In this document: positions 1 to 51,739 of the stretch, one piece after another
How positions within the stretch are numbered: position 1 is the stretch's first letter
How the letters are laid out: each line of letters begins with the position of its first letter
Sequence record: NC_049822.1
Length of the DNA: 51,739 nucleotides
Source: Escherichia phage vB_EcoS_G29-2
Direction: 5' to 3' (one strand)
The notes under the pieces: model-generated
What the model saw: the letters and a program-made list of their open reading frames with translations, nothing else
Database searches by the model: none
Told to the model about the DNA's origin: nothing
Translations under genes and position numbers: made by a program

Positions 1-70
1 AGAGAAACACGGTCCTCTTGCATCCTTTCCGGCAATCCTGGCGAGCGCAACTGTTATTTCCGTTCCCAAT

Positions 71-105
71 GTTATCTCAATTAAGCCTCCGCACTTTGAG
101 ATAAC
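71..105. repeat. inverted repeat GTTATCTCAA / TTGAGATAAC (10-bp arms, 15-bp loop)
   Basis: perfect 10-bp arms at 71-80 and 96-105 in non-coding left end. Confidence 0.6.
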
Positions 106-139
106 AAAATCAGCGTTCACAAACAAAAAGAACAAAATA

Positions 140-300
140 AAATTTATATATATACCCATAAAATCAATAAGTTAGTTATATATGTATTTATATTTGTTAT
201 TTACTGTTATGCTCGTTCTGTGGGTATATGGTGGTGTGGTATTGTTTTTGGTGATATGTATGCGTGGTTGTATACTTTTTAATCAATGGTAATGCGGGGT
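140..300. repeat. AT/TG-rich non-coding element, copy A (homologous to 29770-29935)
   Basis: shared blocks AAATCAATAAGTTAG, TATTTATATTTGTT, TGTGG/TGTGTG, TGGTTGT. Confidence 0.55.
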
Positions 301-456
301 GATTTTTGTATGTATATATATGGGGTAGCGGTAATCCTCCGTCAACCAGGTCAACAAGGTCACTTTTAGCTGTTAAACCAATAACTTAACCAGTGCATTT
401 TGTTATCTCTAAACGCGCCACATGCCAAAAATCGTTATTAAAACACAAAATATATT

Positions 457-486
457 GACATGTAGGAAAGGAAAGGCAATAATGCA
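457..486 (+). promoter_or_regulatory. sigma70-like promoter candidate (TTGACA -17/18- AATAAT)
   Basis: TTGACA at 457-462 and A/T-rich -10 near 480-486, upstream of first gene. Confidence 0.45.
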
Positions 487-519
487 TCCAGTTTAAACGC
501 AACAAAAGGAGTAAATGCC

Positions 520-1005
520 ATGAGCGAAGAAAATATTAGCACCATGTCGCGTAGTGAGTTCTGCGATATGCTTCGCACCCTGGGCGCGGCAATTGGTAGC
601 GGTGAACGTAACAATGTATTCATGCCAGCACTTTTCTTGTGCGCTAACGTGGAGAACGGCGGCGCAATTACGGCATCGTACATGCGCCAGGTGGTCAACC
701 GTGTACCAGAAGTGAAGCAAAAAGGCGTGATCAGCATTAAGCGAAAGGTGACTGATGAGGGTGATGGCTTTGTGTTTACGCTCACAGAAGCCAAAAGCAA
801 GCCACGCGTTCTGACTGGTGAAGAAATCGACGAGATCGCAGAAAAGCGCGCAGAGAAGGCGGTAAGCAAAATTCTTAATCACCTGGTAAACGTAATGCCA
901 AATATCACAGACCTGGAAGGCGATAAACTTGCTGGAGCGTGTGAGGCTATCGGGCGCTACCAGGATATGATCCGTAAACTAGCTGGAGGAAAAGAGGATG
1001 AGTAA
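520..1005 (+). CDS. hypothetical early protein
   Basis: 161-aa ORF, RBS AAAGGAG at 504-510, first gene after promoter-like TTGACA/AATAAT at 457-486. Confidence 0.6.
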   Translation: MSEENISTMSRSEFCDMLRTLGAAIGSGERNNVFMPALFLCANVENGGAITASYMRQVVNRVPEVKQKGVISIKRKVTDEGDGFVFTLTEAKSKPRVLTGEEIDEIAEKRAEKAVSKILNHLVNVMPNITDLEGDKLAGACEAIGRYQDMIRKLAGGKEDE

Positions 1006-1258
1006 GGCATTAATTGGAGTTTTGATTGCAATCGCTACCCTGACCGGATGCGAAAAGGCATCGGAATCAACCGTTGTCGTAGGCGTGGAGTCAGATTTCA
1101 AAGTCGGTCGCCTGTTCACTGTTGACGGATGCACAGCATACAGATTCTATGATAACGGTCGCGCGATCTATTACACCAATTGCAAAGGCGCAACGGATAG
1201 CACGTACAACAGCGGAAAGAACGTAATGCGCCAGCAAGTCACAACAGATATTAAATAG
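998..1258 (+). CDS. putative lipoprotein (signal peptide with lipobox LTGC)
   Basis: N-terminus MSKALIGVLIAIATLTG-C; start overlaps upstream stop; stop codon embedded in motif copy at 1254. Confidence 0.6.
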   Translation: MSKALIGVLIAIATLTGCEKASESTVVVGVESDFKVGRLFTVDGCTAYRFYDNGRAIYYTNCKGATDSTYNSGKNVMRQQVTTDIK

Positions 1259-1300
1259 CACTTTTTGTTAAAACGCCAGGTGCGAATCCTGGCATAATAG
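1254..1300 (+). promoter_or_regulatory. conserved 21-bp motif promoter (motif + spacer hairpin GCCAGG/CCTGGC + -10 ATAATA)
   Basis: AATAGCACTTTTTGTTAAAAC then 19 bp then ATAAT. Confidence 0.6.
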
Positions 1301-1331
1301 CCTCATCGAAACGAGATTGAGGAAAACAAAA

Positions 1332-1517
1332 ATGGCACGTCGCATCACCAAAGACCTTAAAGTTCTGAACAAAGAAAACGTAGTTAAAATCCTGGTTATC
1401 TGGGGATACAACGAAGAAGCAGCAAAGCAGAAGGTAGAGGCAGGTTATGACCTGGCTGTAAAAGCAATGCCAAACGACGACGCCAAAGGCATTGCAAACT
1501 ATGTGGCTTTCTTTTAA
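1332..1517 (+). CDS. hypothetical protein
   Basis: ATG preceded by conserved leader CATCGAAACGAGATTGAGGA; track ORF 1317-1517 trimmed to RBS-supported ATG. Confidence 0.5.
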   Translation: MARRITKDLKVLNKENVVKILVIWGYNEEAAKQKVEAGYDLAVKAMPNDDAKGIANYVAFF

Positions 1518-1532
1518 TTAGCAGGCGAATAA

Positions 1533-1718
1533 ATGAAAACGAAATTAGTCCATAAGTCAGAAATCAAGATCGGCGATACTGTGATTCACAACGGCGAGCT
1601 TAGAACGGTTGGCAAAGAGTCAATAAGCCACGATGAGTTTATGGGGATCTTGTTGTTCGGCGACTCTTATCGGCTGGGTTATAAAATGGTTGAGCTTGTG
1701 GAAGAAGTAAAATTCTAA
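1533..1718 (+). CDS. hypothetical protein
   Basis: 61-aa ORF; stop embedded in motif copy at 1718. Confidence 0.45.
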   Translation: MKTKLVHKSEIKIGDTVIHNGELRTVGKESISHDEFMGILLFGDSYRLGYKMVELVEEVKF

Positions 1719-1764
1719 ATAGCACTTTTTGTTAAAACTCAAAAACGATAACCAGGCATAATGC
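1718..1764 (+). promoter_or_regulatory. conserved 21-bp motif promoter
   Basis: motif then 19 bp then ATAATG. Confidence 0.55.
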
Positions 1765-1817
1765 ATCACATAGGGCGGCACGGCGTCGCCCACTAAAACC
1801 AATCAGGAGAAAGCACC

Positions 1818-2765
1818 ATGTTAAAACTTGCTGACATTAAATTCCCGATCACCTTCGAATCTCGCGGCGTTGGTCATTTCATGTTTACCGACGAGAAGAC
1901 ATGCACTAAGTTTAACGAATACGGAAGTCCAAACGCTTCAACAATGGAGATTGAACACTTCATTGAAGCGCACAATAAACACTACAACTCACTTCGCGAC
2001 TACGGCTATGCAATGCCAGGATACACCTGTTTTCACTACAAGCCATATAAAGGACAGGTGTTACCAATGCGCGCACAGGACATTGCGAGCGCTGCGACTT
2101 ATGCGCGGGCAATTCACGCGCCAGAGAATGCAGAGCCACTAGTAAAAATGCACGCCTTCGACTATAAAAAATTGTGGTGCTTAAGCGTGGACAATATCAA
2201 GTATCCGATCACTTTCCGCTCCGCTGGTAATTCAACGATTCGCTACACATCACGCGACAATGGCGTTTATGGTGATGGTCAGAAATCAGAGTTGAAAGTT
2301 GATTTCTTTGTCAATGGTCACAACAAATTCAATCCACACAACGAAAAGGATAAAGTGTATTACGTGGAAGACATTACAAAACACTTGTTTGGAGAAACAC
2401 CATTCGGCGGCGGGAAGACGTCTATTGCTCAGGCTATAGATAACGTTGCGCGACGTATTGGTGAGCAGATTCACAGTCAAACAATTAAGGCGTCCGGAGG
2501 CTGGCGTATTGATAAGAGCGTCATTGCCTGTCAAGAAATCGTAACGCAGGGCGCGATTGAAGACATGCCGCTTGGCGCTTCAATCATCGGCATCAAAGAC
2601 GACAACGGCGACTGGCAGGATGTTTCATTCCCTGTTAAGCAGATCGAAGTACACGACGACCTGATTTGCCTCCTGGCTCATCATGGCAGCTATAGAGACA
2701 AAGCCTTTGCCGCAGAGCTTAACATCAAGCGCGGAACGATGGTTAAGTGGAAGGTCAAAGCGTAA
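1818..2765 (+). CDS. hypothetical protein with internal tandem repeat
   Basis: 315-aa ORF, RBS CAGGAGA; internal duplication ADIKFPITFESRG / DNIKYPITFRSAG. Confidence 0.7.
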   Translation: MLKLADIKFPITFESRGVGHFMFTDEKTCTKFNEYGSPNASTMEIEHFIEAHNKHYNSLRDYGYAMPGYTCFHYKPYKGQVLPMRAQDIASAATYARAIHAPENAEPLVKMHAFDYKKLWCLSVDNIKYPITFRSAGNSTIRYTSRDNGVYGDGQKSELKVDFFVNGHNKFNPHNEKDKVYYVEDITKHLFGETPFGGGKTSIAQAIDNVARRIGEQIHSQTIKASGGWRIDKSVIACQEIVTQGAIEDMPLGASIIGIKDDNGDWQDVSFPVKQIEVHDDLICLLAHHGSYRDKAFAAELNIKRGTMVKWKVKA

Positions 2766-2808
2766 ATAGCACGAATTGTTAAAACTCAAATGTGGGGCCA
2801 GGTATAAT
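2764..2808 (+). promoter_or_regulatory. conserved motif promoter (variant AATAGCACGAATTGTTAAAAC, -10 TATAAT inside GGCC stem)
   Basis: motif then 17-18 bp then TATAAT. Confidence 0.55.
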
Positions 2809-2838
2809 GGCCTCACTTTCAACGAAGGAGATAAAACG

Positions 2839-3069
2839 ATGTATATTAACAAGAAGATGAAATGCGTTTCCGTTAACTATGGTTGTGCTGGAATGTTCAA
2901 GCCTGGCGAAATCTATACGGCGCAAAAGCTGAAATCATCAACCGGATCCTTTTACGTGAGCAATAGTAAAGGGCATCGCATGTTCCTGAACGGTGGCGAA
3001 GGAACTAAGGTTATGGCGCACGCTATGGTAATTGCTGAATTTGAGGAAGTGAAAGATGGAAACAAATAA
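2839..3069 (+). CDS. hypothetical protein
   Basis: RBS GAAGGAGA 7 nt upstream of ATG 2839; in frame with track ORF 2776-3069. Confidence 0.5.
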   Translation: MYINKKMKCVSVNYGCAGMFKPGEIYTAQKLKSSTGSFYVSNSKGHRMFLNGGEGTKVMAHAMVIAEFEEVKDGNK

Positions 3070-3277
3070 GCGCGTTAAACACAAGTTTATTGATAATCAT
3101 GGTGATGCACTTGAGGTATACAAGTTTGGTGATCGCGTGTTTATTGATGGCACGTTTGAAGGTGGGCGCAGGCCGGATTTTAGGTCGATACTCACCATTA
3201 ACCAGGTGCGCAAGCTGGCGGATAAGTTAAATGATCTGGCAGATGAAATCGAATACAAGCAAATCCACTTTAATTGA
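3056..3277 (+). CDS. hypothetical protein
   Basis: 73-aa ORF overlapping upstream stop. Confidence 0.5.
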   Translation: METNKRVKHKFIDNHGDALEVYKFGDRVFIDGTFEGGRRPDFRSILTINQVRKLADKLNDLADEIEYKQIHFN

Positions 3278-3288
3278 TAGGTTTGATA

Positions 3289-3909
3289 ATGAAAAAATAC
3301 GAATTTGAACTTTGGGGCAGCAAATACCATTTTTCCACGAGCAAGCCGATTGTTATTGTTGATCTGGACGGCACTTTATCCGATGGAACGCATCGCTTGC
3401 ACCTGCTTCCGACAGAAGATTTACACCTTACAGAAAGCTGGTCTGAGTTCAATAAGGCGGCTTTTGGCGATTCGCCGATTAAGAGCACGGTTGCAGTGGT
3501 TAACGGATTATGGATGTCAGGATTTGCTATTGTTATCCTGACCGGACGTAGCGACGAAGTGATGGCGGACACCTTCAAATGGCTTAATGAAAATGGCGTC
3601 AAGTACGACGCATTAATCATGCGCCGCAAGGAAGACAACCGCAAAGACACAATCATCAAAGAAGAAGTCTTACGCGCTATCGGACTGGAAAACATTGTGT
3701 GCGCTTTTGATGATTCGCCGAACGTGGTTAAGCACTTCCGCAGTCTGGGGATCACAACCTATCAGGTCACGGAATACGACAAGCCACATAATCACATCCA
3801 ATCGCACGGCGTGGATGAATTGAAGCCAAAAATCGAATGCGAAGGCGAGCACTGTTTTAGTGTGGTTGATGGTAAATGTTTGCGTTGCGGCGTGGAGGGT
3901 TTGAAATGA
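3289..3909 (+). CDS. HAD-superfamily phosphatase (Pnk 3-prime-phosphatase-like), C-terminal Cys cluster
   Basis: motif IVIVDLDGTLSD (DxDGT) near N-terminus; C-terminal CEGEHC...CLRCG. Confidence 0.65.
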   Translation: MKKYEFELWGSKYHFSTSKPIVIVDLDGTLSDGTHRLHLLPTEDLHLTESWSEFNKAAFGDSPIKSTVAVVNGLWMSGFAIVILTGRSDEVMADTFKWLNENGVKYDALIMRRKEDNRKDTIIKEEVLRAIGLENIVCAFDDSPNVVKHFRSLGITTYQVTEYDKPHNHIQSHGVDELKPKIECEGEHCFSVVDGKCLRCGVEGLK

Positions 3910-4067
3910 CCTGGTTACTTTTAATCTTTGTCACAAGTTACAACTCCGCCGCTATTGAATCGCATGAGTTCCACGGCGAATCAAGATGTCAGGAAGCACG
4001 AAAGCAAGTTGTTCTCCACATGTCAGATAGTGGAAAAGATGTAACGGCGTTATGTGTCCGTAAATAG
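3906..4067 (+). CDS. small hypothetical protein with hydrophobic N-terminus
   Basis: ATG overlaps upstream stop (ATGA); stop embedded in motif copy at 4064. Confidence 0.4.
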   Translation: MTWLLLIFVTSYNSAAIESHEFHGESRCQEARKQVVLHMSDSGKDVTALCVRK

Positions 4068-4109
4068 CACTTTTTGCAAAAACAGATTGTTGGGCTTGCG
4101 GTATAGTAA
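4064..4109 (+). promoter_or_regulatory. conserved motif promoter (hairpin GGGCTT/AAGCCC around -10 TATAGT)
   Basis: motif then 18 bp then TATAGT. Confidence 0.55.
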
Positions 4110-4138
4110 GCCCATCGACAACGAAAAAGGAAAACATC

Positions 4139-4438
4139 ATGTTAGTTCGTAATGCGATTTATAAATTCACCAACGAGATGGGAGTTCAACTTTACCACGT
4201 AAACCATCAAGGCCACACATCAATTGCGATGTATCGCGACGCTCGCGGGAAGTGCAAACCTTCTCTGTGTGGCAGAATTTCTCCTGCGTTCTTCATGTTC
4301 AGATGGTATGCAACAGAACAAAGCAACCATAACCATTGGAATAAAGTATTGGTTGCAGGAGGCCGAATTGTTGCCAGCCACGTAGTCGATCCGCGCAAAC
4401 TAACAAGTCGCCAGCTTCGCAAAATGGCGCGCAAGTGA
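4139..4438 (+). CDS. hypothetical protein
   Basis: 99-aa ORF downstream of motif promoter and leader CCATCGACAACGAAAAAGGA. Confidence 0.55.
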   Translation: MLVRNAIYKFTNEMGVQLYHVNHQGHTSIAMYRDARGKCKPSLCGRISPAFFMFRWYATEQSNHNHWNKVLVAGGRIVASHVVDPRKLTSRQLRKMARK

Positions 4439-4454
4439 TAGAGGAGAAGAACAA

Positions 4455-4640
4455 ATGATATATGCACTTGTATTTTTGGTGATTTTCTTTTATATTTCAG
4501 GACTATTCATCTTCCGAGCATTGGTTAAAGAGTGTGATTGCACGGATAAAGATCAGCCTCTTGTTCTGATGTTCTGGTTTGTGTGGTTTTGGGTGGCGCT
4601 TTACCAGATTGTACGGGATGAAAGCGGCTTTAAGTGGTGA
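4455..4640 (+). CDS. small membrane protein (2 predicted TM segments)
   Basis: RBS GAGGAGAA; hydrophobic stretches IYALVFLVIFFYISGLFIF and LVLMFWFVWFWVALY. Confidence 0.5.
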   Translation: MIYALVFLVIFFYISGLFIFRALVKECDCTDKDQPLVLMFWFVWFWVALYQIVRDESGFKW

Positions 4641-4695
4641 TTCTTGCTATAGCGCATTCATGCAGTGCGCTATGTTGAGATAACAACAGGAGATC

Positions 4696-4833
4696 ATGAA
4701 GATGCGAAACTTCGAAAAAATCGTAACCAAAAAGAAGCGCTACAGCTATGACGAGCACCGCGAGATGAATCAACGCTATCGCAAGAAGCCACAGCGCCCA
4801 GGTAAACATTCAAGCAGACATGGAGAAAACTAA
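4696..4833 (+). CDS. small basic protein (45 aa)
   Basis: not in ORF track (<60 aa); RBS AGGAG 6 nt upstream; fills gap before kinase gene. Confidence 0.3.
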   Translation: MKMRNFEKIVTKKKRYSYDEHREMNQRYRKKPQRPGKHSSRHGEN

Positions 4834-4834
4834 T

Positions 4835-5425
4835 ATGAAGCGCGACATTATCATCCTTAACGGACCGCCAGGAGTTGGCAAGGATACGCTTGCGGCATAC
4901 TTAACGGGCCATCGTTACGCAGCCGTTAAAGCGTCGTTTAAACAGCCTATGTTTGATATTGCGTTTTCCATGCTTGGCGTTTACCGATATGACGAGTTCA
5001 TTGATCTGTATAACGACCGCGAGCAGAAAGAAAAGCCTCAAGCAATCTTGCAAGGCAAGTCTCCTCGCCAGTTCATGATCTGGATTAGCGAAGAAGTTAT
5101 GAAGCCAGCTTTTGGCGAGCAATATTTCGGAAATCGCATGGTTGAGCAAGTACACGAGATGTACAGAGATTTGGCTGTTGTAATTAGTGATGGCGGATTC
5201 CCTGAAGAAATAAAGCCGCTCGTTAAGGCAGGCCATGAAGTTCACATTTGCCGACTGCATCGCGAAGGCTTCACGTTTGATGGCGATTCACGAAACTATA
5301 TTGACCTGAACGGATACCATCACCGAGTAAAACATTACGACTTCACAATGATTGATGGCGATCCAGAAAAGACTGTTGACGAGATCATCAAAACGGTCCA
5401 GTGGAAACACATTAAGATCAAATAG
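4835..5425 (+). CDS. P-loop nucleotide kinase (dNMP kinase-like)
   Basis: Walker A GPPGVGKDT; resembles phage deoxynucleoside monophosphate kinases; stop in motif copy at 5421. Confidence 0.65.
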   Translation: MKRDIIILNGPPGVGKDTLAAYLTGHRYAAVKASFKQPMFDIAFSMLGVYRYDEFIDLYNDREQKEKPQAILQGKSPRQFMIWISEEVMKPAFGEQYFGNRMVEQVHEMYRDLAVVISDGGFPEEIKPLVKAGHEVHICRLHREGFTFDGDSRNYIDLNGYHHRVKHYDFTMIDGDPEKTVDEIIKTVQWKHIKIK

Positions 5426-5466
5426 CACGAATTGCTAAAAGCGGGGCGCAATGCCTCGCTATAATG
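5421..5466 (+). promoter_or_regulatory. conserved motif promoter (variant, -10 TATAAT)
   Basis: AATAGCACGAATTGCTAAAAG then 18 bp then TATAAT. Confidence 0.5.
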
Positions 5467-5495
5467 CAAACACCAATCAACGAGAGGACTTGAAC

Positions 5496-5900
5496 ATGTT
5501 AGAGCTTAACGACATTCGCGTAGGCACAAAATTTCGCGTAACCTGGGTATATGATGAGCGATGCGGCATTCGCAAAGGTGAGATTGTAACAGCTTCCGAT
5601 CGTTATATCGGATCTTTAAAAGAGTTTAACCGACCACGCATCAAGAATGGCTATATCATTACTCGACGACTTGGCTTTGATCATTATTGCGTAGTGGCAA
5701 CTCAAGGCGTTTTGATTGAGCTTAAGCGAATCAGCGATCATCGAGGCTGCCATGTTAAGACAATGAAAATGCCATTTCAGCGAGCGCGATACGATGCGCG
5801 ACGTATGCGCCGACTTGCGCGAAATGCGATCAAGTTCAAAAAGCCTGGTAATGATTTTTACGTCATGTACAATGGGATTGCGCGAAATGCTGGGAAATAA
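5496..5900 (+). CDS. hypothetical protein
   Basis: RBS GAGAGGA; in frame with track ORF 5451-5900. Confidence 0.5.
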   Translation: MLELNDIRVGTKFRVTWVYDERCGIRKGEIVTASDRYIGSLKEFNRPRIKNGYIITRRLGFDHYCVVATQGVLIELKRISDHRGCHVKTMKMPFQRARYDARRMRRLARNAIKFKKPGNDFYVMYNGIARNAGK

Positions 5901-5999
5901 CAACAACGCAACCAATCCTAAGCCACCGTTTGATTTTCATGAAATCATGATTGTGTTATTCTTGATTCTCTTATTTATTTATTCAGTGAGGGCCGCACT

Positions 6000-6263
6000 A
6001 TGGTTTTTAACGCACTAAAACGAATCTTTAAACCTGAATACCGGATCGTTGCTTGCACAGAATGCAAGATTTATTATCTGCAACGCCGCCGCGTTATTGG
6101 TGGGGATTGGGAATACCTGACGGATGATGCTTTCGGCTTTTGGGCTATGGAGTTCAATAGCTACAGCGAAGCGCGTGAATACGCTAAAAAGTTGCATAAG
6201 TTCAGACCTTACAAGCTGCGTTTGCTGGTTGTTAAAAAATGCGACGTATGGGATCACGTATGA
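6000..6263 (+). CDS. hypothetical protein (Cys-x2-Cys)
   Basis: 87-aa ORF, RBS GAGGG. Confidence 0.5.
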   Translation: MVFNALKRIFKPEYRIVACTECKIYYLQRRRVIGGDWEYLTDDAFGFWAMEFNSYSEAREYAKKLHKFRPYKLRLLVVKKCDVWDHV

Positions 6264-6436
6264 AAAGAGTAATTATCACCTTTATTGCCCTTATCGCTGG
6301 TTCTCACTTGGCCTATGAGTATAGCGGCATTGTTGAGTCAATCGGCGGAATGATTATCTTCCTGGCTGGCGCATATTACGGCTACGGCGATGGATTTAAA
6401 AATGGCAAGCGTTACATCCTGACTGGTAAGAAATAA
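6260..6436 (+). CDS. small membrane protein
   Basis: ATGA overlap with upstream stop; hydrophobic IITFIALIAG and MIIFLAGAYYGYG. Confidence 0.45.
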   Translation: MKRVIITFIALIAGSHLAYEYSGIVESIGGMIIFLAGAYYGYGDGFKNGKRYILTGKK

Positions 6437-6479
6437 TGTTTAACCGCGCCGCTTCTGTGGCGCTAAAAGGAGGAAACAA

Positions 6480-6767
6480 ATGGCTAAAAGCAATCGTAAG
6501 ATGTTGATTAACGCATTCGAAAAGGCAGCGCTTGAGCGTGGTTGGAATGACTCATTTCACACGGCAAACTGTATCCGACGTTACGGATTCAAGAATTGCC
6601 GCTCCTGGGCGCGTCAAATGGCTTCATGGTATGATTTTGATGCGCATTATCTTGATATGGATTGCGCCCTAGTCGAAATGATTGAGCAGGCAGCGCTAGA
6701 GGATAGACCGTTGACGCAATCTGATTTTGACGATTTTGTTCGCGATGAAATCTATTACATGAGCTAA
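6480..6767 (+). CDS. hypothetical protein
   Basis: RBS AAAGGAGGAAA; stop in motif copy at 6766. Confidence 0.55.
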   Translation: MAKSNRKMLINAFEKAALERGWNDSFHTANCIRRYGFKNCRSWARQMASWYDFDAHYLDMDCALVEMIEQAALEDRPLTQSDFDDFVRDEIYYMS

Positions 6768-6811
6768 TAGCACTTTTTGTTAAAACTTCCGCGAGGGCAT
6801 TTGTTAAAGTG
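6766..6811 (+). promoter_or_regulatory. conserved motif promoter (weak -10)
   Basis: motif present; -10 region TAAAGT less canonical. Confidence 0.4.
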
Positions 6812-6842
6812 TCCTCATTGAAGCGAAGCAGAGGAAAGCACA

Positions 6843-7100
6843 ATGTCAACCTTAAAAGATAAAAATTTTATTGGTCATGTTAGGGTTAAGTTAATCAATG
6901 TTGACTACAGACCAGATCCAGAGTCGCCAACATTGCGCGAGTGGGCCGGATTCGAAAACGGAAAGGAAATGGTTGTCGAGCTTTACAAAGATGGTGAGAT
7001 GTGGGCGATGGCTGGCATTAATCACAATGGCGAATTTGGCGAAGTAAAAGAAACAGATTGGTTTAGTCTTACAGAGAATGAAGCGGAGATTATCGAATGA
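6843..7100 (+). CDS. hypothetical protein
   Basis: RBS GAGGAAA; 85 aa. Confidence 0.55.
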   Translation: MSTLKDKNFIGHVRVKLINVDYRPDPESPTLREWAGFENGKEMVVELYKDGEMWAMAGINHNGEFGEVKETDWFSLTENEAEIIE

Positions 7101-7330
7101 TCACGATTAACCTTTCAGAGAAGCAAGCATATCAAGTGATGAGCTACATTTCTGGATTTGGTATGGAAGTCGCTATGGGTGAAGTTGCGGATCAGATTTG
7201 CCGTCAACTTACACCAGCACCAACGCGAGCGGCAGAAACTGCCGCATGGCGTAACGAGGCAGGATACATTCAGAAGGCTATTGAATACTGGAAGCGCAAA
7301 AACGAGACTGCGGAGGATGCAGGATTATGA
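7097..7330 (+). CDS. hypothetical protein
   Basis: ATGA start/stop overlap with upstream gene. Confidence 0.5.
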   Translation: MITINLSEKQAYQVMSYISGFGMEVAMGEVADQICRQLTPAPTRAAETAAWRNEAGYIQKAIEYWKRKNETAEDAGL

Positions 7331-7572
7331 TTTACATTCACTACTACCAGATCGGGACAAACGAAAACAAGCAGGAGCGCAGAGCAATTTGTGACACGCT
7401 CGACGATGCGAAAGCACAGCAACGCGTTTTGGGTGGAGTAATTCAGGCTTTTGAGCCAGTGGAAGACATAGAGCACCGAGAGCATTTGAAAGAGATTGTT
7501 GTTGATGAAATTTCATCACTAATCGACGACATGACAAATCACGGGCCTGGTTCTCCGTGGGAAGAGGCCTGA
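7327..7572 (+). CDS. hypothetical protein
   Basis: ATGA overlap; 81 aa, acidic. Confidence 0.5.
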   Translation: MIYIHYYQIGTNENKQERRAICDTLDDAKAQQRVLGGVIQAFEPVEDIEHREHLKEIVVDEISSLIDDMTNHGPGSPWEEA

Positions 7573-7650
7573 TCGACGGAGTGGGATTGCGCTAAAGTTG
7601 CAACGCTTAACAACTTTCGTAAGTTGCTCGACGATTTTTAATTAAAATTG

Positions 7651-7698
7651 AATGCCTCATACAGCGAACAGGACGCATTTTGACGAGGCATTTTTTAG
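7651..7698 (+). terminator. rho-independent terminator
   Basis: stem ATGCCTC/GAGGCAT with T-run. Confidence 0.5.
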
Positions 7699-7711
7699 GT
7701 AAGGTGATTCA

Positions 7712-7840
7712 ATGGATAACTACATAAAACCGTCGCAGCGGTGCGCACAGAAGCAAGAGGAAGCATTAGAACGCGGCGATACTGAAACGGCAATGCACTA
7801 TTTCGAAATGTACAACTTGTGGAAGGGTAGAGGTCTGTAA
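7712..7840 (+). CDS. small hypothetical protein (42 aa)
   Basis: not in track; RBS AAGGTGA; follows terminator 7651-7698; TAATG overlap with next gene. Confidence 0.35.
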   Translation: MDNYIKPSQRCAQKQEEALERGDTETAMHYFEMYNLWKGRGL

Positions 7841-8070
7841 TGTTTGGAATGAACGAGGCACAATTCAACGCTGCAAAACGCCAGGCTAAGAAGTGCGGCG
7901 AGGCAATGAAAGCGGATGTTGAAAAGCGCGGAAAGTATGTTGATGAAGTTATGAAGGGCATTATTGCCGAACATTATCAGCCAGTTGCGCCAATGCTGAC
8001 AATTACCCAATTCATCTGGTTGTGTGGTTATCTTCGTGGGCGATGGGGAAACGCATTTGACCGCGAATGA
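7840..8070 (+). CDS. hypothetical protein
   Basis: 76-aa ORF. Confidence 0.5.
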   Translation: MFGMNEAQFNAAKRQAKKCGEAMKADVEKRGKYVDEVMKGIIAEHYQPVAPMLTITQFIWLCGYLRGRWGNAFDRE

Positions 8071-8216
8071 TTGACAACGATTTCCTGATTGGATAGCATA
8101 TCAATCGTTTACATAAGAGCGGCGTTAGTGCCGAACGGGTGGCGCGGTTGCCACGCAACAACGGCGATATGCAGGTTTTTACCGTAAGACGTATCGCCTT
8201 TTTTATAGGTGAATAT

Positions 8217-8450
8217 ATGGAAAAGTACAAATTAACTTTCATGTTTAATAGTATGGTGATGAATCCCTTAAATGGTTACGCTTGCAATAGCTTTTCTGTT
8301 ACCGTGAATGAGGATGAAATTGATGATGATGGCAAATTCATTCGAATTGGTGAATACTTGTACCCCGTGCACAATATCAATTGCATCAAACGCGAGATCG
8401 TAAAAGATGAAGTACAAGGTAAGGTTGACGATCAGGAGAATGGGGCGTAA
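8217..8450 (+). CDS. hypothetical protein
   Basis: start chosen downstream of terminator-like hairpin 8151-8208; track ORF 8139-8450 would span it. Confidence 0.4.
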   Translation: MEKYKLTFMFNSMVMNPLNGYACNSFSVTVNEDEIDDDGKFIRIGEYLYPVHNINCIKREIVKDEVQGKVDDQENGA

Positions 8451-8595
8451 TTGCTCGTCATGCAAACAAAGTTTTGAGTGTGAAGTTGAAGCGCGAGGAG
8501 AGCTTGAGGCGGCAGCAAAAGCAAAAGAGCTGTCCGGCGCTAATCAAGACACTCACCAGTTTTCAATAGATCTTGTAAGGAAGATACAATGTTAA
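8440..8595 (+). CDS. small Cys-containing hypothetical protein
   Basis: RBS AGGAGA before ATG 8440; alternative start 8407. Confidence 0.35.
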   Translation: MGRNCSSCKQSFECEVEARGELEAAAKAKELSGANQDTHQFSIDLVRKIQC

Positions 8596-8822
8596 ACTTA
8601 ATTTCTGCTTTTATTATTGGTTTTGTTTTTGCTGTAATTATTTTGCTTGTCGCATCGGAAAAAATTTGCAAATTTCTTTCTAAGAACGGTAAGTTTGCAA
8701 GCGTGACATGGAATAACAAGATGCAGCGATGGGATGTTCGCGGTCACTATCTGACGATTGGTAGCAAAATCCATCAGCACCTGAAGAATCAAGAAGATGA
8801 AAAAGTAAAATACAAGTATTGA
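8589..8822 (+). CDS. small membrane protein
   Basis: RBS AAGGAAG; N-terminal TM LISAFIIGFVFAVIILLVA; followed by terminator. Confidence 0.5.
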   Translation: MLNLISAFIIGFVFAVIILLVASEKICKFLSKNGKFASVTWNNKMQRWDVRGHYLTIGSKIHQHLKNQEDEKVKYKY

Positions 8823-8828
8823 CCAACT

Positions 8829-8853
8829 ACCCGCCAAATGGCGGGTTTTTTAT
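8829..8853 (+). terminator. rho-independent terminator (end of early region)
   Basis: CCCGCC-AAAT-GGCGGG + TTTTTTATT. Confidence 0.75.
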
Positions 8854-8901
8854 TGCCTGCAATTTGTCTATAATGAGGCTTTGTTATAAGGAGGGCGCAT
8901 T

Positions 8902-9423
8902 ATGGCTAAAAACGTTGAGCCAGCAGTAAAGGCTTGCAATTTTAAAAAACTATATAATAAGCAATATGGCGATATTGCAAAAATGACAAAGGCGCACAAG
9001 TACACGCCGGAACAGGTGTTTGATCTGGCTGTGCGTTACTTTACGTGGGCCGAGGAAAACCATATACAGGCTGCGGAAACTGCATCCTTTCAGGGTGATG
9101 TATACGAAAGCAAGATTCACAAGCCGCGCGTGTTCACCTTAAATGGATTCCGCTTATTCGCTGGGCTTTCTGCTTCCGTTCTTGAAAAATGGCGACGCGA
9201 GCCAGGATTCAGCGATGTTATGGACTTTATCGACGGCGTTGTTTATGAACAAAAATTTCAGCTTGCTGCAAACAATATTGTTAACGCTGGATTCATTGGT
9301 AAAGAGATCGGCATTGAAAAGCCAGCAACCGTAACCATTGAGAATAACACAAGCGCAAGCGTTGACGCTGTAACGGCGGAGGAAGTCAAAGAGGCGGTAA
9401 TTGACATTCTGGAGAAGATATAA
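8902..9423 (+). CDS. terminase small subunit
   Basis: motif FTLNGFRLFAGLSASVLEKWRRE typical of TerS DNA-binding region; immediately upstream of TerL. Confidence 0.75.
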   Translation: MAKNVEPAVKACNFKKLYNKQYGDIAKMTKAHKYTPEQVFDLAVRYFTWAEENHIQAAETASFQGDVYESKIHKPRVFTLNGFRLFAGLSASVLEKWRREPGFSDVMDFIDGVVYEQKFQLAANNIVNAGFIGKEIGIEKPATVTIENNTSASVDAVTAEEVKEAVIDILEKI

Positions 9424-10991
9424 TGCTGATTTGGGAAGACTTAACAGCGGCGCAAAAACGCGCCGTTAAGGAAATGAGCGAATATTCATTCGAAAAGATG
9501 ATCCGCATTTGGTTTCAATTATTGCAAGGTCAGAAATTCTTAGGGAACTGGCATTTCAGCTACCTATGCAGCGAAGTTGAAAAAATCATCAAAGGAGAGT
9601 CACAGAATGTAATTTTCAACATAACGCCAGGCAGTGGTAAAACAGAGATATTCTCGATCCACATGTCACCTTATGCGTCATTGAAAAGTAAGAAGGTGCG
9701 AAATCTTAATCTTTCATTTAGTGATGGCCTTGTCCAGCAGAATAGCAACCGCATTAAAGAGATTATTGGTTCTCCAGAATGGCAGGAGCTATGGCCTGGA
9801 AAGCTGGTAAAGGCAAGCGCAAAGGATCTGATTGTAACCGATGGCGGCAAGGTTAAATTGCAAGTTAACTCGCGATCTATAGGTGGTCAGGTTACTGGTC
9901 TGCGTGGCGGCTACATGGACGATGGATTTACTGGTATGCTGGTTCTTGATGATCCAGACAAACCGGATGACATGCTTTCTAAGGTAAAGCGCGAAGCCGG
10001 ACACATGCGCCTAAAGAACACGGTGCGATCGCGTCGAATGAAGGACACAACGCCCATCGTAATGGTCCAGCAACGGCTACACGTCAATGATTCAACATGG
10101 TTCATGACAAACGGCGGCATGGGCGGCATCCAGTTTAAGGTGGTTAGTATTCCGGCGCTCGTTACTAAGGAATATCGCGAAACGCTTCCTGATTGGTTAA
10201 AGCCTGAGTTTGATCGCGATGTTTTGTCCAGTAAGCCAGTGATGATTGATGGAGTTGCTCATTATTCATTCTGGCCTGCTAAGGAAAGCGCGGAGGAATT
10301 GCTTGCGCTTCGAAATGCTGATCCGTACACGTTCGCTAGTCAGTATCAGCAACAGCCTGTTGCGCTTGGCGGTAACGTGTTTAAAACAGAGTGGTTTCAG
10401 TATTACGGCAGCAGCGAGAAATGCACGCTACCAAAACCGGATCGCTTTGAATATACATTTATCACGGTTGATACCGCACAGAAAACAGGGGAGCTTAACG
10501 ACTACTCCGTGATCTGTTATTGGGGGATGTATAAAGATCGCGTTTACTTCATTGATGGTGTTCGCGGAAAATGGGAAGCACCAGACCTTGAGACTAATTT
10601 TGTTGCGTTCGTTAATCAGTGCTGGAAGCGCAATAAAGAATGCGGAACGTTGCGAAGGATTCATGTTGAAGATAAATCGTCTGGCACTGGTTTGATTCAG
10701 AGTGCAGCGAAAAAAATAATGATCAAGATCAATCCCGTTCAGCGCGATAAAGACAAGGTTACTCGTGCAATGGACGCAGCGCCAGTAATGCGCGCCGGAC
10801 GCGTAGCACTTCCAGAATCGCATCCTATGCTGGCTGAGATACTCGCTGAAGTTGCGGCGTTTACATTCGATGATTCGCATCCTCATGATGATATTGTTGA
10901 TAACATCATTGATGCGGTTAACATTGAAATGAACATGGCAGATGATCCTGTAGGAAGAATGAAAAAATTGGCAGGTTTGCGGAACAAATAG
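9423..10991 (+). CDS. terminase large subunit
   Basis: 522 aa; ATPase P-loop-like TPGSGKT and acidic nuclease-type C-terminus; position between TerS and portal. Confidence 0.85.
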   Translation: MLIWEDLTAAQKRAVKEMSEYSFEKMIRIWFQLLQGQKFLGNWHFSYLCSEVEKIIKGESQNVIFNITPGSGKTEIFSIHMSPYASLKSKKVRNLNLSFSDGLVQQNSNRIKEIIGSPEWQELWPGKLVKASAKDLIVTDGGKVKLQVNSRSIGGQVTGLRGGYMDDGFTGMLVLDDPDKPDDMLSKVKREAGHMRLKNTVRSRRMKDTTPIVMVQQRLHVNDSTWFMTNGGMGGIQFKVVSIPALVTKEYRETLPDWLKPEFDRDVLSSKPVMIDGVAHYSFWPAKESAEELLALRNADPYTFASQYQQQPVALGGNVFKTEWFQYYGSSEKCTLPKPDRFEYTFITVDTAQKTGELNDYSVICYWGMYKDRVYFIDGVRGKWEAPDLETNFVAFVNQCWKRNKECGTLRRIHVEDKSSGTGLIQSAAKKIMIKINPVQRDKDKVTRAMDAAPVMRAGRVALPESHPMLAEILAEVAAFTFDDSHPHDDIVDNIIDAVNIEMNMADDPVGRMKKLAGLRNK

Positions 10992-11018
10992 CACGAATCG
11001 ATAAACCAATATATAATC

Positions 11019-11048
11019 AAAGGCTGGTAAATCCAGCCTTTTTTTATT
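11019..11048 (+). terminator. rho-independent terminator between TerL and portal
   Basis: AAAGGCTGG-TAAAT-CCAGCCTTTTTTTATT. Confidence 0.7.
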
Positions 11049-11060
11049 GGAGGAAAGATA

Positions 11061-12341
11061 ATGAGTAAATCACGAATCGTTAAGGCTGACGGCTACAACG
11101 AGATCTTTAAAGGCGAGAATTGCAAATCGCGAGTAGAGCAACCATTCTACATGCAGTCAATGCCATACAAGACGCTTGCTGACTTTTACGAAAAAGATGG
11201 CCTGGCAAAAAGGATTATTGACGTAGTACCAGAGGAAATGGTTTCCCCTGGATTTACTGTTGACGGCGTGGCAGACGAGGCAGCATTCCGTTCTTTGTGG
11301 GATGAGAAGCGATTGAATGCAAAAATAATTGATGCGCTTTGCTGGTCGCGTTTGTTTGGCGGATCTGCAATCATTGCTCTTGTTCAGGATGGGCGAGCGC
11401 TCAAATCACCTGTAAAGCCTGGAGCTATTCTGGAAGATGTGCGCGTTTACGATCGCTATCAGATTCGAGTTGAAGCGCGCGAAACTAATCCCCGCAAGGT
11501 TCGCTATGGTGAGCCAGTGCTTTACACTGTAACACCAGGCGGAGATTTGCCGGAATACCAGGTACATTACACGCGCGTTTGCATTATCGACGGTGAGCGG
11601 ATACCTAACGCAAAGCGACGCAGCAATGATGGATGGGGTGAGTCAGTTCTTAACAAGCGACTTGTTGAGGCTATTGTTGATTATAACTATTGTGAAACAT
11701 TAGCGACGCAATTATTGCGAAGAAAACAACAGGCAGTATGGAAGGCTAAAGGTCTTGCTGACTTGTGCGATGATGAAGAAGGTGTTAGCGCGGCACGTCT
11801 GAGGCTTGCGCAGGTTGACGATGAGGGCGGCGTAGGCAGGGCCATTGGTATTGATGCTGAGGATGAGGAATATGATGTTCTTAACTCTGACATTAGCTGC
11901 GTTGATTCTTTTCTGGAAAAGAAAATGGATCGCATCGTTTCCCTTTCAGGTATTCATGAAATCATCCTGAAAAACAAAAACGTTGGCGGCGTTAGCGCAA
12001 GCCAAAACACGGCGCTTGAAACATTCTATAAGCTGATTGAACGAAAACGCGTTGAGGATTACAAGCCTATCCTTGAATTTCTATTACCGTTCATCATTAG
12101 TGAGCAGGAGTGGAGCATTGAGTTTTCACCTTTGAGCGTACCTAGCGATAAAGATCAGGCTGAAATCCTGAATAAGAATATCGACTCAATCAGCAAGGCT
12201 ATTGATGGTCAGTTCCTTGATGTTGAAGAGGCGCGCGACACGTTGCGAGCAATCGCACCAAGCGTTAAACTAAAGGACACTAATAAAATCAAGCTGCCGG
12301 AGCCAGCGGAGCCGGAGCCAGGCACACAGGGGAATGAGTAA
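11061..12341 (+). CDS. portal protein
   Basis: 426 aa, acidic C-terminus, follows TerL. Confidence 0.8.
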   Translation: MSKSRIVKADGYNEIFKGENCKSRVEQPFYMQSMPYKTLADFYEKDGLAKRIIDVVPEEMVSPGFTVDGVADEAAFRSLWDEKRLNAKIIDALCWSRLFGGSAIIALVQDGRALKSPVKPGAILEDVRVYDRYQIRVEARETNPRKVRYGEPVLYTVTPGGDLPEYQVHYTRVCIIDGERIPNAKRRSNDGWGESVLNKRLVEAIVDYNYCETLATQLLRRKQQAVWKAKGLADLCDDEEGVSAARLRLAQVDDEGGVGRAIGIDAEDEEYDVLNSDISCVDSFLEKKMDRIVSLSGIHEIILKNKNVGGVSASQNTALETFYKLIERKRVEDYKPILEFLLPFIISEQEWSIEFSPLSVPSDKDQAEILNKNIDSISKAIDGQFLDVEEARDTLRAIAPSVKLKDTNKIKLPEPAEPEPGTQGNE

Positions 12342-13105
12342 TGAAAGTGAAGGGCGTCGTTAAACAATGGCGCTTTCCTGAAGCAAGCGAGCGGCAATTT
12401 AGCCGCTCAATTCAGGAGGCAATTAGAGATCTTGTGGTTCTCATGCGCAAGCGAACAAAAGCGATGAAGTTTGACGCAACCGATAATGAGATCAACAGCG
12501 CAGAAGATGAAATTAACAGCCTAGCAACTGACCTTATAGCTGGCATTGTTTCCACTCTTCCTGCAATCGCGTTGACCATCTATAAATTCAATGCGAAGCA
12601 GTTCATAAATGTTGCCAAATCAACTGGCGGAAAGGATAACACGGCGGTAATTGTTTTGATCGCGGTTGGCGCTAACGCTAATGAGGAATGGTATCATACG
12701 CTTTACGGTCAATGGCACGGCCTTACAGAATCATCGCTAAGGAAGTTATTCACAAATATTGTGTCTGACTGGTCAACAAACATTCGCAATGCAAACTTTC
12801 GCGGAAGCAATGATAAACAGGTTAATGATCTTGCAGAAAAGAGATTTGCTGTTTATAGCTCCTGGGGTAAAACGAGATCAGAAAACATTATCGGCGCGTG
12901 GAATAGTCGCCTGATGCGCCAGCGCCTTTATGATGCTAAGGTAACTCATTATTTCTGGCATGGGATGTTAGATGATAGAGAGCGATTGCAGCATGTGTTA
13001 TGGGAAGGTAAAAGAATAGCGCTTGATGCAATTCATGATTTCCCTGGTGAGCCGTGGGGTTGCCGTTGCTGGGCGATTCCAGATTGGAATAATAAAGGAG
13101 AGTAA
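12341..13105 (+). CDS. head morphogenesis / minor head protein (SPP1 gp7 / Mu F-like position)
   Basis: 254 aa directly coupled to portal. Confidence 0.55.
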   Translation: MKVKGVVKQWRFPEASERQFSRSIQEAIRDLVVLMRKRTKAMKFDATDNEINSAEDEINSLATDLIAGIVSTLPAIALTIYKFNAKQFINVAKSTGGKDNTAVIVLIAVGANANEEWYHTLYGQWHGLTESSLRKLFTNIVSDWSTNIRNANFRGSNDKQVNDLAEKRFAVYSSWGKTRSENIIGAWNSRLMRQRLYDAKVTHYFWHGMLDDRERLQHVLWEGKRIALDAIHDFPGEPWGCRCWAIPDWNNKGE

Positions 13106-13108
13106 TTA

Positions 13109-14221
13109 ATGAAGGCAAAACAAAGATTTGATAGCGTCCAGGTTAAGGCGCATTTTGATGATAATGGATTTTTAGTGGATCGCCCAATTGTGGCGCGAAT
13201 TGGCTTGCAGGAGTACCGCACACCGTATGGAATCAGACGAGAGTTCCGACCAGCGTCAGAGGTGTTTAAGGCTGATTCGCTTGCTACGTTCGCAGGCAAG
13301 CCGATAACTATCGGTCACGTCACAGTGACGCCAGATAATGCGGATCAGGTTGTTGTTGGTTCATGCGCTGGCGCTGGTGTTCCAAATGGGATTGGCGTTG
13401 AAGTTCCGTTAAGCATTTACTCAAAGCGAGCAATTGAGAGCGCAAAAAAGAAAGATACGGCTGAAATTTCAGTTGGTTACACATCAATTGATATTGATAA
13501 ACCAGGATGGGGCAACAATAAAACTGGTGATTACTTATTTGAGGAAGACCTTAAAGAAGACTGGAAGCCTGATTCTCCTGATTGGGTCAAATTTGACGCC
13601 ATTCAGACGAATATCCGTGTCAACCACATTGCGCTTGTCTTTCGTGGTCGTGCTGGCATTGCCAAATTAAATCTTGATAGTGAACAAGATTTTCCGTATA
13701 GTGACGAGATTCTAAATGACAAAGGAGATGAGGAAATGACAGTAAAAATTAAACTTGATGGCGCGGTAGAATTTGATGTTCCAAAGGCCGTTGCTGATCA
13801 TATTGAGGCGTTAAAGGCAGATGCAAAAGCTGCAACCGAAAAAGCTGATGGCCTTGAGGCCGAGCGCGACGCCCTGAAAACTAAAGTCGATGGCATTCCG
13901 GCGCAGATTGCAGAAGCTGTTAAGAAGGCAAAGACTGACGCAGAAGAACACGCCAAGCTGGTTGCAGATGCAACTGAAATTGGCATCAAGTGTGACGGCT
14001 TGGACGCTAAAGCGATCAAAGTTGCTTACGTCAAAGAAGTCACTGGCGCTGATATTTCAGAAAAAGCCGATGCATATATTGAAACAGCTTTTGACCTTGC
14101 GAAGCAGTCTGATAAAATGGCGGCGCAGCGTAAATCTGTTAAGGGCGATTCTTTCGAATCTGGCAAGAGTGAAAAAACCGACTCCCTTGATCCGACTGCG
14201 CGTTTGAAAAAACTTAAATAA
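13109..14221 (+). CDS. capsid scaffolding protein (possible protease-scaffold fusion)
   Basis: N-terminal globular domain plus long Ala/Lys/Glu-rich coiled-coil C-terminus; position before capsid genes. Confidence 0.55.
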   Translation: MKAKQRFDSVQVKAHFDDNGFLVDRPIVARIGLQEYRTPYGIRREFRPASEVFKADSLATFAGKPITIGHVTVTPDNADQVVVGSCAGAGVPNGIGVEVPLSIYSKRAIESAKKKDTAEISVGYTSIDIDKPGWGNNKTGDYLFEEDLKEDWKPDSPDWVKFDAIQTNIRVNHIALVFRGRAGIAKLNLDSEQDFPYSDEILNDKGDEEMTVKIKLDGAVEFDVPKAVADHIEALKADAKAATEKADGLEAERDALKTKVDGIPAQIAEAVKKAKTDAEEHAKLVADATEIGIKCDGLDAKAIKVAYVKEVTGADISEKADAYIETAFDLAKQSDKMAAQRKSVKGDSFESGKSEKTDSLDPTARLKKLK

Positions 14222-14233
14222 GGAGAAATAAAC

Positions 14234-14746
14234 ATGGCTACAATTGGAGCAAGTTATTTTGCTGTAATGTCTCGTGCGTTACCTGGTCAGGTTTCTGACA
14301 CTTCAGCTTATAATATTGATGGCGCTTGTGTTCTTGAGAATGCGGCAGGCAATCAGAATCAGTCTGTTTTTGTTGGTGTAGCGGTCCAGCATGGCGGCGT
14401 TGACGCTATGGGCAATAAGCTAATTAAGCCGATGGCGGCAAGCGGCAAGGCTTACGGCGTTGCAATTCGATCTCACTTTCAGACAACTTCGTCTGACGGT
14501 CGAATGATTTATGAATCTGGCGGCGGAATCAACGTAATGACTGAAGGGCGTGTTTGGATGCTGGCTAAAGACGCTTCCGCGCCAGCGTTCGGCACTACAA
14601 TCAAACTTTCTGATGATGGTCAGGTTGATACCACGTCTGGCACTATCGAAACAAACTGGATCGCGACTGGTGATTTCACCAAGTTTCAAGACTTGAAGCT
14701 GGTAGAGGTTCAGGTGCAAAAAGTTCCGGCAGCTTCAGCAGGTTAA
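14234..14746 (+). CDS. head protein (decoration/accessory)
   Basis: 170 aa, strong RBS AAGGAGA, terminator after. Confidence 0.5.
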   Translation: MATIGASYFAVMSRALPGQVSDTSAYNIDGACVLENAAGNQNQSVFVGVAVQHGGVDAMGNKLIKPMAASGKAYGVAIRSHFQTTSSDGRMIYESGGGINVMTEGRVWMLAKDASAPAFGTTIKLSDDGQVDTTSGTIETNWIATGDFTKFQDLKLVEVQVQKVPAASAG

Positions 14747-14752
14747 TAAATA

Positions 14753-14778
14753 TGGCGCTCACTGAGCGCCTTTTTTAT
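14753..14778 (+). terminator. rho-independent terminator
   Basis: GGCGCTC-ACT-GAGCGCC + TTTTTT. Confidence 0.7.
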
Positions 14779-14791
14779 ATTTGGAGTTCTC

Positions 14792-15226
14792 ATGAGTGAT
14801 TATTCAGTCATTGTTGGCGCTGAGTCGCCAGGATGCATGGTTGATTCTTCAATAATGGTGATTAATGGTTCTTTTGTATGTGGAGACGAGTTTATTTCAC
14901 CAGGTAAGATTGTAAGGTTATCATATATATCAAGCGGATATAAAATAGTCAGTGTTAATGGTGATCTAGTTATTGGCGTGGCAGTAAGACCGCCGGACTC
15001 GTGCATATATGAGGAGGGTGATCCCGTTAATGTGGTTAGTAGAGGTAGTGTGTGGTGCTTAACTTCTGAGAGCGAAGCGCCAGAATATGGAGATAAAGTA
15101 TTTGTAACGCAAGATGGAGATGCGGCATACAGTGAAGGCGACTTGCTGAGCGGTTGGATCTTTACTGGCGAACATGTAAAGGTTGATCATGATTCATATA
15201 TTGTCGGGGTAAGCATTAGCGCATAA
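14792..15226 (+). CDS. head-associated hypothetical protein
   Basis: 144-aa ORF between head genes. Confidence 0.45.
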   Translation: MSDYSVIVGAESPGCMVDSSIMVINGSFVCGDEFISPGKIVRLSYISSGYKIVSVNGDLVIGVAVRPPDSCIYEEGDPVNVVSRGSVWCLTSESEAPEYGDKVFVTQDGDAAYSEGDLLSGWIFTGEHVKVDHDSYIVGVSISA

Positions 15227-15244
15227 CACAAAATTATGTTGCAC

Positions 15245-15266
15245 GTTTAACAAAAAATGCTATCAT
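15245..15266 (-). promoter_or_regulatory. motif copy in inverted orientation between head genes (function unclear)
   Basis: TTAACAAAAAATGCTAT on + strand; lacks the usual 19-bp spacing to a -10. Confidence 0.3.
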
Positions 15267-15309
15267 TGTGGCGTTACATACTAACAGCCTTTATATATGG
15301 AGGAAGAAA

Positions 15310-16284
15310 ATGGAAAAAGAAAAATTTGATCAGCTAGATGCGGATATTGTTTCTAGCTATCTGGCTACTCGCGGCGTTAAGGGTGATGCTTCTGATATGG
15401 GTATCTGGACGGCGCAAGAGCTTCACAAGATCCGCTCAACTGCTTACGAGAAAGAATATCCGGCAGGTTCAGCGCTTCGTGTATTCCCTGTAACTAATGA
15501 GCTTTCTGATACTGATAAGACTTTTGAATATCAGATGTTTGACAAAGTTGGTTACGCAAAAATTATCGCTGATTACACCGACGACCTGCCGACCGTTGAC
15601 GCGCTGATGTCCAGCGAATTTGGTAAAGTGTTCCGCTTGGGTAACGCGTTCTTGATCTCCATTGACGAAATCAAGGATGGTCAGCGCACTGGTAAGAGCC
15701 TTTCCACTCGCAAGGCAAACGCAGCGCAAAACGCTCATGATCAGGAAGTTAACCGCCTGGTGTTTAAGGGTTCAAAGCCGCATAAGATTCTTTCGGTGTT
15801 TGAGCATCCTAACCTGACAAAGATCGTGTCTTCTGGCTGGTTAAGTAATGATGAAAACACTAAGTTCCCGCAGGCAGCATCTGATGAACTGGAAAAGGCT
15901 ATTGAAACCATTCAGACCATCACCAATGGTCAGCACCGCGCAACCAATATCCTGATTCCGCCGTCTATGCGCAAGGTTCTTTCCGTTCGAATGGAAAACA
16001 CCACTGAAAGTTATCTGGAATACTTCCAGAAACAAAACAGCGGAATCACCATCGACTCAATCGCAGAGCTTGAGGATATTGATGGCACTGGAACTAAAGG
16101 TTGCCTGGTATATGAGAAAGACCCAATGAATATGTCGATCGAAATTCCAGAAGCATTTAACATGCTTCCTGCGCAACCAAAAGATCTGCATTTCAAAGTT
16201 CCGTGCACTTCAAAATGTACTGGCCTGACGATTTACCGTCCGTTTACGCTAGTGCTTATTACTGGCTTGAAAAAATCAAGTTAA
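15310..16284 (+). CDS. major capsid protein
   Basis: 324 aa from RBS-supported ATG (GGAGGAAG); strong terminator after; position. Confidence 0.7.
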   Translation: MEKEKFDQLDADIVSSYLATRGVKGDASDMGIWTAQELHKIRSTAYEKEYPAGSALRVFPVTNELSDTDKTFEYQMFDKVGYAKIIADYTDDLPTVDALMSSEFGKVFRLGNAFLISIDEIKDGQRTGKSLSTRKANAAQNAHDQEVNRLVFKGSKPHKILSVFEHPNLTKIVSSGWLSNDENTKFPQAASDELEKAIETIQTITNGQHRATNILIPPSMRKVLSVRMENTTESYLEYFQKQNSGITIDSIAELEDIDGTGTKGCLVYEKDPMNMSIEIPEAFNMLPAQPKDLHFKVPCTSKCTGLTIYRPFTLVLITGLKKSS

Positions 16285-16295
16285 TCGTATAACAT

Positions 16296-16328
16296 TGGGG
16301 AATCCTTAACTGGATTCCCTTTTTTATT
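16296..16328 (+). terminator. rho-independent terminator after major capsid gene
   Basis: GGGGAATCC-TTAACT-GGATTCCC + TTTTTTATT. Confidence 0.75.
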
Positions 16329-16340
16329 GGAGGTTATGAA

Positions 16341-16613
16341 ATGGCTAAAGAAAAAACTGTAACGCTAAAGGTTTCCGGCGTATGCCTTATTATTGTTGAT
16401 GGTGAGCATTATCATCCAGGCAAAGAGTTTGACGTAGAAGAATCAAAATTGAAAACAAGCGCGTTTGAATATCTAATTGCAAAAGGCGATCTGGAGGTTA
16501 AAGATAACTCCGCATTGAACGAAGAAATCAAACAGAGCGCAGCAAGCAAACGTAAAAAAGACCCGCGAGAGGGCAAGAGCAAAGCCGAACTTGAAGACGG
16601 CGGCATCTATTAA
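16341..16613 (+). CDS. hypothetical head-proximal protein
   Basis: 90 aa, RBS GGAGG, flanked by terminators. Confidence 0.5.
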   Translation: MAKEKTVTLKVSGVCLIIVDGEHYHPGKEFDVEESKLKTSAFEYLIAKGDLEVKDNSALNEEIKQSAASKRKKDPREGKSKAELEDGGIY

Positions 16614-16633
16614 TAAAGAGGGCGCTATAAGCG
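16609..16633 (+). terminator. terminator-like hairpin (weak T-run)
   Basis: AGGGCGC-TATA-AGCGCCCT + TTTG. Confidence 0.45.
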
Positions 16634-16660
16634 CCCTTTGTCATATCTGGAGGAAACACA

Positions 16661-17077
16661 ATGGTTGATGAATTTTTCACTGACGCAGAAATCACGCAGC
16701 AAATCGTGAAATTAGCGCCACCGATGAAGCAGATTGATCCAGATTTAATGGCGGCATGGATTGATCTTGCAAAGGAATTTGTTTGCAAGAAGCGGTTTAA
16801 AGAATCATATCCTAAAGCGGTTGCTCTTTATACGTTGCACCTTATGACGCTTGACGGAGCGATGAAGCAAGAAGGGGAAAGCGTAGAGAGTTACTCTCGG
16901 CGCGTGGCGTCATTTTCCCTGACTGGTGAATTTAGCCAGACTTTTGATCGAGTGTCCGTCGATTCAAGCGGGAAAGAGATTAGGCAAACTCCGTGGGGTA
17001 AAATGTATGAAACGTTAAATCGCAAAAAAGGCGGAGGATTTGGCCTTGTGACTGGATTTAGGAGACGTTGCAAATGA
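16661..17077 (+). CDS. head-tail connector / adaptor protein
   Basis: position between capsid and tail genes; RBS GGAGGAAA. Confidence 0.5.
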
Positions 17078-17445
17078 ACTATAACGAGATCGCAAGAATG
17101 GCAACTGAAGGAATAAACTTCTTCAGTGATGGCAACGGTGAGTTTAAGTGCATAACGCAGCGTGGAAGCGTTGAAATCATCGGAGGCGAAGAAGTAGAAA
17201 AGCCAGAGATTAGTGTAATGATTAAGGGTTTAATTCGATCCCCAAAAGTTCGAGAGGTTGACGGCGAGACAATACGAGCAACCGATAAGTTGGGAGTTTT
17301 TAACAATAAAGTTGAAATTAAGAACGGGTATCATATTGATGTTGATGGTGAATTATATGTTGTAGTTGAAGCAAGACCAATCAGACAAACCAATGTCACG
17401 GTTGCTTATCGGCCTATTTTGAGAAGGATTTCTGTACATGGTTAA
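17068..17445 (+). CDS. head-tail joining protein
   Basis: overlapping-coupled ORF in connector block. Confidence 0.45.
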
Positions 17446-17881
17446 AAACTACACGATAAGGGAATTTCACGGCAACATTGATGCGTGGATAAACGCCGTT
17501 GATAGTGGACTAAAAGATTGCGTGGAGTTATTCGCCGAAAAAGTACACACAGATTTGGTTAAGCGTTCTCCGGTAGATACTGGTCGTTACCGTGGAAACT
17601 GGCAGGTAACAGCAAATAAGCCGCCATTGTATGCGCTTAACCAGTACGATAAGCACGGCGACAAAACGATCGCGGAAGGTAAGCGAGCTATATACGCAAT
17701 ATTGAGAGGTGGCGGAGCGGTAAGGGCTATTTATTTTTCAAATATGCTTATTTACGCTAACGCGCTTGAATACGGTCATTCAAAACAAGCGCCAGCGGGT
17801 GTGCTTGGTATTGTTGCCGTTAAGTTGCGTTCATATATGGCTGAAGCAATAAAAGAGTCGAGGGCTAAAAATGCACTATGA
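17438..17881 (+). CDS. tail completion protein (HK97 gp10-like position)
   Basis: 147 aa, coupled ORF. Confidence 0.45.
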   Translation: MVKNYTIREFHGNIDAWINAVDSGLKDCVELFAEKVHTDLVKRSPVDTGRYRGNWQVTANKPPLYALNQYDKHGDKTIAEGKRAIYAILRGGGAVRAIYFSNMLIYANALEYGHSKQAPAGVLGIVAVKLRSYMAEAIKESRAKNAL

Positions 17882-18269
17882 ATTAATGCTATCTGCGCGT
17901 AAGGCGCTGGCGACTGAATACGAGAGCAGATTCACGATCTCTTATGAAAACGTAGAGTTTACGCCACCTGGTGACGGTTCGCCGTGGTTGAAGTTTGACT
18001 ATGCCGAAGTTGACACAGAATACTTGTCATTGGATCGAAAATGCGTTTCATATATCGGAATGATTCAGGTTGGCATTGTGTTTCCACCAGGTTACGGAAC
18101 TGACAGGCCGCGCGTTCTAGCTAAAGAGATTGCGCAATTCTTTTACGATGGTAAAATGCTGGAGCATGGTTATATATATGAGGGTGCAAGAGTTCACAAG
18201 CCGCTCAAGAGTGAAAGCGGTTGGCTTCTCCCTATAAGGTTTTATGTTCGAATTGAAACAAAGGAGTAA
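17871..18269 (+). CDS. tail terminator / minor tail protein
   Basis: 132 aa preceding major tail protein. Confidence 0.45.
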   Translation: MHYELMLSARKALATEYESRFTISYENVEFTPPGDGSPWLKFDYAEVDTEYLSLDRKCVSYIGMIQVGIVFPPGYGTDRPRVLAKEIAQFFYDGKMLEHGYIYEGARVHKPLKSESGWLLPIRFYVRIETKE

Positions 18270-18274
18270 AAATT

Positions 18275-18937
18275 ATGCATTTACCAAATGGATCGCAAAT
18301 TTTCGTTGAGAGCAATCGCGGAAGCGCTATTGAGGCAACGGCAGTATCAAACGCTAAAGATCCTGTATTCACCGTTGCATCTGGCGGAACTGCGTACAAG
18401 AAAGGTGATTATGTTATCATCACTGCGTCTTCTTGGGGTAAGCTGATTGATCGTGTTATGCGTGTAAAGACTAACGGTGAAGAAACAAGCGTGACTCTTG
18501 AAGGCGTAGATACTACTGATCAGAACGTTTTTCCGTCTGGCGGCACTGCATCTTTTGCCAAAATTGATGCATGGACTGAGATCCCTTGCGTTCAGGATTT
18601 GTCGCAGGACGGCGGCGAACAGCAATACTACACTTATCAGTGTTTGGCAGACGATCAGGAACAGCAGTTACCTACATATAAGAGCGCTGTTTCTCTTACT
18701 TACACTTTTGCGCACGAATACGATAACGCGATCTATCCGCTATTGCGTTCAGCAGATGAATCAGGCGAAGTGACCGCGCTTCGCATGTATGTACCGAAAG
18801 CGAAAGAGATGCGTTGCTGGGCTGGTGTCCTTTCGTTTAACGAGATCCCACAAACGACCGTTAACGAAATGGAAACTGTTTCCCTGTCTGTATCCCTGAA
18901 AGGTCGATTCACCTTCCTACCTTCTCAAGTAGCATAA
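18275..18937 (+). CDS. major tail protein
   Basis: 220 aa, strong terminator after, immediately upstream of chaperone pair and tape measure. Confidence 0.65.
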   Translation: MHLPNGSQIFVESNRGSAIEATAVSNAKDPVFTVASGGTAYKKGDYVIITASSWGKLIDRVMRVKTNGEETSVTLEGVDTTDQNVFPSGGTASFAKIDAWTEIPCVQDLSQDGGEQQYYTYQCLADDQEQQLPTYKSAVSLTYTFAHEYDNAIYPLLRSADESGEVTALRMYVPKAKEMRCWAGVLSFNEIPQTTVNEMETVSLSVSLKGRFTFLPSQVA

Positions 18938-18942
18938 TCACA

Positions 18943-18968
18943 AGGGGCGTTGCGCCCCTTTTTTTGTT
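18943..18968 (+). terminator. rho-independent terminator after major tail gene
   Basis: AAGGGGCG-TT-GCGCCCCTT + TTTTTTTG. Confidence 0.75.
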
Positions 18969-19003
18969 ACTGTACAATCATGCTACACGATTCATAATCA
19001 ATT

Positions 19004-19024
19004 CTTTTAACAAAAAGTGCTATC
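19004..19024 (-). promoter_or_regulatory. motif copy in inverted orientation upstream of chaperone gene (function unclear)
   Basis: CTTTTAACAAAAAGTGCTATC on + strand immediately before RBS of 19037. Confidence 0.3.
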
Positions 19025-19036
19025 AAGGAGAAAGAA

Positions 19037-19354
19037 ATGTCAAAAATGAAATTAACTCTTGGGCCGCTTCCTGACTTTAAATTACCAGTGAAATTTGCAA
19101 TGCCTAACGGAGAAGATCAAACAATTATCTTCACAGTTCGCCACCGCAAAACAAGTGAGATTCACGAGCGATACACGTCAGACACTCCAATGAGCGATGT
19201 TGAAATGATCACCTTCCTTGCTTCCGGTTGGAATCTTGATGATGAATTTAACGAAGAAAATATTAAACAGCTTCTTGATTACTACCCAGCAACAGCAATC
19301 GGATTAACTAGCGCATACATGAAAGCGCTTGCGGGGCAGCGAGTAAAAAACTAA
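19037..19354 (+). CDS. tail assembly chaperone (G-like)
   Basis: acidic 105 aa directly upstream of tape measure; ends at slippery heptamer. Confidence 0.7.
   Translation: MSKMKLTLGPLPDFKLPVKFAMPNGEDQTIIFTVRHRKTSEIHERYTSDTPMSDVEMITFLASGWNLDDEFNEENIKQLLDYYPATAIGLTSAYMKALAGQRVKN
19345..19351 (+). other. candidate -1 programmed ribosomal frameshift site (A AAA AAC)
   Basis: slippery heptamer in the zero frame of 19037-19354 two codons before stop; -1 frame is open into 19357-19665. Confidence 0.55.
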
Positions 19355-19356
19355 AA

Positions 19357-19665
19357 ATGGCGGTTTACCTGTTTTATCAGAAACCGCCGACAGATGCAGA
19401 GCTTGAGGCCGTTGGCCTTACAAGGGCAGACTATGAAGGAGAAGATCCGCCAGAGGTTATATTTGATGAAAGCATGATGCAATCATGGGATATATTTTGC
19501 GCAATGCAAACGCAATGGAGATGTTCTGGCGGTGGCGCTTACGGATTTGATTATAATGTCTTGCCTATGCTTTTTGAGATTTACAAGGTTGAGGATCGCG
19601 AGATGGCGCTAAACGACTTGCGAATCATGGAGCAAAAAGCACTTGAAATGATGCATTCAAAATAA
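19357..19665 (+). CDS. tail assembly chaperone frameshift extension (GT-like)
   Basis: -1 frame relative to 19037-19354, open from slippery site A AAA AAC at 19345-19351. Confidence 0.6.
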   Translation: MAVYLFYQKPPTDAELEAVGLTRADYEGEDPPEVIFDESMMQSWDIFCAMQTQWRCSGGGAYGFDYNVLPMLFEIYKVEDREMALNDLRIMEQKALEMMHSK

Positions 19666-19687
19666 GCGCCTACGGGCGCTTTTTTAT
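19663..19687 (+). terminator. rho-independent terminator after chaperone genes
   Basis: AGCGCC-TACG-GGCGCT + TTTTTATT. Confidence 0.7.
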
Positions 19688-19704
19688 TACTTGGAGGATT
19701 AATA

Positions 19705-22377
19705 ATGTCAGAACAATACGCAGGCTTGACGCTTGGGGTTGACGTTTCTCAACTAAACAATGCTGTAAAGTCTTTGCAGCAATTCAAGAAGGCAAACGAC
19801 GACGCAAAGGGAAGCGTTGAGAGTTTTGTTGATTCAGAGGTTGTTGCGAGACAAAGAGCCAAACAACTGGCTGAGGAATTGGCAAAGCAGAAGCAAGAAT
19901 TTAAAGCAATTCAGTCGGCAATAGATCCGACAGCAAGCAAAATGGATAAGTTGCGCCAGGCTGCGACACAGCTTGATGCGCTTTGGAAAAAAGGAATTGT
20001 GCCGGATGATACATTCTTTGAGTTAGGATCAATTCTTGAGACGCAGCAAAATAAACTGATCGCAACTAAAAAGGCACTAACTGAAGAAGGCCGAGCAGCG
20101 CTTGAGGAAGCAAAAAATAAGGCAAGAGCAGAGGCTGAGGCAAGAAAGTTCATTGCGGCATTGCAGGCGCAAGCTGACGCAGCGGAAAAAACAAAATCAG
20201 AGCTTGTAGAAATGAGAGCCGCACAACTTGGAGTTAGTGCAGAGGCCGCGCCATTTATTGCAAAAATGAAGGAGCAGGAAAAACAAGCCTCAAAACTTGG
20301 CGTTTCTATGGGGCAGTACAAGCAAGCAATGGCGCAATTGCCAATGCAGATCACTGACGTTGTTACTTCTCTTGCTTCAGGTATGCCAGTGTGGATGATC
20401 GCAATCCAGCAGGGCGGGCAAATCAAGGACTCATTTGGCGGTGTTGCTAACACGTTTAAAGCGCTAATGACATTTGTCACGCCTTTAAGTGTAGGGATGA
20501 CGGCGCTGACTGGTGCTCTTGGTTATGCTGCATATAATGCATACAAAGCAAATGCACAACTGAAGGAGATCACAAAAACCGTTCAGGAGGCAACTGGTCT
20601 TTCTGGTGATTTTGCGGAGCGGATTGCAACTGGAATCCAGGCGCTATCTGACAAGACAGGTGAGAGCGCCGACAATCTGGCAAAGGCATACATAAGCACT
20701 AAGGATGGAGCAACCGAGGCCATACAAAAACTCGTCGATGTTGGATTTACCTATGACGAAGCAAAGGCAAAAGTAAACGAATACAAAAAAGCATCAAGTT
20801 TTGTAAGTCTTAACAATGAAATTGCTGATCACAAAAACAAGGTTCTTGAGCTTGGCGATTCATGGTATGCGGTCTTAAAAGCAAAACGTGATTATGCTTC
20901 ACCGTCCGGCGGGCTGTTGGGGAAAGAGCTTGGTTATGTGAATCCAATGCTGCAATTTGCGAAAAACACCTATGAGGATATAGGAAAGATCGTAAAAGAT
21001 GCGAATAAGGATATGGCGGAACGAGCAGCACGCATCGACAGAGAAAATCTTTCCTTAAACAGAGTTCGAGCGGCGCAAGAGGCTTTAAACAAAGCCATAG
21101 AGGATCAGAAAAATGTAGCAAGGACAGCAGACGAAGAGTTGAAAAAACGAGCGGCTGAGAACGTGGAGTTCAGGCGAAAAGAGCTTGAAGAGGCGAAGAA
21201 GGCACAGCAGCAAAAGGAGAAAGTTGGCGGAGTTGTAAAAGCACCAACAGAGCAGCTTGATAAGGAGCTATATGTGCTCAAGGCGCAACTTGAAACGCTG
21301 AAAGAGCACCGAACTGTAAATGATGTTATTTCACGCCAGAGGCAATCTTTGTGGAGTATTGAAAAGCAGATCCAGATCCTAGAGGAAGCGCAAAGCAAAC
21401 GTAAGCTGACAAAAGCGGAACAGGCGTTACTAAACGAGCAAAAAACAGTTCTTGCTATGGCAAAAGAAAAGGCAGAGATAGGCGATCAGATTGTTTTGCA
21501 ACAGAGAAAGAACAAGCAATACCAGGAAGGGCTAAAGTTCATTCAGCAAACTTCAGATGCCATTGATGCTATGAACTTGCGACAGTCTGGAGCTACAGAT
21601 CTGCAAATCCAGCGAGAGCTTGAATTGAAAAAGTTGCGAACTGATTATGTTGCTGGCGGAGGTAGTATCGACGATGAAATTTATCAGCAGATGGAAGCAA
21701 AGCTGAAAGAGTATTACGCCACTGAGGATCAGCTAAGAAATAACTGGATTGCAGGAGCAAAAAACGCATGGGAGGTTTACGGACAAGATGCAATGGATAT
21801 GTACGGAAACGTGCAAGATATTGCAAGCGAGGCGCTCAACGGTCTAACCAACCAAATGGCTACATTCCTTGCAACAGGCAAGGCAAACTTTAAGAGCTTC
21901 GCAACGTCAATCATCCAAATGATTATCCAGATGATCACAAAGATGGTTATCTTTAATGCCATATCTGGTGCGATTGGCGGTGACACTTGGACGATTGGGA
22001 GCCTTCTTAAAAATGTTGGATTTGCAACTGGTGGATACACTGGCGACGGCGGGAAGTATGAGCCAGCAGGTGTTGTTCATAAAGGCGAGTTTGTCATGAC
22101 TAAGGAGGCCACGAAGCGGATCGGGGTTGGAAATCTTTACAAAATGATGCGCGGTTATGCAAATGGCGGCGTTGTTGGCGGAACTTCATACACTGGCGGC
22201 GGAGTTTCATCTGGAGCAACAAATCTTAATATTGGCGGGATCAGCGTTGATATTAACAACGGAAGCGATCCGAAAGGGTTGGAGACTGGCGTAAAAATGA
22301 TTTTCACTGATATGATTAAGCGTTCCTGTACGCAGGGTGGGGAAGTTTACGAATTTGTTATGTCTAAGCGGGGGTGA
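19705..22377 (+). CDS. tail tape measure protein
   Basis: 890 aa, extensive coiled-coil, Gly-rich C-terminus; position. Confidence 0.85.
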
Positions 22378-22730
22378 TAGTGAAACTTGAGCAATTCAAA
22401 TGGTGCACGCAAACGCAAGGAGGCGGCGGCACTATGACCACATCAAATAACGACAGGGAAATCTCATTTGGTAATGGTTACACGCAGGTTGCGTCAGGAG
22501 GGTTTAACACGGTACGCAGGGAGTTTTCCATTGTCTATGTTGGCAAGGATTACAGAGACGTTGTTGACTTCCTGAATGGGCACAGGCTGAAGCCGTTTTT
22601 ATGGTTCATGCCTGACGGTCAGCCTGGTCTATTCAGGGTTAAATCCGGTAGCGTTGGATTAACTCCAATATCAGCAACCGTTCAGGAAGTGAAAGCAACA
22701 TTTACTGAGCAATTTACATCAATGCAATAA
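22374..22730 (+). CDS. minor tail protein (lambda gpM-like)
   Basis: [16 protein letters not shown] matches lambda M VRFGDGYSQRAPAGLN; alternative start ATG 22434 with RBS GGAGG. Confidence 0.7.
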
Positions 22731-22734
22731 TTCA

Positions 22735-22759
22735 AGCCGCCTTTGTGCGGCTTTTTTAT
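22735..22759 (+). terminator. rho-independent terminator
   Basis: GCCGC-CTTTGT-GCGGC + TTTTTTATT. Confidence 0.7.
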
Positions 22760-22791
22760 TGATGATACAATGTACGAAAGGAGGTGCAATT

Positions 22792-23553
22792 ATGGCTAAT
22801 GAAACAACAGGTCGCGCGGATCTTGAAAATTGTCTGCAAAGCCTTTACCCTGGCGAGATTATCACGCTAATTGAAATTGACGGCACAAAGTTTGGCGCAA
22901 ACATTTACCGCATACACAATGAGAACATCTCATACACTGCGGAAGAATTATTGCAGGCGCGAGAAACTGGAGTTCTTCCGCCGAAAGAGATTACATTCCG
23001 TGGTGAGGTTTACGGCGCGCGCCCGTTCGGAATATCTGGAATCAACTTCACAAGCAACGGAAAGGCTGATAAGCCACAATTGATACTATCAAACCTTGAT
23101 AGCCAGGTGAGTGCGATGATTCGCAACTTTAACGGCATGATGCAAGCTAAGGTTACAATCTGGATCACTCCAACGGAATTAATGGGGAAAGATGGCAGCA
23201 TTAAAGATGGCGCTTCAAGAAAGCTGGTTTATTACATTGAGCGCCCAAGCCATTACAATAGGATGATGGCAAAATTTGATCTGACATCGCCTTATGATAT
23301 GGATGGAATAATGATTCCTCCGCGAATAACTCAAAGCGTTTGTTATTGGGCGCAGCGTGGATGGTATCGAAGCGGAAAAGGTTGCGGATACAATGGATCG
23401 CGAATGTTTGACAAAGACAACAATCCTGTAACCGATCCATCTCAAGACTTTTGCGCAGGAACTGTAACAGCGTGCAAACTTCGTTTTGGTGCAGATCAGC
23501 AGCTTGATTTTGGCGGCGCACCAGTAGCAAGCCTGTTAAGGAGAAACCAGTAA
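22792..23553 (+). CDS. minor tail protein (lambda gpL-like)
   Basis: C-terminal CYWAQRGWYRSGKGCGYNG resembles lambda L Cys motif; RBS AAAGGAGG. Confidence 0.7.
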   Translation: MANETTGRADLENCLQSLYPGEIITLIEIDGTKFGANIYRIHNENISYTAEELLQARETGVLPPKEITFRGEVYGARPFGISGINFTSNGKADKPQLILSNLDSQVSAMIRNFNGMMQAKVTIWITPTELMGKDGSIKDGASRKLVYYIERPSHYNRMMAKFDLTSPYDMDGIMIPPRITQSVCYWAQRGWYRSGKGCGYNGSRMFDKDNNPVTDPSQDFCAGTVTACKLRFGADQQLDFGGAPVASLLRRNQ

Positions 23554-24284
23554 TGATTAGTGCAAAGATAAAACTTGAAATAATGCAGCACGTAAAAGAT
23601 GAATACCCGCGCGAGGCGTGCGGGGTTATCACTCAAAAGTCGCGGGTACAGAAATATCACCGAATAACAAACGTGCATGATGATCCTGAAAATCATTTTG
23701 AGATGAACGCAATTGAATACGTTGAGGCGTGTGAAAGTGGCGAGATTATTGCTGTTGTGCATAGCCACACTGGGGACGGGGCAAGTACAATTCCAAGCGC
23801 CCATGATACATGCATGTGTGATGAAATGGGTGTTTCATGGGTTATTGTGTCATGGCCAGAAGGTGATATGAGAATCATTGAGCCTGAATCTCGTCCTCTT
23901 ATTGGTCGCCCGTGGTCGCTTGGGGCGTATGATTGCTGGGGGCTTATTATGGCATGGCACAAACAACATGGCGTTATCCTGAATGATTTCAGGAAACCAT
24001 ATGAATGGTGGAAGCCTGAGCACGGCGAAAATCTTTACCAGGAAAATTATCTGAAAGAAGGTTTTGTTGAAACAGGAGAGACGCCAAAACCTGGTGATAT
24101 GGTTATCTTTCAGCTTTCCGCTCCAGTGTGGAATCATGCAGGTATTTATCTTGGCAACAATCAGTTGCTTCATCATGCCTTTGGTAAGTTGTCGAGGGTT
24201 GATTTGTATTCTGGATGGTATCAGGAACATGCAAAAATGGTTTGTAGACATAAGGATCTGAAATATGACTTTGAAGGTAATTAA
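23553..24284 (+). CDS. tail assembly protein (lambda gpK-like, JAB/MPN + NlpC/P60)
   Basis: HSHTGDGAS...HD metalloprotease-like motif and downstream Cys/His region. Confidence 0.7.
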   Translation: MISAKIKLEIMQHVKDEYPREACGVITQKSRVQKYHRITNVHDDPENHFEMNAIEYVEACESGEIIAVVHSHTGDGASTIPSAHDTCMCDEMGVSWVIVSWPEGDMRIIEPESRPLIGRPWSLGAYDCWGLIMAWHKQHGVILNDFRKPYEWWKPEHGENLYQENYLKEGFVETGETPKPGDMVIFQLSAPVWNHAGIYLGNNQLLHHAFGKLSRVDLYSGWYQEHAKMVCRHKDLKYDFEGN

Positions 24285-24861
24285 ATTATCTGGATCTTTA
24301 GGCCGAAGATTTGGAGTATTTCATAAGCTGGCTGTTGATTCATACCCCGAGGCAATACGCGCACTATCTTCGCAGGTGGAAGGATTCAAGGACTACATGC
24401 AAAGCGAAGTAGGATCGCGAATGCGTTACGCTGTATTTGTTGACGGTAAGAATGTAGGACAGCACGATGAAAAATCGTGGCAATGCGCAAAGGAAGTGAG
24501 GATTATTCCAATCCCAACAGGTTCAAAGTCTGGCGGGTTGTTTCAGGTTGTTCTTGGCGCGGTTATTATGGCGACTGCATTTTTCACTGGCGGCGCTTCA
24601 CTTGCGTTGATGGGTGCTTTTGCATCGTCTGCTTTCATGATGGGTGGAGCAATGGTACTTGGCGGAGTAATGCAAATGATCTCACCGCAGCAAGGAGGAT
24701 CAAGATTGTCATCTCAATCAGCAGAAAACAAGCCGTCTTATGCTTTCGGTGGCGCTGTTAACACAACCGCAGCAGGATACCCGATACCATTGCCATACGG
24801 TCAAAGGACCGTCGGCGGAGCTATCTGGTCGGCTGGGAGTTATGCAGAAGATAAGGCTTAA
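24265..24861 (+). CDS. tail assembly protein (lambda gpI-like)
   Basis: KSGGLFQVVLGAVIMATAFFTGG matches lambda I KSGGVFQIVLGAAAIAGSFFTAG. Confidence 0.75.
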   Translation: MTLKVIKLSGSLGRRFGVFHKLAVDSYPEAIRALSSQVEGFKDYMQSEVGSRMRYAVFVDGKNVGQHDEKSWQCAKEVRIIPIPTGSKSGGLFQVVLGAVIMATAFFTGGASLALMGAFASSAFMMGGAMVLGGVMQMISPQQGGSRLSSQSAENKPSYAFGGAVNTTAAGYPIPLPYGQRTVGGAIWSAGSYAEDKA

Positions 24862-24869
24862 TATAAAAG

Positions 24870-24897
24870 AGTCGCGCGTTGCGCGGCTTTTTTTTTG
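24870..24897 (+). terminator. rho-independent terminator before J gene
   Basis: GC-rich hairpin GTCGCGCG..CGCGGC + T9. Confidence 0.6.
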
Positions 24898-24941
24898 CCC
24901 GTATAATTCAACAAATCAAATAGCACAAAAGGTGAAAAAGC

Positions 24942-27900
24942 ATGGCTGAAAATATGATAACGGGCAGTAAGGGTGGATCATCAAAACCTTATGTTCCGAA
25001 AGAGATGGAAGATAACCTGATCTCAATCAACAAAATCAAAATCCTTCTTGCCGTTTCAGATGGCGAGTGCGATCCAGATTTTACACTTCGGGATCTGTAT
25101 CTTGATGATGTTCCGGTAATTGCAGACGACGGAACTGTTAACTACCAGGGTGTGAAAGCTGAATTTCGACCTGGAACGCAGACGCAAGATTACATCCAGG
25201 GGTTTACTGACACATCAAGCGAAGTGACGCTGGCGCGTGACATTACTACATCAAATCCTTATGTAATTTCTGTAACCAACAAAACATTATCGGCTATCAG
25301 AATCAAAATGCTAATGCCAACAGGCATTAAGCAAGAGGACAACGGCGATCTTGTCGGCGTTAAGGTCACTTATGCTGTTGATATGGCTGTTGACGGAGAC
25401 TCTTACAAAGAAGTATTGCGAGACACTATCGAAGGTAAAACACGTTCAGGTTACGATAGAAGCCGAAGGATTGACCTTCCGTCATTTAATGATCGCGTAT
25501 TACTTAGGGTTAGAAGGGTTACGGCAGACAGCGCATCTTCTCGTGTTACTGATCTTATTAAGCTACAAAGTTACGCTGAGGTTATTGATGCAAAATTCCG
25601 TTACCCTCTGACTGGTCTTGTATACGTTGAATTTGACAGTGAATTGTTTCCTAACCAGATCCCAAATATTTCAATCAAGAAAAAGTGGAAACTGATTAAT
25701 GTACCAAGCAACTATGATCCTGTATCCAGAGAGTATAGAGGTTCATGGGATGGAACATTCAAAAAAGCCTGGTCAAATAATCCAGCATGGGTGCTTTACG
25801 ACATCATTACAAATCAGCGTTATGGATTAGATCAGAGAGAGCTTGGTGTACAGGTTGATAAGTGGAGTCTTTACGAAGCTGCGCAATACTGCGATCAGAA
25901 AGTTCCAGACGGAAAAGGAGGCACAGAGCCACGCTATCTATGTGATGTTGTTATCCAGAGTCAGATTGAGGCTTATCAGCTTATTCGTGACATTTGCTCT
26001 ATCTTCCGTGGAATGAGCTTTTGGAATGGCGAGAGTTTGTCAATCGTTATTGATAAACCACGCGATCCATCTTACATCTTCACAAATGATAACGTTGTTG
26101 ATGGTGATTTCCAGTATACGACGGCAAGCGAAAAGAGCATGTACACTCAGTGCAACGTGACGTTCGACGACGAACAAAACATGTATCAACAGGACGTAGA
26201 GGGAGTATTCGACACAGAGGCAGCATTGCGCTTTGGATACAATCCTACAAGCATAACCGCGATCGGATGTACACGCAGGAGTGAGGCTAATCGGCGCGGT
26301 CGATGGATACTAAAAACCAACTTGCGCAGCACTACGGTAAACTTTGCTACTGGACTGGAAGGCATGATCCCATCAATAGGTGATGTGATTGCTATTGCTG
26401 ACAATTTTCACAGCAGCAACCTTAAATTAAACCTATCAGGGCGCGTGATGGAAGTTTCCGGCTTGCAGGTGTTCGTTCCGTTTAAGATTGACGCGCGACC
26501 AGGTGATTTCATTATCATCAACAAGCCGGACGGAAAGCCAGTTAAGCGCACAATCTCAAAGGTAAGCGGTGACGGAAAAACAATTGAGCTAAACATCGGG
26601 TTTGGGTTTGAAGTTAAGCCGGATACAGTTTTTGCAATCGACCGCACTGATATTGCATTGCAGCAATACGTTGTAACGAGTATCGGCAAAGGTGATGATG
26701 ATGATGAATTTACATACTCCATCACGGCTGTTGAATATGACCCGAACAAATACGACGAGATTGATTATGGAGTAAACATTGACGACAGGCCAACTTCAAT
26801 TGTCCAGCCTGACACAATGGCAGCGCCTGAAAATGTGCAAATATCCTCCTACTCGCGAATTGTCCAGGGTGCAAGCGTTGAAACAATGGTTGTGTCGTGG
26901 GATAAAGTACCTTACGCATCGCTGTATGAAATGCAGTGGCGAAAAGGTGATGGCAACTGGCTGAATACACCACAGACTGCAAACAAAGAAATTGAGGTTG
27001 AAGGTATTTATTCAGGAAACTACCAGGTAAGGGTTAGATCTGTTTCTGCTTCAGGTTCGACGTCGCCGTGGTCCAGAATTGTAACAGCTTCACTGACTGG
27101 TAAGGTAGGGGAGCCAGGCGCGCCAGTTAACTTAACTGCATCCGACAATGAGGTGTTTGGCATTCGTGTTAAGTGGGGGATGCCAGAAGGCAGCGGAGAC
27201 ACGGCATACATTGAGCTTCATCAGTCGCCGGATGGAACGGCTGAAAACTCAAGCCTGTTAACTCTGATCCCATATCCACAATATGAATACTGGCACGGTA
27301 CGCTTCCGGCTGGTCATGTTGTATGGTATAGAATCCGCAGTGTTGACAGAATCGGCAACGTTTCCGGATGGACTGATTTTGTTAGAGGCATGGCTTCAGA
27401 TGATGTGGAGGCTGTTTTAGGCAATATTCTTGATAAGATTTTTGATACCGAAGCAGGGAAGGATCTGAAAGAGAATGCCATTGATAGCGCAAACAAAATC
27501 AAGGATCAGGCGCAAAGCATCATTCAAAACGCATTGGCGAATGATGCAGACGTTAGGATTATGAGGAAGGAAAACGGAAAACGCAAAGCCGAATTCAGGC
27601 AATCAATACAGTTGATCGCAGATGAAACTGAGGCGCGCGTTACCGCAATGACGCAACTCAAGGCTGAATTTGACGAGGAAATAACTAGCGAAGTAACGAG
27701 GCTTGATCAGGCAATTGCAACAGAATCGGAAACGCGAGCAACAGCCATTGAGGAATTGAAATCACAGATTGGAGATGATATTCAGGGGCAGTTAACGAGA
27801 GTTGAGGAGGCGATTGCAAGCGAAACAGAGGCGCGCGTTTCTGCTGACACAGCATTAACAGCGAAGTTTGGAGATGTTGAATCAGCGCTGACGGAAAAAC

Positions 27901-28367
27901 TTGATTCATGGGCTGGCGTTAATGGAGTTGGCGCACAGTACGCAATGAAACTTGGATTGACATACAACGGTCAGAAGTACAGTGCTGGTATGGTGATGCA
28001 GCTTTCGCAGGGTTCATCCGGCCTTATTTCGCAGATTTTGTTTGATGCGAACAGGTTCGCTATCATGACAAGTTCGACCGGAGGGTCGTATACATTGCCT
28101 TTTGTGGTTGAAAATAACCAAGTTTTCATTAACAGCCTGTTAGTGAAAAACGGATCAATCACAAACGCCATGATCGGTAACTTCATCCAATCAAACAATT
28201 ACGTTTGGAATCAAACAGGATGGAGGCTGGATAAAAACGGAACGTTTGAAAATTATGGTTCTACTCCTGGAGAGGGGGCCATGAAAATGACAAACGAAAC
28301 GATCAGCGTTAGGGATGCAAACGGCGTTTTGCGTGTTCAGATTGGTAGGCTTACTGGTACGTGGTAA
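24942..28367 (+). CDS. tail tip / host-specificity protein (lambda gpJ-like)
   Basis: 1141 aa following K/I genes; coiled-coil repeats; terminator after. Confidence 0.85.
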   Translation: MAENMITGSKGGSSKPYVPKEMEDNLISINKIKILLAVSDGECDPDFTLRDLYLDDVPVIADDGTVNYQGVKAEFRPGTQTQDYIQGFTDTSSEVTLARDITTSNPYVISVTNKTLSAIRIKMLMPTGIKQEDNGDLVGVKVTYAVDMAVDGDSYKEVLRDTIEGKTRSGYDRSRRIDLPSFNDRVLLRVRRVTADSASSRVTDLIKLQSYAEVIDAKFRYPLTGLVYVEFDSELFPNQIPNISIKKKWKLINVPSNYDPVSREYRGSWDGTFKKAWSNNPAWVLYDIITNQRYGLDQRELGVQVDKWSLYEAAQYCDQKVPDGKGGTEPRYLCDVVIQSQIEAYQLIRDICSIFRGMSFWNGESLSIVIDKPRDPSYIFTNDNVVDGDFQYTTASEKSMYTQCNVTFDDEQNMYQQDVEGVFDTEAALRFGYNPTSITAIGCTRRSEANRRGRWILKTNLRSTTVNFATGLEGMIPSIGDVIAIADNFHSSNLKLNLSGRVMEVSGLQVFVPFKIDARPGDFIIINKPDGKPVKRTISKVSGDGKTIELNIGFGFEVKPDTVFAIDRTDIALQQYVVTSIGKGDDDDEFTYSITAVEYDPNKYDEIDYGVNIDDRPTSIVQPDTMAAPENVQISSYSRIVQGASVETMVVSWDKVPYASLYEMQWRKGDGNWLNTPQTANKEIEVEGIYSGNYQVRVRSVSASGSTSPWSRIVTASLTGKVGEPGAPVNLTASDNEVFGIRVKWGMPEGSGDTAYIELHQSPDGTAENSSLLTLIPYPQYEYWHGTLPAGHVVWYRIRSVDRIGNVSGWTDFVRGMASDDVEAVLGNILDKIFDTEAGKDLKENAIDSANKIKDQAQSIIQNALANDADVRIMRKENGKRKAEFRQSIQLIADETEARVTAMTQLKAEFDEEITSEVTRLDQAIATESETRATAIEELKSQIGDDIQGQLTRVEEAIASETEARVSADTALTAKFGDVESALTEKLDSWAGVNGVGAQYAMKLGLTYNGQKYSAGMVMQLSQGSSGLISQILFDANRFAIMTSSTGGSYTLPFVVENNQVFINSLLVKNGSITNAMIGNFIQSNNYVWNQTGWRLDKNGTFENYGSTPGEGAMKMTNETISVRDANGVLRVQIGRLTGTW

Positions 28368-28373
28368 AATCAA

Positions 28374-28397
28374 AGCGGGGCATTTGCCCCGCATTTA
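28374..28397 (+). terminator. terminator-like hairpin after J
   Basis: GCGGGG-CATTT-GCCCCGC + ATTTAT. Confidence 0.5.
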
Positions 28398-28410
28398 TGG
28401 AGGTTTAATA

Positions 28411-28716
28411 ATGGCTGAATATGGTGTTTCAACGTGGGATGCTAACGGGAAGTATAACAACTACGGAATCAAGCCAGTTTCCGTTGTTGGTGTCATTAGC
28501 CTTGCGGCTGGTCAGACAAGCGGATCGTGGAGCTTTAGCATTCCAAGTGGTTTTAAGGTTGGGTATGTTGTTTCGCTTGATGAGGGTGCTAGAGGGGTTG
28601 GAAGGGAAATAGTAGCATCTGGAAACACAATAAGAATCAGTCCTACATCTTCAGTTGGTGCAAATAGATATTCTTCTTCAAAGTGTGAGTTAGTTGTTTT
28701 TCTTGAGAGGGCTTAA
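28411..28716 (+). CDS. hypothetical tail-associated protein (MAEYG paralog 1)
   Basis: RBS GGAGG; N-terminus MAEYGVSTWDANGK shared with next gene. Confidence 0.55.
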   Translation: MAEYGVSTWDANGKYNNYGIKPVSVVGVISLAAGQTSGSWSFSIPSGFKVGYVVSLDEGARGVGREIVASGNTIRISPTSSVGANRYSSSKCELVVFLERA

Positions 28717-28717
28717 A

Positions 28718-38037: not shown

Positions 38038-38511
38038 TTAGCAATTAGTGCTTTCAGGTTTATACAGGAATCCGCCAGGTTCATAATCTGACATTCTTAC
38101 CACTCGCAACATTTCACGCTTATCACATCTCTTTGTGAGCGGTTTGCCATTGGAATCAAATCGCAGATCTGGACGGCAGAATGACGCGCGATAGCCTTGA
38201 CAACCATATTTCTTGTAATCGTTATGCACCTTTTGAGCGCCAGCGGCTGAAATCATACCGCGAACGCGCCACTGATTTACAGTTTGCTGGCTAACGTTAA
38301 GACGCTTTGCCATTGCTGACACGCTGCCGTAATACTCAATAAGAATGTCAAGCCGTGCTTTTAGTCCGGCGCGCACTTCATCTTTTAAAACATAGTATCC
38401 TGTAGGGCGCTTGCGCTTTTTCTTATCTTTACCCCGTCGAGTTCCGTTATTGCCATTAATTGTGCGCTTGTCAATCTTGCCTGTTGATACCGCGATTCGC
38501 TGCTCTTTCAT
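38038..38511 (-). CDS. HTH DNA-binding protein (putative regulator)
   Basis: helix-turn-helix SVSAMAKRLNVSQQTVNQWRVRG; basic K/R-rich N-terminus. Confidence 0.6.
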   Translation of the reverse strand: MKEQRIAVSTGKIDKRTINGNNGTRRGKDKKKRKRPTGYYVLKDEVRAGLKARLDILIEYYGSVSAMAKRLNVSQQTVNQWRVRGMISAAGAQKVHNDYKKYGCQGYRASFCRPDLRFDSNGKPLTKRCDKREMLRVVRMSDYEPGGFLYKPESTNC

Positions 38512-38523
38512 TATTCATTCTCC

Positions 38524-38569
38524 AATAGCATTTTTTGTTAAACGATGATTTAATGATTGTGTATTATAC
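38524..38569 (+). promoter_or_regulatory. conserved motif promoter for helicase operon (no spacer hairpin, -10 TATTAT)
   Basis: CAATAGCATTTTTTGTTAAAC then 19 bp then TATTAT. Confidence 0.5.
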
Positions 38570-40640
38570 ACTCCAAATGGCATTACTCAAAGGTTTTAGA
38601 ATGATTCCAAACATTGAAAAGCAAATATCAGCACTTGGTGAAGCGGTAATTAAATCCATTCAGGAGCGGTTCACTGTTGGCGATATTGTGCCTTACCCTT
38701 ACCAGTGCGTTGCATACGCTGAGATCGCAAAGCGTATGAAAAATTATGAGCATCCATTCTTTGTTAAAGCGTCGGTATCGGCTGGCAAAACATTGATGTT
38801 TGCAATGGTTGCTCACCAGTGCCGGAAAATGGGCTTAAAAATGATGGTTCTTGCTCGCCAAGCTGAGATTGTGGATCAAGATTCTGAAGAGATAACAAAT
38901 CTTGGCGTGCCGAACTCAATCTATTGCGCAGGGCTGAAGACAAAGAGCGCATACTTTCCGATCGTTGTTGGTTCTGAGGGAACTGTAGTTAATGGACTGT
39001 TTAAAGCGCTTGGCGACTATGTTCCGCACGTTATCGGGATTGACGAGTGTCACCAGGTGGATTGGGAAGACCTTGCCGACGCCATAGAGAAAGATGAGTC
39101 ATTTTTACAAATGACGACAAAGAAAGGCGAAAGAGTACCAAATCCAGATTATGACATAGAGAGCGATAACGAGTGCGAAGAGTTCCTGATTGGTGAGGAT
39201 GGCTTGCCAATGGAGGGAACAGGCCGCACACAATACACTGTCATTATCATGGAAATGATGCGACGTTGCAGGAAAGCATATGGCCATGAACTGCGCATAT
39301 TTGGCATGACTGGATCGGAGTTTCGCGGTGTAGTCCCAATACTGGTAGAAGATAAAAAGCAGAAAGGATTTTGGCGTGAACAGGTTACTAATATTGACAC
39401 CAACTACCTGATCAAGTTCGGTTCTGTTGTTCCGACTAATTTTGGCGACGTTGGCGATCTCGGGTATGACCTTTCAGAGTTTGAGGCATCAAGCGAGGAT
39501 GGCGTTGCAGACTTTGACGCTAAAACGCTTCGCAGGATGGAACAAAAAATTCATGAAGAAGCGACCATGACAAAGCGCATCATGGCGAAAGTGCACGAGA
39601 TCTGTAAAAACCGTAACGGTGTACTTGTGACATGTGCAGGCGAAAGGCACTGTAAAGAGGCGGCGGCAGCATTGCCGCCTGGAACGACTTACAGGATCAT
39701 TACTGGTAAGACTGGCGATAACCAGCGCAAGGAGTGGTTGAAAGAAGCATACGAGGGAAAGGTTAAATACATCTTCCAGGTGCAGGCGCTAACTACTGGC
39801 GTTAACGTGCCGTTTTGGGATACGTCTGTTATTCTGCGTAAGATTGGATCTCTTACGTTGCTGATTCAGCTTTTAGGGCGCGGAATGCGACTGCTTAAGA
39901 AATGGCATAAGGAGCAAGGATTCAAGAAAGATGATCATCTCGTCATGGATTTTTCAGGAACGATGGACGAGCTAGGGGAGCTTTATTTTGATCCGATACT
40001 GGAACAGGCGCAGCACCAGAAGCGATTCAGAAATGGTAAAGATCCGAAGCCTTGTCCTGTTTGCGGAACTCTTAACAGCTATTATGCTCGTCGTTGTATG
40101 CACGTAGACGAAAACGGCAACAGATGCGAGTGGTTCTTTAAATTCAGGACATGTGATGATCAGATTGACCCGCGCACTAAAAAGATTATTCATCGCGGTT
40201 GCGGAACGAAGAATGATATTGCGGCCAGGGTATGCAGACATTGCGACATGTCATTGATTGACCCTAACGAGAAGTTAAGCGGAAAGCACTACACAAAAAA
40301 CGACTGGTTTCAGGTGCAATCTTTCTCGGTTGACATGACGAAAAACCAGAAAGGGATAATATTTAATTATGAGCTTTCCGATGGCATAGACACTTTCAGG
40401 GCGAGAGAGATATTTTTCCCTGAATCTGAGAGCCAAATTTGCCGCGCAAAATGGCGAAGCGTTGCTCTTAAGCACATACCAGATCGCCGTGTTGCTGGCA
40501 TGGTGGCGAGCTATCGTAATGCACGTAAAATCATGCAATATGTGAATCACATCATGCCACCATCGCGTGTAACTCACCGCAAGACTAGCAAGGGTGAAGA
40601 TAATTTGTACAAGAAGGACTTTAATTATGGCAATGACTGA
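38535..40640 (+). CDS. ATP-dependent helicase (SF2, DEAH-type) with C-terminal zinc ribbons
   Basis: Walker A SAGKT, DEAH-like IGIDECHQV, C-terminal CPVCG...C...C clusters; start uncertain (38535 TTG, ATG 38578 or 38601). Confidence 0.75.
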   Translation: MLNDDLMIVYYTLQMALLKGFRMIPNIEKQISALGEAVIKSIQERFTVGDIVPYPYQCVAYAEIAKRMKNYEHPFFVKASVSAGKTLMFAMVAHQCRKMGLKMMVLARQAEIVDQDSEEITNLGVPNSIYCAGLKTKSAYFPIVVGSEGTVVNGLFKALGDYVPHVIGIDECHQVDWEDLADAIEKDESFLQMTTKKGERVPNPDYDIESDNECEEFLIGEDGLPMEGTGRTQYTVIIMEMMRRCRKAYGHELRIFGMTGSEFRGVVPILVEDKKQKGFWREQVTNIDTNYLIKFGSVVPTNFGDVGDLGYDLSEFEASSEDGVADFDAKTLRRMEQKIHEEATMTKRIMAKVHEICKNRNGVLVTCAGERHCKEAAAALPPGTTYRIITGKTGDNQRKEWLKEAYEGKVKYIFQVQALTTGVNVPFWDTSVILRKIGSLTLLIQLLGRGMRLLKKWHKEQGFKKDDHLVMDFSGTMDELGELYFDPILEQAQHQKRFRNGKDPKPCPVCGTLNSYYARRCMHVDENGNRCEWFFKFRTCDDQIDPRTKKIIHRGCGTKNDIAARVCRHCDMSLIDPNEKLSGKHYTKNDWFQVQSFSVDMTKNQKGIIFNYELSDGIDTFRAREIFFPESESQICRAKWRSVALKHIPDRRVAGMVASYRNARKIMQYVNHIMPPSRVTHRKTSKGEDNLYKKDFNYGND

Positions 40641-41046
40641 TAAAGGCGATTATCTGGAGTTTTACGAAAGAGATCCGACGGATACGCTAAAAGAGGAATC
40701 ACACCAGATCGGGGCGTTTCAATGGTTGACTTATGCTTACCCTGAATTGCTGGCATGGCATACGAAAAACGAGGGCGACAAGGGGATCGCCACCGCAATG
40801 ATGGATCAGCAAGCCGGACTCGTTAAGGGCGTAAGTGATTTTATCATCCTGATTGGATTAAAAGGCCGTTATCCGTTTGCAGCAATTGAGATGAAGCGCG
40901 TCAATAAGTCTGGAAAGGGTAAGGCTTCACCAGTCAGTAAGGAGCAAAAAGCCTTCTTACGACGTGTGCGCGAGCTTGGCGGATTCGCTGCCGTAACATA
41001 CGGATATAAGCAATTCATGATCGCTGTAGAATACATGATGAAATAG
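40627..41046 (+). CDS. VRR-NUC domain nuclease
   Basis: PD-(D/E)xK-like SDFIILIG...AIEMKR; start overlaps helicase stop. Confidence 0.6.
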   Translation: MAMTDKGDYLEFYERDPTDTLKEESHQIGAFQWLTYAYPELLAWHTKNEGDKGIATAMMDQQAGLVKGVSDFIILIGLKGRYPFAAIEMKRVNKSGKGKASPVSKEQKAFLRRVRELGGFAAVTYGYKQFMIAVEYMMK

Positions 41047-41088
41047 CACTTTTTGTTAAAACAGGCGCGAAGGATTGCGCCATAATAA
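41042..41088 (+). promoter_or_regulatory. conserved motif promoter (hairpin GGCGC/GCGCC, -10 CATAAT)
   Basis: motif then 19 bp then ATAATA. Confidence 0.55.
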
Positions 41089-41120
41089 CACCAGTTCAAC
41101 AAGCAACAGGTAATTAAGAA

Positions 41121-41822
41121 ATGATCAAAGAAACCGAAGTGACATTTGAACAAATCGAACGAGAAACATTCATTGGCAATGCTCTTGCTACCGGAGGCTA
41201 TTACCAGGCTGTTAAACCAAATCAATATTATAAAGTCACTGGCAACCGCTATAACGGCAGCAATACGCCGGACGTTGTGCGAGATTTGTGGTCTACGCCG
41301 TCTGAGCTTGTCGCATGGATGGAAATCGAATACGGTGATTATGACATCGACGCTGCGGCAAGCAAAGAAAATGCTGTATGTGAAAAATTCTACAGCAAGG
41401 AAACAAATTGCTTAAAGCGTTGGTGGGGTAGTAATAAGCATATCTGGCTGAATCCACCGTACAGCAATATAACGCCTTTCGTTAAGAAAGCGATTGAGCA
41501 AATGGAGCACAATAACCAGATCGACATTCTGTTACCTTGCGACACATCGACAGGATGGTTTTATGAGGCACAACAGAAAGCAGCGGAAATAATCTGGATC
41601 ACTGGCGAAGTTTACCAGGAGGAAGGAATAGAATATTCCAGAACTGGACGGCTTGCTTTCACTTCAGCGCTTACAGGTAAACCAGTGCAGGGAAACAACA
41701 AAGGAAGCGTTATTTTCATCATGCGCGAACTTAAAGAAGGTGAGCAGCAGAAAACTCGATACGTTAAGATCAGCGACATTTGCCCGTCAGTGGCAGAGCG
41801 TCGAGCAAGAAAGCGGAGTTAA
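41121..41822 (+). CDS. dam: DNA N6-adenine methyltransferase (phage Dam family)
   Basis: catalytic motif WLNPPYS (NPPY); size typical of phage Dam. Confidence 0.75.
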   Translation: MIKETEVTFEQIERETFIGNALATGGYYQAVKPNQYYKVTGNRYNGSNTPDVVRDLWSTPSELVAWMEIEYGDYDIDAAASKENAVCEKFYSKETNCLKRWWGSNKHIWLNPPYSNITPFVKKAIEQMEHNNQIDILLPCDTSTGWFYEAQQKAAEIIWITGEVYQEEGIEYSRTGRLAFTSALTGKPVQGNNKGSVIFIMRELKEGEQQKTRYVKISDICPSVAERRARKRS

Positions 41823-41826
41823 TATC

Positions 41827-42066
41827 ATGCAGAAAGAAAGAAGCGTTTATTTAAATGAAACTGGAGAGTGGTTGTTATTTCGCGCTATGGTTTGCGAGGC
41901 GCTTGATAAAAACGAGTTCATAAAACCGCTATTAGGTTGTGATCCGTGGGAGTTTACAAGCGCGCTTGATATGAGCTTTGAGGAAACAAGAAAACTACCG
42001 CTTGAAAAATGGCATGAGCAGATCGGTAAAGACTTGCAAGAGTTTTACGAATCCGCGACAAAATAG
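41827..42066 (+). CDS. hypothetical protein
   Basis: RBS GGAG; stop in motif copy at 42062. Confidence 0.45.
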   Translation: MQKERSVYLNETGEWLLFRAMVCEALDKNEFIKPLLGCDPWEFTSALDMSFEETRKLPLEKWHEQIGKDLQEFYESATK

Positions 42067-42107
42067 CACTTTTTGTTAAAAAGCCCGGCCCTGTGTCGGG
42101 CATAATT
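42062..42107 (+). promoter_or_regulatory. conserved motif promoter (hairpin GCCCG/CGGGC, -10 CATAAT)
   Basis: motif then 19 bp then ATAATT. Confidence 0.55.
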
Positions 42108-42138
42108 ATTTCATCAAAACGAACAAGAGGAAAACAAA

Positions 42139-42318
42139 ATGGTTGTTTACGATCCACGCGCTTTTAAAATTGCTCAAGAAGTTTCACGCGAATCTGTTGC
42201 TGGCGGTTCGGTTAACGGCTATCAGTTTGATTGGTCGGCAGCAATGACCTTGCTTAAGGTTGCATATGGTCACGCGCCAATTGAAACAGCGGAGGCATAT
42301 TATAAGCATGAAGGTTGA
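42139..42318 (+). CDS. small hypothetical protein (59 aa)
   Basis: not in track; RBS AAGAGGAAAA downstream of motif promoter. Confidence 0.4.
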   Translation: MVVYDPRAFKIAQEVSRESVAGGSVNGYQFDWSAAMTLLKVAYGHAPIETAEAYYKHEG

Positions 42319-42550
42319 ACAAGGTAGGCAGGCTGTATGGGATCACGCAAAGGAATGTGGGATCTCTGAAGACATAGCCAGGATAGCAAAATATTTTGAT
42401 ATTGCTGACATAAGCATTATAAGCGGCGACAAAATGACTTTTCTCAATGAACGCCCGCGCAAGATGCATCGCGTCCCAGCAATACCAACAAAGATTGATT
42501 TCAAAGAGGCTATGGCGAAAATTCGCGAGCCGCGCAAATACTACAAATGA
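42308..42550 (+). CDS. hypothetical protein
   Basis: ATG with GGAGG upstream, overlaps previous ORF. Confidence 0.4.
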   Translation: MKVEQGRQAVWDHAKECGISEDIARIAKYFDIADISIISGDKMTFLNERPRKMHRVPAIPTKIDFKEAMAKIREPRKYYK

Positions 42551-42648
42551 GGATTATTATCATGTGGCGTTTGTTACTTTTGCCCTTACCTGTTATGATG
42601 GCGATCTCTATTGTATATGTTGTCATAATGAGATAAGGAGAATTTTTG

Positions 42649-43764
42649 ATGAAGCAAATCAAAATCACAGATGAACAATTTATCAATGAGCGCAAGCAGG
42701 GAAAGACATATAAGCAGATAGCTAATGAGTATGGTATGAACGTTCGCAGCATTGAGCGACGCGCAGCGCGACTTGCAAAGCAAGGTAAAGTTACAACCAT
42801 CGGATCACCTGGCTTTGGCGTTACTGGAGAATCAAAGCTAATTGATAAAGATGGCAATGTGGTTATGACATGGATTAAGACAAGCAAGGACCGCGAGCAG
42901 TTAGAAGCATTAATGCAGGCCGCTATGGATGCATTTAGCGAAGAAGTTCCGCGACTTGATCCGCAACCAGAATCACAAAAGGATTATAGCGAGACGTTAT
43001 CACTGTATCCGATCTTTGACATGCACTTGGGCGCAATGGCGCATAAGCATGAATGCGGAGAGAATTGGGATACAGCAACAGCAGAGCGCGTAATGAATAA
43101 TTTCATTGATTATTCTATCCAGTGCGCGCCGGATAGCGAAAAAGCTGTTTTGCTGATTGGTGGCGATATGCTTCACAGTGACGGACTTGAAGCGGTTACA
43201 CCTGCAAGCGGTCACGTATTGGATCAAGATAGTCGATACGCAAAACTTGTTTATGTTGCCATCCGGTCAGTGCGTCGAGCAATCACAAAGCTGTTATCAA
43301 AACATAAAAACGTAGAGATTCAGATAATTGAAGGCAACCACGACCAAAGCGGCATGATCTGGTTGCGCGCAGCAATGGCGGCAGCATATGAGAATGAGCC
43401 GCGAGTGCATGTTGATGTGTCTCCGCGAGTGGTTCATCACACACAATATGGCAAAACATTCCTGGCATACCATCATGGGCACACTATCCGCAAGCCTGAA
43501 ACATTGCTCATGATGTGTGCGGCAGACTGGCGCGAAGACTTCGGAAATTCAAAAATGATGTATGCTCACGTAGGGCACTGGCATCATCAGACAGTAACTG
43601 AAACAAGCCTGGGCATTGTTGAAGTGCATAGCACTATGGCGGCAAAAGATGCATATGCGGCGCGCGGTGGATGGCGTTCTCGACGCCGTGCGGCTGTTAT
43701 TGTTTACGATAAAGAATACGGAGAGGTAGGGCGATTTATGCATTATCCAGAAATGGCTTATTGA
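42649..43764 (+). CDS. calcineurin-like metallophosphoesterase with N-terminal HTH domain
   Basis: motifs GGDMLHSDG, GNHDQ, GHWHH; N-terminal YKQIANEYGMNVRSIERRAARL; RBS AAGGAG. Confidence 0.65.
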   Translation: MKQIKITDEQFINERKQGKTYKQIANEYGMNVRSIERRAARLAKQGKVTTIGSPGFGVTGESKLIDKDGNVVMTWIKTSKDREQLEALMQAAMDAFSEEVPRLDPQPESQKDYSETLSLYPIFDMHLGAMAHKHECGENWDTATAERVMNNFIDYSIQCAPDSEKAVLLIGGDMLHSDGLEAVTPASGHVLDQDSRYAKLVYVAIRSVRRAITKLLSKHKNVEIQIIEGNHDQSGMIWLRAAMAAAYENEPRVHVDVSPRVVHHTQYGKTFLAYHHGHTIRKPETLLMMCAADWREDFGNSKMMYAHVGHWHHQTVTETSLGIVEVHSTMAAKDAYAARGGWRSRRRAAVIVYDKEYGEVGRFMHYPEMAY

Positions 43765-43807
43765 ACTTTTAATCATTAAAATATAAATATAAATCATAAA
43801 TTTAATT

Positions 43808-43838
43808 GGGCGTGGCATTTTGCTTCGCCCTTTTTTTA
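43808..43838 (+). terminator. rho-independent terminator before lysis cassette
   Basis: GGGCG-loop-CGCCC + TTTTTTTATT. Confidence 0.65.
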
Positions 43839-43910
43839 TTCCTTTTTGTGCGTTCAATGGTTAGGATACAATCAATTAATTGTTGACTTTTATCTACAGG
43901 AGATCTAATC

Positions 43911-44126
43911 ATGAAAGATTTTTTAAACGCTGCAACTTCCGGCACTGGCGGAGCGTCAATCACTGGCGCGGTAACTGGTCAAACAACTATTGCAATAGCC
44001 AGCTTCGTTTTGATGGCTGCATTTGGTATGTGGGGCGCTTATCTTCGCTGGCGTGATAGTAAGGCGCTACGTGACGCGCTTGAATGCGGTGATATTAAGA
44101 AAGCTATTGAGATCAGAGGTAAATAA
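43911..44126 (+). CDS. holin
   Basis: 71 aa, single [22 protein letters not shown], charged C-terminus, directly upstream of endolysin. Confidence 0.7.
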
Positions 44127-44614
44127 TGAGTATAAAACAAAGAGTGACCGCTGCGGCTTTTGGCGTTGCTCTTGCCCTTACTTCTCCGCTACTGGAGGAA
44201 ATAGAAGGAGTAAAACATAAGCCGTACAAAGATATTGCTGGGGTATGGACGGTTTGCGCCGGAATAACTGGCCCTGACGTAATACAAGGCAAAACGTACA
44301 CACAAAGAGAGTGCGATGCACTACTGGCGAAGCATATCAAGATCGCAAAGGATGAAGTTGATAAGCGTGTAAAGGTTGACATTCCTGATACAATGCGCGC
44401 AGCAATGTATTCATTCACATACAATGCTGGAACTGGAGCTTTTAGAAATTCAACCATGCTTAAGCTGATTAATAACGGTCGTTATATGGAAGCGTGCGAT
44501 CAGTTATGGATATGGACAAAATACACCAATCCAAAAACAGGAAAGAAAGAAACGTCTAAAGGACTGCGCAACCGCCGCGCGGTGGAATTTAAATATTGCA
44601 TTAAGGATCTGTAA
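44126..44614 (+). CDS. SAR endolysin (lysozyme, E-8-D-5-T catalytic triad)
   Basis: weakly hydrophobic N-terminal signal-anchor [15 protein letters not shown] followed by E-x8-D-x5-T. Confidence 0.75.
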
Positions 44615-44616
44615 TT

Positions 44617-45015
44617 ATGCGAAAGTTATCAATAATCGCTATCGCTGTTATTTTGTCTGGATGTTCAAGCGTTACGCCACTGACCGGATTAATCGGTAGT
44701 AAGCCGGAAATCACAGCACAGGCAGGAGCGGAGAACGTAAAGCAGACCGTTGGCGTTACCGCAAAGCAGGACACCAGCACAAAACAGGAAACTACAATAA
44801 AGGAATCTGCGGTTGATAAGGTGGACACTTCCAGCAAGAAGGATTTCACTACGTCAACCATTCAGGCCAATACCATCAAGGCTGATAAAATCCAGGTTGT
44901 GCAGGGTGAGCAAAGGAAGTGGTACGATCCCATAATCTATTGCGCTGCAATTTTTAGCGGTCTTTTGTCAATGCTTTACTTTTCCTACCGCAAAGGCAAC
45001 AAAAAGGAGGCTTAA
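44617..45015 (+). CDS. unimolecular spanin (lipoprotein with C-terminal TM)
   Basis: lipobox LSG-C plus C-terminal TM IIYCAAIFSGLLSMLYF; arrangement as in T1 gp11. Confidence 0.7.
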   Translation: MRKLSIIAIAVILSGCSSVTPLTGLIGSKPEITAQAGAENVKQTVGVTAKQDTSTKQETTIKESAVDKVDTSSKKDFTTSTIQANTIKADKIQVVQGEQRKWYDPIIYCAAIFSGLLSMLYFSYRKGNKKEA

Positions 45016-45030
45016 CGCCTCCTTTGTTTT
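45004..45030. terminator. bidirectional terminator at convergence of lysis cassette and leftward block
   Basis: AGGAGGC-TTAA-CGCCTCCT + TTGTTTT. Confidence 0.7.
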
Positions 45031-45250
45031 ATAGTGCATCCATCAAATCTTGAAAGCTGTTTCCGCTATAATCATTCTCGACAAGAATGTAAGCACCTTT
45101 CTTCTTTATATCCCATAACATTTCATTGTATTCGTAACGATTTATTTCAAACGTGCTGCCATCTTCTCTTGTCGCAGTTCCTTTGTCGTTGAAAACATCA
45201 AAAGTTACATTGATGATTTTTGTCTCTTTCTTTGTTACTTTGATAGCCAT
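45029..45250 (-). CDS. hypothetical protein
   Basis: RBS GAGGA; downstream of minus-strand motif promoter 45283-45328. Confidence 0.5.
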   Translation of the reverse strand: MAIKVTKKETKIINVTFDVFNDKGTATREDGSTFEINRYEYNEMLWDIKKKGAYILVENDYSGNSFQDLMDAL

Positions 45251-45282
45251 TTTTAAAATCCTCATATTCGTTCCGATGAAAC

Positions 45283-45328
45283 AAATATACCCGATACGAG
45301 ATCGGGAGTTTTAACAAAAAGTGCTATT
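45283..45328 (-). promoter_or_regulatory. conserved motif promoter (hairpin CCCGAT/ATCGGG, -10 ATATTT)
   Basis: minus-strand motif then 19 bp. Confidence 0.5.
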
Positions 45329-45518
45329 CGATACGCTTTACAGTAACCAACAAAACGCCGTCCTCATCACACAAATTATGCTCTGATATGTTAAACGCTC
45401 GCATGTCAGAATGAATTAGCGTTAACATTGCGTGCATGAAGTCTTCATGTGAGATTGAACTTACGGCGCAGAACTTCAATATTTTGTCTATTAGCATTTG
45501 ACGTAAACAGTTCTTCAT
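45324..45518 (-). CDS. small hypothetical protein (start uncertain)
   Basis: stop TAG embedded in motif copy; overlaps upstream gene unless started at internal ATG 45437. Confidence 0.3.
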   Translation of the reverse strand: MKNCLRQMLIDKILKFCAVSSISHEDFMHAMLTLIHSDMRAFNISEHNLCDEDGVLLVTVKRIE

Positions 45519-45837
45519 CGCTCATTTCTCCGATCCGTAAAACATCCCTAACCCATTCGTTTTGCATACCTTCCAGGCTGTAAAGTTCAAACGAGAAAGG
45601 GCGATTTGCGGATCCTTTCTTACACCAGAACTTTCCACCAACTCCATCAAGATAACCAGCGGTCATCATTCTTGCGCAAAACTCTTTTGAAACGGCAGTA
45701 GCAAACATTCTCTGCGTAAATCCTGCGGCCCTTGCGAGCCGCTCACATTCTCTATGCTGAAAGATAAATTTTGCTATATGTTGACGCGTAAACCATTCGA
45801 ATGACTCACACCAGCGATACAGATCCAGAAGAAACAT
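45445..45837 (-). CDS. hypothetical protein
   Basis: 130 aa, start coupled (TAATTATG) to stop of upstream gene. Confidence 0.55.
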   Translation of the reverse strand: MFLLDLYRWCESFEWFTRQHIAKFIFQHRECERLARAAGFTQRMFATAVSKEFCARMMTAGYLDGVGGKFWCKKGSANRPFSFELYSLEGMQNEWVRDVLRIGEMSDEELFTSNANRQNIEVLRRKFNLT

Positions 45838-45839
45838 AA

Positions 45840-47423
45840 TTACCCCAGCAATGTTGGATTTACAAAAACAACGCCATTAATCACACAAATATAATTTCTT
45901 TCTTCAAGCATCGGCAGCAGTTGCGTTTCCATACGCTTCATTACGCCAGCCTGGCCAACAAACGGCTTAACTTTTCGTGCAGCCTCATATATGGCGCGAA
46001 CATTCAAGATCCCCTTGTTAGCCTTACCGTGTCGAGTGATAATCTCGATTAGTTTACCCATTTCAGCATCATCACCAGCATAGCCAGAAGCGTTGGCGGC
46101 GCTAATGTATGTTTTGCTCAACTCGCTAAACATCAGCAGTGCTTCTTGAACGGTTTCAACTTCAATCTCTTTCGACTTCTGAGGGTATCCACCAGGATTA
46201 AACCAGTTGCGGATAGTGTGCAAAACCGAAGCAATCCTGATCACCTGCTTATCCATTTTGCCAAGAGCACCGCGCAGCATTGTATGCGAATACTTTCCGC
46301 CATCAGCAAGGTGCGGCTCCATCTCCTGACGAGCTATGTTAAGAACTCGCATTGCTGATTTGCTGATCTTAAGCTGGATGTTTGATTCACTCATGATGTT
46401 ATGGATCAGCTTAAAATATTGACTTTTCAGTTCTCCATCAACAGGCTCATAAGTAGAATCACCGTTATCATCAACAAACTTTCGACGACCTAAAAATGAT
46501 TCCTCACGCACAAGCAAATAACGCTCACTCACACCGATACCGCGCGATCCTGCATCCATGATGGCATTGATTGTTTCATCCTGGGCAATCACCGCCATAC
46601 AGCCAAGAGCTTTAAAACTCATATTGTTGTCAGCGTTTGCACGAGCTATAGAAACATGACCATGATCCCATGCTTTCAGCACAAGTTCGCTGTTGGTTTT
46701 ACGTTCGCTATTAGCATATGTCAGACCTAAAAGGCTGTTAATACTCGTTGCCTCGTCTGAAATCACAGCAAAGTTACCCTGGCGATTGTTGATTCTTGCA
46801 AGTCCTTCCGGCGTGGTGTCGGACACAGGGAAAACAATGTCACACATCTTTTCCAGTTTTTCTTCCAGATCTTCTTTCTCCTGGTACAGAGATTCCATAT
46901 CAGCGCCGGAGCGCTCGCTTTTCATCTCTTTTGCAAGACCTGCCAACTTTGCCTGAATCTTTTTTCTTTCCTTCTTTCGCTGATCGTTAATTCTTTCCAC
47001 TTCTGCAACCATTGGAGCAAGTGCCAGGCTGTTAACGGCAGATTTACCAGTTGAAGGAGGCTGGCTTGTGACAACATAAAGAGCGGTCGGCTGATCCGTT
47101 CCGTGATACTCAACCGTGAAGCGTCCAAGCATTGCAGCAGACACGCAGCCGATAAAATGCATATATGCCGATGATTCAGGGAACTGAACTGAGCGAGCAA
47201 TGTTGCGCGCCAACTTACCAACAACATCAACATCATTGCCAAGAGAAATTACAGGGTAGCGATCATTTCCGTTATTAACATCATTAACCTCACCCCAAAA
47301 GCTGGACGATTGACGGTATCCGTTTGCCTGAATGGACACGCGCACCGGAGACAATCCTTGTGCATCAGCTAATTCGATAATTTGTTTTGGTGTTAGTTTG
47401 TTGGTTTCAAACGAAAAATTCAT
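45840..47423 (-). CDS. P-loop NTPase-containing protein (putative replication-associated)
   Basis: 527 aa from RBS-supported ATG (GGAG); Walker A-like SQPPSTGKSA. Confidence 0.6.
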   Translation of the reverse strand: MNFSFETNKLTPKQIIELADAQGLSPVRVSIQANGYRQSSSFWGEVNDVNNGNDRYPVISLGNDVDVVGKLARNIARSVQFPESSAYMHFIGCVSAAMLGRFTVEYHGTDQPTALYVVTSQPPSTGKSAVNSLALAPMVAEVERINDQRKKERKKIQAKLAGLAKEMKSERSGADMESLYQEKEDLEEKLEKMCDIVFPVSDTTPEGLARINNRQGNFAVISDEATSINSLLGLTYANSERKTNSELVLKAWDHGHVSIARANADNNMSFKALGCMAVIAQDETINAIMDAGSRGIGVSERYLLVREESFLGRRKFVDDNGDSTYEPVDGELKSQYFKLIHNIMSESNIQLKISKSAMRVLNIARQEMEPHLADGGKYSHTMLRGALGKMDKQVIRIASVLHTIRNWFNPGGYPQKSKEIEVETVQEALLMFSELSKTYISAANASGYAGDDAEMGKLIEIITRHGKANKGILNVRAIYEAARKVKPFVGQAGVMKRMETQLLPMLEERNYICVINGVVFVNPTLLG

Positions 47424-47452
47424 TGATGATAACTCCTTTTTTTGATGCGGCA

Positions 47453-47497
47453 ATAATACCGCACCAATGCTACCCGCATTTAACAAAAAATGCTATT
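47453..47497 (-). promoter_or_regulatory. conserved motif promoter (variant, -10 TATTAT in hairpin loop)
   Basis: AATAGCATTTTTTGTTAAAT then 19 bp then TATTAT. Confidence 0.5.
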
Positions 47498-47714
47498 TGA
47501 TCCGCTCTATGCTAACTAAGATTTTTTCTGGTTCCCTTGCGCTATGGCAATGCGCGGTTACGGAGTCAGCAAAATCAAAATAAAGTGATTTGTGGTAAGA
47601 AAGACCAATCAGCCATCCAACCATCGTTTTCTTTATTGGCCTGACTATATCGCCAGGCTTGAAGGTTTTTGTTGCTGAATGAGTCACCTTATAGCGATAT
47701 TCAGCCTTGATCAC
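47493..47714 (-). CDS. hypothetical protein (GTG start)
   Basis: GTGA overlap with upstream stop; stop embedded in motif copy. Confidence 0.45.
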   Translation of the reverse strand: MIKAEYRYKVTHSATKTFKPGDIVRPIKKTMVGWLIGLSYHKSLYFDFADSVTAHCHSAREPEKILVSIERIK

Positions 47715-48097
47715 TTATACATAGCCTCAAATAAATGACAGCCACCAGCGGAAAATCCTACTTCTTCGCGATATAGCGTCCAGCGGTCGCCAGCTTCATC
47801 AAAAACATAACCAGCAACAGCACCAAGCGCGCGCCCTTGCTCAATCTGGTAGCGCTTTCCTTCTTTGAAATGCTTTTTGCACGGGATCTTGTGATCTACA
47901 AATGTGCATTTAATTGTTTTTGTCTTGATATGACGATAGTCAGACTCAACAGCGTTTTTCCACTTGCTACCCTTTGTAATGCTCTTTACCTGGAATTGTT
48001 CCAACTCGATCACATCATCGCTACCAGCAATTTTTTCGTATACAGCTTTATAACGACCGTTCATCAAAACGTTGGTTTTATTGCAGATAACTTTCAT
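47711..48097 (-). CDS. hypothetical protein
   Basis: 128 aa, RBS GGAGAAA, leader CACCGAAACGAAAGGAGA. Confidence 0.55.
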   Translation of the reverse strand: MKVICNKTNVLMNGRYKAVYEKIAGSDDVIELEQFQVKSITKGSKWKNAVESDYRHIKTKTIKCTFVDHKIPCKKHFKEGKRYQIEQGRALGAVAGYVFDEAGDRWTLYREEVGFSAGGCHLFEAMYK

Positions 48098-48128
48098 CGT
48101 TTATTTCTCCTTTCGTTTCGGTGAAGTG

Positions 48129-48173
48129 ATTATGCCAGGCTTTTACACCTGGCTTTTAACAAAAAGTGCTATT
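48129..48173 (-). promoter_or_regulatory. conserved motif promoter (hairpin GCCAGG/CCTGGC, -10 CATAAT)
   Basis: minus-strand motif; same hairpin sequence as copy at 1254. Confidence 0.55.
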
Positions 48174-48879
48174 TTGCGTTTGCTTCAAAGACGGCGCGAG
48201 CAAAACCGCGCGGTGTGAGGGAGCGGATCATCTTTGTGCGAGACGATTTTCCGCCAGTTTTGGCCCAACCAGGATTATCCTTGTCGCCATCTTTAGGAAT
48301 GATTGTTGCGCGCGGAGGAATAACAAATCCGTTTCCAGTCCAAAGGCATGTTTTCTTAAAGTACCGATCCCGTGCCGGAATAATATCAGGAAAGTCGGGA
48401 TGTTTATCATCTTCCGGCAGATAGCCAGCATAATCGCACGGATGGAACGTATAATCAGGCTTGCGCCATAGCGTTGACAGCTTGCCTACAGGATTCTCTA
48501 TCATGTACGGAACACCGAAATAATCAGCAATTTGCGCCGCTATTTTGCAAGTGTCGGCGGCTTCATCCTGGAACGATGGATTCTCAATGCGTTTTTTAGC
48601 CCAATGGCGAGATCCGCTATTTGCAAGGTCAGTGCATGGAGGGAACGCCATAATAAAATCAGGCTTACCCCAATTTTCAAGTTTTGCGGTATATTTGAAT
48701 AGATCATCAATCCACGCGTTAACGTAAAAGATATTGTCATGGATTATGCGCACTGAGTGGTAATCACCGTGATCAGCATCATCGTAATTAAAGCAAATGC
48801 ATTTATATCCAGCATCAGCCCAATCTTTAACGGCTTTACCGGATCCATCAAACAAAGAGAAAATTAAACCCTTATACAT
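48169..48879 (-). CDS. putative DNA (cytosine-5) methyltransferase, compact
   Basis: motif I-like LFDGSG, motif IV-like FPPC, motif VI-like ENPVG; RBS GAGGTGA. Confidence 0.5.
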   Translation of the reverse strand: MYKGLIFSLFDGSGKAVKDWADAGYKCICFNYDDADHGDYHSVRIIHDNIFYVNAWIDDLFKYTAKLENWGKPDFIMAFPPCTDLANSGSRHWAKKRIENPSFQDEAADTCKIAAQIADYFGVPYMIENPVGKLSTLWRKPDYTFHPCDYAGYLPEDDKHPDFPDIIPARDRYFKKTCLWTGNGFVIPPRATIIPKDGDKDNPGWAKTGGKSSRTKMIRSLTPRGFARAVFEANAK

Positions 48880-48888
48880 TTCATCACC

Positions 48889-49113
48889 TCAAAACGGAAA
48901 GCATCGCGGACAGTTAGGATCAAAATTGCAGCCGCAATCATTAACAATCATCGTTGGATCTGCAAATGCAGCACCGCATTCATGTTCCATATCCATTTCA
49001 CCCAACGCATCATCAAGTGTCCTGATCTTATATGCAACTTCAAGAGCAGCCTCTTTATTCAGCCCAGCATCTTCCGCTTTTTGCAGTCGCTCAAAAAATC
49101 CGTCCTGGCTCAT
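48889..49113 (-). CDS. hypothetical protein with C-terminal Cys cluster
   Basis: CGCNFDPNCPRC at C-terminus. Confidence 0.5.
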   Translation of the reverse strand: MSQDGFFERLQKAEDAGLNKEAALEVAYKIRTLDDALGEMDMEHECGAAFADPTMIVNDCGCNFDPNCPRCFPF

Positions 49114-49223
49114 TTCATAAGCTCCTTGATAACAATCAGAATAGTAGCAATAACAGCAGTGACAACTAAAAGACCAGCAAGGCTCATCATCACACCAAAT
49201 AAAATATCAAGAAATTTCGTCAT
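49110..49223 (-). CDS. small hydrophobic peptide (37 aa)
   Basis: not in track; RBS AGGTGA; single TM MTKFLDILFGVMMSLAGLLVVTAVIATILIVI. Confidence 0.3.
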   Translation of the reverse strand: MTKFLDILFGVMMSLAGLLVVTAVIATILIVIKELMK

Positions 49224-49240
49224 TATTATCACCTTTATTT

Positions 49241-49265
49241 AAAGGGAGGCGAAACCTCCCGTTTA
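49241..49265 (-). terminator. rho-independent terminator
   Basis: minus-strand GGGAGG-TTTCGC-CTCCC + TTTAAAT. Confidence 0.55.
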
Positions 49266-49269
49266 TTAA

Positions 49270-49497
49270 TTAGATAGCCTTCCAACTTTCAATGAACATG
49301 CTGTTCTCTTCAAGAAGTTTAATCAATTCTTCGCGCGTATATTTGCGGATTTTACTACCTGGATGCGAGCCAACAACAAACACACCTTTACCGCTCGTGA
49401 TTGTTAACTGGTTGATTCCGCAAGATTTATCCATCTTAATGGCGACGCGGTGATGTGCATCAACAGTGTGCATGATGTTAGTGATTTTGGCTTTCAT
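49270..49497 (-). CDS. hypothetical protein
   Basis: 75 aa, terminator hairpin after stop. Confidence 0.5.
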   Translation of the reverse strand: MKAKITNIMHTVDAHHRVAIKMDKSCGINQLTITSGKGVFVVGSHPGSKIRKYTREELIKLLEENSMFIESWKAI

Positions 49498-49671
49498 TAT
49501 GCAATCCTCATTATATTTGGTGTGGTAACTATATCAGGTTTGAGAAATATTGTTTAGCAATTTGTGCTATCAGTTGAAATAGCTATGGCGATTTGCTCGC
49601 TTTCCGTCTCCGCCATAATGATCATTAGAAACGGGAATCATCCAGGAATTATGAAATATTATTAGTCTCAT

Positions 49672-49953
49672 CTAATTAATGCCAACAACGTTAAAACTTA
49701 CAGCTTTTGTTGCGCTAAACACATACGCTTCAACAGCCTCACCAAATACACGAATTTTTCCCTGGCCGTACTGCGCATTCATATTGCGCCAAACCGTCCT
49801 GTTAGAACAGAACGCGCTACCAGTCTTGATAAGATTATCCATCTCTTTCCTTAGATCATGATAATCAAGCCAGAATCTATAAGCGCGTTGTTTAATGAGT
49901 TGTGCCTTGATTGTTTCAGTTGAGTTTTTAAAATCGCTGTTTGTGTAGGCCAT
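49672..49953 (-). CDS. hypothetical protein
   Basis: RBS GGAGG; TAATG coupling with upstream gene. Confidence 0.5.
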   Translation of the reverse strand: MAYTNSDFKNSTETIKAQLIKQRAYRFWLDYHDLRKEMDNLIKTGSAFCSNRTVWRNMNAQYGQGKIRVFGEAVEAYVFSATKAVSFNVVGIN

Positions 49954-50147
49954 TACACAACCTCCATAAAAGTATTGAATCCACGCAGTTTGAAAGCATT
50001 GCCATGTTTAACAACGTTCCATGTCAGGCCGGAGTGATACGCAACCATATCCTCAAGATCAATGGTGATGATAGCGCCTTTCTTAAAGATTCCTTTCTCG
50101 TGAGTGGTGTCACGCTGTACAACTTTAACATCAACTTGATTTTCCAT
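49953..50147 (-). CDS. hypothetical protein
   Basis: RBS GAGGA and conserved leader downstream of motif promoter 50178-50223. Confidence 0.5.
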   Translation of the reverse strand: MENQVDVKVVQRDTTHEKGIFKKGAIITIDLEDMVAYHSGLTWNVVKHGNAFKLRGFNTFMEVV

Positions 50148-50177
50148 CTTTAAATCCTCGTTCGTTGTCGATGGATG

Positions 50178-50223
50178 TAATATACCATTCAGGCGCATAC
50201 CGTTTTTAACAAAAAGTGCTATT
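50178..50223 (-). promoter_or_regulatory. conserved motif promoter (-10 ATATTA)
   Basis: motif then 18-19 bp then ATATTA; followed by conserved leader. Confidence 0.5.
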
Positions 50224-50509
50224 CAACAACAGATCCAGTTAAAGAGATAAGTGCCCTTGTGATCTTGTGTCTGCGATACTGACGCGCAACAACCGGAAGA
50301 TTTTCACCGCTTTGATGACCGAAGCAGATCGGCAACTCACCCTCAAGAGAGCGGAAGCCGCCAAACTCAAGATCACGCACAGGCTTTGAGCGCCACGCTT
50401 CAATAAATCCGCGTTCGTCACGCGTGATATAGCGGTATATGTTCGGGAGGGGCAATTGTATCCCCTCAAAATCCACTGTATCGGTATAGCTGTAAAACTT
50501 AGAACTCAT
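50219..50509 (-). CDS. hypothetical protein
   Basis: RBS GGAG; stop in motif copy. Confidence 0.5.
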   Translation of the reverse strand: MSSKFYSYTDTVDFEGIQLPLPNIYRYITRDERGFIEAWRSKPVRDLEFGGFRSLEGELPICFGHQSGENLPVVARQYRRHKITRALISLTGSVVE

Positions 50510-50651
50510 AGTCAACAACTCCAAATTCGTTAACAATTTGCGCCTTATAGAATCCGCCATTTTTCGCCAGGTTATAACATGCCGCTACAGTTTCAAATTC
50601 GCGCACTTCCGGCTGGCTGTTTTCGTGTTCCCAGGTAATCAGAGTAACCAT
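50499..50651 (-). CDS. small hypothetical protein (50 aa)
   Basis: not in track; RBS GAGGA and conserved leader after motif promoter 50685-50729. Confidence 0.4.
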   Translation of the reverse strand: MVTLITWEHENSQPEVREFETVAACYNLAKNGGFYKAQIVNEFGVVDYEF

Positions 50652-50684
50652 TTTCAAATCCTCGCATTCGTTATCGATGTGTGT

Positions 50685-50729
50685 AATGTACAGGAATACG
50701 AGGATTGAGTTTTAACAAAAAGTGCTATT
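50685..50729 (-). promoter_or_regulatory. conserved motif promoter (-10 TACATT)
   Basis: motif then 18 bp then TACATT; followed by conserved leader. Confidence 0.5.
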
Positions 50730-50995
50730 TAGTCCAGGAATTCGATTTCGCGCTCGCCAGTTAACGGATCTTTAATCCAGAATCCTAGCGCCTCACCGTA
50801 AATACCGCCATAGAATCCAAGCGCCGACAGATCCTCACCTTTAACAAATACCAGATCCCCGCTACGGCTTACGTGAGATACGTTAACGATAACCGGAAAG
50901 GTGCGATCCTTAAATGCAGGCCGCAGGGCGTAACACCCGTTATTGAGCAAACGTGCTTTGCGCTTAACTGGAATAGGTGCATTGATTCGCGCCAT
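50729..50995 (-). CDS. hypothetical protein
   Basis: RBS AAGGAGA; stop in motif copy. Confidence 0.5.
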   Translation of the reverse strand: MARINAPIPVKRKARLLNNGCYALRPAFKDRTFPVIVNVSHVSRSGDLVFVKGEDLSALGFYGGIYGEALGFWIKDPLTGEREIEFLD

Positions 50996-51008
50996 CTTTA
51001 TTTCTCCT

Positions 51009-51254
51009 TCATTGTTGATCGTGTTTAACTGCCATCAGAATATCACAGGACTCGTTAATAAATTTTGCCATGCGCTTATCATCACCATCAGGGATTAGCG
51101 CGTTAAACTCGCGTTTGCTACTGAACACAGTCACTTTATGGAATGATGCGAACGGCATCGACGGGAACTCGACTGTTTGCGTCAAGATCCGCAAACCCAT
51201 CTTTTTGGCCCTTACCTGGGCCTCGGCAAGTTCAAAATCCACTTCACTAATCAT
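51009..51254 (-). CDS. hypothetical protein
   Basis: ATGA coupling to upstream gene. Confidence 0.45.
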   Translation of the reverse strand: MISEVDFELAEAQVRAKKMGLRILTQTVEFPSMPFASFHKVTVFSSKREFNALIPDGDDKRMAKFINESCDILMAVKHDQQ

Positions 51255-51523
51255 TTCTTGATCTCCTCGGCAATAAACTTCAGGACTTTGCGCAAAAAAA
51301 CTTCGTTGTTGATGGTTGCTGGCAATTCCTCTTTCACTTCTTGCGGCAGATAGATATTGTCGTGCCAGGTTAAGCAATCGTAATTGATACGATAAGAGCA
51401 AAGCCACTCGCAATCGTTATCCGCTTCCCAAATGCAGAGTTGCAGAACATCGCCAAAATCCTCAACAGTCAGATCCAGACCGTGACGCTTTGCAAAGTTG
51501 AAAGTGGTTTTGCTGATGTTCAT
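51251..51523 (-). CDS. hypothetical protein (first gene of leftward operon)
   Basis: RBS CAGGAGA, downstream of motif promoter 51561-51605. Confidence 0.55.
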   Translation of the reverse strand: MNISKTTFNFAKRHGLDLTVEDFGDVLQLCIWEADNDCEWLCSYRINYDCLTWHDNIYLPQEVKEELPATINNEVFLRKVLKFIAEEIKK

Positions 51524-51560
51524 TGCTATCTCCTGATGGGTATCTCGTTTCGATGTGTCT

Positions 51561-51605
51561 AATGTACCCGATCAGGGCAATTCAGTTTTAACAAAAAGTG
51601 CTATT
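51561..51605 (-). promoter_or_regulatory. conserved motif promoter (-10 TACATT)
   Basis: motif then 18 bp then TACATT; drives leftward operon from 51523. Confidence 0.5.
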
Positions 51606-51618
51606 TGCTTACTGGTTA

Positions 51619-51658
51619 TTATTCCACCTATTCCATTAATCAGGAATAACAGGAATAA
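51619..51658. repeat. imperfect palindrome TTATTCCACCTATTCC ..8 bp.. GGAATAACAGGAATAA
   Basis: 16-bp arms, 13/16 complementary, upstream of leftward operon promoter. Confidence 0.5.
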
Positions 51659-51739
51659 ATCATTCGCGATCACCTGGATTGTGAGACTTTGAGTTTGATC
51701 AATTTTAATCAAGTGATTAACTTTTTGTGTGGAGGGGAT

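What the first reader, a model, noticed from the sequence alone, without database searches (positions are those of the whole stretch)
42649..43764. Metallophosphoesterase fused to an N-terminal HTH domain
Calcineurin-like motifs (GD, GNHD, GHWHH) follow a 50-aa N-terminal domain with an HTH-like segment. Phage phosphoesterases usually lack a DNA-binding domain. The fusion suggests a DNA-targeted nuclease or phosphatase, or a self-regulating enzyme, encoded just before the lysis cassette.
Basis: inference. Interest (0 to 1): 0.5.

Follow-up and report, generated by a model that had tools for sequence, protein, structure and literature searches.

The report
HTH-tethered phage metallophosphoesterase, likely nuclease
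This gene of a T1-like coliphage encodes a small DNA-binding domain fused to an intact metal-dependent phosphoesterase that most resembles DNA nucleases; the fusion is real but is the normal form of a very large, already catalogued phage family whose biochemistry has never been tested.

Summary
ORF 42649-43764 (+) encodes 371 aa. Residues 8-44 form a three-helix HTH, followed by a conserved beta-hairpin plus helix (56-99) and a metallophosphoesterase (MPE) core (116-371). All five catalytic motifs are invariant across 93 diverse homologues.

The fusion is not unusual. The window is a Hanrivervirus (Drexlerviridae), 99.6% identical over the 3-kb stretch compared to phage herni, where this gene is gp12, "DNA repair exonuclease / putative phosphoesterase". 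It matches phrog_704 end to end (E 3e-151). The family occurs in about 2000 phage records, and 130 of 141 N-termini of family representatives share the HTH.

The syntenic Bas1 orthologue, bas01_0050 (59% identity), is reported to be toxic in E. coli. Its mutation, including frameshifts, lets Bas1 escape the DRT7/UG10 defence.

Best reading: a dispensable, stand-alone, HTH-tethered Mn-dependent DNA nuclease that perturbs DNA metabolism in the infected cell. A strong intrinsic terminator separates it from the lysis cassette, and I found no sign of autoregulation.

The family is known and its function untested, so interest is modest.

The parts
42571..42599 (+). Sigma-70-like promoter candidate (TTGTTA, 17 nt spacer, TATGAT, with TG before the -10) in the 98-bp gap upstream of the gene
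   Evidence: Consensus scan. It is a 9/12 match, and the region as a whole has no more such matches than shuffled sequence, so this is weak evidence.
42635..42640 (+). Ribosome-binding site AAGGAG, 8 nt before the ATG
   Evidence: Read directly from the sequence
42649..43764 (+). CDS of 371 aa plus stop codon: the HTH-metallophosphoesterase. It corresponds to herni gp12, belongs to phrog_704 and is the orthologue of Bas1 bas01_0050.
42661..42786 (+). N-terminal three-helix HTH DNA-binding domain (aa 5-46; helices 8-16, 21-27, 32-44)
42814..42945 (+). Conserved beta-hairpin (aa 56-80; G69 nearly invariant, W75 invariant in A2 and A6 and at least 90% conserved in A1) plus a long helix (82-99). 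This family-specific module lies between the HTH and the catalytic core, and its role is unknown.
   Evidence: Members that lack the HTH still keep this module.
42994..43761 (+). Metallophosphoesterase catalytic domain (aa 116-371). There is no Mre11-type capping domain: only about 58 residues follow motif V.
43015..43032 (+). MPE motif I, FDMHLG (D124 and H126 invariant)
43159..43176 (+). MPE motif II, GGDMLH (G172 and D173 invariant; H176 at least 90% conserved). This is the Mre11/SbcD-like GDxxH form.
   Evidence: The comparison with Mre11 motif II comes from my own knowledge of the family.
43333..43344 (+). MPE motif III, GNHD (N230 and H231 invariant)
43471..43482 (+). MPE motif IV, HHGH (H276 and G277 invariant)
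43573..43587 (+). MPE motif V, GHWHH (G309 and H312 invariant; H310 at least 90% conserved)
43808..43837 (+). Intrinsic terminator: a hairpin at 43808-43830 followed by U7. It ends the transcription unit that contains the gene and separates it from the lysis cassette.
   Evidence: RNA fold, -14.6 kcal/mol, z -3.4, 0 of 200 shuffles fold as well
38601..41822 (+). Upstream genes on the same strand: SF2 helicase (ResIII / Helicase_C), VRR-NUC nuclease (40627-41046) and Dam methyltransferase (41121-41822). Three small ORFs of unknown function follow at 41827-42550.
43911..45015 (+). Downstream lysis cassette: holin 43911-44126, lysozyme 44126-44614, spanin 44617-45015. It is not part of the feature; it is listed because the finding refers to it.

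Best explanation
The gene encodes a stand-alone, catalytically competent two-metal (Mn2+-type) phosphodiesterase of the nuclease branch of the calcineurin-like superfamily. Its fold is closest to PolD-DP1, Mre11 and SbcD. A flexible linker joins it to an N-terminal three-helix HTH, which holds the enzyme on double-stranded DNA.

The protein has no capping domain, and no Rad50/SbcC-like partner gene is annotated. The proposal is that the HTH, together with the conserved hairpin-helix module, supplies the DNA grip that the partner ATPase supplies in Mre11 and SbcD.

The gene is the last in a same-strand string of replication and DNA-metabolism genes (helicase, VRR-NUC, Dam). It is an accessory, non-essential function that cuts or resects DNA in the infected cell. 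The target is most likely host DNA or DNA ends and replication or recombination intermediates. This would explain why the Bas1 orthologue is toxic when expressed alone, and why its loss hides Bas1 from the DRT7/UG10 defence, just as loss of the RecBCD inhibitor Gam hides lambda.

Shown: the domain architecture, conservation of the active site, the fold neighbours, synteny, and orthology to bas01_0050.
Taken from the literature: toxicity, dispensability and the escape phenotype of the orthologue.
Inferred: that the substrate is DNA, the metal requirement, the tethering role of the HTH, and the in vivo target.
For: - All five MPE motifs are invariant across 93 homologues that are 32-81% identical to the query.
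- The AF2 model is confident (pLDDT 93.4).
- The only MPE sequences the family profile touches in the PDB are SbcD/Mre11 and nuclease MPE (PdeM). All are non-significant, E 1-3.
- The HTH fold is confirmed and is conserved in 130 of 141 family N-termini.
- phrog_704, "DNA repair exonuclease", matches the full length at E 2.9e-151. phrog_284, "exonuclease", matches at 1.5e-18.
- In 38 diverse viral contigs the neighbours include exonuclease (5), endonuclease VII (5), polynucleotide kinase (6), DnaB helicase (3) and an O-like replication initiator (3). In E. coli prophages the gene sits directly upstream of dnaB.
- bas01_0050 is the syntenic orthologue, 59% identical over the full length.
- Bas1 mutants that escape DRT7 carry missense or frameshift mutations in bas01_0050, and its expression is toxic in E. 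coli (bioRxiv 10.64898/2026.02.16.706125).
- A functional precedent exists. T5 A1, a putative metallophosphatase with the same structural neighbours, is necessary and sufficient for host DNA degradation (bioRxiv 10.64898/2026.04.02.716235). Relatives of A1 also carry an N-terminal HTH.
Against: - No member of the family has been assayed.
- Pfam Metallophos is below threshold for the query (14.2 bits against 21.5).
- No specific homology to T5 A1 was found. hhalign gives 28.6% probability, over the GNHD region only. T5 A1 is absent from the top 50 BFVD hits.
- Toxicity of the orthologue does not prove nuclease activity.
- The gene also occurs in temperate prophages next to replication genes. 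That fits poorly with wholesale host-DNA destruction and points more towards a replication or recombination role.
- How phage DNA would be spared is unknown.
Confidence: 0.6

Rival explanations
1. The protein is a recombination or replication end-processing nuclease that acts on the phage's own DNA. It would have a Mre11-like role, working with the phage RecE-like exonuclease, Erf, SSB, VRR-NUC or helicases to process ends, hairpins or stalled forks during concatemer formation. It would not be a host-directed DNase. The biochemistry is the same as in the best explanation; only the biological target differs.
For: - The gene lies in the helicase / VRR-NUC / Dam gene string.
- Neighbours elsewhere include exonuclease, endonuclease VII, polynucleotide kinase, an O-like initiator and DnaB helicase.
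- It is present in temperate lambdoid prophages.
- Mre11, SbcD and DP1 are its nearest folds.
- The phage carries exoVIII, Erf and SSB genes.
Against: - Expression of the orthologue alone is toxic to E. coli, and frameshift mutants of the phage are viable. The protein therefore acts on host material and is dispensable for replication under laboratory conditions.
- No Rad50/SbcC-like partner is annotated.
Confidence: 0.3
2. The protein is a phosphatase or phosphodiesterase that does not act on DNA. Candidates are an RNA or DNA end-healing enzyme (2',3'-cyclic or 3'-phosphate removal) working with the phage polynucleotide kinase, or a hydrolase of nucleotide second messengers or nucleotide pools that counters host defence.
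For: - Polynucleotide kinase is the immediate downstream neighbour in 6 of about 38 diverse loci. dNMP kinase and dATP/dGTP pyrophosphohydrolase are neighbours in 3 each.
- The phage encodes a PNK.
Against: - A conserved DNA-binding HTH is hard to explain for a soluble small-molecule enzyme.
- Motif II is of the GDxxH type, not the lambda-PP / CthPnkp GDxxDRG type (sequence; my own knowledge of those families).
- No PADLOC family matched.
Confidence: 0.12
3. The protein is a transcription factor. Its HTH would bind specific phage promoter sites, either for autoregulation or for activation of the neighbouring lysis and late genes. The MPE domain would be a sensory or accessory module.
For: - An HTH of the LuxR / sigma-70 region 4 / resolvase type is typical of regulators.
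- In several unrelated phage groups the gene lies next to lysis or terminase genes: T1-like phages, Dhillonvirus, a Vibrio phage and RcRios.
Against: - The catalytic residues are invariant, so enzyme activity is under selection.
- A strong terminator lies between the gene and the holin gene.
- There are no operator-like direct or inverted repeats in its upstream or downstream intergenic regions.
- Frameshift mutants of the orthologue are viable, which an essential late activator would not allow.
- The neighbours vary widely across lineages.
Confidence: 0.05

Closest known systems
phrog_704 ("DNA repair exonuclease"), including herni gp12 and Bas1 bas01_0050
   Same: The query matches the family HMM end to end (aa 5-369 on profile positions 3-388 of 390; E 2.9e-151). 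The window is 99.6% identical in DNA to phage herni over the 3-kb query. The Bas1 orthologue is 59% identical and sits in the same place in the genome.
   Different: Nothing structural differs; this is the family. The name is an annotation by similarity, not a tested function. The window's copy ends 5 codons earlier than the 376-aa form found in damhaus and several other relatives.
Mre11 / SbcD nucleases, with Rad50 / SbcC
   Different: It has no capping domain, since only about 58 aa follow motif V. No Rad50/SbcC-like ATPase gene is annotated in the phage. It carries an N-terminal HTH and a hairpin-helix module instead. Sequence similarity is not significant (E about 1).
Archaeal PolD small subunit DP1 (3'-5' proofreading exonuclease)
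   Different: I saw no OB-fold domain. There is no DP2 partner, and no DNA polymerase is annotated in the closely related reference genome of phage herni. Identity is only 15%.
Phage T5 A1 (phrog_1745), the pre-early putative metallophosphatase required for host DNA degradation
   Same: Both are stand-alone phage MPEs whose structural neighbours are DSB-repair and proofreading nucleases. Both are toxic or DNA-degrading when expressed alone. Many A1 relatives carry an N-terminal HTH that the HTH profile built from this protein recognises (28 of 120, E down to 6e-12). Both show a similar NHDxxxSxWL stretch after motif III.
   Different: They belong to different PHROGs with no cross-hit. The profile-profile probability is only 28.6%. 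A1 is 556 aa and has a large extra region between the HTH and the MPE. A1 is not among the top 50 viral fold matches. A1 is essential for T5, whereas the Bas1 orthologue of this gene is dispensable.
Lambda Ser/Thr phosphatase (NinI) and other PPP-type phage phosphatases
   Same: Both belong to the calcineurin-like superfamily and are encoded by phages.

Membership tests
Calcineurin-like metallophosphoesterase superfamily | The five metal-binding and catalytic motifs in order: DxH, GD, GNH[DE], H, GHxH | tested here: met
   D124/H126, G172/D173, N230/H231, H276 and G309/H312 are present and invariant in 93 homologues
Calcineurin-like metallophosphoesterase superfamily | The alpha/beta sandwich MPE fold | tested here: met
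Calcineurin-like metallophosphoesterase superfamily | A Pfam PF00149 match above the gathering score | tested here: not met
   14.2 bits against a cut-off of 21.5 for the query. Twenty of 93 homologues match at E of 0.01 or better. The family is too divergent for the Pfam model, but its motifs and fold meet the definition.
phrog_704 (phage "DNA repair exonuclease") | A full-length match to the family HMM | tested here: met
   E 2.9e-151, aa 5-369 on profile positions 3-388 of 390
Mre11 / SbcD | A nuclease (MPE) domain with Mre11-type motifs | tested here: inconclusive
Mre11 / SbcD | A capping domain C-terminal to the MPE domain | tested here: not met
   Only about 58 residues follow motif V, and they complete the MPE sandwich
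Mre11 / SbcD | A cognate Rad50/SbcC-type ABC ATPase partner gene | tested here: not met
   No such gene appears in the full annotation of the closely related genome of phage herni. I did not search every ORF with profiles.
PolD DP1 | An OB-fold plus PDE domain, associated with the DP2 catalytic subunit | tested here: not met
   The N-terminal part is an HTH plus hairpin, not an OB fold. No polymerase gene is annotated in the phage.
T5 A1 family (phrog_1745) | A match to the family profile | tested here: not met
   There is no phrog_1745 hit for the query, and T5 A1 does not hit phrog_704. hhalign probability is 28.6%.
PdeM (ligase-associated MPE nuclease, TIGR04123) | An NCBIfam equivalog score at or above the cut-off | tested here: not met
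Helix-turn-helix DNA-binding domains (three-helix; LuxR/GerE, resolvase or sigma-70 region 4 like) | A three-helix bundle with the HTH geometry | tested here: met
Helix-turn-helix DNA-binding domains (three-helix; LuxR/GerE, resolvase or sigma-70 region 4 like) | Actual DNA binding | not testable with these tools
   This needs EMSA or ChIP with the 1-100 fragment
Active metal-dependent nuclease | Mn2+/Mg2+-dependent cleavage of DNA | not testable with these tools
   Only indirect evidence is available: the orthologue is toxic in E. coli

The most novel reading that the evidence does not exclude
The phrog_704 proteins, and in parallel the T5 A1 family, could form a previously unrecognised class of phage "HTH-guided stand-alone MPE DNases". 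In this class a simple HTH would replace the Rad50/SbcC clamp. The enzymes would be host-takeover weapons that fragment or resect host DNA, or swamp RecBCD with ends. Their activity, rather than the protein itself, would be the danger signal read by defence systems such as DRT7/UG10, and possibly by retrons that monitor RecBCD. On this reading this gene would also be the long-unidentified T1 function for host-chromosome degradation.
Probability: 0.25. Interest if true: 0.55.

Novelty: already known. Interest (0 to 1): 0.3.

Why it matters
The family is very common. It has about 4600 clusters at 50% identity and occurs in about 2000 sequenced phages, including the T1-like, Dhillonvirus, Jersey-like and Chi-like groups and E. 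coli prophages. No member has been characterised biochemically.

A recent preprint reports that loss of the Bas1 orthologue lets the phage escape the DRT7/UG10 reverse-transcriptase defence, and that the protein is toxic to E. coli. Knowing what the enzyme cuts would therefore help explain what that defence senses. It could also identify the host-DNA-degradation function of T1-like phages, which bears on their transduction frequency and their use in therapy.

For this window, however, the gene is an ordinary, already annotated member of the family. The fusion that drew attention is the family's standard architecture.

Tried and rejected
- **Specific homology to T5 A1.** Single-sequence and profile-profile hhalign gave only 20-29% probability, over the GNHD region. 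There is no PHROG cross-hit, and A1 is not among the top BFVD matches. I keep A1 as an analogue only.
- **Autoregulation or operator sites.** A repeat search around the gene found only short, low-identity pairs of the kind chance produces. None lies in the upstream gap 42551-42648. Two weak AT-rich pairs (I3, I6) touch the downstream gap.
- **A functional link to the lysis cassette.** A strong terminator lies between them, and neighbours in other lineages are heterogeneous.
- **Membership of a defence system.** No PADLOC match.
- **Sequence relatives with solved structures.** None was significant, with the single sequence or with the family profile.
- **The search for related loci with the 93-sequence alignment** failed because no stretch was conserved enough. 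It worked with an 11-sequence subset.
- **Clustering of neighbour genes by BLAST** was too insensitive. I replaced it with PHROG scans of the pooled neighbours.
- **Literature searches** for T1 host-DNA degradation genes, and for other escape-mutant reports on this family, found nothing further. The positions of the Bas1 escape mutations are not in the text or supplement held here.

Full report
**What is there.** The window is essentially a complete genome of a T1-like siphovirus. The 3-kb stretch around the finding is 99.6% identical to Escherichia phage herni (Drexlerviridae, Tempevirinae, Hanrivervirus) and 95-97% identical to pSf-1, haarsle, egaa and several BASEL phages.

The ORF in the finding runs from 42646 to 43764 on the + strand. 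The likely start is ATG 42649, 8 nt downstream of AAGGAG, and RefSeq uses the same start for herni gp12. Databases hold the same 371-aa protein, or forms about 99% identical, under the names "putative phosphoesterase" and "DNA repair exonuclease".

**Checking the observation.** All five calcineurin-like motifs are present:
- FDMHLG at aa 123-128
- GGDMLH at aa 171-176
- GNHD at aa 229-232
- HHGH at aa 275-278
- GHWHH at aa 309-313

In an alignment of 93 homologues that are 32-81% identical to the query, D124, H126, G172, D173, N230, H231, H276, G277, G309 and H312 are invariant, and H176, D232, H278 and H310 are at least 90% conserved. The active site is therefore under strong selection. Pfam's Metallophos model is too distant to pass its threshold (14.2 bits against 21.5).

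The N-terminal HTH is also real:
- Pfam HTH_28 matches aa 10-46 at E 0.0026.
- Homologues hit HTH families convincingly: Sigma70_r4_2 1.5e-9, GerE 2.4e-8, HTH_8 2.6e-7.
- AlphaFold2 gives mean pLDDT 93.4 and three helices at 8-16, 21-27 and 32-44.

One refinement is needed. Between the HTH and the catalytic core lie a flexible linker (47-55, pLDDT about 64) and a conserved beta-hairpin plus helix (56-99, with G69 and W75 nearly invariant or invariant). Family members that lack the HTH still keep this module.

**Is the fusion unusual?** No.
- phrog_704 matches the protein end to end, including the N-terminus (E 2.9e-151).
- tblastn finds the protein in 2041 phage records, and 1950 of them cover at least 80% of its length. 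The hosts include Escherichia, Klebsiella, Salmonella, Vibrio, Flavobacterium and Rhodobacter.
- An exhaustive search finds 4648 clusters at 50% identity, 1042 of them below 1e-30.
- Of the 149 best representatives, 141 have at least 30 residues (median 71) N-terminal to the hairpin.
- A profile iterated from query residues 1-52 recruits 130 of those 141 N-termini.

The HTH is therefore an ancestral, integral part of the family. It diverges quickly, which is why different members hit different Pfam HTH models.

The family profile touches only SbcD/Mre11 and nuclease MPE (PdeM) among MPE sequences in the PDB. All of those matches are non-significant.

Motifs I (DxHxG) and II (GDxxH, with H176 conserved) have the Mre11/SbcD form, not the PPP-phosphatase form. 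That comparison rests on my own knowledge of those families.

The protein is nevertheless not an Mre11 or SbcD. It has no capping domain, since about 58 residues follow motif V, and the phage has no annotated Rad50/SbcC partner. It does not reach the PdeM model (19.9 bits against 150). It matches no PADLOC defence family.

**Context in the window.** The gene is the last in a same-strand string: SF2 helicase, VRR-NUC, Dam methyltransferase, three small unknown ORFs, then this gene.

A hairpin at 43808-43830 followed by U7 lies 44 nt after the stop codon (-14.6 kcal/mol, z -3.4, 0 of 200 shuffles fold as well). The holin, lysozyme and spanin cassette follows. Adjacency to the lysis genes therefore looks like a module boundary, not co-expression.

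No operator-like repeats flank the gene. A weak promoter-like site with an extended -10 lies just upstream.

**Context elsewhere.**
- In E. coli lambdoid prophages a 66%-identical copy lies between an antirepressor gene and dnaB, downstream of the replication initiator.
- In Dhillonvirus it lies between the lysis genes and the terminase genes.
- In Jerseyvirus and a Vibrio phage it lies next to an HNH endonuclease.
- In the Chi-like phage RcRios it follows holin and endolysin.
- Across 38 diverse IMG/VR loci the recurrent upstream neighbours are exonuclease (5) and endonuclease VII (5). The recurrent downstream neighbours are polynucleotide kinase (6), holin (6), endolysin (5), DnaB (3) and dNMP kinase (3).

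Apart from lysis genes, the common theme is DNA replication, recombination and repair.

**Experimental evidence from the literature.** bas01_0050 of BASEL phage Bas1 (AugustePiccard, MZ501051) sits at the syntenic position and is 59% identical over the full length.

A 2026 preprint on DRT7/UG10 reports three things. [quoted passage not shown] Expression of that gene alone is toxic in E. coli. The lambda escape mutants map to gam, the RecBCD inhibitor (bioRxiv 10.64898/2026.02.16.706125).

The gene is therefore dispensable for plaque formation, harmful to the host on its own, and functionally linked to DNA metabolism.

A second 2026 preprint reports that T5 A1, a putative metallophosphatase whose structural neighbours are the same DSB-repair and proofreading nucleases, is necessary and sufficient for degradation of host DNA (10.64898/2026.04.02.716235).

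I tested for a specific relationship between the two families and found none:
- hhalign gives 28.6% probability over the GNHD..S.WL stretch only.
- The two belong to different PHROGs.
- A1 is not in the top 50 viral fold matches.

Even so, many A1 relatives carry an N-terminal HTH. The HTH profile built from this family recognises 28 of 120 of them. The HTH-plus-MPE layout thus recurs in a second family of stand-alone phage MPEs.

**Most likely mechanism.** I propose a stand-alone two-metal nuclease held on duplex DNA by its HTH. The hairpin-helix module may assist. Together they would replace the Rad50/SbcC clamp. The enzyme would be produced with the replication genes and would cut or resect DNA in the infected cell.

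I put about 0.6 on "DNA nuclease". Within that I cannot decide between two targets. A host-directed role is favoured by toxicity, dispensability, the T5 A1 analogy, and my recollection that T1 degrades the host chromosome through genes that were never identified. A role on phage replication or recombination intermediates is favoured by the neighbours and by the gene's presence in temperate prophages.

The rivals are a non-DNA phosphoesterase, such as an end-healing enzyme working with PNK or a nucleotide hydrolase (about 0.12), and a transcription factor (about 0.05).

**Verdict.** The fusion is nevertheless the ordinary architecture of a very large, already annotated phage family, and this copy matches known proteins almost exactly. 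Novelty is low. What interest remains comes from the lack of any biochemistry for so common a family, and from its emerging link to sensing by defence systems.

Noticed in passing
window 43808-43837: A strong intrinsic terminator (GGGCG.UGGC...GCUU.CGCCC followed by U7; -14.6 kcal/mol, z -3.4) lies between the phosphoesterase gene and the holin gene. A TTGACT-type promoter-like site follows at 43883-43912. The simple terminator scan missed the hairpin because of its internal mismatch.
   Followed up: yes
window 43750-43764: The window's protein ends ...PEMAY*. The 376-aa form in damhaus and several other relatives ends ...PEMADRTFNY*. The stop here comes 5 codons earlier, at the poorly conserved C-terminal tail, and is probably harmless.
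   Followed up: partly
T5 A1 family proteins (P0342-P0384; alignment A5): Many relatives of the T5 pre-early protein A1, a putative metallophosphatase needed for host DNA degradation, carry a clear N-terminal HTH (HTH_23, HTH_7, HTH_38). T5 A1 itself has a diverged version. I did not see this mentioned in the passages of the A1 preprint that I read.
   Followed up: partly
Phage database records: About 20 records labelled "Campylobacter phage" (for example A127, MG065667) and one labelled "Streptococcus phage MBBL140" carry this gene. A127 is 92% and MBBL140 79% identical in protein to the E. coli T1-like version, on genomes of about 47-49 kb. These look like mislabelled hosts or contaminant T1-like coliphages rather than true hosts.
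   Followed up: no
window 41827-42550: Three small ORFs (79, 59 and 80 aa) lie between the Dam gene and the phosphoesterase gene. None has a Pfam match. One is annotated as an "HNH endonuclease motif protein" or "putative endonuclease" in some related records. In Jerseyvirus, a Vibrio phage and Bas1, a true HNH or homing endonuclease sits directly after the phosphoesterase gene.
   Followed up: partly
window 42679-42691 and 42837-42849: A 13-nt inverted repeat (TTTATCAATGAGC / GCTAATTGATAAA, 92% complementary) brackets the HTH and linker coding segment inside the gene. It is probably chance.
   Followed up: no
window 40594-40640 / 40627-41046: The 3' end of the SF2 helicase gene overlaps the start of the VRR-NUC gene by about 14 nt, which suggests translational coupling of a helicase-nuclease pair. 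The genome also carries a second methyltransferase and a second helicase on the opposite strand (herni gp18, gp21).
   Followed up: no
Literature: DRT7/UG10 and the type VI retron Sen3, which monitors RecBCD, both protect against lambda and Bas01. For DRT7 the escape loci are lambda gam and bas01_0050. This raises the possibility that the T1-like phosphoesterase perturbs RecBCD-monitored DNA metabolism as Gam does.
   Followed up: partly

Follow-up and report, generated by a model that had tools for sequence, protein, structure and literature searches.

The lysis cassette of Escherichia phage vB_EcoS_G29-2: very probably the standard holin, endolysin and unimolecular spanin module of a Hanrivervirus-type, T1-like phage

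Organization of the lysis cassette

Positions 43911-45015 of the genome of Escherichia phage vB_EcoS_G29-2 (G29-2; NC_049822.1) very probably represent the standard three-gene module by which a T1-like coliphage of the Hanrivervirus type (Drexlerviridae) lyses its host. All coordinates refer to the window, i.e. the whole stretch of 51,739 nucleotides that was analysed. Based on the ORF listing, the region is filled by three consecutive, closely packed ORFs on the plus strand. The first of these (43911-44126) encodes a 71-aa holin of the T1 gp13 type, a predicted pinholin, followed by a 162-aa endolysin (44126-44614), which is a T4-lysozyme-family muramidase of the R21 type with an N-terminal signal-anchor-release (SAR)-like segment, and a 132-aa unimolecular spanin (u-spanin) of the T1 gp11 family (44617-45015). 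The holin and endolysin genes overlap by 1 nt (TAATG), the endolysin and spanin genes are separated by 2 nt, and Shine-Dalgarno-like motifs are found upstream of the holin (AGGAG), endolysin (AGAGG) and spanin (AAGGA) starts. The family matches of all three proteins lie well above chance level (phrog_2877 for the holin, PF00959 and phrog_7 for the endolysin, phrog_1804 for the spanin). The initial annotation had described this region as a compact cassette of a holin, a SAR endolysin and a unimolecular spanin, which is supported by the three ORFs at these positions, by their family matches and by the synteny with T1. Gene order, motifs, homology and near-identity to annotated phages can be read directly from the sequence. 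Since identical or near-identical copies have already been annotated in published phage genomes, this description is correct but ordinary, and the cassette itself is already known.

The cassette is delimited by terminator structures on both sides. Upstream, a plus-strand gene (42646-43764) encodes a DNA repair exonuclease/phosphoesterase of 372 aa (phrog_704, E 3e-151). Its product shows weak helix-turn-helix-like matches at the N-terminus, and the gene start in the egaa annotation is located slightly farther upstream (1131 nt vs 1119 nt here). The exonuclease gene is closed by an intrinsic-terminator-like hairpin with a T-run on the plus strand (43808..43838), which marks the 5' boundary of the cassette. 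It folds as GGGCG.GGCA...UGCU.CGCCC followed by UUUUUUU, with an energy of -14.6 kcal/mol (z = -4.6), and none of 200 shuffled sequences folds equally well. In T1, a rho-independent terminator is likewise annotated behind gene 16, the homologous exonuclease gene.

At the other end, a terminator hairpin (45003..45025) overlaps the spanin stop codon. This bidirectional structure consists of a perfect 9-bp palindromic stem with a T-run on the plus strand and another on the minus strand (the complement of an A-run), with energies of -14.7 and -16.1 kcal/mol and z-scores of -3.2 and -4.5, respectively. It is common to the spanin gene and to a convergent minus-strand ORF of unknown function (45029-45265; 78 aa, phrog_10679, E 1e-40), of which relatives annotate a shorter form of 222 nt. 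In T1, a terminator is annotated at the corresponding position after the spanin gene. A sigma-70 promoter scan yielded no convincing site 5' of the holin gene. As promoter-like sites were just as numerous as expected from shuffled sequences and the lone one near the holin overlaps the holin start codon, no promoter was assigned.

Relationship to other phages

Over positions 43700-45100, the DNA is 98.9% identical to that of the Escherichia phages egaa and herni, 97.9% to KarlJaspers (Bas06, BASEL) and 94.8% to Shigella phage pSf-1, all belonging to the genus Hanrivervirus (subfamily Tempevirinae, family Drexlerviridae). This relationship extends to the genome as a whole. Window positions 1-25000 and 26740-51739 match Hanrivervirus genomes with about 95-96% identity, the best records covering 87-98% of these stretches, and the DNA identity of the window to egaa, herni, SFP17 and slyngel lies at 95-99%. 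The window represents a nearly complete genome of the Hanrivervirus type (Drexlerviridae). About 20 records named 'Campylobacter phage', with C. jejuni as host, also match the cassette at 95-97% identity and match the rest of the window too, for example MG065638.1 (A15a) and MG065669.1 (A123). For Hanrivervirus-type genomes, a C. jejuni host label seems doubtful.

Gene order, gene sizes and junctions of the cassette are the same in egaa, herni, KarlJaspers and pSf-1 as in G29-2. The cassette proteins are identical or nearly so in the annotated genomes of egaa, herni and KarlJaspers, with a single amino-acid difference from egaa at endolysin residue 129. The records of these relatives already label the genes as holin, endolysin and Rz-like spanin, u-spanin or RzlA. 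Within the cassette, the spanin of pSf-1 (L006 1218-1634, gp13) departs somewhat from that of G29-2. It has 138 instead of 132 aa due to a 6-residue C-terminal extension (…KKELNASFVL); the final residue and the stop codon differ from G29-2 and the extension runs into the terminator hairpin.

The holin

The first protein of the cassette (43911-44126) has a full-length match to the PHROG holin family phrog_2877 (E 1.2e-35), and is 59% identical to T1 gp13 and 100% identical to the egaa holin. A Pfam search with this protein returned DUF3262 only, below threshold, and an NCBIfam search gave sub-threshold matches only, for the holin as well as for the spanin. Holin homologues P0121-P0146 all bear the precomputed Pfam tag PF27028.1, which the local Pfam-A search did not report for the G29-2 holin. 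The metagenomic homologue P0143 (79 aa) carries an in-frame duplication of 7-8 residues (DSKVLRE/DSKALRE), located in the cytoplasmic tail directly past the membrane helix.

The 71-aa protein is a holin, and its topology can be read in two ways. A hydropathy scan reveals one clear, strongly hydrophobic membrane segment (residues 25-45), followed by a basic C-terminal tail. This is the only segment above the hydropathy threshold; residues 7-23 (17 aa) consist for 88% of Gly, Ala, Ser and Thr and reach a mean hydropathy of 0.56. The AlphaFold model, built from 26 sequences (mean pLDDT 68), displays one long helix (18-58), no hairpin and a low-confidence N-terminus. Moreover, the GenBank record of T1 notes a 'single transmembrane domain' for the T1 holin. 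These observations point to a single-pass holin (N-out, C-in), which would produce large, non-specific holes and release the SAR endolysin through the resulting depolarisation. However, the holins of T1 and TLS are described as class II pinholins with two transmembrane domains (TMDs), both by Kongari et al. 2018 (PMC6139136), who class the T1-family holins in this way, and in the TLS re-annotation paper. In the alignment of 17 holin sequences, T9, G13, G14, A20, T22 and Q24 are invariant. Conservation of the Gly/Ala/Ser/Thr-rich N-terminus suggests a function, and this region resembles the SAR-like TMD1 of pinholins, as present in the pinholin S21 68.

Weighing both sides, we regard a single-pass holin forming large holes as rather unlikely. 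A slightly lower probability still is given to the combined proposal that the T1-type 71-aa holin is single-pass (N-out/C-in), has a conserved Gly/Ala/Ser/Thr-rich periplasmic N-terminus and is paired with a SAR endolysin whose anchor, at 17 residues, is unusually short. If true, a single-pass holin with a short-anchor SAR endolysin would represent a topology class experimentally uncharacterised in such a pairing, and the single-pass reading would cover the whole T1-like clade and not the G29-2 window specifically. Single-pass or not, the protein stays a holin and the reading of the cassette is unaltered. Because the sources disagree on topology, the designation 'holin' is accepted here, while 'pinholin' is considered likely.

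The endolysin

The second gene (44126-44614) encodes a protein which matches Phage_lysozyme in Pfam (PF00959, E 3e-37) and phrog_7 (E 1.1e-53) and is 64% identical to T1 gp12. The pattern E-x8-D-x5-T occurs exactly once in this protein, as E27, D36 and T42. The triad reported from the sequence earlier is hence present, and it aligns with the catalytic region of 3HDE and 3HDF. Together with 4ZPU, these two are the closest solved structures (E 3e-40). The alignment with 3HDE (52% identity over 151 columns) begins at residue 3 of the endolysin and consequently includes the SAR segment. That with 4ZPU is full-length, while 3HDF, a 140-residue form, aligns from endolysin residue 25 only.

At the N-terminus, V7-L23 forms an uncharged stretch of 17 aa, of which 53% is Gly, Ala, Ser or Thr, with a mean Kyte-Doolittle hydropathy of 1.84. 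It is preceded by K4 and R6 and followed by E24 and E25. As this stretch is present and aligns with the SAR domain of R21 (3HDE), the description of the N-terminus as SAR-like is upheld at the level of sequence. The SAR-like segment of the endolysin is a real sequence feature, from which SAR behaviour is predicted by comparison with R21, where it is experimentally established. The endolysin has no Cys in residues 1-43, its four Cys being located at 44, 63, 124 and 158. Since none precedes residue 44, a disulfide-based control in the style of P1 Lyz does not apply. The P1 Lyz structures 1XJU and 1XJT match the endolysin weakly (E about 1e-4).

Alternatively, the N-terminus might be a cleavable Sec signal peptide or a permanent membrane anchor instead of a SAR domain, so that the enzyme would be secreted constitutively and controlled in another way. 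The uncharged stretch is indeed short (17 aa) and resembles a signal peptide in its build, with the basic residues K4 and R6, a hydrophobic core and a polar TSP. On the other hand, it aligns with the established SAR domain of R21 as part of a full-length match, and its content of Gly, Ala, Ser and Thr is typical of SAR segments. A search of the endolysin N-terminus revealed no good signal peptidase I site: Ala15-Leu16-Ala17 is positioned within the hydrophobic core, and a cut after Ser20 would put Pro21 at +1. A proline at +1 blocks cleavage by signal peptidase. The literature can be cited on both sides. The SAR behaviour of T1-type enzymes is given there as a prediction, with the TLS re-annotation paper terming T1 gp12 'a predicted SAR endolysin', and PMC8385771 offers a precedent in T4 RI, whose presumed SAR domain was reassigned as a cleavable signal peptide. 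Kongari et al. 2018 (PMC6139136), however, place spanins of the T1gp11 family in cassettes with a pinholin and a SAR endolysin, and class T1-family cassettes accordingly. We consider a signal peptide or permanent anchor improbable, and the enzyme is further treated as a predicted SAR endolysin.

Residue 129 of the endolysin (window 44510-44512) is Ile in G29-2 and Arg in egaa, KarlJaspers, pSf-1 and T1, as well as at the aligned position of R21. This Ile may reflect either a genuine polymorphism or an error in sequencing.

The spanin

The third gene (44617-45015) is the last one of the cassette, directly following the endolysin gene and being followed by the terminator. Its product gives a full-length match to the Rz-like spanins of phrog_1804 (E 1.6e-49), whereas a Pfam search with it matched nothing. 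To T1 gp11, the prototype unimolecular spanin, it shows 47% identity over 127 of its 132 aa, and it is 90% identical to pSf-1 gp13 and 100% identical to the egaa spanin. According to PMC6139136, membership of the T1gp11 family calls for an identity of 40% or more across 40% or more of the length. With 47% over 127 residues exceeding these values, the G29-2 spanin fits this family.

Both membrane anchors of a unimolecular spanin can be recognized. The N-terminus, MRKLSIIAIAVILSGC, contains the basic residues R2 and K3, a hydrophobic core and the lipobox LSGC at 13-16, found as a match to a PROSITE-style lipoprotein pattern. The lipobox Cys, Cys16, does not vary in either of two homologue alignments (25 and 37 sequences) and is followed by Ser-Ser at +2 and +3. 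Under the Lol pathway rule, a lipidated Cys without Asp at +2 leads to outer-membrane sorting. As the +2 residue is Ser and not Asp, the spanin is predicted to be sorted to the outer membrane. At the other end, residues 105-124 form an uncharged stretch with a mean hydropathy of 1.51, with WYDP before it and the tail RKGNKKEA after it, and such a C-terminal hydrophobic segment occurs in every homologue of the 25- and 37-sequence alignments. In the AlphaFold model (37 sequences, mean pLDDT 54), only the signal helix and a helix at 105-127 are formed, with no strands. The latter helix is the best-predicted part, with block-mean pLDDT values of 73-86 over most of it, compared to values below 50 for residues 31-77. 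Pattern match, hydropathy and AlphaFold thus agree with the earlier description of this protein as a lipoprotein with a C-terminal transmembrane helix.

The periplasmic region in between (17-104) comprises 88 residues, is rich in Thr, Lys, Ser, Val and Gln and has no Cys; the two Cys of the protein are C16 in the lipobox and C109 within the membrane helix. As reported by Kongari et al. 2018 (PMC6139136), u-spanins have no periplasmic Cys and the periplasmic domain of the T1gp11 family is beta-rich and not a coiled-coil. For the pSf-1 spanin, the published prediction is about 28% beta and 6% helix (supplements, PMC6139136). Considering the 47% identity, the presence of both anchors on one chain and the lack of periplasmic Cys, the unimolecular architecture of T1 gp11, as initially proposed, is found here as well. 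An all-frame scan of 43800-45100 detected no second plus-strand ORF with a lipobox; therefore, the gene is not a disguised two-component spanin. An antisense ORF (44601-44861) with a VVSC lipobox and an acidic N-terminus was judged to be a chance match.

Another possible reading of the third gene is that it encodes a Cor-like superinfection-exclusion protein or a generic lipoprotein. Residues 1-63 match phrog_1119, the Cor superinfection exclusion protein (E 1.8e-05), and several GenBank records call the homologue just 'lipoprotein'. This match is weak and confined to the signal peptide and N-terminal region, whereas the match to the spanins of phrog_1804 covers the full length and is 44 orders of magnitude stronger. 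Furthermore, the defining C-terminal membrane helix of u-spanins is present in the protein, its gene occupies the last place in a lysis cassette, and T1 gp11, to which it is homologous, is able to complement lambda defective in RzRz1 (Kongari et al. 2018, PMC6139136). A protein other than a spanin is accordingly very improbable, and the Cor-like exclusion reading was dropped, the phrog_1119 match being weak and N-terminal only. The third gene is hence retained as a spanin gene.

In the initial annotation, this spanin was taken as strong support for a T1-like phage. The T1-like conclusion stands, owing to the 95-96% whole-genome identity to Hanrivervirus genomes, but the spanin alone is not diagnostic of a T1-like phage, since T7-like podophages of Klebsiella encode homologues as well. 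With the spanin as query, tblastn matched 1089 phage records, including homologues in Klebsiella phages of 42-44 kb with 43% identity over residues 1-98. One of these is found in Klebsiella phage RCIP0072 (43 kb), where the u-spanin homologue (L005 2001-2405) is located a short distance downstream of the gene for a T7-type terminase large subunit, with two small hypothetical genes between them, and does not adjoin any annotated holin or endolysin. Judging from this homologue near a T7-type terminase, the gp11-type spanin family spans both siphophages and podophages. SpaninDB also includes KP34 among the u-spanin phages (supplements, PMC6139136).

Proposed lysis pathway

Based on the homologues R21, S21 68, lambda Rz/Rz1 and T1 gp11, from which we infer SAR release, pinhole formation, lipidation and membrane fusion, lysis by G29-2 might proceed as follows. 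The 71-aa holin would accumulate in the inner membrane and trigger at a set time, collapsing the proton-motive force; most likely it would act as a pinholin, forming small holes. During the latent period, the endolysin would be exported via Sec, with its weakly hydrophobic SAR segment keeping the inactive enzyme in the inner membrane. Depolarisation would then free the endolysin into the periplasm, where it may refold in the way R21 of phage 21 does and cleave the peptidoglycan through its putative active site formed by Glu27, Asp36 and Thr42. The spanin, for its part, would receive its lipid at Cys16 and be directed to the outer membrane while its C-terminal helix remains in the inner membrane, so that one chain would cross the periplasm through the mesh of the cell wall. 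Once the wall is degraded, the spanins would be free to diffuse within the membrane plane and to oligomerise, and could then fuse the inner with the outer membrane or disrupt the latter, by which the virions would be let out.

Regarding its significance, the cassette confirms a Hanrivervirus-type, T1-like phage with the likely route of pinholin, SAR endolysin and u-spanin, and adds little beyond a correct annotation. Several deposited phage genomes already contain the same proteins with annotation, and the spanin of the clade is included in a published spanin database, in which pSf-1 is listed as a u-spanin phage (supplements, PMC6139136). The family-wide questions concern how a beta-rich single-chain spanin would bring about membrane fusion and the true topology of the T1-type holin; the G29-2 copy adds nothing new to these.

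Comparison with known lysis systems

The closest of the well-known systems is that of T1, whose genes 13, 12 and 11 have the same order as the holin, endolysin and spanin genes of G29-2. The protein identities amount to 59%, 64% and 47%, respectively, and the proteins are nearly equal in length (71/71, 162/162 and 132/133 aa, with 132 for the G29-2 spanin). T1 gp11 and the G29-2 spanin share the LSGC lipobox, the WYDP before the C-terminal helix and the KKEA tail, whereas the periplasmic domain has diverged from that of T1 gp11, with two small gaps. The synteny extends beyond the cassette and comprises the exonuclease, holin, endolysin, spanin, terminator, convergent genes and helicase. Only T1 has an HNH endonuclease gene (gene 15) and gene 14 between exonuclease and holin. 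The two also differ in subfamily, T1 being a member of the Tunavirinae and the G29-2 type belonging to the Tempevirinae.

The G29-2 endolysin shares the T4-lysozyme fold family with R21 (3HDE, inactive form, and 3HDF, active form) and with E. coli DLP12 RrrD (4ZPU). They are alike in the Glu-8-Asp-5-Thr spacing, the Gly/Ala-rich SAR or SAR-like segment and the lack of a regulatory Cys. Compared to R21, the G29-2 endolysin has a linker shortened by 6 residues between the SAR-like segment and the catalytic Glu, a 6-residue insertion near the C-terminus and a hydrophobic stretch of 17 aa versus about 20 or more. In contrast to P1 Lyz, the endolysin has no Cys inside the SAR-like segment that would free a caged catalytic Cys.

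Finally, the spanin and lambda Rz/Rz1 presumably do the same job, i.e. disruption of the outer membrane as the last step of lysis, and both are encoded at the end of their cassette. Unlike lambda Rz/Rz1, the G29-2 spanin is one polypeptide with a predicted outer-membrane lipid anchor and a predicted inner-membrane helix. It has no embedded out-of-frame lipoprotein ORF, no periplasmic Cys and no detectable sequence similarity to the lambda proteins, and it shares its single-chain design with T1 gp11.

What the first reader, a model, noticed from the sequence alone, without database searches (positions are those of the whole stretch)
45283..51605. The same motif promoters drive the leftward block in minus orientation
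Reverse-complement motif copies at 45308-45328, 47478-47497, 48153-48173, 50202-50223, 50709-50729 and 51585-51605 each sit 18-19 bp upstream (minus strand) of ATAAT, TATTAT, ATATTA or TACATT, and again contain the stop of the preceding minus-strand gene. Strand-consistent use on both arms argues for promoters and against a replication or packaging repeat.
Basis: seen in the sequence. Interest (0 to 1): 0.7.

Follow-up and report, generated by a model that had tools for sequence, protein, structure and literature searches.

The report
T1-like phage promoters carrying marbox sites
The repeated 20-base motif in this T1-like coliphage marks about twenty promoters, and it matches the binding site and spacing used by the E. 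coli stress activators MarA, SoxS and Rob, which gives a testable answer to a published open question about these phages.

Summary
The window is a T1-like coliphage (Drexlerviridae, Hanrivervirus; 99.5% identical to phage herni over the finding's region). The genome holds 21 copies where 0.02 are expected by chance. Each copy sits 18-19 bp upstream of a TATAAT-like hexamer and about 55-63 nt upstream of a start codon. Nineteen of the 21 point the same way as the gene downstream. The promoter reading is well supported by this anatomy, although no RNA data exist.

The repeat itself is already published: the T1 genome paper (2004) noted it, and the TLS paper (2024) described it as a "21-nt intergenic direct repeat" and listed its function as an open question.

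What I add is that its core, GCACTTTTTGTTAAA, matches the published MarA/SoxS/Rob marbox consensus GCAHWWWWTGYYAAA at 15 of 15 positions. It is in forward orientation, with the same spacing to the -10 as the E. coli class II promoters micF and sodA, and there is no usable -35. No MarA-like gene is encoded in the window.

The same cassette occurs in T1, in Klebsiella phage KP36, and in three phage groups outside the family.

My best reading is class II activator-dependent early/middle promoters, probably served by host MarA/SoxS/Rob. Protein binding and dependence on the activator are untested.

The parts
51554..51605 (-). Promoter unit 1 of the leftward block. Motif 51586-51605 (marbox core 51587-51601), 19-bp spacer, -10 TACATT at 51561-51566, predicted +1 A at 51554. 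Drives the genes at 51523-51251, 51254-51009 and 50995-50729.
50678..50729 (-). Promoter unit 2. Motif 50710-50729, -10 TACATT at 50685-50690, predicted +1 at 50678 followed by CATCGATAACGA. The upstream gene's TAA overlaps the first base of the motif. Drives 50651-50499 and 50509-50219.
50172..50223 (-). Promoter unit 3. Motif 50204-50223, -10 TATATT at 50179-50184, predicted +1 at 50172. The upstream gene's TAG lies inside the motif. Drives 50147-49953 and 49953-49672.
49521..49571 (-). GATAGCACAAATTGCTAAAC at 49552-49571 (perfect 15-mer marbox at 49553-49567), 18-bp spacer, -10 TATAGT at 49528-49533. Drives the 75-aa gene at 49497-49270, which is followed by a hairpin terminator at 49244-49260.
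48122..48173 (-). Promoter unit 5. Motif 48154-48173, spacer hairpin GCCAGG..CCTGGC (-13.9 kcal/mol), -10 CATAAT at 48129-48134, predicted +1 at 48122. The stop of the Dcm-type methyltransferase gene lies inside the motif. Drives 48097-47711 and 47714-47493.
47446..47497 (-). Promoter unit 6. Motif 47478-47497 (AATAGCATTTTTTGTTAAAT), a hairpin enclosing the -10 (-13.3 kcal/mol), -10 TATTAT at 47453-47458, predicted +1 at 47446. Drives the helicase gene 47423-45840 and the genes after it.
45277..45328 (-). Promoter unit 7. Motif 45309-45328, spacer hairpin CCCGAT..ATCGGG, -10 TATATT at 45284-45289, predicted +1 at 45277 followed by CATCGGAACGA. Drives 45250-45029, which ends at the convergent terminator 45003-45025.
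1254..6817 (+). Six copies of the same cassette on the rightward early arm. Motif starts are 1254, 1718, 2765, 4063, 5421 and 6766. Each has an 18-19 bp spacer, a -10, and SD+ATG.
29641..29691 (-). Copy upstream of the cor superinfection-exclusion gene (29616-29389). Motif 29672-29691, -10 TATAGT.
31180..31230 (+). Variant copy AACAGCACAAATAGCTAAAC, which begins on the last base of the ExoVIII gene's stop codon. -10 TATAAT. Drives 31262-31540 and erf.
38004..38055 (-). Copy GAAAGCACTAATTGCTAAAA overlapping the 3' end of the Cro-like regulator gene. Its -10 (TATCAT) lies inside a hairpin that is followed by a run of seven T, so a terminator overlaps the promoter. Drives the primase gene.
38524..42113 (+). 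Three copies with motif starts at 38524 (helicase), 41042 (Dam methyltransferase) and 42062 (small gene at 42139).
15216..15264 (-). [quoted passage not shown] It has a weak -10 at 16 bp. T1 has a copy at the equivalent position (15068, minus strand).
18973..19024 (-). Copy between the major tail gene and the tail chaperone gene, pointing against the late genes. -10 TAGCAT at 19 bp. T1 has a copy at the equivalent position (18832, minus strand).

Best explanation
The motif copies are the activator-binding sites of about 20 class II, activator-dependent sigma-70 promoters. These promoters drive the early and middle genes of the phage (host takeover, replication, recombination, DNA methylation). 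Seven of them divide the leftward block at 45.0-51.7 kb into short transcription units.

The 20-mer is a consensus marbox, the asymmetric site bound by the monomeric two-helix-turn-helix activators MarA, SoxS and Rob (and RamA in Klebsiella). It lies in forward orientation. If transcription starts 7 nt after the -10 hexamer, GCAC falls at -47 to -44 and the site is centred near -41.

At that position the bound activator takes the place of the missing -35 contact. It holds RNA polymerase through the alpha C-terminal domain and sigma-70 region 4, as solved for micF. Sigma region 2 reads the TATAAT-like -10.

The window encodes no MarA-like protein. The most likely activator is therefore one or more of the host proteins.

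**Status of each step.**
- Shown: the sequence match, the orientation, the spacing, the absence of a -35, the conservation and the gene context.
- Inferred: protein binding, dependence on the activator, and the transcription start sites.
For: 1. **Match to the consensus.** The core GCACTTTTTGTTAAA matches the published consensus GCAHWWWWTGYYAAA (PMC6900184) at 15 of 15 positions. The window has 17 perfect matches against 0.15 expected.

2. **Pattern of conservation.** In 40 sites from the window and T1, information is high at A-T-A-GCAC and TG-Y-T-AAA and low at the three bases between them. These are the marbox's recognised and unrecognised positions. The published TLS consensus aaATAGCACnnnTTGnTAAAA shows the same pattern.

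3. **Geometry.**
   - E. coli micF reads ACAGCACTGAATGTCAAAAC, then 18 bp, then TAGAAT.
   - E. coli sodA reads ACGGCATTGATAATCATTTT, then 18 bp, then TATAAT.
   - The phage reads ATAGCACTTTTTGTTAAAAC, then 18 bp (17 in a minority), then TATAAT-like.
   - The phage site is 15/20 identical to the micF site, and every difference falls at a degenerate position.
   - The literature places the micF box at about -41.5, with G-47 and A-45 contacted by Rob, and describes class II as a forward marbox overlapping the -35.

4. **No usable -35.** The sigma-70 scan calls only 1 of the 7 promoters in this region.

5. **No phage-encoded candidate found.**
   - No AraC/MarA-like ORF appears in the six-frame translation (best E = 0.6).
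   - The annotated regulator is Cro/YdaS-like.
   - The product of the first rightward gene, gp32, is not AraC-like by fold.

6. **Conservation of the cassette.**
   - T1 has 22 sites and Klebsiella phage KP36 has 16 against 1.2 expected.
   - Outside the family it occurs in Hungariovirus C130_2 (9 sites against 0.7 expected), the Pantoea myovirus AAM37 (6 against 1.0) and a T4-like Slopekvirus.
   - C130_2 has no homologue of the Cro-like regulator or of gp32.

7. **Sharp spacing.** Across 75 sites in five genomes, the best -10 lies at a 19-bp spacer in 69% and at 18 bp in 11%.
Against: - There are no binding, transcription or infection data of any kind.
- In unstressed E. coli, MarA and SoxS are scarce, and Rob is reported to be largely sequestered (PMC2787020). 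Yet T1-like phages grow very well in ordinary lab cultures.
- From my own knowledge, classical T1-resistance selections yield fhuA and tonB mutants, not mar, sox or rob mutants. Redundancy among the three activators could hide such mutants.
- The non-Drexlerviridae carriers C130_2 and AAM37 share the T1-like replication/recombination module, including two small conserved proteins of unknown function (homologues of 41827-42066 and 42308-42550). A phage-encoded binder that travels with the cassette is therefore not excluded.
- Position 19 of the classical 20-mer consensus is Y but is A in most phage copies.
- One T4-like copy has a 30-bp spacer.
- The promoters carry a good -10 and a frequent G at -14, so they could have substantial activity without any activator.
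Confidence: 0.5

Rival explanations
1. They are activator-dependent promoters, but the activator is a phage-encoded protein with no detectable sequence similarity to MarA. It would be made from the canonical sigma-70 promoter(s) and would switch on the motif promoters as a delayed-early or middle class, in the manner of T4 MotA.
For: - A near-consensus sigma-70 promoter (TTGACA-17-AATAAT, 455-483) precedes the first two rightward genes, ahead of the first motif copy at 1254. KP36's annotation shows the same order: promoter, two genes, then the first motif copy.
- Many early proteins are of unknown function.
- Two small proteins are shared by the window, C130_2 and AAM37.
- AAM37 and its relatives encode a 136-aa stand-alone AraC-family protein (HTH_18 1.8e-14; 29% identical to MarA). 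A perfect motif copy starts at that gene's stop codon.
Against: - The exact fit to the host marbox in sequence, in which positions vary, in orientation and in spacing would then be a coincidence or mimicry.
- No AraC-type ORF is found in the window, and tblastn with the AAM37 AraC-like protein finds no homologue in any Drexlerviridae record.
- The AAM37 protein lacks MarA's recognition-helix residues (alignment).
- gp32 and the Cro-like regulator are absent from C130_2, which still has 9 copies.
- The cassette also sits in a T4-like genome.
Confidence: 0.2
2. They are promoters read by host RNA polymerase alone. The motif would act as an unusual upstream or UP-like element that compensates for the missing -35, with no activator involved.
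For: - The -10 hexamers are good, G at -14 is frequent (1.2 bits), and the T-tract and A-tract lie at -43 to -32.
- The TLS authors proposed a resemblance to UP elements.
- The cassette works, or at least persists, in four unrelated phage backgrounds.
Against: - The most conserved bases are the G/C core GCAC and the TG, not the A/T tracts.
- Comparing by eye with the UP-element consensus recalled from memory, the motif does not fit in register.
- TTGTTA lies 22-23 bp from the -10, too far to serve as a -35.
- A 20-bp near-invariant asymmetric site is more than the alpha C-terminal domain needs.
Confidence: 0.15
3. The motif is a negative element. It would be a stoperator-like site for a phage repressor such as the Cro-like regulator, or part of terminator units that insulate the genes. 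The adjacent -10-like hexamers would be secondary.
For: - The sites are asymmetric, oriented with transcription and lie in short intergenic gaps, as L5 stoperators do (suggested in PMC11447400).
- Stable hairpins follow most copies (mean MFE -9.0 against -3.7 in shuffles, z = -12.8).
- The T1 and KP36 records annotate several of these hairpins as rho-independent terminators.
- One copy abuts the regulator gene.
Against: - The phage is virulent.
- A stoperator needs no fixed 18-19 bp distance to a conserved -10, and no fixed 55-63 nt distance to a start codon.
- C130_2 has the motif but no homologue of the regulator.
- Most hairpins lack a U-tract, and their position shifts between relatives while the motif and the -10 stay put.
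Confidence: 0.07
4. It is not a transcription signal at all, but a recombination or module-boundary sequence, or a replication or packaging repeat.
For: - The copies sit at gene boundaries in a highly mosaic region. Identity to phage herni changes gene by gene.
- The cassette is found in different phage families.
Against: - The copies are oriented with the genes.
- They have a fixed distance to the -10 and to the start codon.
- They are absent in the sense orientation from the 20-kb structural module.
Confidence: 0.03

Closest known systems
Class II MarA/SoxS/Rob (marbox/soxbox/robbox) promoters of E. coli, e.g. micF and sodA
   Same: - A 20-bp asymmetric site with GCAC and YAAA recognition elements separated by an A/T-rich stretch.
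- Forward orientation.
- The site overlaps a poor -35.
- There are 18 bp (canonical frame) to the -10.
- The phage site is 15/20 identical to the micF box used for the Rob, SoxS and RamA cryo-EM complexes.
   Different: - The sites are carried by a virulent phage, about 20 per 50-kb genome, and nearly all match the consensus perfectly. Chromosomal marboxes are degenerate.
- The 5' flank doubles as the stop codon of the upstream gene.
- GC-rich hairpins are embedded between the box and +1.
- The initial transcribed sequence is conserved (CATCGAAACGA).
- Binding and activation have not been tested.
The 21-nt intergenic direct repeat of T1-like phages (TLS, T1, Rtp, Rogue1; PMC11447400)
   Same: It is the same element. 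[quoted passage not shown] T, A and G subgroups occur here too (TTT, AAA/TAA, GAA).
   Different: That paper left the function open, suggesting stoperator, enhancer or UP element. In the text I read, it did not report the fixed spacing to a -10 or the identity with the marbox.
Phage T4 middle promoters (MotA box plus AsiA)
   Same: In both, a phage promoter class lacks a -35 and depends on a box upstream of a good -10, read by an activator that replaces the sigma region 4 contact.
   Different: - The MotA box is a different 9-bp sequence centred at -30 and needs phage-encoded MotA and AsiA.
- Here the box is centred near -41 and equals a host activator site.
Mycobacteriophage L5 stoperators
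   Same: Both are many copies of an asymmetric site, in one orientation relative to transcription, in short intergenic regions.
   Different: - Stoperators are repressor sites of a temperate phage that block elongation, and they have no fixed relation to a -10.
- Here the phage is virulent and the spacing to the -10 is fixed.

Membership tests
Class II marbox (MarA/SoxS/Rob-dependent) promoter | Asymmetric ~20-bp site matching the marbox consensus (GCAHWWWWTGYYAAA; A site GCAC, B site YAAA) | tested here: met
   There are 17 perfect 15-mer matches in the window against 0.15 expected. All seven copies in 45-51.7 kb are perfect matches. The consensus comes from PMC6900184.
Class II marbox (MarA/SoxS/Rob-dependent) promoter | Forward orientation (GCAC distal and AAA proximal to the core promoter), overlapping the -35 | tested here: met
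   The orientation is the same as in micF, read directly from the E. coli K-12 sequence. Class II is defined. It holds for 19 of 21 copies relative to the downstream gene.
Class II marbox (MarA/SoxS/Rob-dependent) promoter | Fixed distance to the -10 hexamer that places the box centre near -41 | tested here: met
   In the canonical frame the distance is 18 bp (17 in a minority), the same as the 18 bp in micF and sodA. Across five genomes the distribution peaks sharply at one offset. The centre position assumes a start 7 nt after the hexamer.
Class II marbox (MarA/SoxS/Rob-dependent) promoter | Weak or absent -35 hexamer | tested here: met
   The sigma-70 -35/-10 scan finds only 1 of the 7 promoters, and its total hits equal chance (14 found, 14.9 expected).
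Class II marbox (MarA/SoxS/Rob-dependent) promoter | Bound by MarA, SoxS or Rob | not testable with these tools
   This needs EMSA or footprinting, or ChIP during infection.
Class II marbox (MarA/SoxS/Rob-dependent) promoter | Transcription from the mapped start site is stimulated by the activator | not testable with these tools
   No transcript 5'-end data for any T1-like phage were found.
T1-like 21-nt intergenic direct repeat (PMC11447400) | Consensus aaATAGCACnnnTTGnTAAAA, pointing in the direction of transcription, ~76 nt upstream of start codons | tested here: met
   The distance from the first base of the motif to the ATG is 75-83 nt for most copies.
UP element | A/T-rich alpha-CTD site at -59 to -38 with no invariant G/C positions | tested here: not met
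   The highest-information columns are G-47, C-46 and G-38 (2.0 bits each). The register comparison with the UP consensus was made from memory.
L5-type stoperator | Repressor site of a temperate phage, active wherever it lies within a transcription unit | tested here: not met
   The spacing to the -10 and to the ATG is fixed. The family is virulent (PMC11447400). C130_2 carries the motif without the Cro-like regulator. Repressor binding itself could not be tested.
T4 MotA-dependent middle promoter | MotA box centred at -30, about 12 bp upstream of the -10 | tested here: not met
   The box here ends 18-19 bp from the -10 and has a different sequence. MotA and AsiA homologues were not searched for specifically.

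The most novel reading that the evidence does not exclude
T1-like phages, and the other enterobacterial phages that carry the same early/replication module, may have wired their whole early/middle transcription programme to the host's MarA/SoxS/Rob/RamA stress and antibiotic-resistance activators.

If so, phage development would be tuned by bile salts, salicylate, oxidative stress or mar mutations.

Each phage genome carries about 20 consensus marboxes, so replicating phage DNA would also soak up these regulators. That could shut down the host's efflux, porin and stress response during infection.
Probability: 0.35. Interest if true: 0.85.

Novelty: new member of a known kind. Interest (0 to 1): 0.62.

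Why it matters
T1 is one of the founding model phages. Its relatives are common lab contaminants and candidates for phage therapy against E. coli, Klebsiella, Shigella and Salmonella. How they time their transcription is unknown, and the 2024 TLS paper lists the function of this repeat among the open questions for the field.

If the link holds, it would tie lytic phage growth to the same regulators that give clinical multidrug resistance. That bears on combining phages with antibiotics, and on how phages behave in the gut. It would also yield a set of compact, consensus-strength MarA-responsive promoters.

Tried and rejected
1. **Phage-encoded MarA-like activator in the window.** A MarA/SoxS/RamA profile and single-sequence searches against all 900 six-frame segments, with filters off, gave nothing better than E = 0.6.
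2. **The annotated "transcriptional regulator" (38038-38511, minus strand) as an AraC-type protein.** It is Cro/YdaS-like, and it is absent from C130_2, which still has the motif.
4. **Independent convergence in unrelated phages.** Several apparent outsiders are Drexlerviridae after all: N5822, Klebsiella phage 13 and 12397IV. The true outsiders C130_2 and AAM37 share the T1-like replication module. Shared ancestry of the module, rather than convergence, explains most of the spread.
5. **The AAM37 AraC-family protein as proof of the marbox link.** Its recognition-helix residues differ from MarA's, so it is only a hint.
6. **The downstream box CATCGAAACGA as a genome-wide motif.** It is not enriched at <=2 mismatches (21 found, 17.7 expected). 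Only the near-exact copies sit at the predicted +1.
7. **Rfam.** There were no matches in the window.
8. **Literature.** I found no paper linking the T1-like repeat to the marbox, and no transcription-start data for any Drexlerviridae. Martin et al. 1999 is not held in the library.

Full report
**What the window is.** The region 45000-51739 is 99.5% identical to Escherichia phage herni and 94-96% identical to pSf-1, PGN590 and JakobBernoulli. All of these are Drexlerviridae, Tempevirinae, Hanrivervirus, that is, T1-like virulent siphoviruses. Mapping herni's genes onto the window gives this layout:
- a rightward arm of small early genes (520-8600);
- the structural genes (8900-29360);
- cor (minus strand);
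- a recombination module;
- a tail fibre, primase and regulator block on the minus strand;
- helicase, nuclease, Dam methyltransferase and lysis genes on the plus strand;
- the leftward block of the finding (45029-51739, minus strand).

The record is cut inside the first leftward gene, which continues at window position 1.

**Checking the observation.** TTTTAACAAAAAGTGCTATT occurs 17 times at <=3 mismatches against 0.02 expected. With variants there are 21 copies. Read on the minus strand, each is followed after exactly 19 bp by TATATT, TATTAT, CATAAT, TATATT, TACATT and TACATT respectively.

The upstream gene's stop codon lies in, or touches, the first five bases (AATAG) at four of the six copies. 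At 45309 this is true only for an unannotated 64-aa ORF. At 51586 the gene ends 14 nt past the motif.

**Anatomy of a unit.**
- The 20-mer comes first.
- An 18-19 bp spacer of unrelated sequence follows.
- Next is a -10-like hexamer, often preceded by G at -14.
- Six bases later, usually as CA, comes an A that is the likely start. It is often followed by TCGAAACGA or a close variant.
- A Shine-Dalgarno sequence follows.
- The ATG lies 55-63 nt after the motif.

Nineteen of the 21 copies point towards a gene arranged in this way. No copy lies in the sense orientation in the 20-kb structural module or the lysis genes, so the motif marks the non-structural (early/middle) genes.

The seven copies in the finding divide the leftward block into units of one to three genes.

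Across five genomes (window, T1, KP36, AAM37, C130_2), 75 motif sites show the best -10 score at a 19-bp spacer in 69% and at 18 bp in 11%. Every other offset has a negative mean score.

Equivalent sites in the window and T1 keep the motif and the -10 while the spacer has diverged completely. This is the footprint expected of a two-part promoter.

**They are not ordinary sigma-70 promoters.** A -35/-10 scan of 44900-51739 finds 14 candidates against 14.9 expected, and it calls only one of the seven motif promoters. TTGTTA inside the motif lies 22-23 bp from the -10, too far to act as a -35.

In contrast, a near-consensus promoter (TTGACA-17-AATAAT, 455-483) precedes the first two rightward genes. 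It probably provides immediate-early transcription by unaided host polymerase.

**The repeat is already published.** The 2024 TLS paper (PMC11447400) describes 18 intergenic 21-nt direct repeats with consensus aaATAGCACnnnTTGnTAAAA. [quoted passage not shown] The paper says similar repeats occur in T1, Rtp and Rogue1, offers stoperator, enhancer or UP element as possibilities, and lists their function among open questions.

Its promoter reading goes somewhat further than the published text.

**What the motif is.** The core GCACTTTTTGTTAAA fits the published MarA/SoxS/Rob marbox consensus 5'-GCAHWWWWTGYYAAA-3' (PMC6900184) at all 15 positions. The window has 17 perfect matches against 0.15 expected. 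Searching with the consensus also recovers the divergent copies at 31180, 38036 and 49552.

The conservation profile of 40 sites mirrors the marbox. The A site GCAC and the B-site region TG-Y-T-AAA are near-invariant. The three bases between them vary (TTT, GAA, AAA, TAA). The canonical flank A-Y-n appears as A-T-A, where the free n is A because T-A-G doubles as a stop codon.

**Geometry compared with E. coli.** I read the micF promoter directly from E. coli K-12. It is ACAGCACTGAATGTCAAAAC, then 18 bp, then TAGAAT, with the annotated +1 eight bases further on. The usual phage unit is ATAGCACTTTTTGTTAAAAC, then 18 bp, then TATAAT-like. Fifteen of 20 bases are identical, and all five differences fall at degenerate positions. 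The orientation and the spacing are the same.

sodA also has 18 bp between its box and TATAAT.

Published work defines class II promoters as those with a forward marbox overlapping the -35. It places the micF box at about -41.5, with Rob contacting G-47 and A-45. It also shows Rob and SoxS occluding sigma region 4 from the -35 while contacting the alpha C-terminal domain. With a start 7 nt after the hexamer, the phage GCAC falls at -47 to -44.

**Who binds it?** The window encodes no recognisable MarA-like protein. The annotated regulator is Cro/YdaS-like. gp32 (DUF7174) models as a winged-helix-like domain plus long helices, with no AraC-type fold match.

The same architecture is present in T1 (Tunavirinae, 22 sites) and in Klebsiella phage KP36 (Webervirus, 16 sites against 1.2 expected).

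It also occurs outside the family:
- Escherichia phage C130_2 (Hungariovirus, P22-like virion genes) has 9 sites against 0.7 expected.
- Pantoea myovirus AAM37 (Dibbivirus) has 6 against 1.0, five of them with 19-bp hairpin spacers followed by TATTAT or TAATAT.
- A T4-like Klebsiella Slopekvirus carries a copy that includes the downstream CATCGAAACGAA.

C130_2 and AAM37 share the T1-like replication/recombination module with the window, so the cassette travels with that module. This is not independent convergence.

C130_2 lacks the Cro-like regulator and gp32, which argues against those two proteins as the required factor. Two small unknown proteins (41827-42066 and 42308-42550) are shared by the window, C130_2 and AAM37 and cannot be excluded.

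AAM37 and its relatives encode a 136-aa stand-alone AraC-family protein (HTH_18 and HTH_AraC; 29% identical to MarA over its full length). A perfect motif copy begins at that gene's stop codon. This is suggestive. However, its recognition-helix residues differ from MarA's, and tblastn with it finds no homologue in any Drexlerviridae record.

**Mechanism I commit to.** These are class II activator-dependent promoters whose activator site is a marbox. In T1-like phages of Enterobacteriaceae, the activator is most likely host MarA, SoxS or Rob (RamA in Klebsiella).

I put about 0.9 on "promoters" and about 0.5 on "host MarA-family dependent".

The main counter-arguments are these:
- There are no experimental data.
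- MarA and SoxS are scarce, and Rob is sequestered, in unstressed cells (PMC2787020).
- A phage factor travelling with the module remains possible.
- A good -10 with G at -14 may give useful activity without help.

**A second, unexplained layer.** The 33 nt between the motif and +1 fold far better than chance. The mean MFE is -9.0 kcal/mol against -3.7 in shuffles (z = -12.8) and against -3.5 in random genome windows (z = -8.9).

The GC-rich stems lie either inside the spacer, ending at -13, or around the -10, ending at -1. They never extend into the promoter's own transcript.

Comparison with SECphi27 shows compensatory change (CCCGAT/ATCGGG becomes CCCGAC/GTCGGG) and a replacement of one stem by another (GCGG..CCGC becomes GGCCGT..ACGGCC). 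Some promoters gain or lose the stem.

The T1 and KP36 records annotate several of these stems as rho-independent terminators. At the primase promoter (38004-38055), the stem encloses the -10 and is followed by seven T, which makes a true terminator overlapping a promoter.

The simplest reading is that these hairpins act on read-through RNA from the upstream unit, by termination or by protecting the 3' end. They would be squeezed into the promoter positions that carry no sequence constraint. This is inference only.

**Verdict.** The promoter interpretation is supported. The element itself is already described in the literature. The new content is its identification as a consensus class II marbox, which I did not find in the searchable literature and which is directly testable.

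Noticed in passing
window 45277-45308, 47446-47477, 48122-48153 and equivalents at about 14 of 21 copies: GC-rich inverted repeats lie between the motif and the predicted +1. They are either within the spacer or enclosing the -10, and they are strongly enriched (z = -12.8 against shuffles). Compensatory changes are seen against SECphi27. The T1 and KP36 records annotate several as terminators. Their function is unknown.
   Followed up: partly
window 15245-15264 (-) and 19005-19024 (-): Two motif copies point against the late genes, in the intergenic gaps upstream of the major head gene and the tail chaperone gene. T1 has copies at the equivalent positions (15068 and 18832, minus strand). KP36 has none within 1 mismatch in its structural region. 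They might be antisense promoters or roadblocks.
   Followed up: partly
window 455-483 (+): A near-consensus sigma-70 promoter, TTGACA-17-AATAAT, sits upstream of the first rightward gene (DUF7174, 520-1005). It is probably the immediate-early promoter. KP36 shows the same order: annotated promoter, two genes, then the first motif copy.
   Followed up: partly
window 160-340: An odd AT-rich stretch with TATATA runs and GTGG/GGTG repeats lies in the divergent gap between the leftward and rightward arms. No motif copy or gene is present. It could be an origin or a pac-related region.
   Followed up: no
window +1 regions, e.g. 1304-1314, 42112-42122, 45268-45278, 48113-48123, 51545-51555: A conserved initial transcribed sequence, CATCGAAACGA (also seen as CATCGACAACGA or CATCGATAACGA), starts at the predicted +1 of about half the promoters. 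It is also present in a T4-like Slopekvirus copy.
   Followed up: partly
L013 (Pantoea phage vB_PagM_AAM37) 36758-37168: This is a phage-encoded 136-aa stand-alone AraC-family protein, 29% identical to MarA. It occurs only in the Dibbivirus genus, and a perfect motif copy starts at its stop codon.
   Followed up: partly
L014 (Klebsiella T4-like phage vB_KpnM_05F) 7459-7560 and 8091-8175: Two T1-type promoter cassettes lie in adjacent intergenic gaps of a Straboviridae genome, next to the DNA ligase gene. One has the normal 19-bp spacer. The other has a 30-bp spacer containing a terminator.
   Followed up: partly
window 45324-45518 (-) and 49110-49232 (-): Two small ORFs are not annotated in herni. 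One is a 64-aa ORF whose TAG lies inside the 45309 motif. The other is a 40-aa ORF just downstream of the 49244-49260 terminator.
   Followed up: no
L006 (MG065687, 'Campylobacter phage A136') and about 20 similar records: Records labelled as Campylobacter jejuni phages are Hanrivervirus genomes 88-92% identical to this coliphage, and the A136 record is marked UNVERIFIED. The host assignment is probably wrong or reflects contamination.
   Followed up: no
window 1293-1298, 1757-1762, 2798-2808, 48129-48139: In four promoters a Dcm site (CCAGG or CCTGG) directly abuts the -10 hexamer. The phage encodes its own Dcm-type methyltransferase (48169-48879). A possible link between methylation and promoter activity was not examined.
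   Followed up: no

What the first reader, a model, noticed from the sequence alone, without database searches (positions are those of the whole stretch)
45324..45837. Ambiguous overlapping gene pair
ORF 45324-45518 ends with its stop inside a motif promoter, the pattern seen for real genes, but its longest form overlaps 45445-45837 by 74 nt in another frame. An internal ATG at 45437 would give a 37-aa product with no overlap.
Basis: seen in the sequence. Interest (0 to 1): 0.25.

Follow-up and report, generated by a model that had tools for sequence, protein, structure and literature searches.

The report
Conserved overlapping phage gene pair
Two real genes of a T1-like coliphage share 74 bases in different reading frames, and comparison with hundreds of related phages shows that the small gene makes the full 64-residue protein, not the 37-residue one; this settles an annotation question and is otherwise ordinary.

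Summary
The window is a Hanrivervirus (Drexlerviridae), 99.9% identical to Escherichia phage egaa here. On the minus strand, 45837-45445 encodes a 130-aa winged-helix protein, mislabelled 'YdbL' (PHROG 2794). 45518-45324 encodes a 64-aa protein (PHROG 9539) in the +1 phase. They share 74 nt.

Public records disagree. Some annotate only one gene, some the 37-aa form, and some both with the overlap.

Comparative evidence settles it for the 64-aa form starting at ATG 45518:
- tblastn finds the full-length product in 692 phage records.
- Of 80 loci chosen only by YdbL homology, 67 carry it, always in phase +1 and always overlapping (35-146 nt).
- The Met at 45437 is not conserved and has no Shine-Dalgarno sequence. 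ATG 45518 has GGAG 9 nt upstream.
- Nucleotide diversity halves inside the overlap.
- In relatives with a homing endonuclease inserted between the genes, the N-terminal part sits on its own DNA and still evolves as coding sequence.
- AlphaFold2 folds all 64 residues as one domain (pLDDT 94).

Function is unknown. The overlap is already annotated in some GenBank records but is missing from the curated T1 and TLS reference annotations. Interest is low.

The parts
45324..45518 (-). Small gene: 64-aa protein (PHROG 9539). Start ATG 45518, stop TAG 45326-45324. Predicted fold is helix 2-20, helix 24-42 and a beta-hairpin at 46-50/56-61.
   Evidence: ORF. PHROG 9539, E=3e-23. tblastn finds 692 phage records, all covering at least 80% of the query. 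Profile searches return products that are mostly 62-73 aa. AF2 pLDDT is 93.9. Third codon positions are the most variable in the non-overlapped part.
45528..45531 (-). Shine-Dalgarno GGAG for the small gene, 9 nt before ATG 45518. It lies inside the YdbL codons for I-G-E-M.
   Evidence: Sequence. Anti-SD duplex is -6.6 kcal/mol, within the best 3% of the 913 ATGs on this strand. The value for ATG 45437 is -1.0. GGAG, GGGG or GAGA sits at the same place in most genera. The RNA around the start is no more structured than shuffled sequence (z = +1.28).
45445..45837 (-). 130-aa winged-helix-turn-helix protein (legacy name 'YdbL', PHROG 2794). Start ATG 45837 is preceded by GGGG (45846-45843) and follows the helicase stop.
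45445..45518 (-). 74-nt dual-coding segment. It encodes YdbL residues 107-130 (DEELFTSNANRQNIEVLRRKFNLT) and small-protein residues 1-25 in the +1 phase.
   Evidence: Nucleotide diversity across 27 distinct genomes is 0.196 here, against 0.397 upstream and 0.331 downstream. YdbL third positions fall from 0.50 to 0.20. The phase is open in all 38 loci of this class where the genes overlap. Elsewhere in YdbL the same phase has 4-6 stops per 100 codons.
45435..45437 (-). Internal ATG (Met28), the proposed start of the 37-aa form. Rejected as the main start.
   Evidence: Met28 is Ile, Val, Glu, Leu or Asn in Warwickvirus, Changchunvirus, Tlsvirus, Tunavirus, Webervirus and HazelMika-like phages. 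It has no SD. It lies in the middle of predicted helix 2.
45309..45329 (-). 21-nt Drexlerviridae direct repeat (aaATAGCACTTTTTGTTAAAA). Its TAG is the stop of the small gene.
   Evidence: Described for TLS, with function unknown (PMC11447400).
45268..45306 (-). Conserved spacer after the repeat: hairpin CCCGATCTCGTATCGGG (45306-45290), -10-like TATATT (45289-45284) and box CATCGGAACGA (45278-45268). It lies upstream of the next gene (SD GAGGA 45263-45259, ATG 45250).
   Evidence: The 60-bp stretch 45267-45328 is 82-97% identical in distant Drexlerviridae whose flanking genes have diverged.

Best explanation
The region holds two genuine protein genes on the minus strand, read in different phases and sharing 74 nt.

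The upstream gene (45837-45445) encodes a 130-aa winged-helix DNA-binding protein. The downstream gene (45518-45324) encodes a 64-aa, single-domain alpha-alpha-beta-beta protein.

The small gene has its own initiation site. GGAG (45531-45528) and ATG 45518 are both written into the codons of the conserved IGEMSDEELF motif of the upstream protein. Ribosomes are inferred to start there independently on the helicase-YdbL-small-gene transcript and to stop at the TAG inside the 21-nt family repeat.

In the shared DNA the small protein's helix 1 is the better-conserved reading. The last roughly 19 residues of YdbL are largely a by-product: YdbL simply reads on until the first stop that happens to fall in its phase. 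That explains why the overlap ranges from 35 to 146 nt between genera, and why YdbL ends right after ...ELF in phages that lack the small gene.

Shown here: conservation, phase, coding signature, start signals and fold. Inferred: actual translation, independent initiation, and any function. The position next to the DUF3987 ATPase/helicase suggests a DNA-replication or transcription accessory role. That is a guess.
For: Identity: the window is 99.9% identical to Escherichia phage egaa, genus Hanrivervirus.

Breadth:
- tblastn of the 64-aa product finds 692 phage records, all covering at least 80% of the query, down to about 36% identity.
- An alignment-profile search finds 62 clusters, most of 63-66 aa.
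- An exhaustive HMM search finds 23 clusters at the 50% level. Of these, 18 are stand-alone proteins of 62-73 aa, 17 of which match nearly the whole profile. The others are two truncated variants and three long proteins with weak local matches.

Unbiased sample: of 80 IMG/VR loci picked by YdbL homology alone, 67 carry the small ORF. All 67 are in phase +1 and all overlap YdbL, by 35-146 nt. 65 have an ATG at profile position 1-2.

Start codon rescue: where the Asp codon is GAC, so the usual ATG is lost, the next codon supplies an ATG (GAC GAT GAA). This is also seen in L107 and Vc1.

Met28 is not conserved. L9 and I10 are invariant among 13 genus representatives and at least 90% conserved in 48 sequences.

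Dual-coding signature: diversity is 0.196 in the overlap against 0.397 and 0.331 in the flanks (site permutation p<5e-5). YdbL wobble falls from 0.50 to 0.20 (Mann-Whitney p=2e-7). In the non-overlapped part, third positions of the small gene score 0.525 against 0.173 for second positions.

Natural experiments:
- In L013, L014, L015, L017, L018 and BEK12B an HNH endonuclease gene separates the two genes. The small gene's N-part then lies on its own DNA. That copy has 4 stops in the YdbL phase. It is 28-33% diverged in nucleotides from the window (17-20 of 60), yet 14-16 of 20 residues are kept (pS 0.64-0.73, pN 0.20-0.24).
- In HazelMika-like phages YdbL stops after 35 nt of overlap, and small-protein residues from about 13 onwards are single-coded and still homologous.

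Start signal: SD -6.6 kcal/mol at 45518 against -1.0 at 45437.

Fold: AF2 pLDDT 93.9, with helix 1 (residues 2-20, encoded in the overlap) part of the domain.

The YdbL tail varies in length and sequence. Homologues are 111-131 aa long (153 aa in Webervirus). The tail has low model confidence (block pLDDT 59). Twelve Rtp-like loci without the small gene have YdbL ending ...ELFS* or ...ELFA*.
Against: There is no direct evidence of expression: no ribosome profiling, proteomics or transcript map was available.

The SD is weak in some lineages, for example GACGAG or GATGAA contexts.

Presence of an ATG at the conserved Asp-Glu/Asp codons is not very improbable by chance. On my rough assumption that about 60% of Asp codons are GAT (not measured here), it is roughly 0.6-0.84 per lineage, so start-codon conservation alone is weak evidence.

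A few variants break the pattern:
- L063 has no ATG at the N-terminus (a TTG is possible).
- L020 has a frame-changing deletion in the N-part.
- L019 fuses 11 HNH residues to the last 27 residues.
- Vibrio phage Vc1 has premature stops near the C-terminus.
This shows the N-part is not indispensable in every genome, or that these copies are decaying or misassembled.

Met8 (ATG 45497) cannot be excluded as an additional minor start in this phage.

Within the 74-nt class the YdbL tail is itself fairly conserved (amino-acid diversity 0.31 against 0.25 for the small protein). So 'by-product' rests mainly on comparison between genera.

Function is unknown for both proteins.
Confidence: 0.87

Rival explanations
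1. The small gene is real but starts at ATG 45437. It would give a 37-aa product with no overlap, as annotated in JLBYU41 and pSf-1.
For: Two GenBank records annotate it this way. This form avoids any overlap. The most conserved block of the family is the C-terminal ~28 residues, and two odd contigs (L019, L020) keep only that part in frame.
Against: Met28 is absent in most genera. There is no SD. Residues 9-27 are conserved as protein even where they are not overlapped. Diversity and wobble patterns show selection on this phase inside the overlap. A 37-aa product would start in the middle of helix 2 and lose helix 1 of a confidently predicted domain. Family members are mostly 62-73 aa.
Confidence: 0.03
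2. The small ORF is not translated at all, as implied by the egaa, T1 and TLS annotations. Its conservation would reflect YdbL coding plus a conserved non-coding element upstream of the 21-nt repeat.
For: Curated T1 and TLS annotations omit it. The adjacent intergenic 60 bp is very highly conserved. Spurious ORFs of this size are common in the window.
Against: The 120 nt downstream of the YdbL stop show a clear codon periodicity in the small-ORF phase (diversity 0.525, 0.295 and 0.173 at positions 3, 1 and 2). Homology holds at protein level down to about 36% identity. AF2 confidence is 94. There is no Rfam hit.
Confidence: 0.02
3. The small reading frame is expressed only as a C-terminal extension of YdbL, through a programmed +1 (or -2) ribosomal frameshift in the overlap. 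The product would be a fusion, in the manner of phage tail G/GT proteins.
For: The two frames overlap on the same strand in every genome that has both.
Against: In HNH-containing genomes the small gene is separated from YdbL by a whole gene, and stops block the YdbL phase. It must therefore be translated on its own. A start codon and SD are conserved at its 5' end. The required shift is +1, not the common -1. By eye I saw no slippery X XXY YYZ heptamer in the overlap. Overlap length varies 35-146 nt.
Confidence: 0.02
4. The small gene is real and overlapping, but in this phage translation starts mainly at Met8 (ATG 45497). That would give 57 aa and a 53-nt overlap.
For: HNH-containing relatives start only three residues before the conserved Leu9, so residues 1-7 are dispensable. 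The N-terminal seven residues are the least conserved.
Against: Met8 is Lys, Ser, Gln, His, Thr or Gly elsewhere. It has no SD (-1.0 kcal/mol). Met1 is the conserved start and has the SD.
Confidence: 0.05

Closest known systems
PHROG 9539 / annotated 'hypothetical protein' of Hanrivervirus and relatives (e.g. haarsle gp62, aalborv gp65, Stevie gp42, DanielBernoulli bas08_0046)
   Same: It is the same protein family. The window product is 97-100% identical to annotated proteins. The length is the same (64-66 aa) and the position is the same, after the winged-helix gene and before the 21-nt repeat.
   Different: Nothing differs in sequence. The family has no assigned function. It is absent from the egaa, T1 and TLS annotations and truncated to 37 aa in JLBYU41 and pSf-1.
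Lambda Rz/Rz1 and similar same-strand +1 overlapping phage gene pairs (from general knowledge)
   Same: A second gene is read in the +1 phase of a first, with its own Shine-Dalgarno and start codon inside the first gene's coding sequence. The two are co-transcribed.
   Different: Rz1 is wholly embedded, and the two products are known partners (spanin subunits). Here only the 3' 74 nt of the first gene is shared. Much of the shared part of the first protein looks dispensable. No functional link between the products has been shown.
Winged-helix (ArsR/MarR/IdeR-like) DNA-binding domains; T1 gp70 'HTH domain-containing protein'
   Different: There is no sequence-level match to any Pfam, NCBIfam or PDB family. 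The DNA target is unknown. The C-terminal half (residues 76-130) has no clear counterpart.
Free-standing HNH homing endonuclease insertions between phage genes (general knowledge)
   Same: Relatives carry an HNH_3 gene exactly between the two genes. The flanking sequence is sharply more diverged on the side next to the insertion: pS is 0.64-0.73 in the N-part against 0.13-0.18 in the C-part of the small gene.
   Different: The window has no endonuclease gene here. In the relatives the insertion sits in what is an overlap in the window. The shared segment therefore exists as two diverged copies, each keeping only one reading frame.

Membership tests
PHROG 9539 (small Drexlerviridae protein, unknown function) | Significant full-length match to the family profile | tested here: met
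   E=3.2e-23, residues 6-63 matched to profile positions 6-63 of 64. The 37-aa form matches only profile positions 29-63.
PHROG 2794 ('YdbL'-labelled Drexlerviridae protein) | Significant full-length match to the family profile | tested here: met
   E=3.4e-59, residues 1-127 matched to profile positions 1-126 of 129.
E. coli YdbL family (DUF1318, as I recall it) | Sequence match to the Pfam model of the bacterial YdbL family | tested here: not met
   A Pfam-A scan at E<=0.1 returned no family at all for the 130-aa protein, and NCBIfam returned none. The name is an inherited label ('YdbL [Salmonella virus SP126]').
Winged helix-turn-helix DNA-binding proteins | Three-helix bundle plus beta-hairpin wing fold | tested here: met
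Winged helix-turn-helix DNA-binding proteins | Sequence-specific DNA binding | not testable with these tools
   Needs EMSA or ChIP. No target site was identified.
Same-strand out-of-phase overlapping (dual-coding) gene pair | Two ORFs in different phases share DNA | tested here: met
   45445-45518, 74 nt, phase +1. The same holds in 67 of 67 loci that have both genes.
Same-strand out-of-phase overlapping (dual-coding) gene pair | Both phases under purifying selection in the shared segment | tested here: met
   Diversity is halved. Wobble positions of both phases are suppressed relative to each gene's single-coded part. The phase is open in 38 of 38 overlapping loci. In the same phase upstream in YdbL, only 1 of 77 control 24-codon windows is open in all 27 distinct genomes analysed.
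Same-strand out-of-phase overlapping (dual-coding) gene pair | Both products are made | not testable with these tools
   No expression data. Only the in-silico start signals are available.
Programmed ribosomal frameshift fusion (tail G/GT type) | Downstream frame lacks its own start and is reached by slippage at a conserved slippery site | tested here: not met
   The downstream frame has a conserved ATG and SD. It is expressed from separate DNA in HNH-containing genomes. The phase is +1, not -1.

The most novel reading that the evidence does not exclude
The winged-helix protein, with or without its small co-encoded partner, may be the missing trans-acting factor for the 21-nt Drexlerviridae repeat aaATAGCACnnnTTGnTAAAA.

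The repeat sits at a fixed distance upstream of a -10-like hexamer, with no usable -35. This layout is reminiscent of T4 middle promoters, which are served by MotA plus the small protein AsiA. If the idea were right, the overlap would couple production of an activator and its cofactor.

The evidence does not exclude this and barely supports it:
- The repeat is not a dyad.
- The TLS paper reports similar repeats in Rtp, and the Rtp-like loci sampled here lack the small gene. So the small protein at least cannot be essential for repeat function.
Probability: 0.06. Interest if true: 0.6.

Novelty: already known. Interest (0 to 1): 0.2.

Why it matters
The main value is for annotation. A gene conserved across most of the Drexlerviridae sampled here (Tempevirinae, Tunavirinae, Webervirus) is missing from the curated T1 and TLS reference genomes and from the window's closest relative, egaa. 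It is also truncated to 37 aa in other records.

The correct model (64 aa, start 45518, 74-nt overlap) can be propagated. The rules found here are usable for re-annotating the family:
- the start lies inside the SD(E/D)ELF codons of the winged-helix gene;
- the small gene is in phase +1;
- its stop lies in the 21-nt repeat whenever a downstream gene follows.

The locus is also a clean teaching case of dual coding. Relatives with a homing endonuclease carry the shared segment as two copies, each of which has kept only one reading frame. This is an unusually direct demonstration that both frames matter.

It does not bear on any major open question. The function of both proteins, and of the 21-nt repeat, stays unknown.

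Tried and rejected
Function searches on the 64-aa protein found nothing informative:
- Pfam, NCBIfam and PADLOC: no hits.
- PDB by sequence profile: none.
- Foldseek against BFVD: only uncharacterised members of the same family.
- The AFDB50 library was not available.

Function searches on the 130-aa protein gave only the generic winged-helix fold.

An RNA element at the small gene's start was rejected. Folding of 45470-45580 is weaker than shuffled sequence (z = +1.28), and Rfam and tRNA scans of the whole window were empty.

The sigma-70 promoter scan gave no more sites than shuffles around the locus. With TTGTTA as -35, the spacer to the -10-like hexamer is about 21 nt. The repeat is therefore not a plain sigma-70 promoter.

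Literature searches for the repeat sequence, for 'YdbL' in phages, and for overlapping genes in Drexlerviridae found nothing on this gene pair. Only the TLS paper on the repeat was relevant.

The frameshift-fusion idea was rejected; see the rival explanations.

My first regular expressions miscounted the tail length, missed divergent motifs and let one HNH locus into the alignment. These were corrected. One search checked that the no-stop filter removed only HNH-type loci.

Full report
**What the window is.** The 1.4 kb around the finding is 99.9% identical to Escherichia phage egaa (Drexlerviridae, Tempevirinae, Hanrivervirus). It matches 150 phage records at megablast level. The local gene order is holin, endolysin and u-spanin on the plus strand. 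Converging on the minus strand are a DUF3987 ATPase/helicase, 'YdbL', the small ORF and a 73-aa gene.

**The observation.**
- The small ORF runs from ATG 45518 to TAG 45324 on the minus strand (64 aa).
- A TGA two codons upstream closes its phase, so 45518 is the first possible start.
- The 130-aa ORF runs from 45837 to 45445.
- The two share 45445-45518 (74 nt), with the small ORF in phase +1.
- ATG 45437 would give 37 aa.

The TAG lies in ATAGCACTTTTTGTTAAAA (45327-45309). This is the 21-nt direct repeat aaATAGCACnnnTTGnTAAAA that Kropinski and colleagues described in TLS. They found 18 intergenic copies about 76 nt upstream of start codons, and they list its function as an open question (PMC11447400). 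The window has 19 copies with up to 4 mismatches. In 14 of them the repeat, or the 3 nt before it, contains the stop of an open frame of at least 50 codons. Nine use the TAG itself. The label 'promoter' is not established.

**Public annotation really is inconsistent.**
- egaa annotates only a truncated 87-aa YdbL.
- haarsle annotates only the 64-aa ORF.
- JLBYU41 and pSf-1 annotate the 37-aa form plus the 130-aa YdbL.
- WaterSpirit, PaulSarasin, DanielBernoulli, Stevie and KLB26 annotate both genes with the overlap.
- The curated T1 and TLS records annotate only the winged-helix gene.

**The small ORF is a real, widely conserved gene.**
- It matches PHROG 9539 (E=3e-23).
- tblastn with the 64-aa product finds 692 phage records, every one covering at least 80% of the query. 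Identities go down to about 36%. The hits include Tunavirus T1, Tlsvirus, Webervirus and others.
- A profile search of 5.8 billion proteins returns 62 clusters, most of 63-66 aa.
- An exhaustive HMM search of 1.84 billion representatives returns 23 clusters. Of these, 18 are stand-alone proteins of 62-73 aa, 17 of which match nearly the whole profile.
- In the 120 nt downstream of the YdbL stop, nucleotide diversity across 27 distinct genomes is 0.525, 0.295 and 0.173 at codon positions 3, 1 and 2 of the small ORF. This is the signature of a translated frame.

**The long form is the right one.** Seven lines of evidence agree.

(a) I took a sample that did not depend on the small ORF: 80 IMG/VR loci retrieved by YdbL homology. 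Of these, 67 contain the small gene. It is in phase +1 in 67 of 67. It overlaps the 3' end of YdbL in 67 of 67, by 35-146 nt. An ATG aligns with profile position 1 or 2 in 65 of 67.

(b) The start is embedded in the conserved SD(E/D)ELF codons of YdbL (GAT GAA read as ATG A..). Where the Asp codon is GAC, the next codon restores an ATG three bases on (GAC GAT GAA). L107 and Vc1 show other such rescues. By itself this is only moderate evidence, because an ATG here is not improbable by chance.

(c) Met28 (45437) is Ile, Val, Leu, Glu or Asn in other genera. L9 and I10 are invariant among 13 genus representatives and at least 90% conserved among 48 sequences.

(d) ATG 45518 has GGAG 9 nt upstream. 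The anti-SD duplex is -6.6 kcal/mol, within the best 3% of 913 ATGs on the strand. ATG 45437 and ATG 45497 have none (-1.0). The RNA around 45518 is no more structured than shuffled sequence.

(e) Within the overlap, nucleotide diversity drops to 0.196, from 0.397 upstream and 0.331 downstream (permutation p<5e-5). YdbL wobble positions, which are second positions of the small ORF, drop from 0.50 to 0.20 (p=2e-7). The most variable phase becomes the small ORF's third position. As a control, the same phase elsewhere in YdbL carries 4-6 stops per 100 codons. Only 1 of 77 sliding 24-codon windows is open in all 27 distinct genomes, whereas the overlap is open in all 38 loci where the genes overlap.

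(f) Nature has done the experiment. In L013-L018 and in the isolate BEK12B, an HNH homing endonuclease gene lies between the two genes. There the YdbL tail (...ANRQQIEALRKRYGLE*) is encoded before the endonuclease gene. The small protein's N-part (MESKLIDEILKFCATSQISHDDF...) is encoded after it, on separate DNA.
- The downstream copy has four stops in the YdbL phase.
- It differs from the window at 17-20 of 60 nt.
- It keeps 14-16 of 20 residues (pS 0.64-0.73, pN 0.20-0.24).
- The upstream copy has lost or scrambled the small-ORF phase.

 Likewise, in HazelMika-like phages YdbL stops after only 35 nt of overlap. The small protein's residues from about 13 on are then single-coded and remain homologous.

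(g) AlphaFold2 with a 48-sequence alignment gives pLDDT 93.9 for one compact domain: helix 2-20, helix 24-42 and a hairpin at 46-61. Helix 1 is encoded entirely in the overlap, and a 37-aa product would start in the middle of helix 2.

Its tail after ...ELF is variable in length and sequence. There are 0-1 residues in Rtp- and TR2-like phages, 5 in HazelMika, 19 here, 24 in T1 and 43 in Webervirus. Model confidence in the tail is low. The 12 loci without the small gene all have YdbL ending ...ELFS* or ...ELFA*, followed at once by a terminator. I infer that the tail is mostly collateral read-through into the small gene. Its most conserved residues (..NR..) are imposed by the invariant Leu-Ile-(Asp) of the other phase.

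**How it most likely works.** The helicase, YdbL and the small gene form one transcription unit. Ribosomes initiate independently at the internal SD/ATG, translate the +1 phase and stop at the TAG in the repeat. Independent initiation is inferred from three things: the conserved signals, the lack of RNA structure, and the fact that the gene still stands alone when an endonuclease gene separates it from YdbL. Expression itself is not shown.

Function is unknown for both products. Every family, structure and defence-system search on the small protein was empty. Proximity to the DUF3987 ATPase suggests a replication or transcription accessory role. That is a guess.

**Exceptions.**
- L063 lacks an N-terminal ATG (a TTG is available).
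- L105 has a longer N-terminus.
- L020 has a decayed endonuclease gene and a frame-changing deletion in the N-part.
- L019 fuses the first 11 endonuclease codons in frame to the last 27 codons.
- Vibrio phage Vc1 has premature stops near the 3' end.

 These are single contigs or single records. They do not change the picture, but they show the gene can decay.

**Verdict.** The ambiguity is resolved in favour of the overlapping 64-aa form. The feature is a genuine dual-coding segment, but of a familiar kind. It is already annotated correctly in several GenBank records and in PHROGs. The value is in annotation, because the T1, TLS and egaa records lack the gene.

Noticed in passing
window, 19 sites, e.g. 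1255-1273(+), 41043-41061(+), 42063-42081(+), 48172-48154(-), 50222-50204(-), 45327-45309(-): The 21-nt Drexlerviridae repeat is part of a larger module with fixed spacing. After the repeat come about 19-20 nt (often a G+C-rich hairpin), a -10-like hexamer ((C/T)ATAAT or TATATT), a box CATCGAAACGA, an SD and a start codon 62-81 nt from the repeat start. With a preceding TAA, the repeat carries stops in all three phases (TAA-ATAG...TAA). TTGTTA lies about 21 nt from the -10-like hexamer, too far for a normal -35. Stevie annotates the hairpins as terminators. The function is an open question in the TLS paper (PMC11447400).
   Followed up: partly
window 45267-45328: This intergenic stretch (repeat, hairpin CCCGATCTCGTATCGGG and the -10-like box) is 82-97% identical in Tlsvirus, Tunavirus and other distant Drexlerviridae whose flanking genes are only about 50% identical at protein level. 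It is better conserved than the genes around it.
   Followed up: no
L014 1056-1529, L017 1056-1529, L118 (BEK12B) 961-1347, L029 (pSf-1) 1241-1753: HNH homing endonuclease genes are inserted at two different places in relatives: between YdbL and the small gene, and in pSf-1 between the helicase and YdbL. Next to the first insertion, divergence of the small gene jumps from pS 0.13-0.18 to 0.64-0.73 at about codon 27. This looks like a mosaic or co-conversion boundary. L019 and L020 carry decayed remnants of the endonuclease gene.
   Followed up: partly
window 45445-45837 vs egaa, haarsle, T1, TLS records: Annotation errors in reference records. egaa YdbL is truncated to 87 aa. haarsle lacks YdbL altogether. 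T1 (AY216660) and TLS (AY308796) lack the 64-aa gene. The name 'YdbL' has no support from Pfam.
   Followed up: yes
window 45840-47486(-): The longest helicase ORF (TTG 47486, 548 aa) begins inside a copy of the 21-nt repeat (47496-47478). The annotated 527-aa form starts at ATG 47423, which is 73 nt after the repeat start and fits the spacing rule. Likewise, the 78-aa longest ORF 45029-45265 should start at ATG 45250 (73 aa, SD GAGGA).
   Followed up: partly
search results: About 20 records named 'Campylobacter phage' (MG0656xx, host C. jejuni) are 94-95% identical to this coliphage region. Records named Pseudomonas phage Motto, Streptococcus phage MBBL140 and Vibrio phage Vc1 also carry the Drexlerviridae repeat or the small gene. 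The host labels of these records look doubtful.
   Followed up: no
L032 (Vibrio phage Vc1) 886-1092: The Vc1 homologue of the small gene keeps a start (ATG shifted by one codon) but has two in-frame stops near the C-terminus (...EHQLTA*N*ELLIHVRKF*). It may be a pseudogene, a truncated variant or a sequencing error.
   Followed up: no
window 45003-45025: A strong bidirectional terminator-like hairpin (AAAGGAGGC-TTAAC-GCCTCCTTT) lies between the converging spanin gene and the 73-aa gene.
   Followed up: no

What the first reader, a model, noticed from the sequence alone, without database searches (positions are those of the whole stretch)
45840..47423. Large P-loop protein of unclear function in the leftward block
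The 527-aa protein has a Walker A-like SQPPSTGKSA in mid-sequence and a long coiled-coil and basic region. It is separate from the SF2 helicase and primase on the other arm, so a second NTPase is present. Possibilities include a replication initiator or helicase loader, or a defence or anti-defence ATPase.
Basis: inference. Interest (0 to 1): 0.5.

Follow-up and report, generated by a model that had tools for sequence, protein, structure and literature searches.

The report
T1-type phage MCM-like DUF3987 helicase
The gene encodes the DUF3987-family, MCM-like ring-helicase ATPase found across T1-like coliphages, most likely the phage's own replication-fork helicase; public records already label it "DNA helicase", so the finding is real but ordinary.

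Summary
Window 45840..47423 (-) is a 527-aa ORF with a good ribosome-binding site, the Walker A stretch SQPPSTGKSA (residues 120-129) and a charged helical hairpin (129-192).

The window is a Hanrivervirus (Drexlerviridae, T1-like). The gene is 99.8% identical to Escherichia phage egaa gp12, labelled "DNA helicase", and is the syntenic ortholog of T1 ST9 (58% identity).

Relatives are fused to primase or DnaB N-terminal domains, or lie beside or overlap a primase gene. The literature predicts DUF3987 proteins as SF6 replicative helicases, and one member is a proven 5'-3' helicase. No defence family matches, and I found no other ring helicase, loader or polymerase in the phage.

Best reading: the replicative helicase working with the phage primase and host Pol III (inferred). 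The loader or defence readings are not favoured. Already known; low interest.

The parts
45840..47423 (-). CDS of the 527-aa DUF3987 / MCM-like AAA+ helicase (stop codon 45840-45842)
47433..47438 (-). Ribosome-binding site AAGGAG, 9 nt before the ATG
47479..47497 (-). One copy (1 mismatch) of the T1-group intergenic repeat AATAGCAyTTTTTGTTAAA, 56 nt upstream of the ATG. A known element of unknown function, probably transcriptional.
   Evidence: 17 copies, 0.04 expected; described for TLS/T1/Rtp in PMC11447400
47184..47423 (-). N-terminal region, residues 1-80: three short helices, a poorly structured linker and a fourth helix (67-79). It lies outside the Pfam domain, is conserved in the 510-530-aa subfamily, and has no OB fold.
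46131..47180 (-). Pfam DUF3987 domain match (residues 82-431): AAA+ core plus lid
47037..47066 (-). Walker A / P-loop SQPPSTGKSA. Family signature QPxxxGK[ST]; K127 present in 133/133 relatives.
46848..47039 (-). Charged antiparallel helical hairpin (residues 129-192). It extends the P-loop helix and is a family-wide insertion between Walker A and Walker B.
   Evidence: (Walker A Lys to Walker B Glu distance: median 97 residues)
46752..46772 (-). Walker B strand FAVISDE. E224 is invariant (150/150); D223 is variable in the family.
46611..46658 (-). Beta-hairpin (residues 256-271) just before the sensor-1 strand, with invariant R261 near its flexible tip. Candidate pre-sensor-1 DNA-binding hairpin.
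   Evidence: the functional role is inferred
46575..46604 (-). Sensor-1 strand GCMAVIAQDE. Q281 is conserved in 148/149 relatives.
46518..46529 (-). SERY motif at the start of beta5. R301 is invariant; candidate arginine finger, analogous to the MCM 'SRF' motif.
   Evidence: the analogy is an inference
46248..46277 (-). Lid-domain motif LRGALGKMDK (R384, G385, K389 conserved). Candidate sensor 2.
   Evidence: inference
45843..46076 (-). C-terminal winged-helix domain (residues about 450-527)
45445..45837 (-). Downstream 130-aa ORF whose ATG starts 2 nt after the helicase stop codon (TAA-TT-ATG). Ortholog of T1 ST10; function unknown; possibly translationally coupled to the helicase gene.
37049..38044 (-). 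Phage primase (Zn_Ribbon_Prim; N-terminal half of primase-helicase PHROG 510, no helicase domain). Inferred partner of the helicase.
   Evidence: primase adjacent to or overlapping the DUF3987 gene in relatives
38535..40640 (+). SF2 helicase (ResIII/Helicase_C), followed by a VRR-NUC nuclease.

Best explanation
The gene encodes the conserved Drexlerviridae member of the DUF3987 family. It is an AAA+ ATPase whose motor domain has the MCM (superfamily 6) fold. It has a short helical N-terminal region, a charged helical hairpin growing out of the P-loop helix, and a C-terminal winged-helix domain.

Most likely it assembles into a ring (inferred) and uses ATP hydrolysis to translocate on single-stranded DNA and open the phage replication fork. 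The inferred catalytic elements are K127/S128, E224, Q281 as sensor 1, R301 as a trans arginine finger, and a beta-hairpin carrying R261.

It would work with the separately encoded Zn-ribbon primase and with host DNA polymerase III, since the phage has no polymerase gene. The winged helix may help it load at a still unmapped origin.

Shown here: family membership, fold, motif conservation, genomic linkage to primases in relatives, and the absence of any other detectable ring-helicase candidate.

Inferred: oligomeric state, helicase activity and polarity, the partnership with the primase, and essentiality.
For: - Family assignment: Pfam DUF3987, 149.4 bits against a cut-off of 27, E 2e-43, covering HMM positions 3-350 of 364. 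PHROG 2373 'DNA helicase', E 1e-245.
- Catalytic residues near-invariant in 155 divergent representatives: K127 133/133, S/T128, E224 150/150, R261 151/151, Q281 148/149, R301 148/148, K389 148/148.
- Fusions in relatives: DnaG zinc ribbon, DnaB N-terminal domain, BT4734 AEP primase. BFVD fold hits include PrimPol and Toprim fusions.
- Gene order in relatives at 35-38% identity: regulator -> primase -> DUF3987 with a 4-nt overlap (L005/L006); DUF3987 -> DnaG-type primase -> SF2 helicase (L004); DUF3987, primase, SF2 helicase and SSB within 8 kb in Vibrio phage pYD38-A.
- The phage's own primase lacks a helicase domain. No DnaB, DnaC or polymerase was found in the annotation or in the other larger ORFs scanned.
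- Conservation: syntenic ortholog in T1, ST9, 58% identity. Matches in 919 phage records.
- Literature: DUF3987 predicted as an SF6 replicative helicase with a C-terminal wHTH (PMC4889955). The PriCT-DUF3987 protein AgaPH is an ATP/dATP-dependent 5'-3' helicase that needs Walker A and B and binds its primase (PMC11724360).
Against: - There is no experiment on any Drexlerviridae member.
- In this genome the gene is not next to the primase. It sits about 8 kb away in a block of small early genes.
- The Walker motifs are deviant: Q replaces the canonical G/A, and the Walker B Asp is not conserved in the family.
- There is no sequence-level match to MCM (PF00493) or to any solved structure.
- There is no OB-fold N-terminal domain and no obvious helix-2 insert.
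- The phage also has an SF2 helicase that some authors treat as the replication helicase (PMC11447400).
- No origin-like iterons were found near the gene.
Confidence: 0.75

Rival explanations
1. Origin-binding initiator or helicase loader. The AAA+ module and winged helix would recognise the phage origin and recruit or load host DnaB, in the manner of DnaC or a lambda O/P-type system, rather than unwinding DNA themselves.
For: There is a C-terminal winged helix of the kind used by Orc/Cdc6 and SaPI Rep initiators. The phage relies on host polymerase. The gene is expressed in an early block.
Confidence: 0.1
2. Recombination or repair motor. A ring AAA+ translocase that drives branch migration or restart of recombination-dependent replication, like RuvB, ComM or MCM8/9, and not the fork helicase.
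Against: In relatives the gene is beside or overlaps the primase gene, or the two are fused, rather than lying with the recombinases. The SF2 helicase plus VRR-NUC pair is the more natural fork-remodelling or repair module. This reading would leave the phage primase without a ring helicase.
Confidence: 0.1
3. Defence or anti-defence (host-takeover) ATPase carried in the accessory early region.
Against: PADLOC gives no family hit, only a coiled-coil artefact to JetC at E 0.005. The gene is conserved in sequence and position from T1 to Klebsiella Webervirus-type phages, with matches in 919 records, unlike typical accessory genes. It is linked to primases across the family.
Confidence: 0.03

Closest known systems
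Escherichia phage T1 ST9 and the egaa/herni gp12 'DNA helicase' (Drexlerviridae orthologs)
   Same: 99.8% nucleotide identity to egaa gp12. 58% amino-acid identity over the full length to T1 ST9, in the same position after the lysis cassette, followed by the ST10 ortholog.
   Different: Nothing of substance; this is the same gene. None of these orthologs has been studied experimentally, as far as the searchable literature shows.
AgaPH, the PriCT-DUF3987 helicase of a Seonamhaeicola mobile element (PMC11724360)
   Same: DUF3987 ATPase domain with Walker A and B motifs and a small C-terminal domain. Encoded together with a primase. AgaPH is oligomeric and is an ATP/dATP-dependent helicase.
   Different: AgaPH has an N-terminal PriCT domain and partners an adjacent AEP PrimPol. 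The phage protein has an unrelated 80-residue N-terminal region with no PriCT hit. Its presumed partner is a Zn-ribbon (T7/P4-type) primase encoded 8 kb away. Activity and 5'-3' polarity are untested for the phage protein.
Archaeal/eukaryotic MCM (superfamily 6 replicative helicases)
   Different: 10-17% identity and no PF00493 hit. No OB-fold/zinc N-terminal domain. Q-type Walker A. The Walker B Asp is not conserved. A helical hairpin follows alpha1 and no helix-2 insert is evident. The one assayed DUF3987 helicase runs 5'-3', opposite to MCM.
SaPI Rep/PriRep5 and SCCmec Cch self-loading initiator-helicases (PMC9371898, PMC7581432)
   Different: Much weaker structural match than to MCM. SaPI Reps bind iterons just downstream of rep and run 3'-5'. 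No iterons were found near the phage gene.
Phage N4 dns (gp43)
   Same: Reported as a DUF3987-type helicase domain fused to a primase and essential for N4 replication (PMC4889955). Pfam finds a collinear DUF3987 match plus PriCT_1.
   Different: The match is only sub-threshold (24.2 bits against a cut-off of 27). hhalign against the T1-group profile is not significant. In N4 gp43 the primase part is C-terminal and fused.

Membership tests
Pfam DUF3987 (PF13148) | Full-length domain match above the curated gathering score | tested here: met
   149.4 bits against a cut-off of 27, E 2e-43, residues 82-431 on HMM positions 3-350 of 364
Pfam DUF3987 (PF13148) | Conserved Walker A (QPxxxGK[ST]) and Walker B Glu | tested here: met
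   Q121, P122, K127, S128 and E224 are present, and are near-invariant in 155 representatives
Pfam DUF3987 (PF13148) | [quoted passage not shown] | tested here: met
Pfam DUF3987 (PF13148) | Typical, not defining: fused to a primase or encoded next to one | tested here: inconclusive
   A primase is present in the genome but about 8 kb away on the other arm. The genes are adjacent, overlapping or fused in relatives.
Pfam DUF3987 (PF13148) | ATP-dependent DNA unwinding (shown for AgaPH) | not testable with these tools
   Needs purified protein. Only AgaPH has been assayed.
MCM family proper (PF00493; SF6 in the strict sense) | Sequence-level match to the MCM AAA+ domain | tested here: not met
   No PF00493 hit at E <= 1. 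No MCM chain was found by phmmer or by a profile search of the PDB.
MCM family proper (PF00493; SF6 in the strict sense) | MCM-type AAA+ fold | tested here: met
MCM family proper (PF00493; SF6 in the strict sense) | N-terminal OB-fold/zinc domain | tested here: not met
   Residues 1-100 are modelled as helices and loop only
MCM family proper (PF00493; SF6 in the strict sense) | Pre-sensor-1 beta-hairpin and helix-2 insert | tested here: inconclusive
   A beta-hairpin at 256-271 with invariant R261 precedes the sensor-1 strand. Helix alpha2 (205-215) shows no insert; instead a helical hairpin follows alpha1. Only the DSSP string was available, not the coordinates.
MCM family proper (PF00493; SF6 in the strict sense) | SRF-type arginine finger at the start of beta5 | tested here: met
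   S299-E300-R301-Y302 at the start of strand 302-306. R301 is 148/148 in relatives. Its catalytic role is inferred.
DnaB/SF4 RecA-fold replicative helicases | RecA-type motor domain | tested here: not met
DnaA/DnaC/Orc-Cdc6 initiator-loader clade of AAA+ | ATPase module of the initiator clade | tested here: not met
Known anti-phage defence ATPases (PADLOC-DB) | Match to any defence-system protein model | tested here: not met
   The only hit is a coiled-coil match to JetC, E 0.005, 12.5 bits, residues 140-199

The most novel reading that the evidence does not exclude
The T1-type DUF3987 protein may be a self-loading initiator-helicase. Its winged helix would find a still unmapped phage origin, and the ring would load without a loader. 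Despite its MCM-like fold it would translocate 5'-3' like DnaB, as AgaPH does. The charged helical hairpin or the N-terminal region would dock the phage primase. Together these would make T1 replication independent of host DnaA, DnaB, DnaC and DnaG.
Probability: 0.3. Interest if true: 0.5.

Novelty: already known. Interest (0 to 1): 0.2.

Why it matters
T1-like phages are classic, abundant coliphages and common laboratory and fermentation contaminants. Their replication machinery has never been worked out; a 2024 re-annotation of phage TLS still discusses only the SF2 helicase and the primase (PMC11447400).

If this protein is the fork helicase, Drexlerviridae would be a tractable E. coli system for studying a bacterial-virus MCM-like motor. 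No DUF3987 structure exists, and this motor has an unusual P-loop, a helical-hairpin insertion and possibly reversed polarity.

That is useful, but it is incremental. The family-level prediction dates from 2016, a member was validated in 2025, and the database annotation already says helicase.

Tried and rejected
- Sequence searches of the PDB, with the single protein and with a 21-sequence profile, found no related solved structure.
- NCBIfam gave nothing meaningful.
- The Pfam WWC1 hit and the PADLOC JetC hit are coiled-coil artefacts of the hairpin.
- hhalign of the T1-group profile against N4 gp43 was not significant. N4 dns is therefore only a distant, sub-threshold relative.
- I looked for origin-like iterons in and around the gene, in the AT-rich region at the window ends, and in the intergenic gaps flanking the gene in three relatives. 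I found only short two-copy matches, nothing convincing.
- The sigma-70 and terminator scans were at or near background for promoters.
- Literature searches found nothing usable on Drexlerviridae helicase escape mutants, essentiality screens, classical T1 genes 1 and 2, or host dna-gene dependence. I therefore could not link the gene to T1 DNA-negative mutants.
- Supplementary tables of PMC4889955 are not held.
- The 548-aa TTG-initiated version of the ORF was rejected, because of the RBS before the ATG and the lengths of homologs.
- No small neighbouring protein is conserved with the helicase beyond Drexlerviridae.

Full report
**Observation.** The window carries a long leftward ORF at 45840..47486.
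- It has an AAGGAG ribosome-binding site 9 nt upstream.
- SQPPSTGKSA is at residues 120-129, nearer the first quarter than the middle.
- The "coiled-coil and basic region" is a real feature. The structure model has helices 127-168 and 173-192. The first is K/R-rich and the second D/E-rich.
- The SF2 helicase (38535..40640, +) and the primase (37049..38044, -) are indeed about 8 kb away.

**Where the window comes from.** The gene is 99.8% identical in DNA to gp12 of Escherichia phage egaa (Hanrivervirus, Tempevirinae, Drexlerviridae).
- Orthologs are annotated "DNA helicase", "putative helicase", "hypothetical protein" or "DUF3987 domain-containing protein".
- Phage T1 has a syntenic ortholog, ST9. 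It is 58% identical over the full length and also lies just after the holin-endolysin-spanin cassette in a leftward early block.
- A tblastn search finds matches in 919 phage records, mostly Klebsiella, Escherichia, Salmonella and Shigella phages.

**What the protein is.**
- Pfam DUF3987 matches at 149.4 bits (cut-off 27, E 2e-43) over residues 82-431. PHROG 2373 "DNA helicase" matches end to end (E 1e-245).
- No solved structure is detectable by sequence, even with a profile.
- An AlphaFold2 model built on a 21-sequence alignment is confident (pLDDT 86.8, pTM 0.85).
  - These are followed by other AAA+ proteins: RavA 12.0, BchI 10.6, Cch 9.1, ComM 8.8, BrxL 8.7 and SaPI5 PriRep 8.3.
  - Separately there are short alignments to winged-helix domains or chains (ORC2, Cdc6, cullin, Scc1, ScpA), which I attribute to the C-terminus.
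- Foldseek agrees: all 15 hits at E <= 0.001 are MCM-containing complexes.
- The architecture is therefore a short helical N-terminal region (1-80), an MCM-like AAA+ core and lid (about 100-445), and a winged helix (about 450-527). There is no OB-fold N-terminal domain and no sequence-level match to PF00493. It works like an MCM-type motor but is not a member of the MCM family proper.

**Motifs.** A profile search of 1.84 billion representative proteins finds 5836 family clusters at E <= 0.001. I aligned 155 of the best representatives to the profile.
- Near-invariant positions:
  - Q121-P122 and K127-S/T128: a Q-type Walker A, QPxxxGK[ST]
  - T204 and E206
  - S222 and E224: the Walker B Glu, 150/150
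  - R261
  - Q281, at the end of the sensor-1 strand
  - E300-R301, at the start of beta5
  - E307, G312 and R314
  - K389
- Oddly, the canonical Walker B Asp (D223 here) is D in 61, A in 54 and S in 28 of the 150 aligned sequences.
- R261 sits in a beta-hairpin (256-271) with a flexible tip just before the sensor-1 strand. This is the position of the pre-sensor-1 hairpin that MCM and related motors use to grip DNA (inference).
- S-E-R301-Y/F resembles the MCM SRF arginine finger in sequence and in position (inference).
- The distance from the Walker A Lys to the Walker B Glu is 76-114 residues (median 97). The helical hairpin is therefore a family-wide insertion that extends the P-loop helix. 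It is not an MCM-type helix-2 insert.
- The catalytic apparatus is under strong purifying selection, so this is an active ATPase and not a decayed P-loop.

**Context and relatives.**
- Long relatives carry N-terminal DnaG zinc ribbons, a DnaB N-terminal (primase-binding) domain, or BT4734-type AEP primase domains. BFVD fold hits include PrimPol and Toprim fusions.
- Relatives at 35-38% identity keep the gene in a replication module:
  - L005/L006: YdaS/Cro-like regulator -> Zn_Ribbon_Prim primase -> DUF3987, with a 4-nt overlap. SF2 helicase, DUF3799, ERF and SSB lie divergently.
  - L004: DUF3987 -> DnaG-type primase -> SF2 helicase -> DUF3799.
  - Vibrio phage pYD38-A: DUF3987, primase, SF2 helicase and SSB within 8 kb.
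- The window has the same regulator -> primase pair at 38511..37049 (-). A tail-fibre gene follows the primase, and the DUF3987 gene sits in the leftward early block. The Drexlerviridae arrangement therefore looks like a split version of that operon.
- The phage primase is only the N-terminal half of primase-helicase proteins (PHROG 510 positions 3-316 of 667).
- No DnaB, DnaC-like loader or DNA polymerase is annotated or detectable in the other larger ORFs scanned.

**Literature.**
- Kazlauskas et al. 2016 (PMC4889955) assigned phage DUF3987 proteins to SF6. They described them as distantly related to MCM, with a C-terminal wHTH and frequent association with primases, and proposed them as replicative helicases.
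- The 2018 AEP survey (PMC5862659) made the same prediction.
- A 2025 study (PMC11724360) showed that a PriCT-DUF3987 protein, AgaPH, is an oligomeric ATP/dATP-dependent 5'-3' helicase. It needs Walker A and B and binds its primase.
- The 2024 TLS re-annotation (PMC11447400) discusses only the SF2 helicase and the primase for replication. The assignment is therefore not widely appreciated among T1-group workers, although RefSeq uses it.

**Mechanism and rivals.**
- Most likely (0.75): this is the phage's replicative ring helicase, acting with the phage primase and host Pol III. The winged helix may add an origin-recognition or self-loading role, as in SaPI Rep proteins.
- A loader or initiator for host DnaB (0.1) is disfavoured by the MCM-type motor fold, the hairpin Arg and the DnaB-N fusion.
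- A recombination or branch-migration motor (0.1) is disfavoured by the linkage to primases, and by the presence of an SF2 helicase plus VRR-NUC pair better suited to that job.
- A defence or anti-defence ATPase (0.03) has no support.
- Oligomeric state, activity, polarity, primase contact and essentiality are all inferred. I found no iterons or other origin signature near the gene. I could not retrieve classical T1 genetics to link ST9 to the DNA-negative genes 1 or 2.

**Verdict.** The protein belongs to a known, already annotated family: the DUF3987, MCM-like SF6 helicases. Novelty: already known. Interest: low (0.2). The residual value is that no DUF3987 structure exists and the T1 replisome is still uncharacterised.

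Noticed in passing
window 47479-47497 (-). Other copies start at 1254, 1718, 2765, 4063, 6766, 38524, 41042, 42062 (+) and at 45310, 48155, 50205, 50711, 51587 (-). Antisense copies start at 15246, 19006, 29673.: A 19-nt repeat, AATAGCACTTTTTGTTAAA, occurs 17 times at up to 3 mismatches (0.04 expected). 14 copies point the same way as the local early genes, and one lies 56 nt upstream of the helicase ATG. It matches the 21-nt intergenic direct repeat reported for TLS, T1 and Rtp, whose function is unknown (PMC11447400).
   Followed up: partly
window 45445-45837 (-): A 130-aa ORF starts 2 nt after the helicase stop codon (TAA-TT-ATG). It aligns over residues 1-127 with T1 ST10 (50% identity). 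The 87-aa 'YdbL' CDS in the egaa RefSeq record therefore looks N-terminally truncated. PHROG 2794, function unknown; possibly translationally coupled to the helicase.
   Followed up: partly
L005 6811-9542, L006 987-3718, compared with window 37049-38511 (-): Metagenomic relatives have an intact operon: YdaS/Cro-like regulator -> Zn-ribbon primase -> DUF3987. Drexlerviridae keep regulator -> primase, but a tail-fibre gene follows the primase and the DUF3987 gene is on the other arm. This suggests a past rearrangement of the replication module.
   Followed up: partly
window 46752-46772 and 47037-47066 (-), and 155 family representatives: The family-wide Walker motifs are deviant. Walker A starts with Q, not G/A. 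The canonical Walker B Asp is D in 61, A in 54 and S in 28 of 150 aligned relatives, while the following Glu is invariant. A 'TPE' motif (T204, E206) is almost invariant and unexplained.
   Followed up: partly
GenBank MG065638, MG065663, MG065665, MG065667, MG065670, MG065671 and others: About 20 records named 'Campylobacter phage A15a/A134/A131...', with host given as Campylobacter jejuni, carry this gene at 96.7% nucleotide identity to E. coli T1-like phages. They are probably coliphage contaminants or mislabelled records.
   Followed up: no
window about 51713-51739 and 1-519: An AT-rich stretch with no long ORF lies between the divergent leftward and rightward early blocks. It has several imperfect direct and inverted TATATA-type repeats (for example 127-152 / 177-202). 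It could hold early promoters, the pac site or an origin.
   Followed up: partly
window 45003-45025: A strong hairpin (9 bp, AAAGGAGGC...GCCTCCTTT) has T-runs on both sides. It lies between the end of the spanin gene (+) and the end of the leftward block (-) and is likely a bidirectional terminator.
   Followed up: no
L007 13315-15459 (phage N4 gp43): N4 gp43, annotated 'DNA primase' and presumably the dns gene, has a collinear but sub-threshold DUF3987 match (24.2 bits against a cut-off of 27) plus a C-terminal PriCT_1 domain. This agrees with the helicase-then-primase fusion described in PMC4889955.
   Followed up: partly

What the first reader, a model, noticed from the sequence alone, without database searches (positions are those of the whole stretch)
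48169..48879. Second, compact putative C5-cytosine methyltransferase in the leftward block
A 236-aa protein carries motif-like blocks in the canonical order: LFDGSG (motif I, AdoMet binding), FPPC (motif IV, catalytic Cys) and ENPVG (motif VI). It is short for a C5-MTase and may lack a standard target-recognition domain, so either a minimal MTase or a different fold with chance motif matches. With Dam, it would give the phage two orphan methylases.
Basis: inference. Interest (0 to 1): 0.6.

Follow-up and report, generated by a model that had tools for sequence, protein, structure and literature searches.

The report
Compact phage cytosine-5 DNA methyltransferase, already known
The 236-residue gene is a real, unusually small phage DNA cytosine-5 methyltransferase, but it is already annotated in sister phages, and a preprint shows that the equivalent gene of a related phage makes 5-methylcytosine and sets off the bacterial retron Ec86 defence.

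Summary

It is not new. The window is a Hanrivervirus (Drexlerviridae). The protein is 100% identical to that of phage herni and 96% identical to KarlJaspers bas06_0055, annotated "Dcm-like C5 cytosine methyltransferase". A preprint (10.1101/2023.08.16.553469; Cell Rep 2024) reports that the 711-bp dcm of the KarlJaspers-like phage K42 puts 5mC on retron Ec86 msDNA and triggers that defence. Its inactive mutant (C82A/E128A/K175A/K176A) uses the residue numbers found here.

A Dam gene lies at 41121..41822 and no nuclease partner was found, so the phage has two orphan methylases. The target sequence is still open: CCWGG is inferred only indirectly, and the protein has no detectable sequence similarity to E. 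coli Dcm.

The parts
48169..48879 (-). CDS (stop codon included) for the 236-aa compact orphan DNA cytosine-5 methyltransferase ('phage Dcm', PHROG 757)
   Evidence: ORF listing and sequence. PHROG 757 E = 8.5e-86. 100% identical to the phage herni protein and 96% to KarlJaspers bas06_0055. C5-MTase fold.
48884..48890 (-). Shine-Dalgarno sequence GAGGTGA, 4-10 nt upstream of the ATG. The stop codon of the upstream 74-aa ORF (48889..49113) overlaps it.
   Evidence: Read directly. The K42 retron escapers mut#2 and mut#3 carry a C-to-A change 9 bp upstream of the dcm start. In this window position -9 is a G of GAGG on the coding strand, which is a C on the + strand. The link to those mutants is an inference.
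48838..48855 (-). Motif I, LFDGSG (residues 9-14), the AdoMet-binding loop after strand beta-1
   Evidence: Sequence. Strand E5-9 followed by helix H15-22 in the model. Aligns to DNMT3B 'SLFDGIATG'. The family pattern is F-D-x-[ST]-G.
48634..48645 (-). Motif IV, FPPC (residues 79-82), with the catalytic nucleophile Cys82
   Evidence: Cys82 is invariant in 54 close and 76 diverse relatives. It aligns to the PC dipeptide of DNMT3B and M.HaeIII. C82A is part of the inactive K42 mutant.
48484..48498 (-). Motif VI, ENPVG (residues 128-132). Glu128 is the residue expected to protonate cytosine N3.
   Evidence: E128 99%, N129 95% and P130 100% conserved. Located at the end of strand E125-130. E128A is part of the inactive K42 mutant.
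48334..48369 (-). Motif VIII-equivalent, D171-x-Y173-x-K175-K176-T177 plus strand CLWTG (residues 171-182). It stands where the canonical QxRxR motif would be.
   Evidence: Y173 100%, K175 99%, T177 97% and W180 99% conserved. Strand E177-182. K175A and K176A are part of the inactive K42 mutant. Calling it motif VIII is an inference from its position in the fold.
48244..48333 (-). Very short target-recognition segment (residues 183-212). The start (G-x-G-F-x-x-P188) is conserved. Residues about 191-210 are variable and prone to insertions and deletions.
   Evidence: Apart from the motif II-IV linker (residues 31-70), this is the most variable stretch and it holds an indel hotspect (about 2 inserted residues per sequence on average after residues 191-200). 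It also has the lowest pLDDT in the model (69-87). Its position between motifs VIII and IX defines it as TRD-equivalent.
48178..48243 (-). C-terminal motif IX/X-equivalent helices, RTKMIRSLTPRGFARAVFEAN (residues 213-234)
   Evidence: R219 97%, S220 91%, P223 93% and G225 97% conserved. Helices H213-220 and H224-234. A local BLASTP alignment pairs RSLTPRGFARAV with motif IX of E. coli Dcm (RRLTPRECARLMGF), but it is not significant (E = 3.7).
41121..41822 (+). Second orphan methylase: T1-type Dam N6-adenine DNA methyltransferase (233 aa)
   Evidence: 99% identical by tblastn to JakobBernoulli bas07_0041 'Dam-like N6-adenine methyltransferase'. PF05869 E = 6.4e-61 and PHROG 111 E = 3.4e-83.

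Best explanation
The gene encodes an active, stand-alone (orphan) DNA cytosine-5 methyltransferase of a very compact, phage-borne lineage (PHROG 757, about 210-260 aa). It has the class-I AdoMet fold of C5-MTases. Inferred mechanism: the FDGSG loop binds AdoMet; Cys82 of FPPC attacks C6 of a flipped-out cytosine; Glu128 of ENP protonates N3; Lys175/Lys176 take the place of the motif VIII arginines; the methyl group goes to C5. Target recognition must rest on a segment of only about 30 residues (183-212) plus the catalytic loop, much as in the DNMT3 enzymes, which are its closest structural relatives. The gene sits in the leftward block of small genes with no nuclease partner. Together with the phage Dam, it most likely pre-methylates phage DNA to blunt restriction (inferred). 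A reported side effect for the K42 gene is that it methylates the stem-loop of retron Ec86 (Eco1) msDNA at or near a CCTGG site, which switches on that abortive-infection system. What is shown here: the ORF, the motifs, the fold, the conservation, the orphan status, and near-identity to already annotated genes. What is taken from the literature: 5mC formation and retron triggering. What is inferred: the anti-restriction role and CCWGG as the genome-wide target.
Against: Sequence similarity to the curated C5-MTase family is sub-threshold: PF00145 scores 12.1 bits against a cutoff of 22, E = 0.13, over residues 7-93 only. NCBIfam gives no hit. PDB sequence and profile searches give E >= 0.13. 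The canonical motif VIII (QxRxR) and motif X (GN-V) are not recognisable. The motif II acidic residue, Asp in 93% of the wider family, is Asn31 in this clade. The K42 protein sequence itself was not available, so identity with the tested protein is inferred from KarlJaspers Bas06 (96%) and the matching residue numbers. CCWGG specificity is weakly founded. There is no detectable sequence similarity to E. coli Dcm or its TRD (hhalign probability 0.3%, BLASTP E = 1.9). The preprint's assays were run in dcm+ MG1655, where the host Dcm left msDNA largely unmethylated and did not trigger Ec86. That is awkward if both enzymes methylate the same cytosine. No methylome of virion DNA was found in the literature searches. 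The BASEL study found no pattern linking the methyltransferases of Drexlerviridae to restriction resistance.
Confidence: 0.9

Rival explanations
1. It is an active DNA C5-MTase, but its target is not the host-like inner cytosine of CCWGG. It could methylate a shorter or more relaxed site, the outer cytosine of CCWGG, or it could prefer hairpin or single-stranded DNA. The 'Dcm-like' label would then be correct chemically but misleading about specificity.
For: There is no detectable sequence similarity to E. coli Dcm or its TRD. The TRD-equivalent is only about 30 residues, and its central 20 residues vary in length and sequence across the family, which suggests differing or short specificities. 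The closest structures are the DNMT3 enzymes, which read a 2-bp site. In dcm+ MG1655 the host enzyme neither methylated msDNA strongly nor triggered Ec86, whereas phage Dcm did both. The CCTGG mutagenesis shows only that these two cytosines matter.
Against: All three CCTGG mutants (AATGG, ACTGG, CATGG) lost defence, as expected for a CCWGG enzyme. CCWGG is at expectation in the genome while many other palindromes are depleted. The weak action of host Dcm on msDNA could simply reflect expression level or access to the filament.
Confidence: 0.3
2. It has the C5-MTase fold but acts on RNA, such as tRNA in the manner of DNMT2. DNA methylation would be a minor side activity.
Against: DNA enzymes score higher (DNMT3B 14.5, M.HhaI 11.7). 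5mC was detected on msDNA and depended on the catalytic residues. The family has none of the DNMT2-specific motifs in the alignment.
Confidence: 0.03
3. It transfers a group other than methyl, for example carboxymethyl from carboxy-SAM as in the enzyme of PDB 8yf3, or it starts a hypermodification pathway.
Confidence: 0.03
4. The motifs are chance matches in a protein with a different fold, or in an inactive relic.
For: Pfam PF00145 is below threshold and covers only residues 7-93. NCBIfam gives no hit.
Against: The model is confident and has a C5-MTase fold. Catalytic residues are invariant or nearly so in a family of more than 1200 representative clusters. There are genetic and biochemical data for the equivalent gene of phage K42.
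Confidence: 0.01

Closest known systems
Phage K42 / KarlJaspers 'Dcm', the trigger of retron Ec86 (Eco1) (preprint 10.1101/2023.08.16.553469; Wang et al., Cell Rep 2024, 43:114857)
   Same: Same genus (Hanrivervirus) and same 711-bp gene. The gene order is the same as in KarlJaspers Bas06: helicase, two small ORFs, dcm, small ORFs. The window protein is 96% identical to the KarlJaspers Bas06 protein, and the mutated residues C82, E128, K175 and K176 are at identical positions.
   Different: The K42 sequence itself could not be compared. No microhomology spaced at the 2,262 bp of the K42 mut#1 deletion flanks the gene here, so nothing shows that the window is K42. Activity of this exact allele has not been tested.
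PHROG 757 / GenBank 'DNA cytosine methyltransferase' of Drexlerviridae, Vequintavirinae and other enterobacterial phages
   Same: Full-length match at E = 8.5e-86. Homologues in 1501 phage records, 1470 of them covering at least 80% of the query, mostly of similar size. Widely annotated as a DNA or cytosine methyltransferase.
   Different: None of substance. This is an ordinary member, 100% identical to the protein of phage herni.
DNMT3A/DNMT3B catalytic domain (eukaryotic de novo C5-MTases)
   Different: Only 11-17% identity. There are no regulatory domains, and no evidence that it forms a DNMT3-like tetramer or dimer interface. Motif VI is ENP rather than ENV, and motif VIII carries Lys rather than Arg. 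The resemblance is structural, not evidence of close descent.
E. coli Dcm / M.EcoRII (CCWGG C5-MTases, PF00145)
   Same: Same chemistry (5mC) and the same order of catalytic motifs. The preprint proposes the same target, CCWGG.
   Different: Half the length (236 against 472 aa). No significant sequence similarity. No homologous TRD. No Vsr partner among the neighbouring ORFs scanned. PF00145 is below its gathering score. It is not an orthologue of Dcm.
Bacterial type II C5-MTases such as M.HhaI and M.HaeIII
   Different: Those enzymes carry a large TRD between motifs VIII and IX and usually pair with a restriction enzyme. Here the segment is about 30 residues and there is no nuclease partner.

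Membership tests
DNA (cytosine-5) methyltransferases (EC 2.1.1.37; Pfam PF00145) | Class-I AdoMet-dependent methyltransferase fold with C5-MTase topology | tested here: met
DNA (cytosine-5) methyltransferases (EC 2.1.1.37; Pfam PF00145) | Motif I (F-x-G-x-G) AdoMet-binding loop after beta-1 | tested here: met
   F10-D-G-S-G14 follows strand E5-9. In the wider family the pattern relaxes to F-D-x-[ST]-G.
DNA (cytosine-5) methyltransferases (EC 2.1.1.37; Pfam PF00145) | Motif IV Pro-Cys with the catalytic cysteine | tested here: met
   P81-C82. Cys is 100% conserved in 76 diverse relatives.
DNA (cytosine-5) methyltransferases (EC 2.1.1.37; Pfam PF00145) | Motif VI E-N-V with the catalytic glutamate | tested here: met
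   E128-N129-P130, a variant (ENP). Conservation is E 99%, N 95%, P 100%.
DNA (cytosine-5) methyltransferases (EC 2.1.1.37; Pfam PF00145) | Motif VIII Q-x-R-x-R (arginines that hold the flipped cytosine) | tested here: inconclusive
   No QxRxR is present. The equivalent position holds D171-x-Y173-x-K175-K176-T177, which is highly conserved. A functional role for K175/K176 is only implied by the quadruple mutant of the K42 protein.
DNA (cytosine-5) methyltransferases (EC 2.1.1.37; Pfam PF00145) | Sizeable target-recognition domain between motifs VIII and IX | tested here: not met
   Only about 30 residues (183-212) lie there. 193 of 236 residues align to the DNMT3B core.
DNA (cytosine-5) methyltransferases (EC 2.1.1.37; Pfam PF00145) | Score above the Pfam gathering threshold | tested here: not met
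   12.1 bits against a cutoff of 22, E = 0.13, residues 7-93 only. 12 of 54 close relatives and 2 of 76 distant relatives reach E <= 0.01. NCBIfam gives no hit.
DNA (cytosine-5) methyltransferases (EC 2.1.1.37; Pfam PF00145) | Forms 5-methylcytosine in DNA | not testable with these tools
   Reported by LC-MS for the K42 protein and lost in the C82A/E128A/K175A/K176A mutant. Not measured for this allele.
E. coli Dcm / EcoRII-type CCWGG methyltransferases | Sequence homology to Dcm, including its TRD | tested here: not met
   hhalign of the family profile against Dcm gives probability 0.3%, E = 0.18. BLASTP gives E = 1.9.
E. coli Dcm / EcoRII-type CCWGG methyltransferases | Methylates the inner cytosine of CCWGG | not testable with these tools
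   The only evidence is indirect: msDNA CCTGG mutants lose defence, and CCWGG is not depleted in the genome (118 observed, 121 expected).
PHROG 757 (compact phage DNA methyltransferase) | Full-length match to the family profile | tested here: met
   E = 8.5e-86, residues 2-235 against profile positions 13-219 of 247.
Phage Dcm that triggers retron Ec86 (Eco1) | Orthology to the K42 dcm gene (711 bp; C82, E128, K175, K176) | tested here: met
   The gene is 711 bp. All four residues are at the same numbers. It is 96% identical to the KarlJaspers Bas06 protein in the same gene order. The K42 sequence itself was not available.
Phage Dcm that triggers retron Ec86 (Eco1) | Activates Ec86 by methylating its msDNA | not testable with these tools
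   Literature only.
Orphan (solitary) methyltransferase | No cognate restriction endonuclease next to the gene | tested here: met
   The neighbours are small ORFs in PHROGs of unknown function and a DUF3987 helicase. None matches a nuclease family. Sister genomes are annotated the same way.

The most novel reading that the evidence does not exclude
This compact lineage may recognise DNA differently from classical bacterial C5-MTases. It has an almost absent TRD and a DNMT3-like core, and might work as a dimer. Its specificity may differ from the host Dcm: a shorter site, the outer cytosine of CCWGG, or a preference for hairpin or single-stranded DNA. That would explain why host Dcm in K-12 neither methylates Ec86 msDNA strongly nor triggers the retron, while the phage enzyme does both. 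It would also make these roughly 230-aa proteins the smallest sequence-reading C5-MTases.
Probability: 0.25. Interest if true: 0.5.

Novelty: already known. Interest (0 to 1): 0.2.

Why it matters
For this window it mainly settles an annotation. The gene is a genuine cytosine-5 methyltransferase, one of two orphan methylases in a T1-like (Hanrivervirus) phage. The same protein is annotated in phage herni and close relatives, and the K42 version is the reported trigger of retron Ec86/Eco1. This phage is therefore predicted to be sensitive to Ec86 in hosts such as E. coli BL21 and to escape by losing the gene. Two points remain open. First, the family is very large (more than 1200 representative clusters at 50% identity, homologues in 1501 phage records) yet Pfam and NCBIfam barely detect it or miss it, and no solved structure exists. 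Second, how a core with a recognition segment of about 30 residues selects its target, and what that target is genome-wide, has not been measured directly in anything I could find.

Tried and rejected
1. Sequence-only classification was too weak to decide. Pfam PF00145 was sub-threshold, NCBIfam gave nothing, PADLOC MTase_II scored E = 0.003, and PDB phmmer and profile searches gave E >= 0.13. A more diverse profile (A2) did worse against PDB and Pfam, not better.
2. I tested the 'Dcm-like' label by fetching E. coli K-12 dcm and comparing it. There was no significant similarity, so orthology to Dcm was rejected.
3. I tried to read the published Cell Rep 2024 paper. It is not held, so I used the preprint plus a citation of the published version.
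4. I searched for methylome data on Drexlerviridae ('Drexlerviridae' + '5mC'; 'Dcm-like' + 'phage'). Nothing relevant turned up beyond the retron work.
5. I asked whether the window is phage K42 itself by looking for microhomology spaced 2,262 bp apart around dcm, the size of the escaper mut#1 deletion. None was found, so the question is left open. The window is a mosaic that is about 95-96% identical to SFP17, slyngel, egaa and herni over long stretches.
6. Oligonucleotide statistics as a proxy for specificity: GATC and CCWGG are at expectation and several 6-mers are depleted. This is suggestive only and was not used as proof.
7. The afdb50 fold library was unavailable.
8. I considered comparing CCWGG content in Drexlerviridae with and without the gene. 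I did not run it because the power would be low and host Dcm confounds the signal.

Full report
**Observation.** The ORF is real and at the stated coordinates: 48169..48879 on the - strand, ATG start, 236 aa. A GAGGTGA Shine-Dalgarno sequence lies 4-10 nt upstream of the ATG. The stop codon of the preceding 74-aa ORF is 9 nt upstream of the ATG, so the gene sits in a tightly packed leftward block of small genes.

**What the window is.** The 3 kb around the gene is 99.8% identical to Escherichia phage herni and 92-96% identical to other Hanrivervirus phages (Drexlerviridae, Tempevirinae). Over its whole length the window is a mosaic, about 95-96% identical to SFP17, slyngel, egaa and herni. The protein is 100% identical to herni's 'putative site specific DNA methylase'. 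It is 96% identical (227 of 236, no gaps) to KarlJaspers bas06_0055, annotated 'Dcm-like C5 cytosine methyltransferase' and lying in the same gene order. JakobBernoulli carries the same annotation.

**Is it a C5-methyltransferase?**

- *Sequence alone is equivocal.*
  - PF00145 scores 12.1 bits against a gathering score of 22 (E = 0.13, residues 7-93 only).
  - NCBIfam has no hit.
  - The best PDB sequence matches are DNMT3B, around motifs I-IV, at E = 0.13-0.6.
  - PHROG 757 'DNA methyltransferase' matches at E = 8.5e-86.
  - 12 of 54 closer relatives reach PF00145 at E <= 0.01, best 1.3e-6.
- *Structure decides it.*
  - An AlphaFold2 model built on 54 homologues has mean pLDDT 93.2 and pTM 0.90.
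  - The Foldseek hits against the PDB are DNMT3A/B/C catalytic domains, best E = 1.8e-7.
- *Conservation agrees.* In 76 representatives that share 33-56% identity with the query, C82, P130, P147, Y173 and P188 are invariant. E128, K175 and W180 are 99% conserved, T177 97%, N129 95% and R219 97%.

The 'chance motifs in another fold' option is therefore rejected.

**Anatomy.**

- The secondary-structure order maps onto the C5-MTase core as follows:
  - beta-1 and motif I: residues 5-14.
  - beta-4 and motif IV: 75-82.
  - Catalytic loop: 83-92.
  - Long helix: 103-121.
  - beta-5 and motif VI: 125-130.
  - A strand at 177-182, preceded by D171-x-Y-x-K-K-T, where motif VIII (QxRxR) would be.
  - Two C-terminal helices (213-220, 224-234) carrying RSLTPRGFARAVFEAN. 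This resembles motif IX: it pairs with Dcm's RRLTPRECARLMGF in a non-significant local alignment.
- Only about 30 residues (183-212) occupy the place of the target-recognition domain.
- Residues about 191-210 are a variable, indel-prone stretch of the family alignment and have the lowest model confidence. Only the motif II-IV linker (residues 31-70) varies more.
- The usual acidic residue of motif II (Asp in 93% of the family) is Asn31 in this clade.

**Is it already known?** Yes.

- GenBank annotations aside, the preprint 10.1101/2023.08.16.553469 studied phage K42, described as 95.4% identical to KarlJaspers Bas06. It is cited as published in Cell Rep 43:114857, 2024. It reports:
  - All four escapers of retron Ec86 disrupt a 711-bp dcm gene.
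  - Expressing Dcm is toxic only when Ec86 is present.
  - LC-MS shows high 5mC on msDNA with wild-type Dcm, but not with a C82A/E128A/K175A/K176A mutant.
  - Changing the CCTGG in the msDNA stem abolishes defence.
  - 34 of 35 Ec86-sensitive phages in their collection encode Dcm.
- The window gene is also 711 bp and has C, E, K and K at exactly those four positions.
- Two escapers carry a C-to-A change 9 bp upstream of the start. In the window, position -9 is a G of the GAGG Shine-Dalgarno on the coding strand, which is a C on the + strand. This fits a ribosome-binding-site mutation (inference).
- Later papers treat the methylation trigger as established.

**Orphan status and the second methylase.**

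- A T1-type Dam gene lies at 41121..41822 (+). It matches PF05869 at E = 6.4e-61 and is 99% identical to JakobBernoulli's Dam-like gene.
- The genes flanking dcm are small ORFs in PHROGs of unknown function and a DUF3987 helicase. No nuclease family was matched.
- 'Two orphan methylases' is confirmed.

**What remains uncertain.**

- 'Dcm-like' describes the chemistry only.
  - The protein is half the length of E. coli Dcm and has no significant similarity to it (hhalign probability 0.3%, BLASTP E = 1.9).
  - CCWGG specificity therefore cannot be inferred from homology.
- The evidence for CCWGG is indirect.
  - It rests on the msDNA mutagenesis.
  - The retron assays were done in dcm+ MG1655, where host Dcm left msDNA poorly methylated and did not trigger the system. 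That observation sits awkwardly with identical specificity.
  - In the window, GATC (292 observed, 283 expected) and CCWGG (118 observed, 121 expected) are at expectation. Several 6-bp palindromes are nearly absent: AAGCTT 0 against 15.6, GATATC 0 against 11.4, GCATGC 0 against 9.8, GGCGCC 2 against 19.2. This is compatible with protection of those two motifs but does not prove it.
- I found no virion methylome for this phage group.
- The BASEL study found no pattern linking the methyltransferases of Drexlerviridae to restriction resistance.

**Family context.**

- The lineage is large: 3363 proteins in the word-indexed search, 1270 representative clusters at E <= 1e-3 and homologues in 1501 phage records, mostly from Escherichia, Klebsiella and Salmonella phages.
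- Nearly all members are 210-260 aa.
- It has no solved structure, and Pfam and NCBIfam barely detect it or miss it.
- In BFVD the same fold also occurs inside two very long phage proteins (1126 and 1397 aa), one of them annotated with a helicase N-terminal domain.

**Verdict.** It is an ordinary member of a recognised phage family of compact C5-cytosine methyltransferases, and the equivalent gene of phage K42 has been characterised as the Ec86/Eco1 retron trigger. The remaining interest lies in the unmeasured genome-wide specificity and in how such a small enzyme recognises its target.

Noticed in passing
window 48134-48153 (- strand transcript), in the 71-nt gap between the dcm stop codon and the next gene (start at 48097): There is a 7-bp hairpin, GCCAGGU...GCCUGGC, whose two arms are themselves CCWGG sites (+ strand positions 48135 and 48148). 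The intergenic RNA folds at -17.7 kcal/mol, z = -3.0 against shuffles. No U-tract follows, so it does not look like a classical terminator. A possible link to Dcm, such as autoregulation or a methylation-sensitive site, is pure speculation.
   Followed up: partly
whole window: Several 6-bp palindromes are strongly avoided: AAGCTT 0 against 15.6 expected, GATATC 0 against 11.4, GCATGC 0 against 9.8, GGCGCC 2 against 19.2, TCCGGA 2 against 18.0, GGATCC 3 against 14.2. GGCC (73 against 127.6) and AGCT (144 against 199.9) are also low. GATC and CCWGG are at expectation. Avoiding restriction sites probably contributes to the restriction resistance reported for Hanrivervirus.
   Followed up: partly
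window 48787-48789 (- strand), residue 31 of the methyltransferase: The acidic residue after strand beta-2 (motif II, the usual ligand of the AdoMet ribose) is Asp in 93% of the wider family. It is Asn in this protein and is invariant Asn in the 54 closer relatives. KarlJaspers Bas06 has the same Asn. If K42 shares it, as seems likely, the substitution is compatible with the activity reported for K42 Dcm.
   Followed up: partly
BFVD entries A0A6J5SE15 (1397 aa) and A0A6J5NPY6 (1126 aa), found through the model of window 48169-48879: The same compact methyltransferase fold (28-30% identity, 236-237 alignment columns, gaps included) is embedded in two very long proteins of uncultured Caudovirales. 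One is annotated 'Helicase/UvrB, N-terminal'; the other is uncharacterized. These may be multi-domain anti-restriction proteins.
   Followed up: no
phage collection hits to window 47000-50000 and to the protein: 20 records by DNA and 39 by protein, all named 'Campylobacter phage' with host Campylobacter jejuni, match this E. coli T1-like region. That is unexpected for such a distant host. It suggests mislabelled or contaminated records.
   Followed up: no
window 45840-47486 (-): The gene downstream in the block is a DUF3987 / PHROG 2373 'DNA helicase' (PF13148 E = 2.1e-43). The ORF listing starts it at a TTG (548 aa), while sister genomes annotate a 527-aa protein (1584-bp CDS, stop included). 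The true start is probably an internal ATG.
   Followed up: no
whole window (51,739 bp): The length is close to the '~51.7 kb' given for phage K42 in the retron preprint. However, no record more than 96% identical over long stretches is in the phage collection. No microhomology matching the 2,262-bp escaper deletion was found. The identity of the phage therefore stays open.
   Followed up: partly
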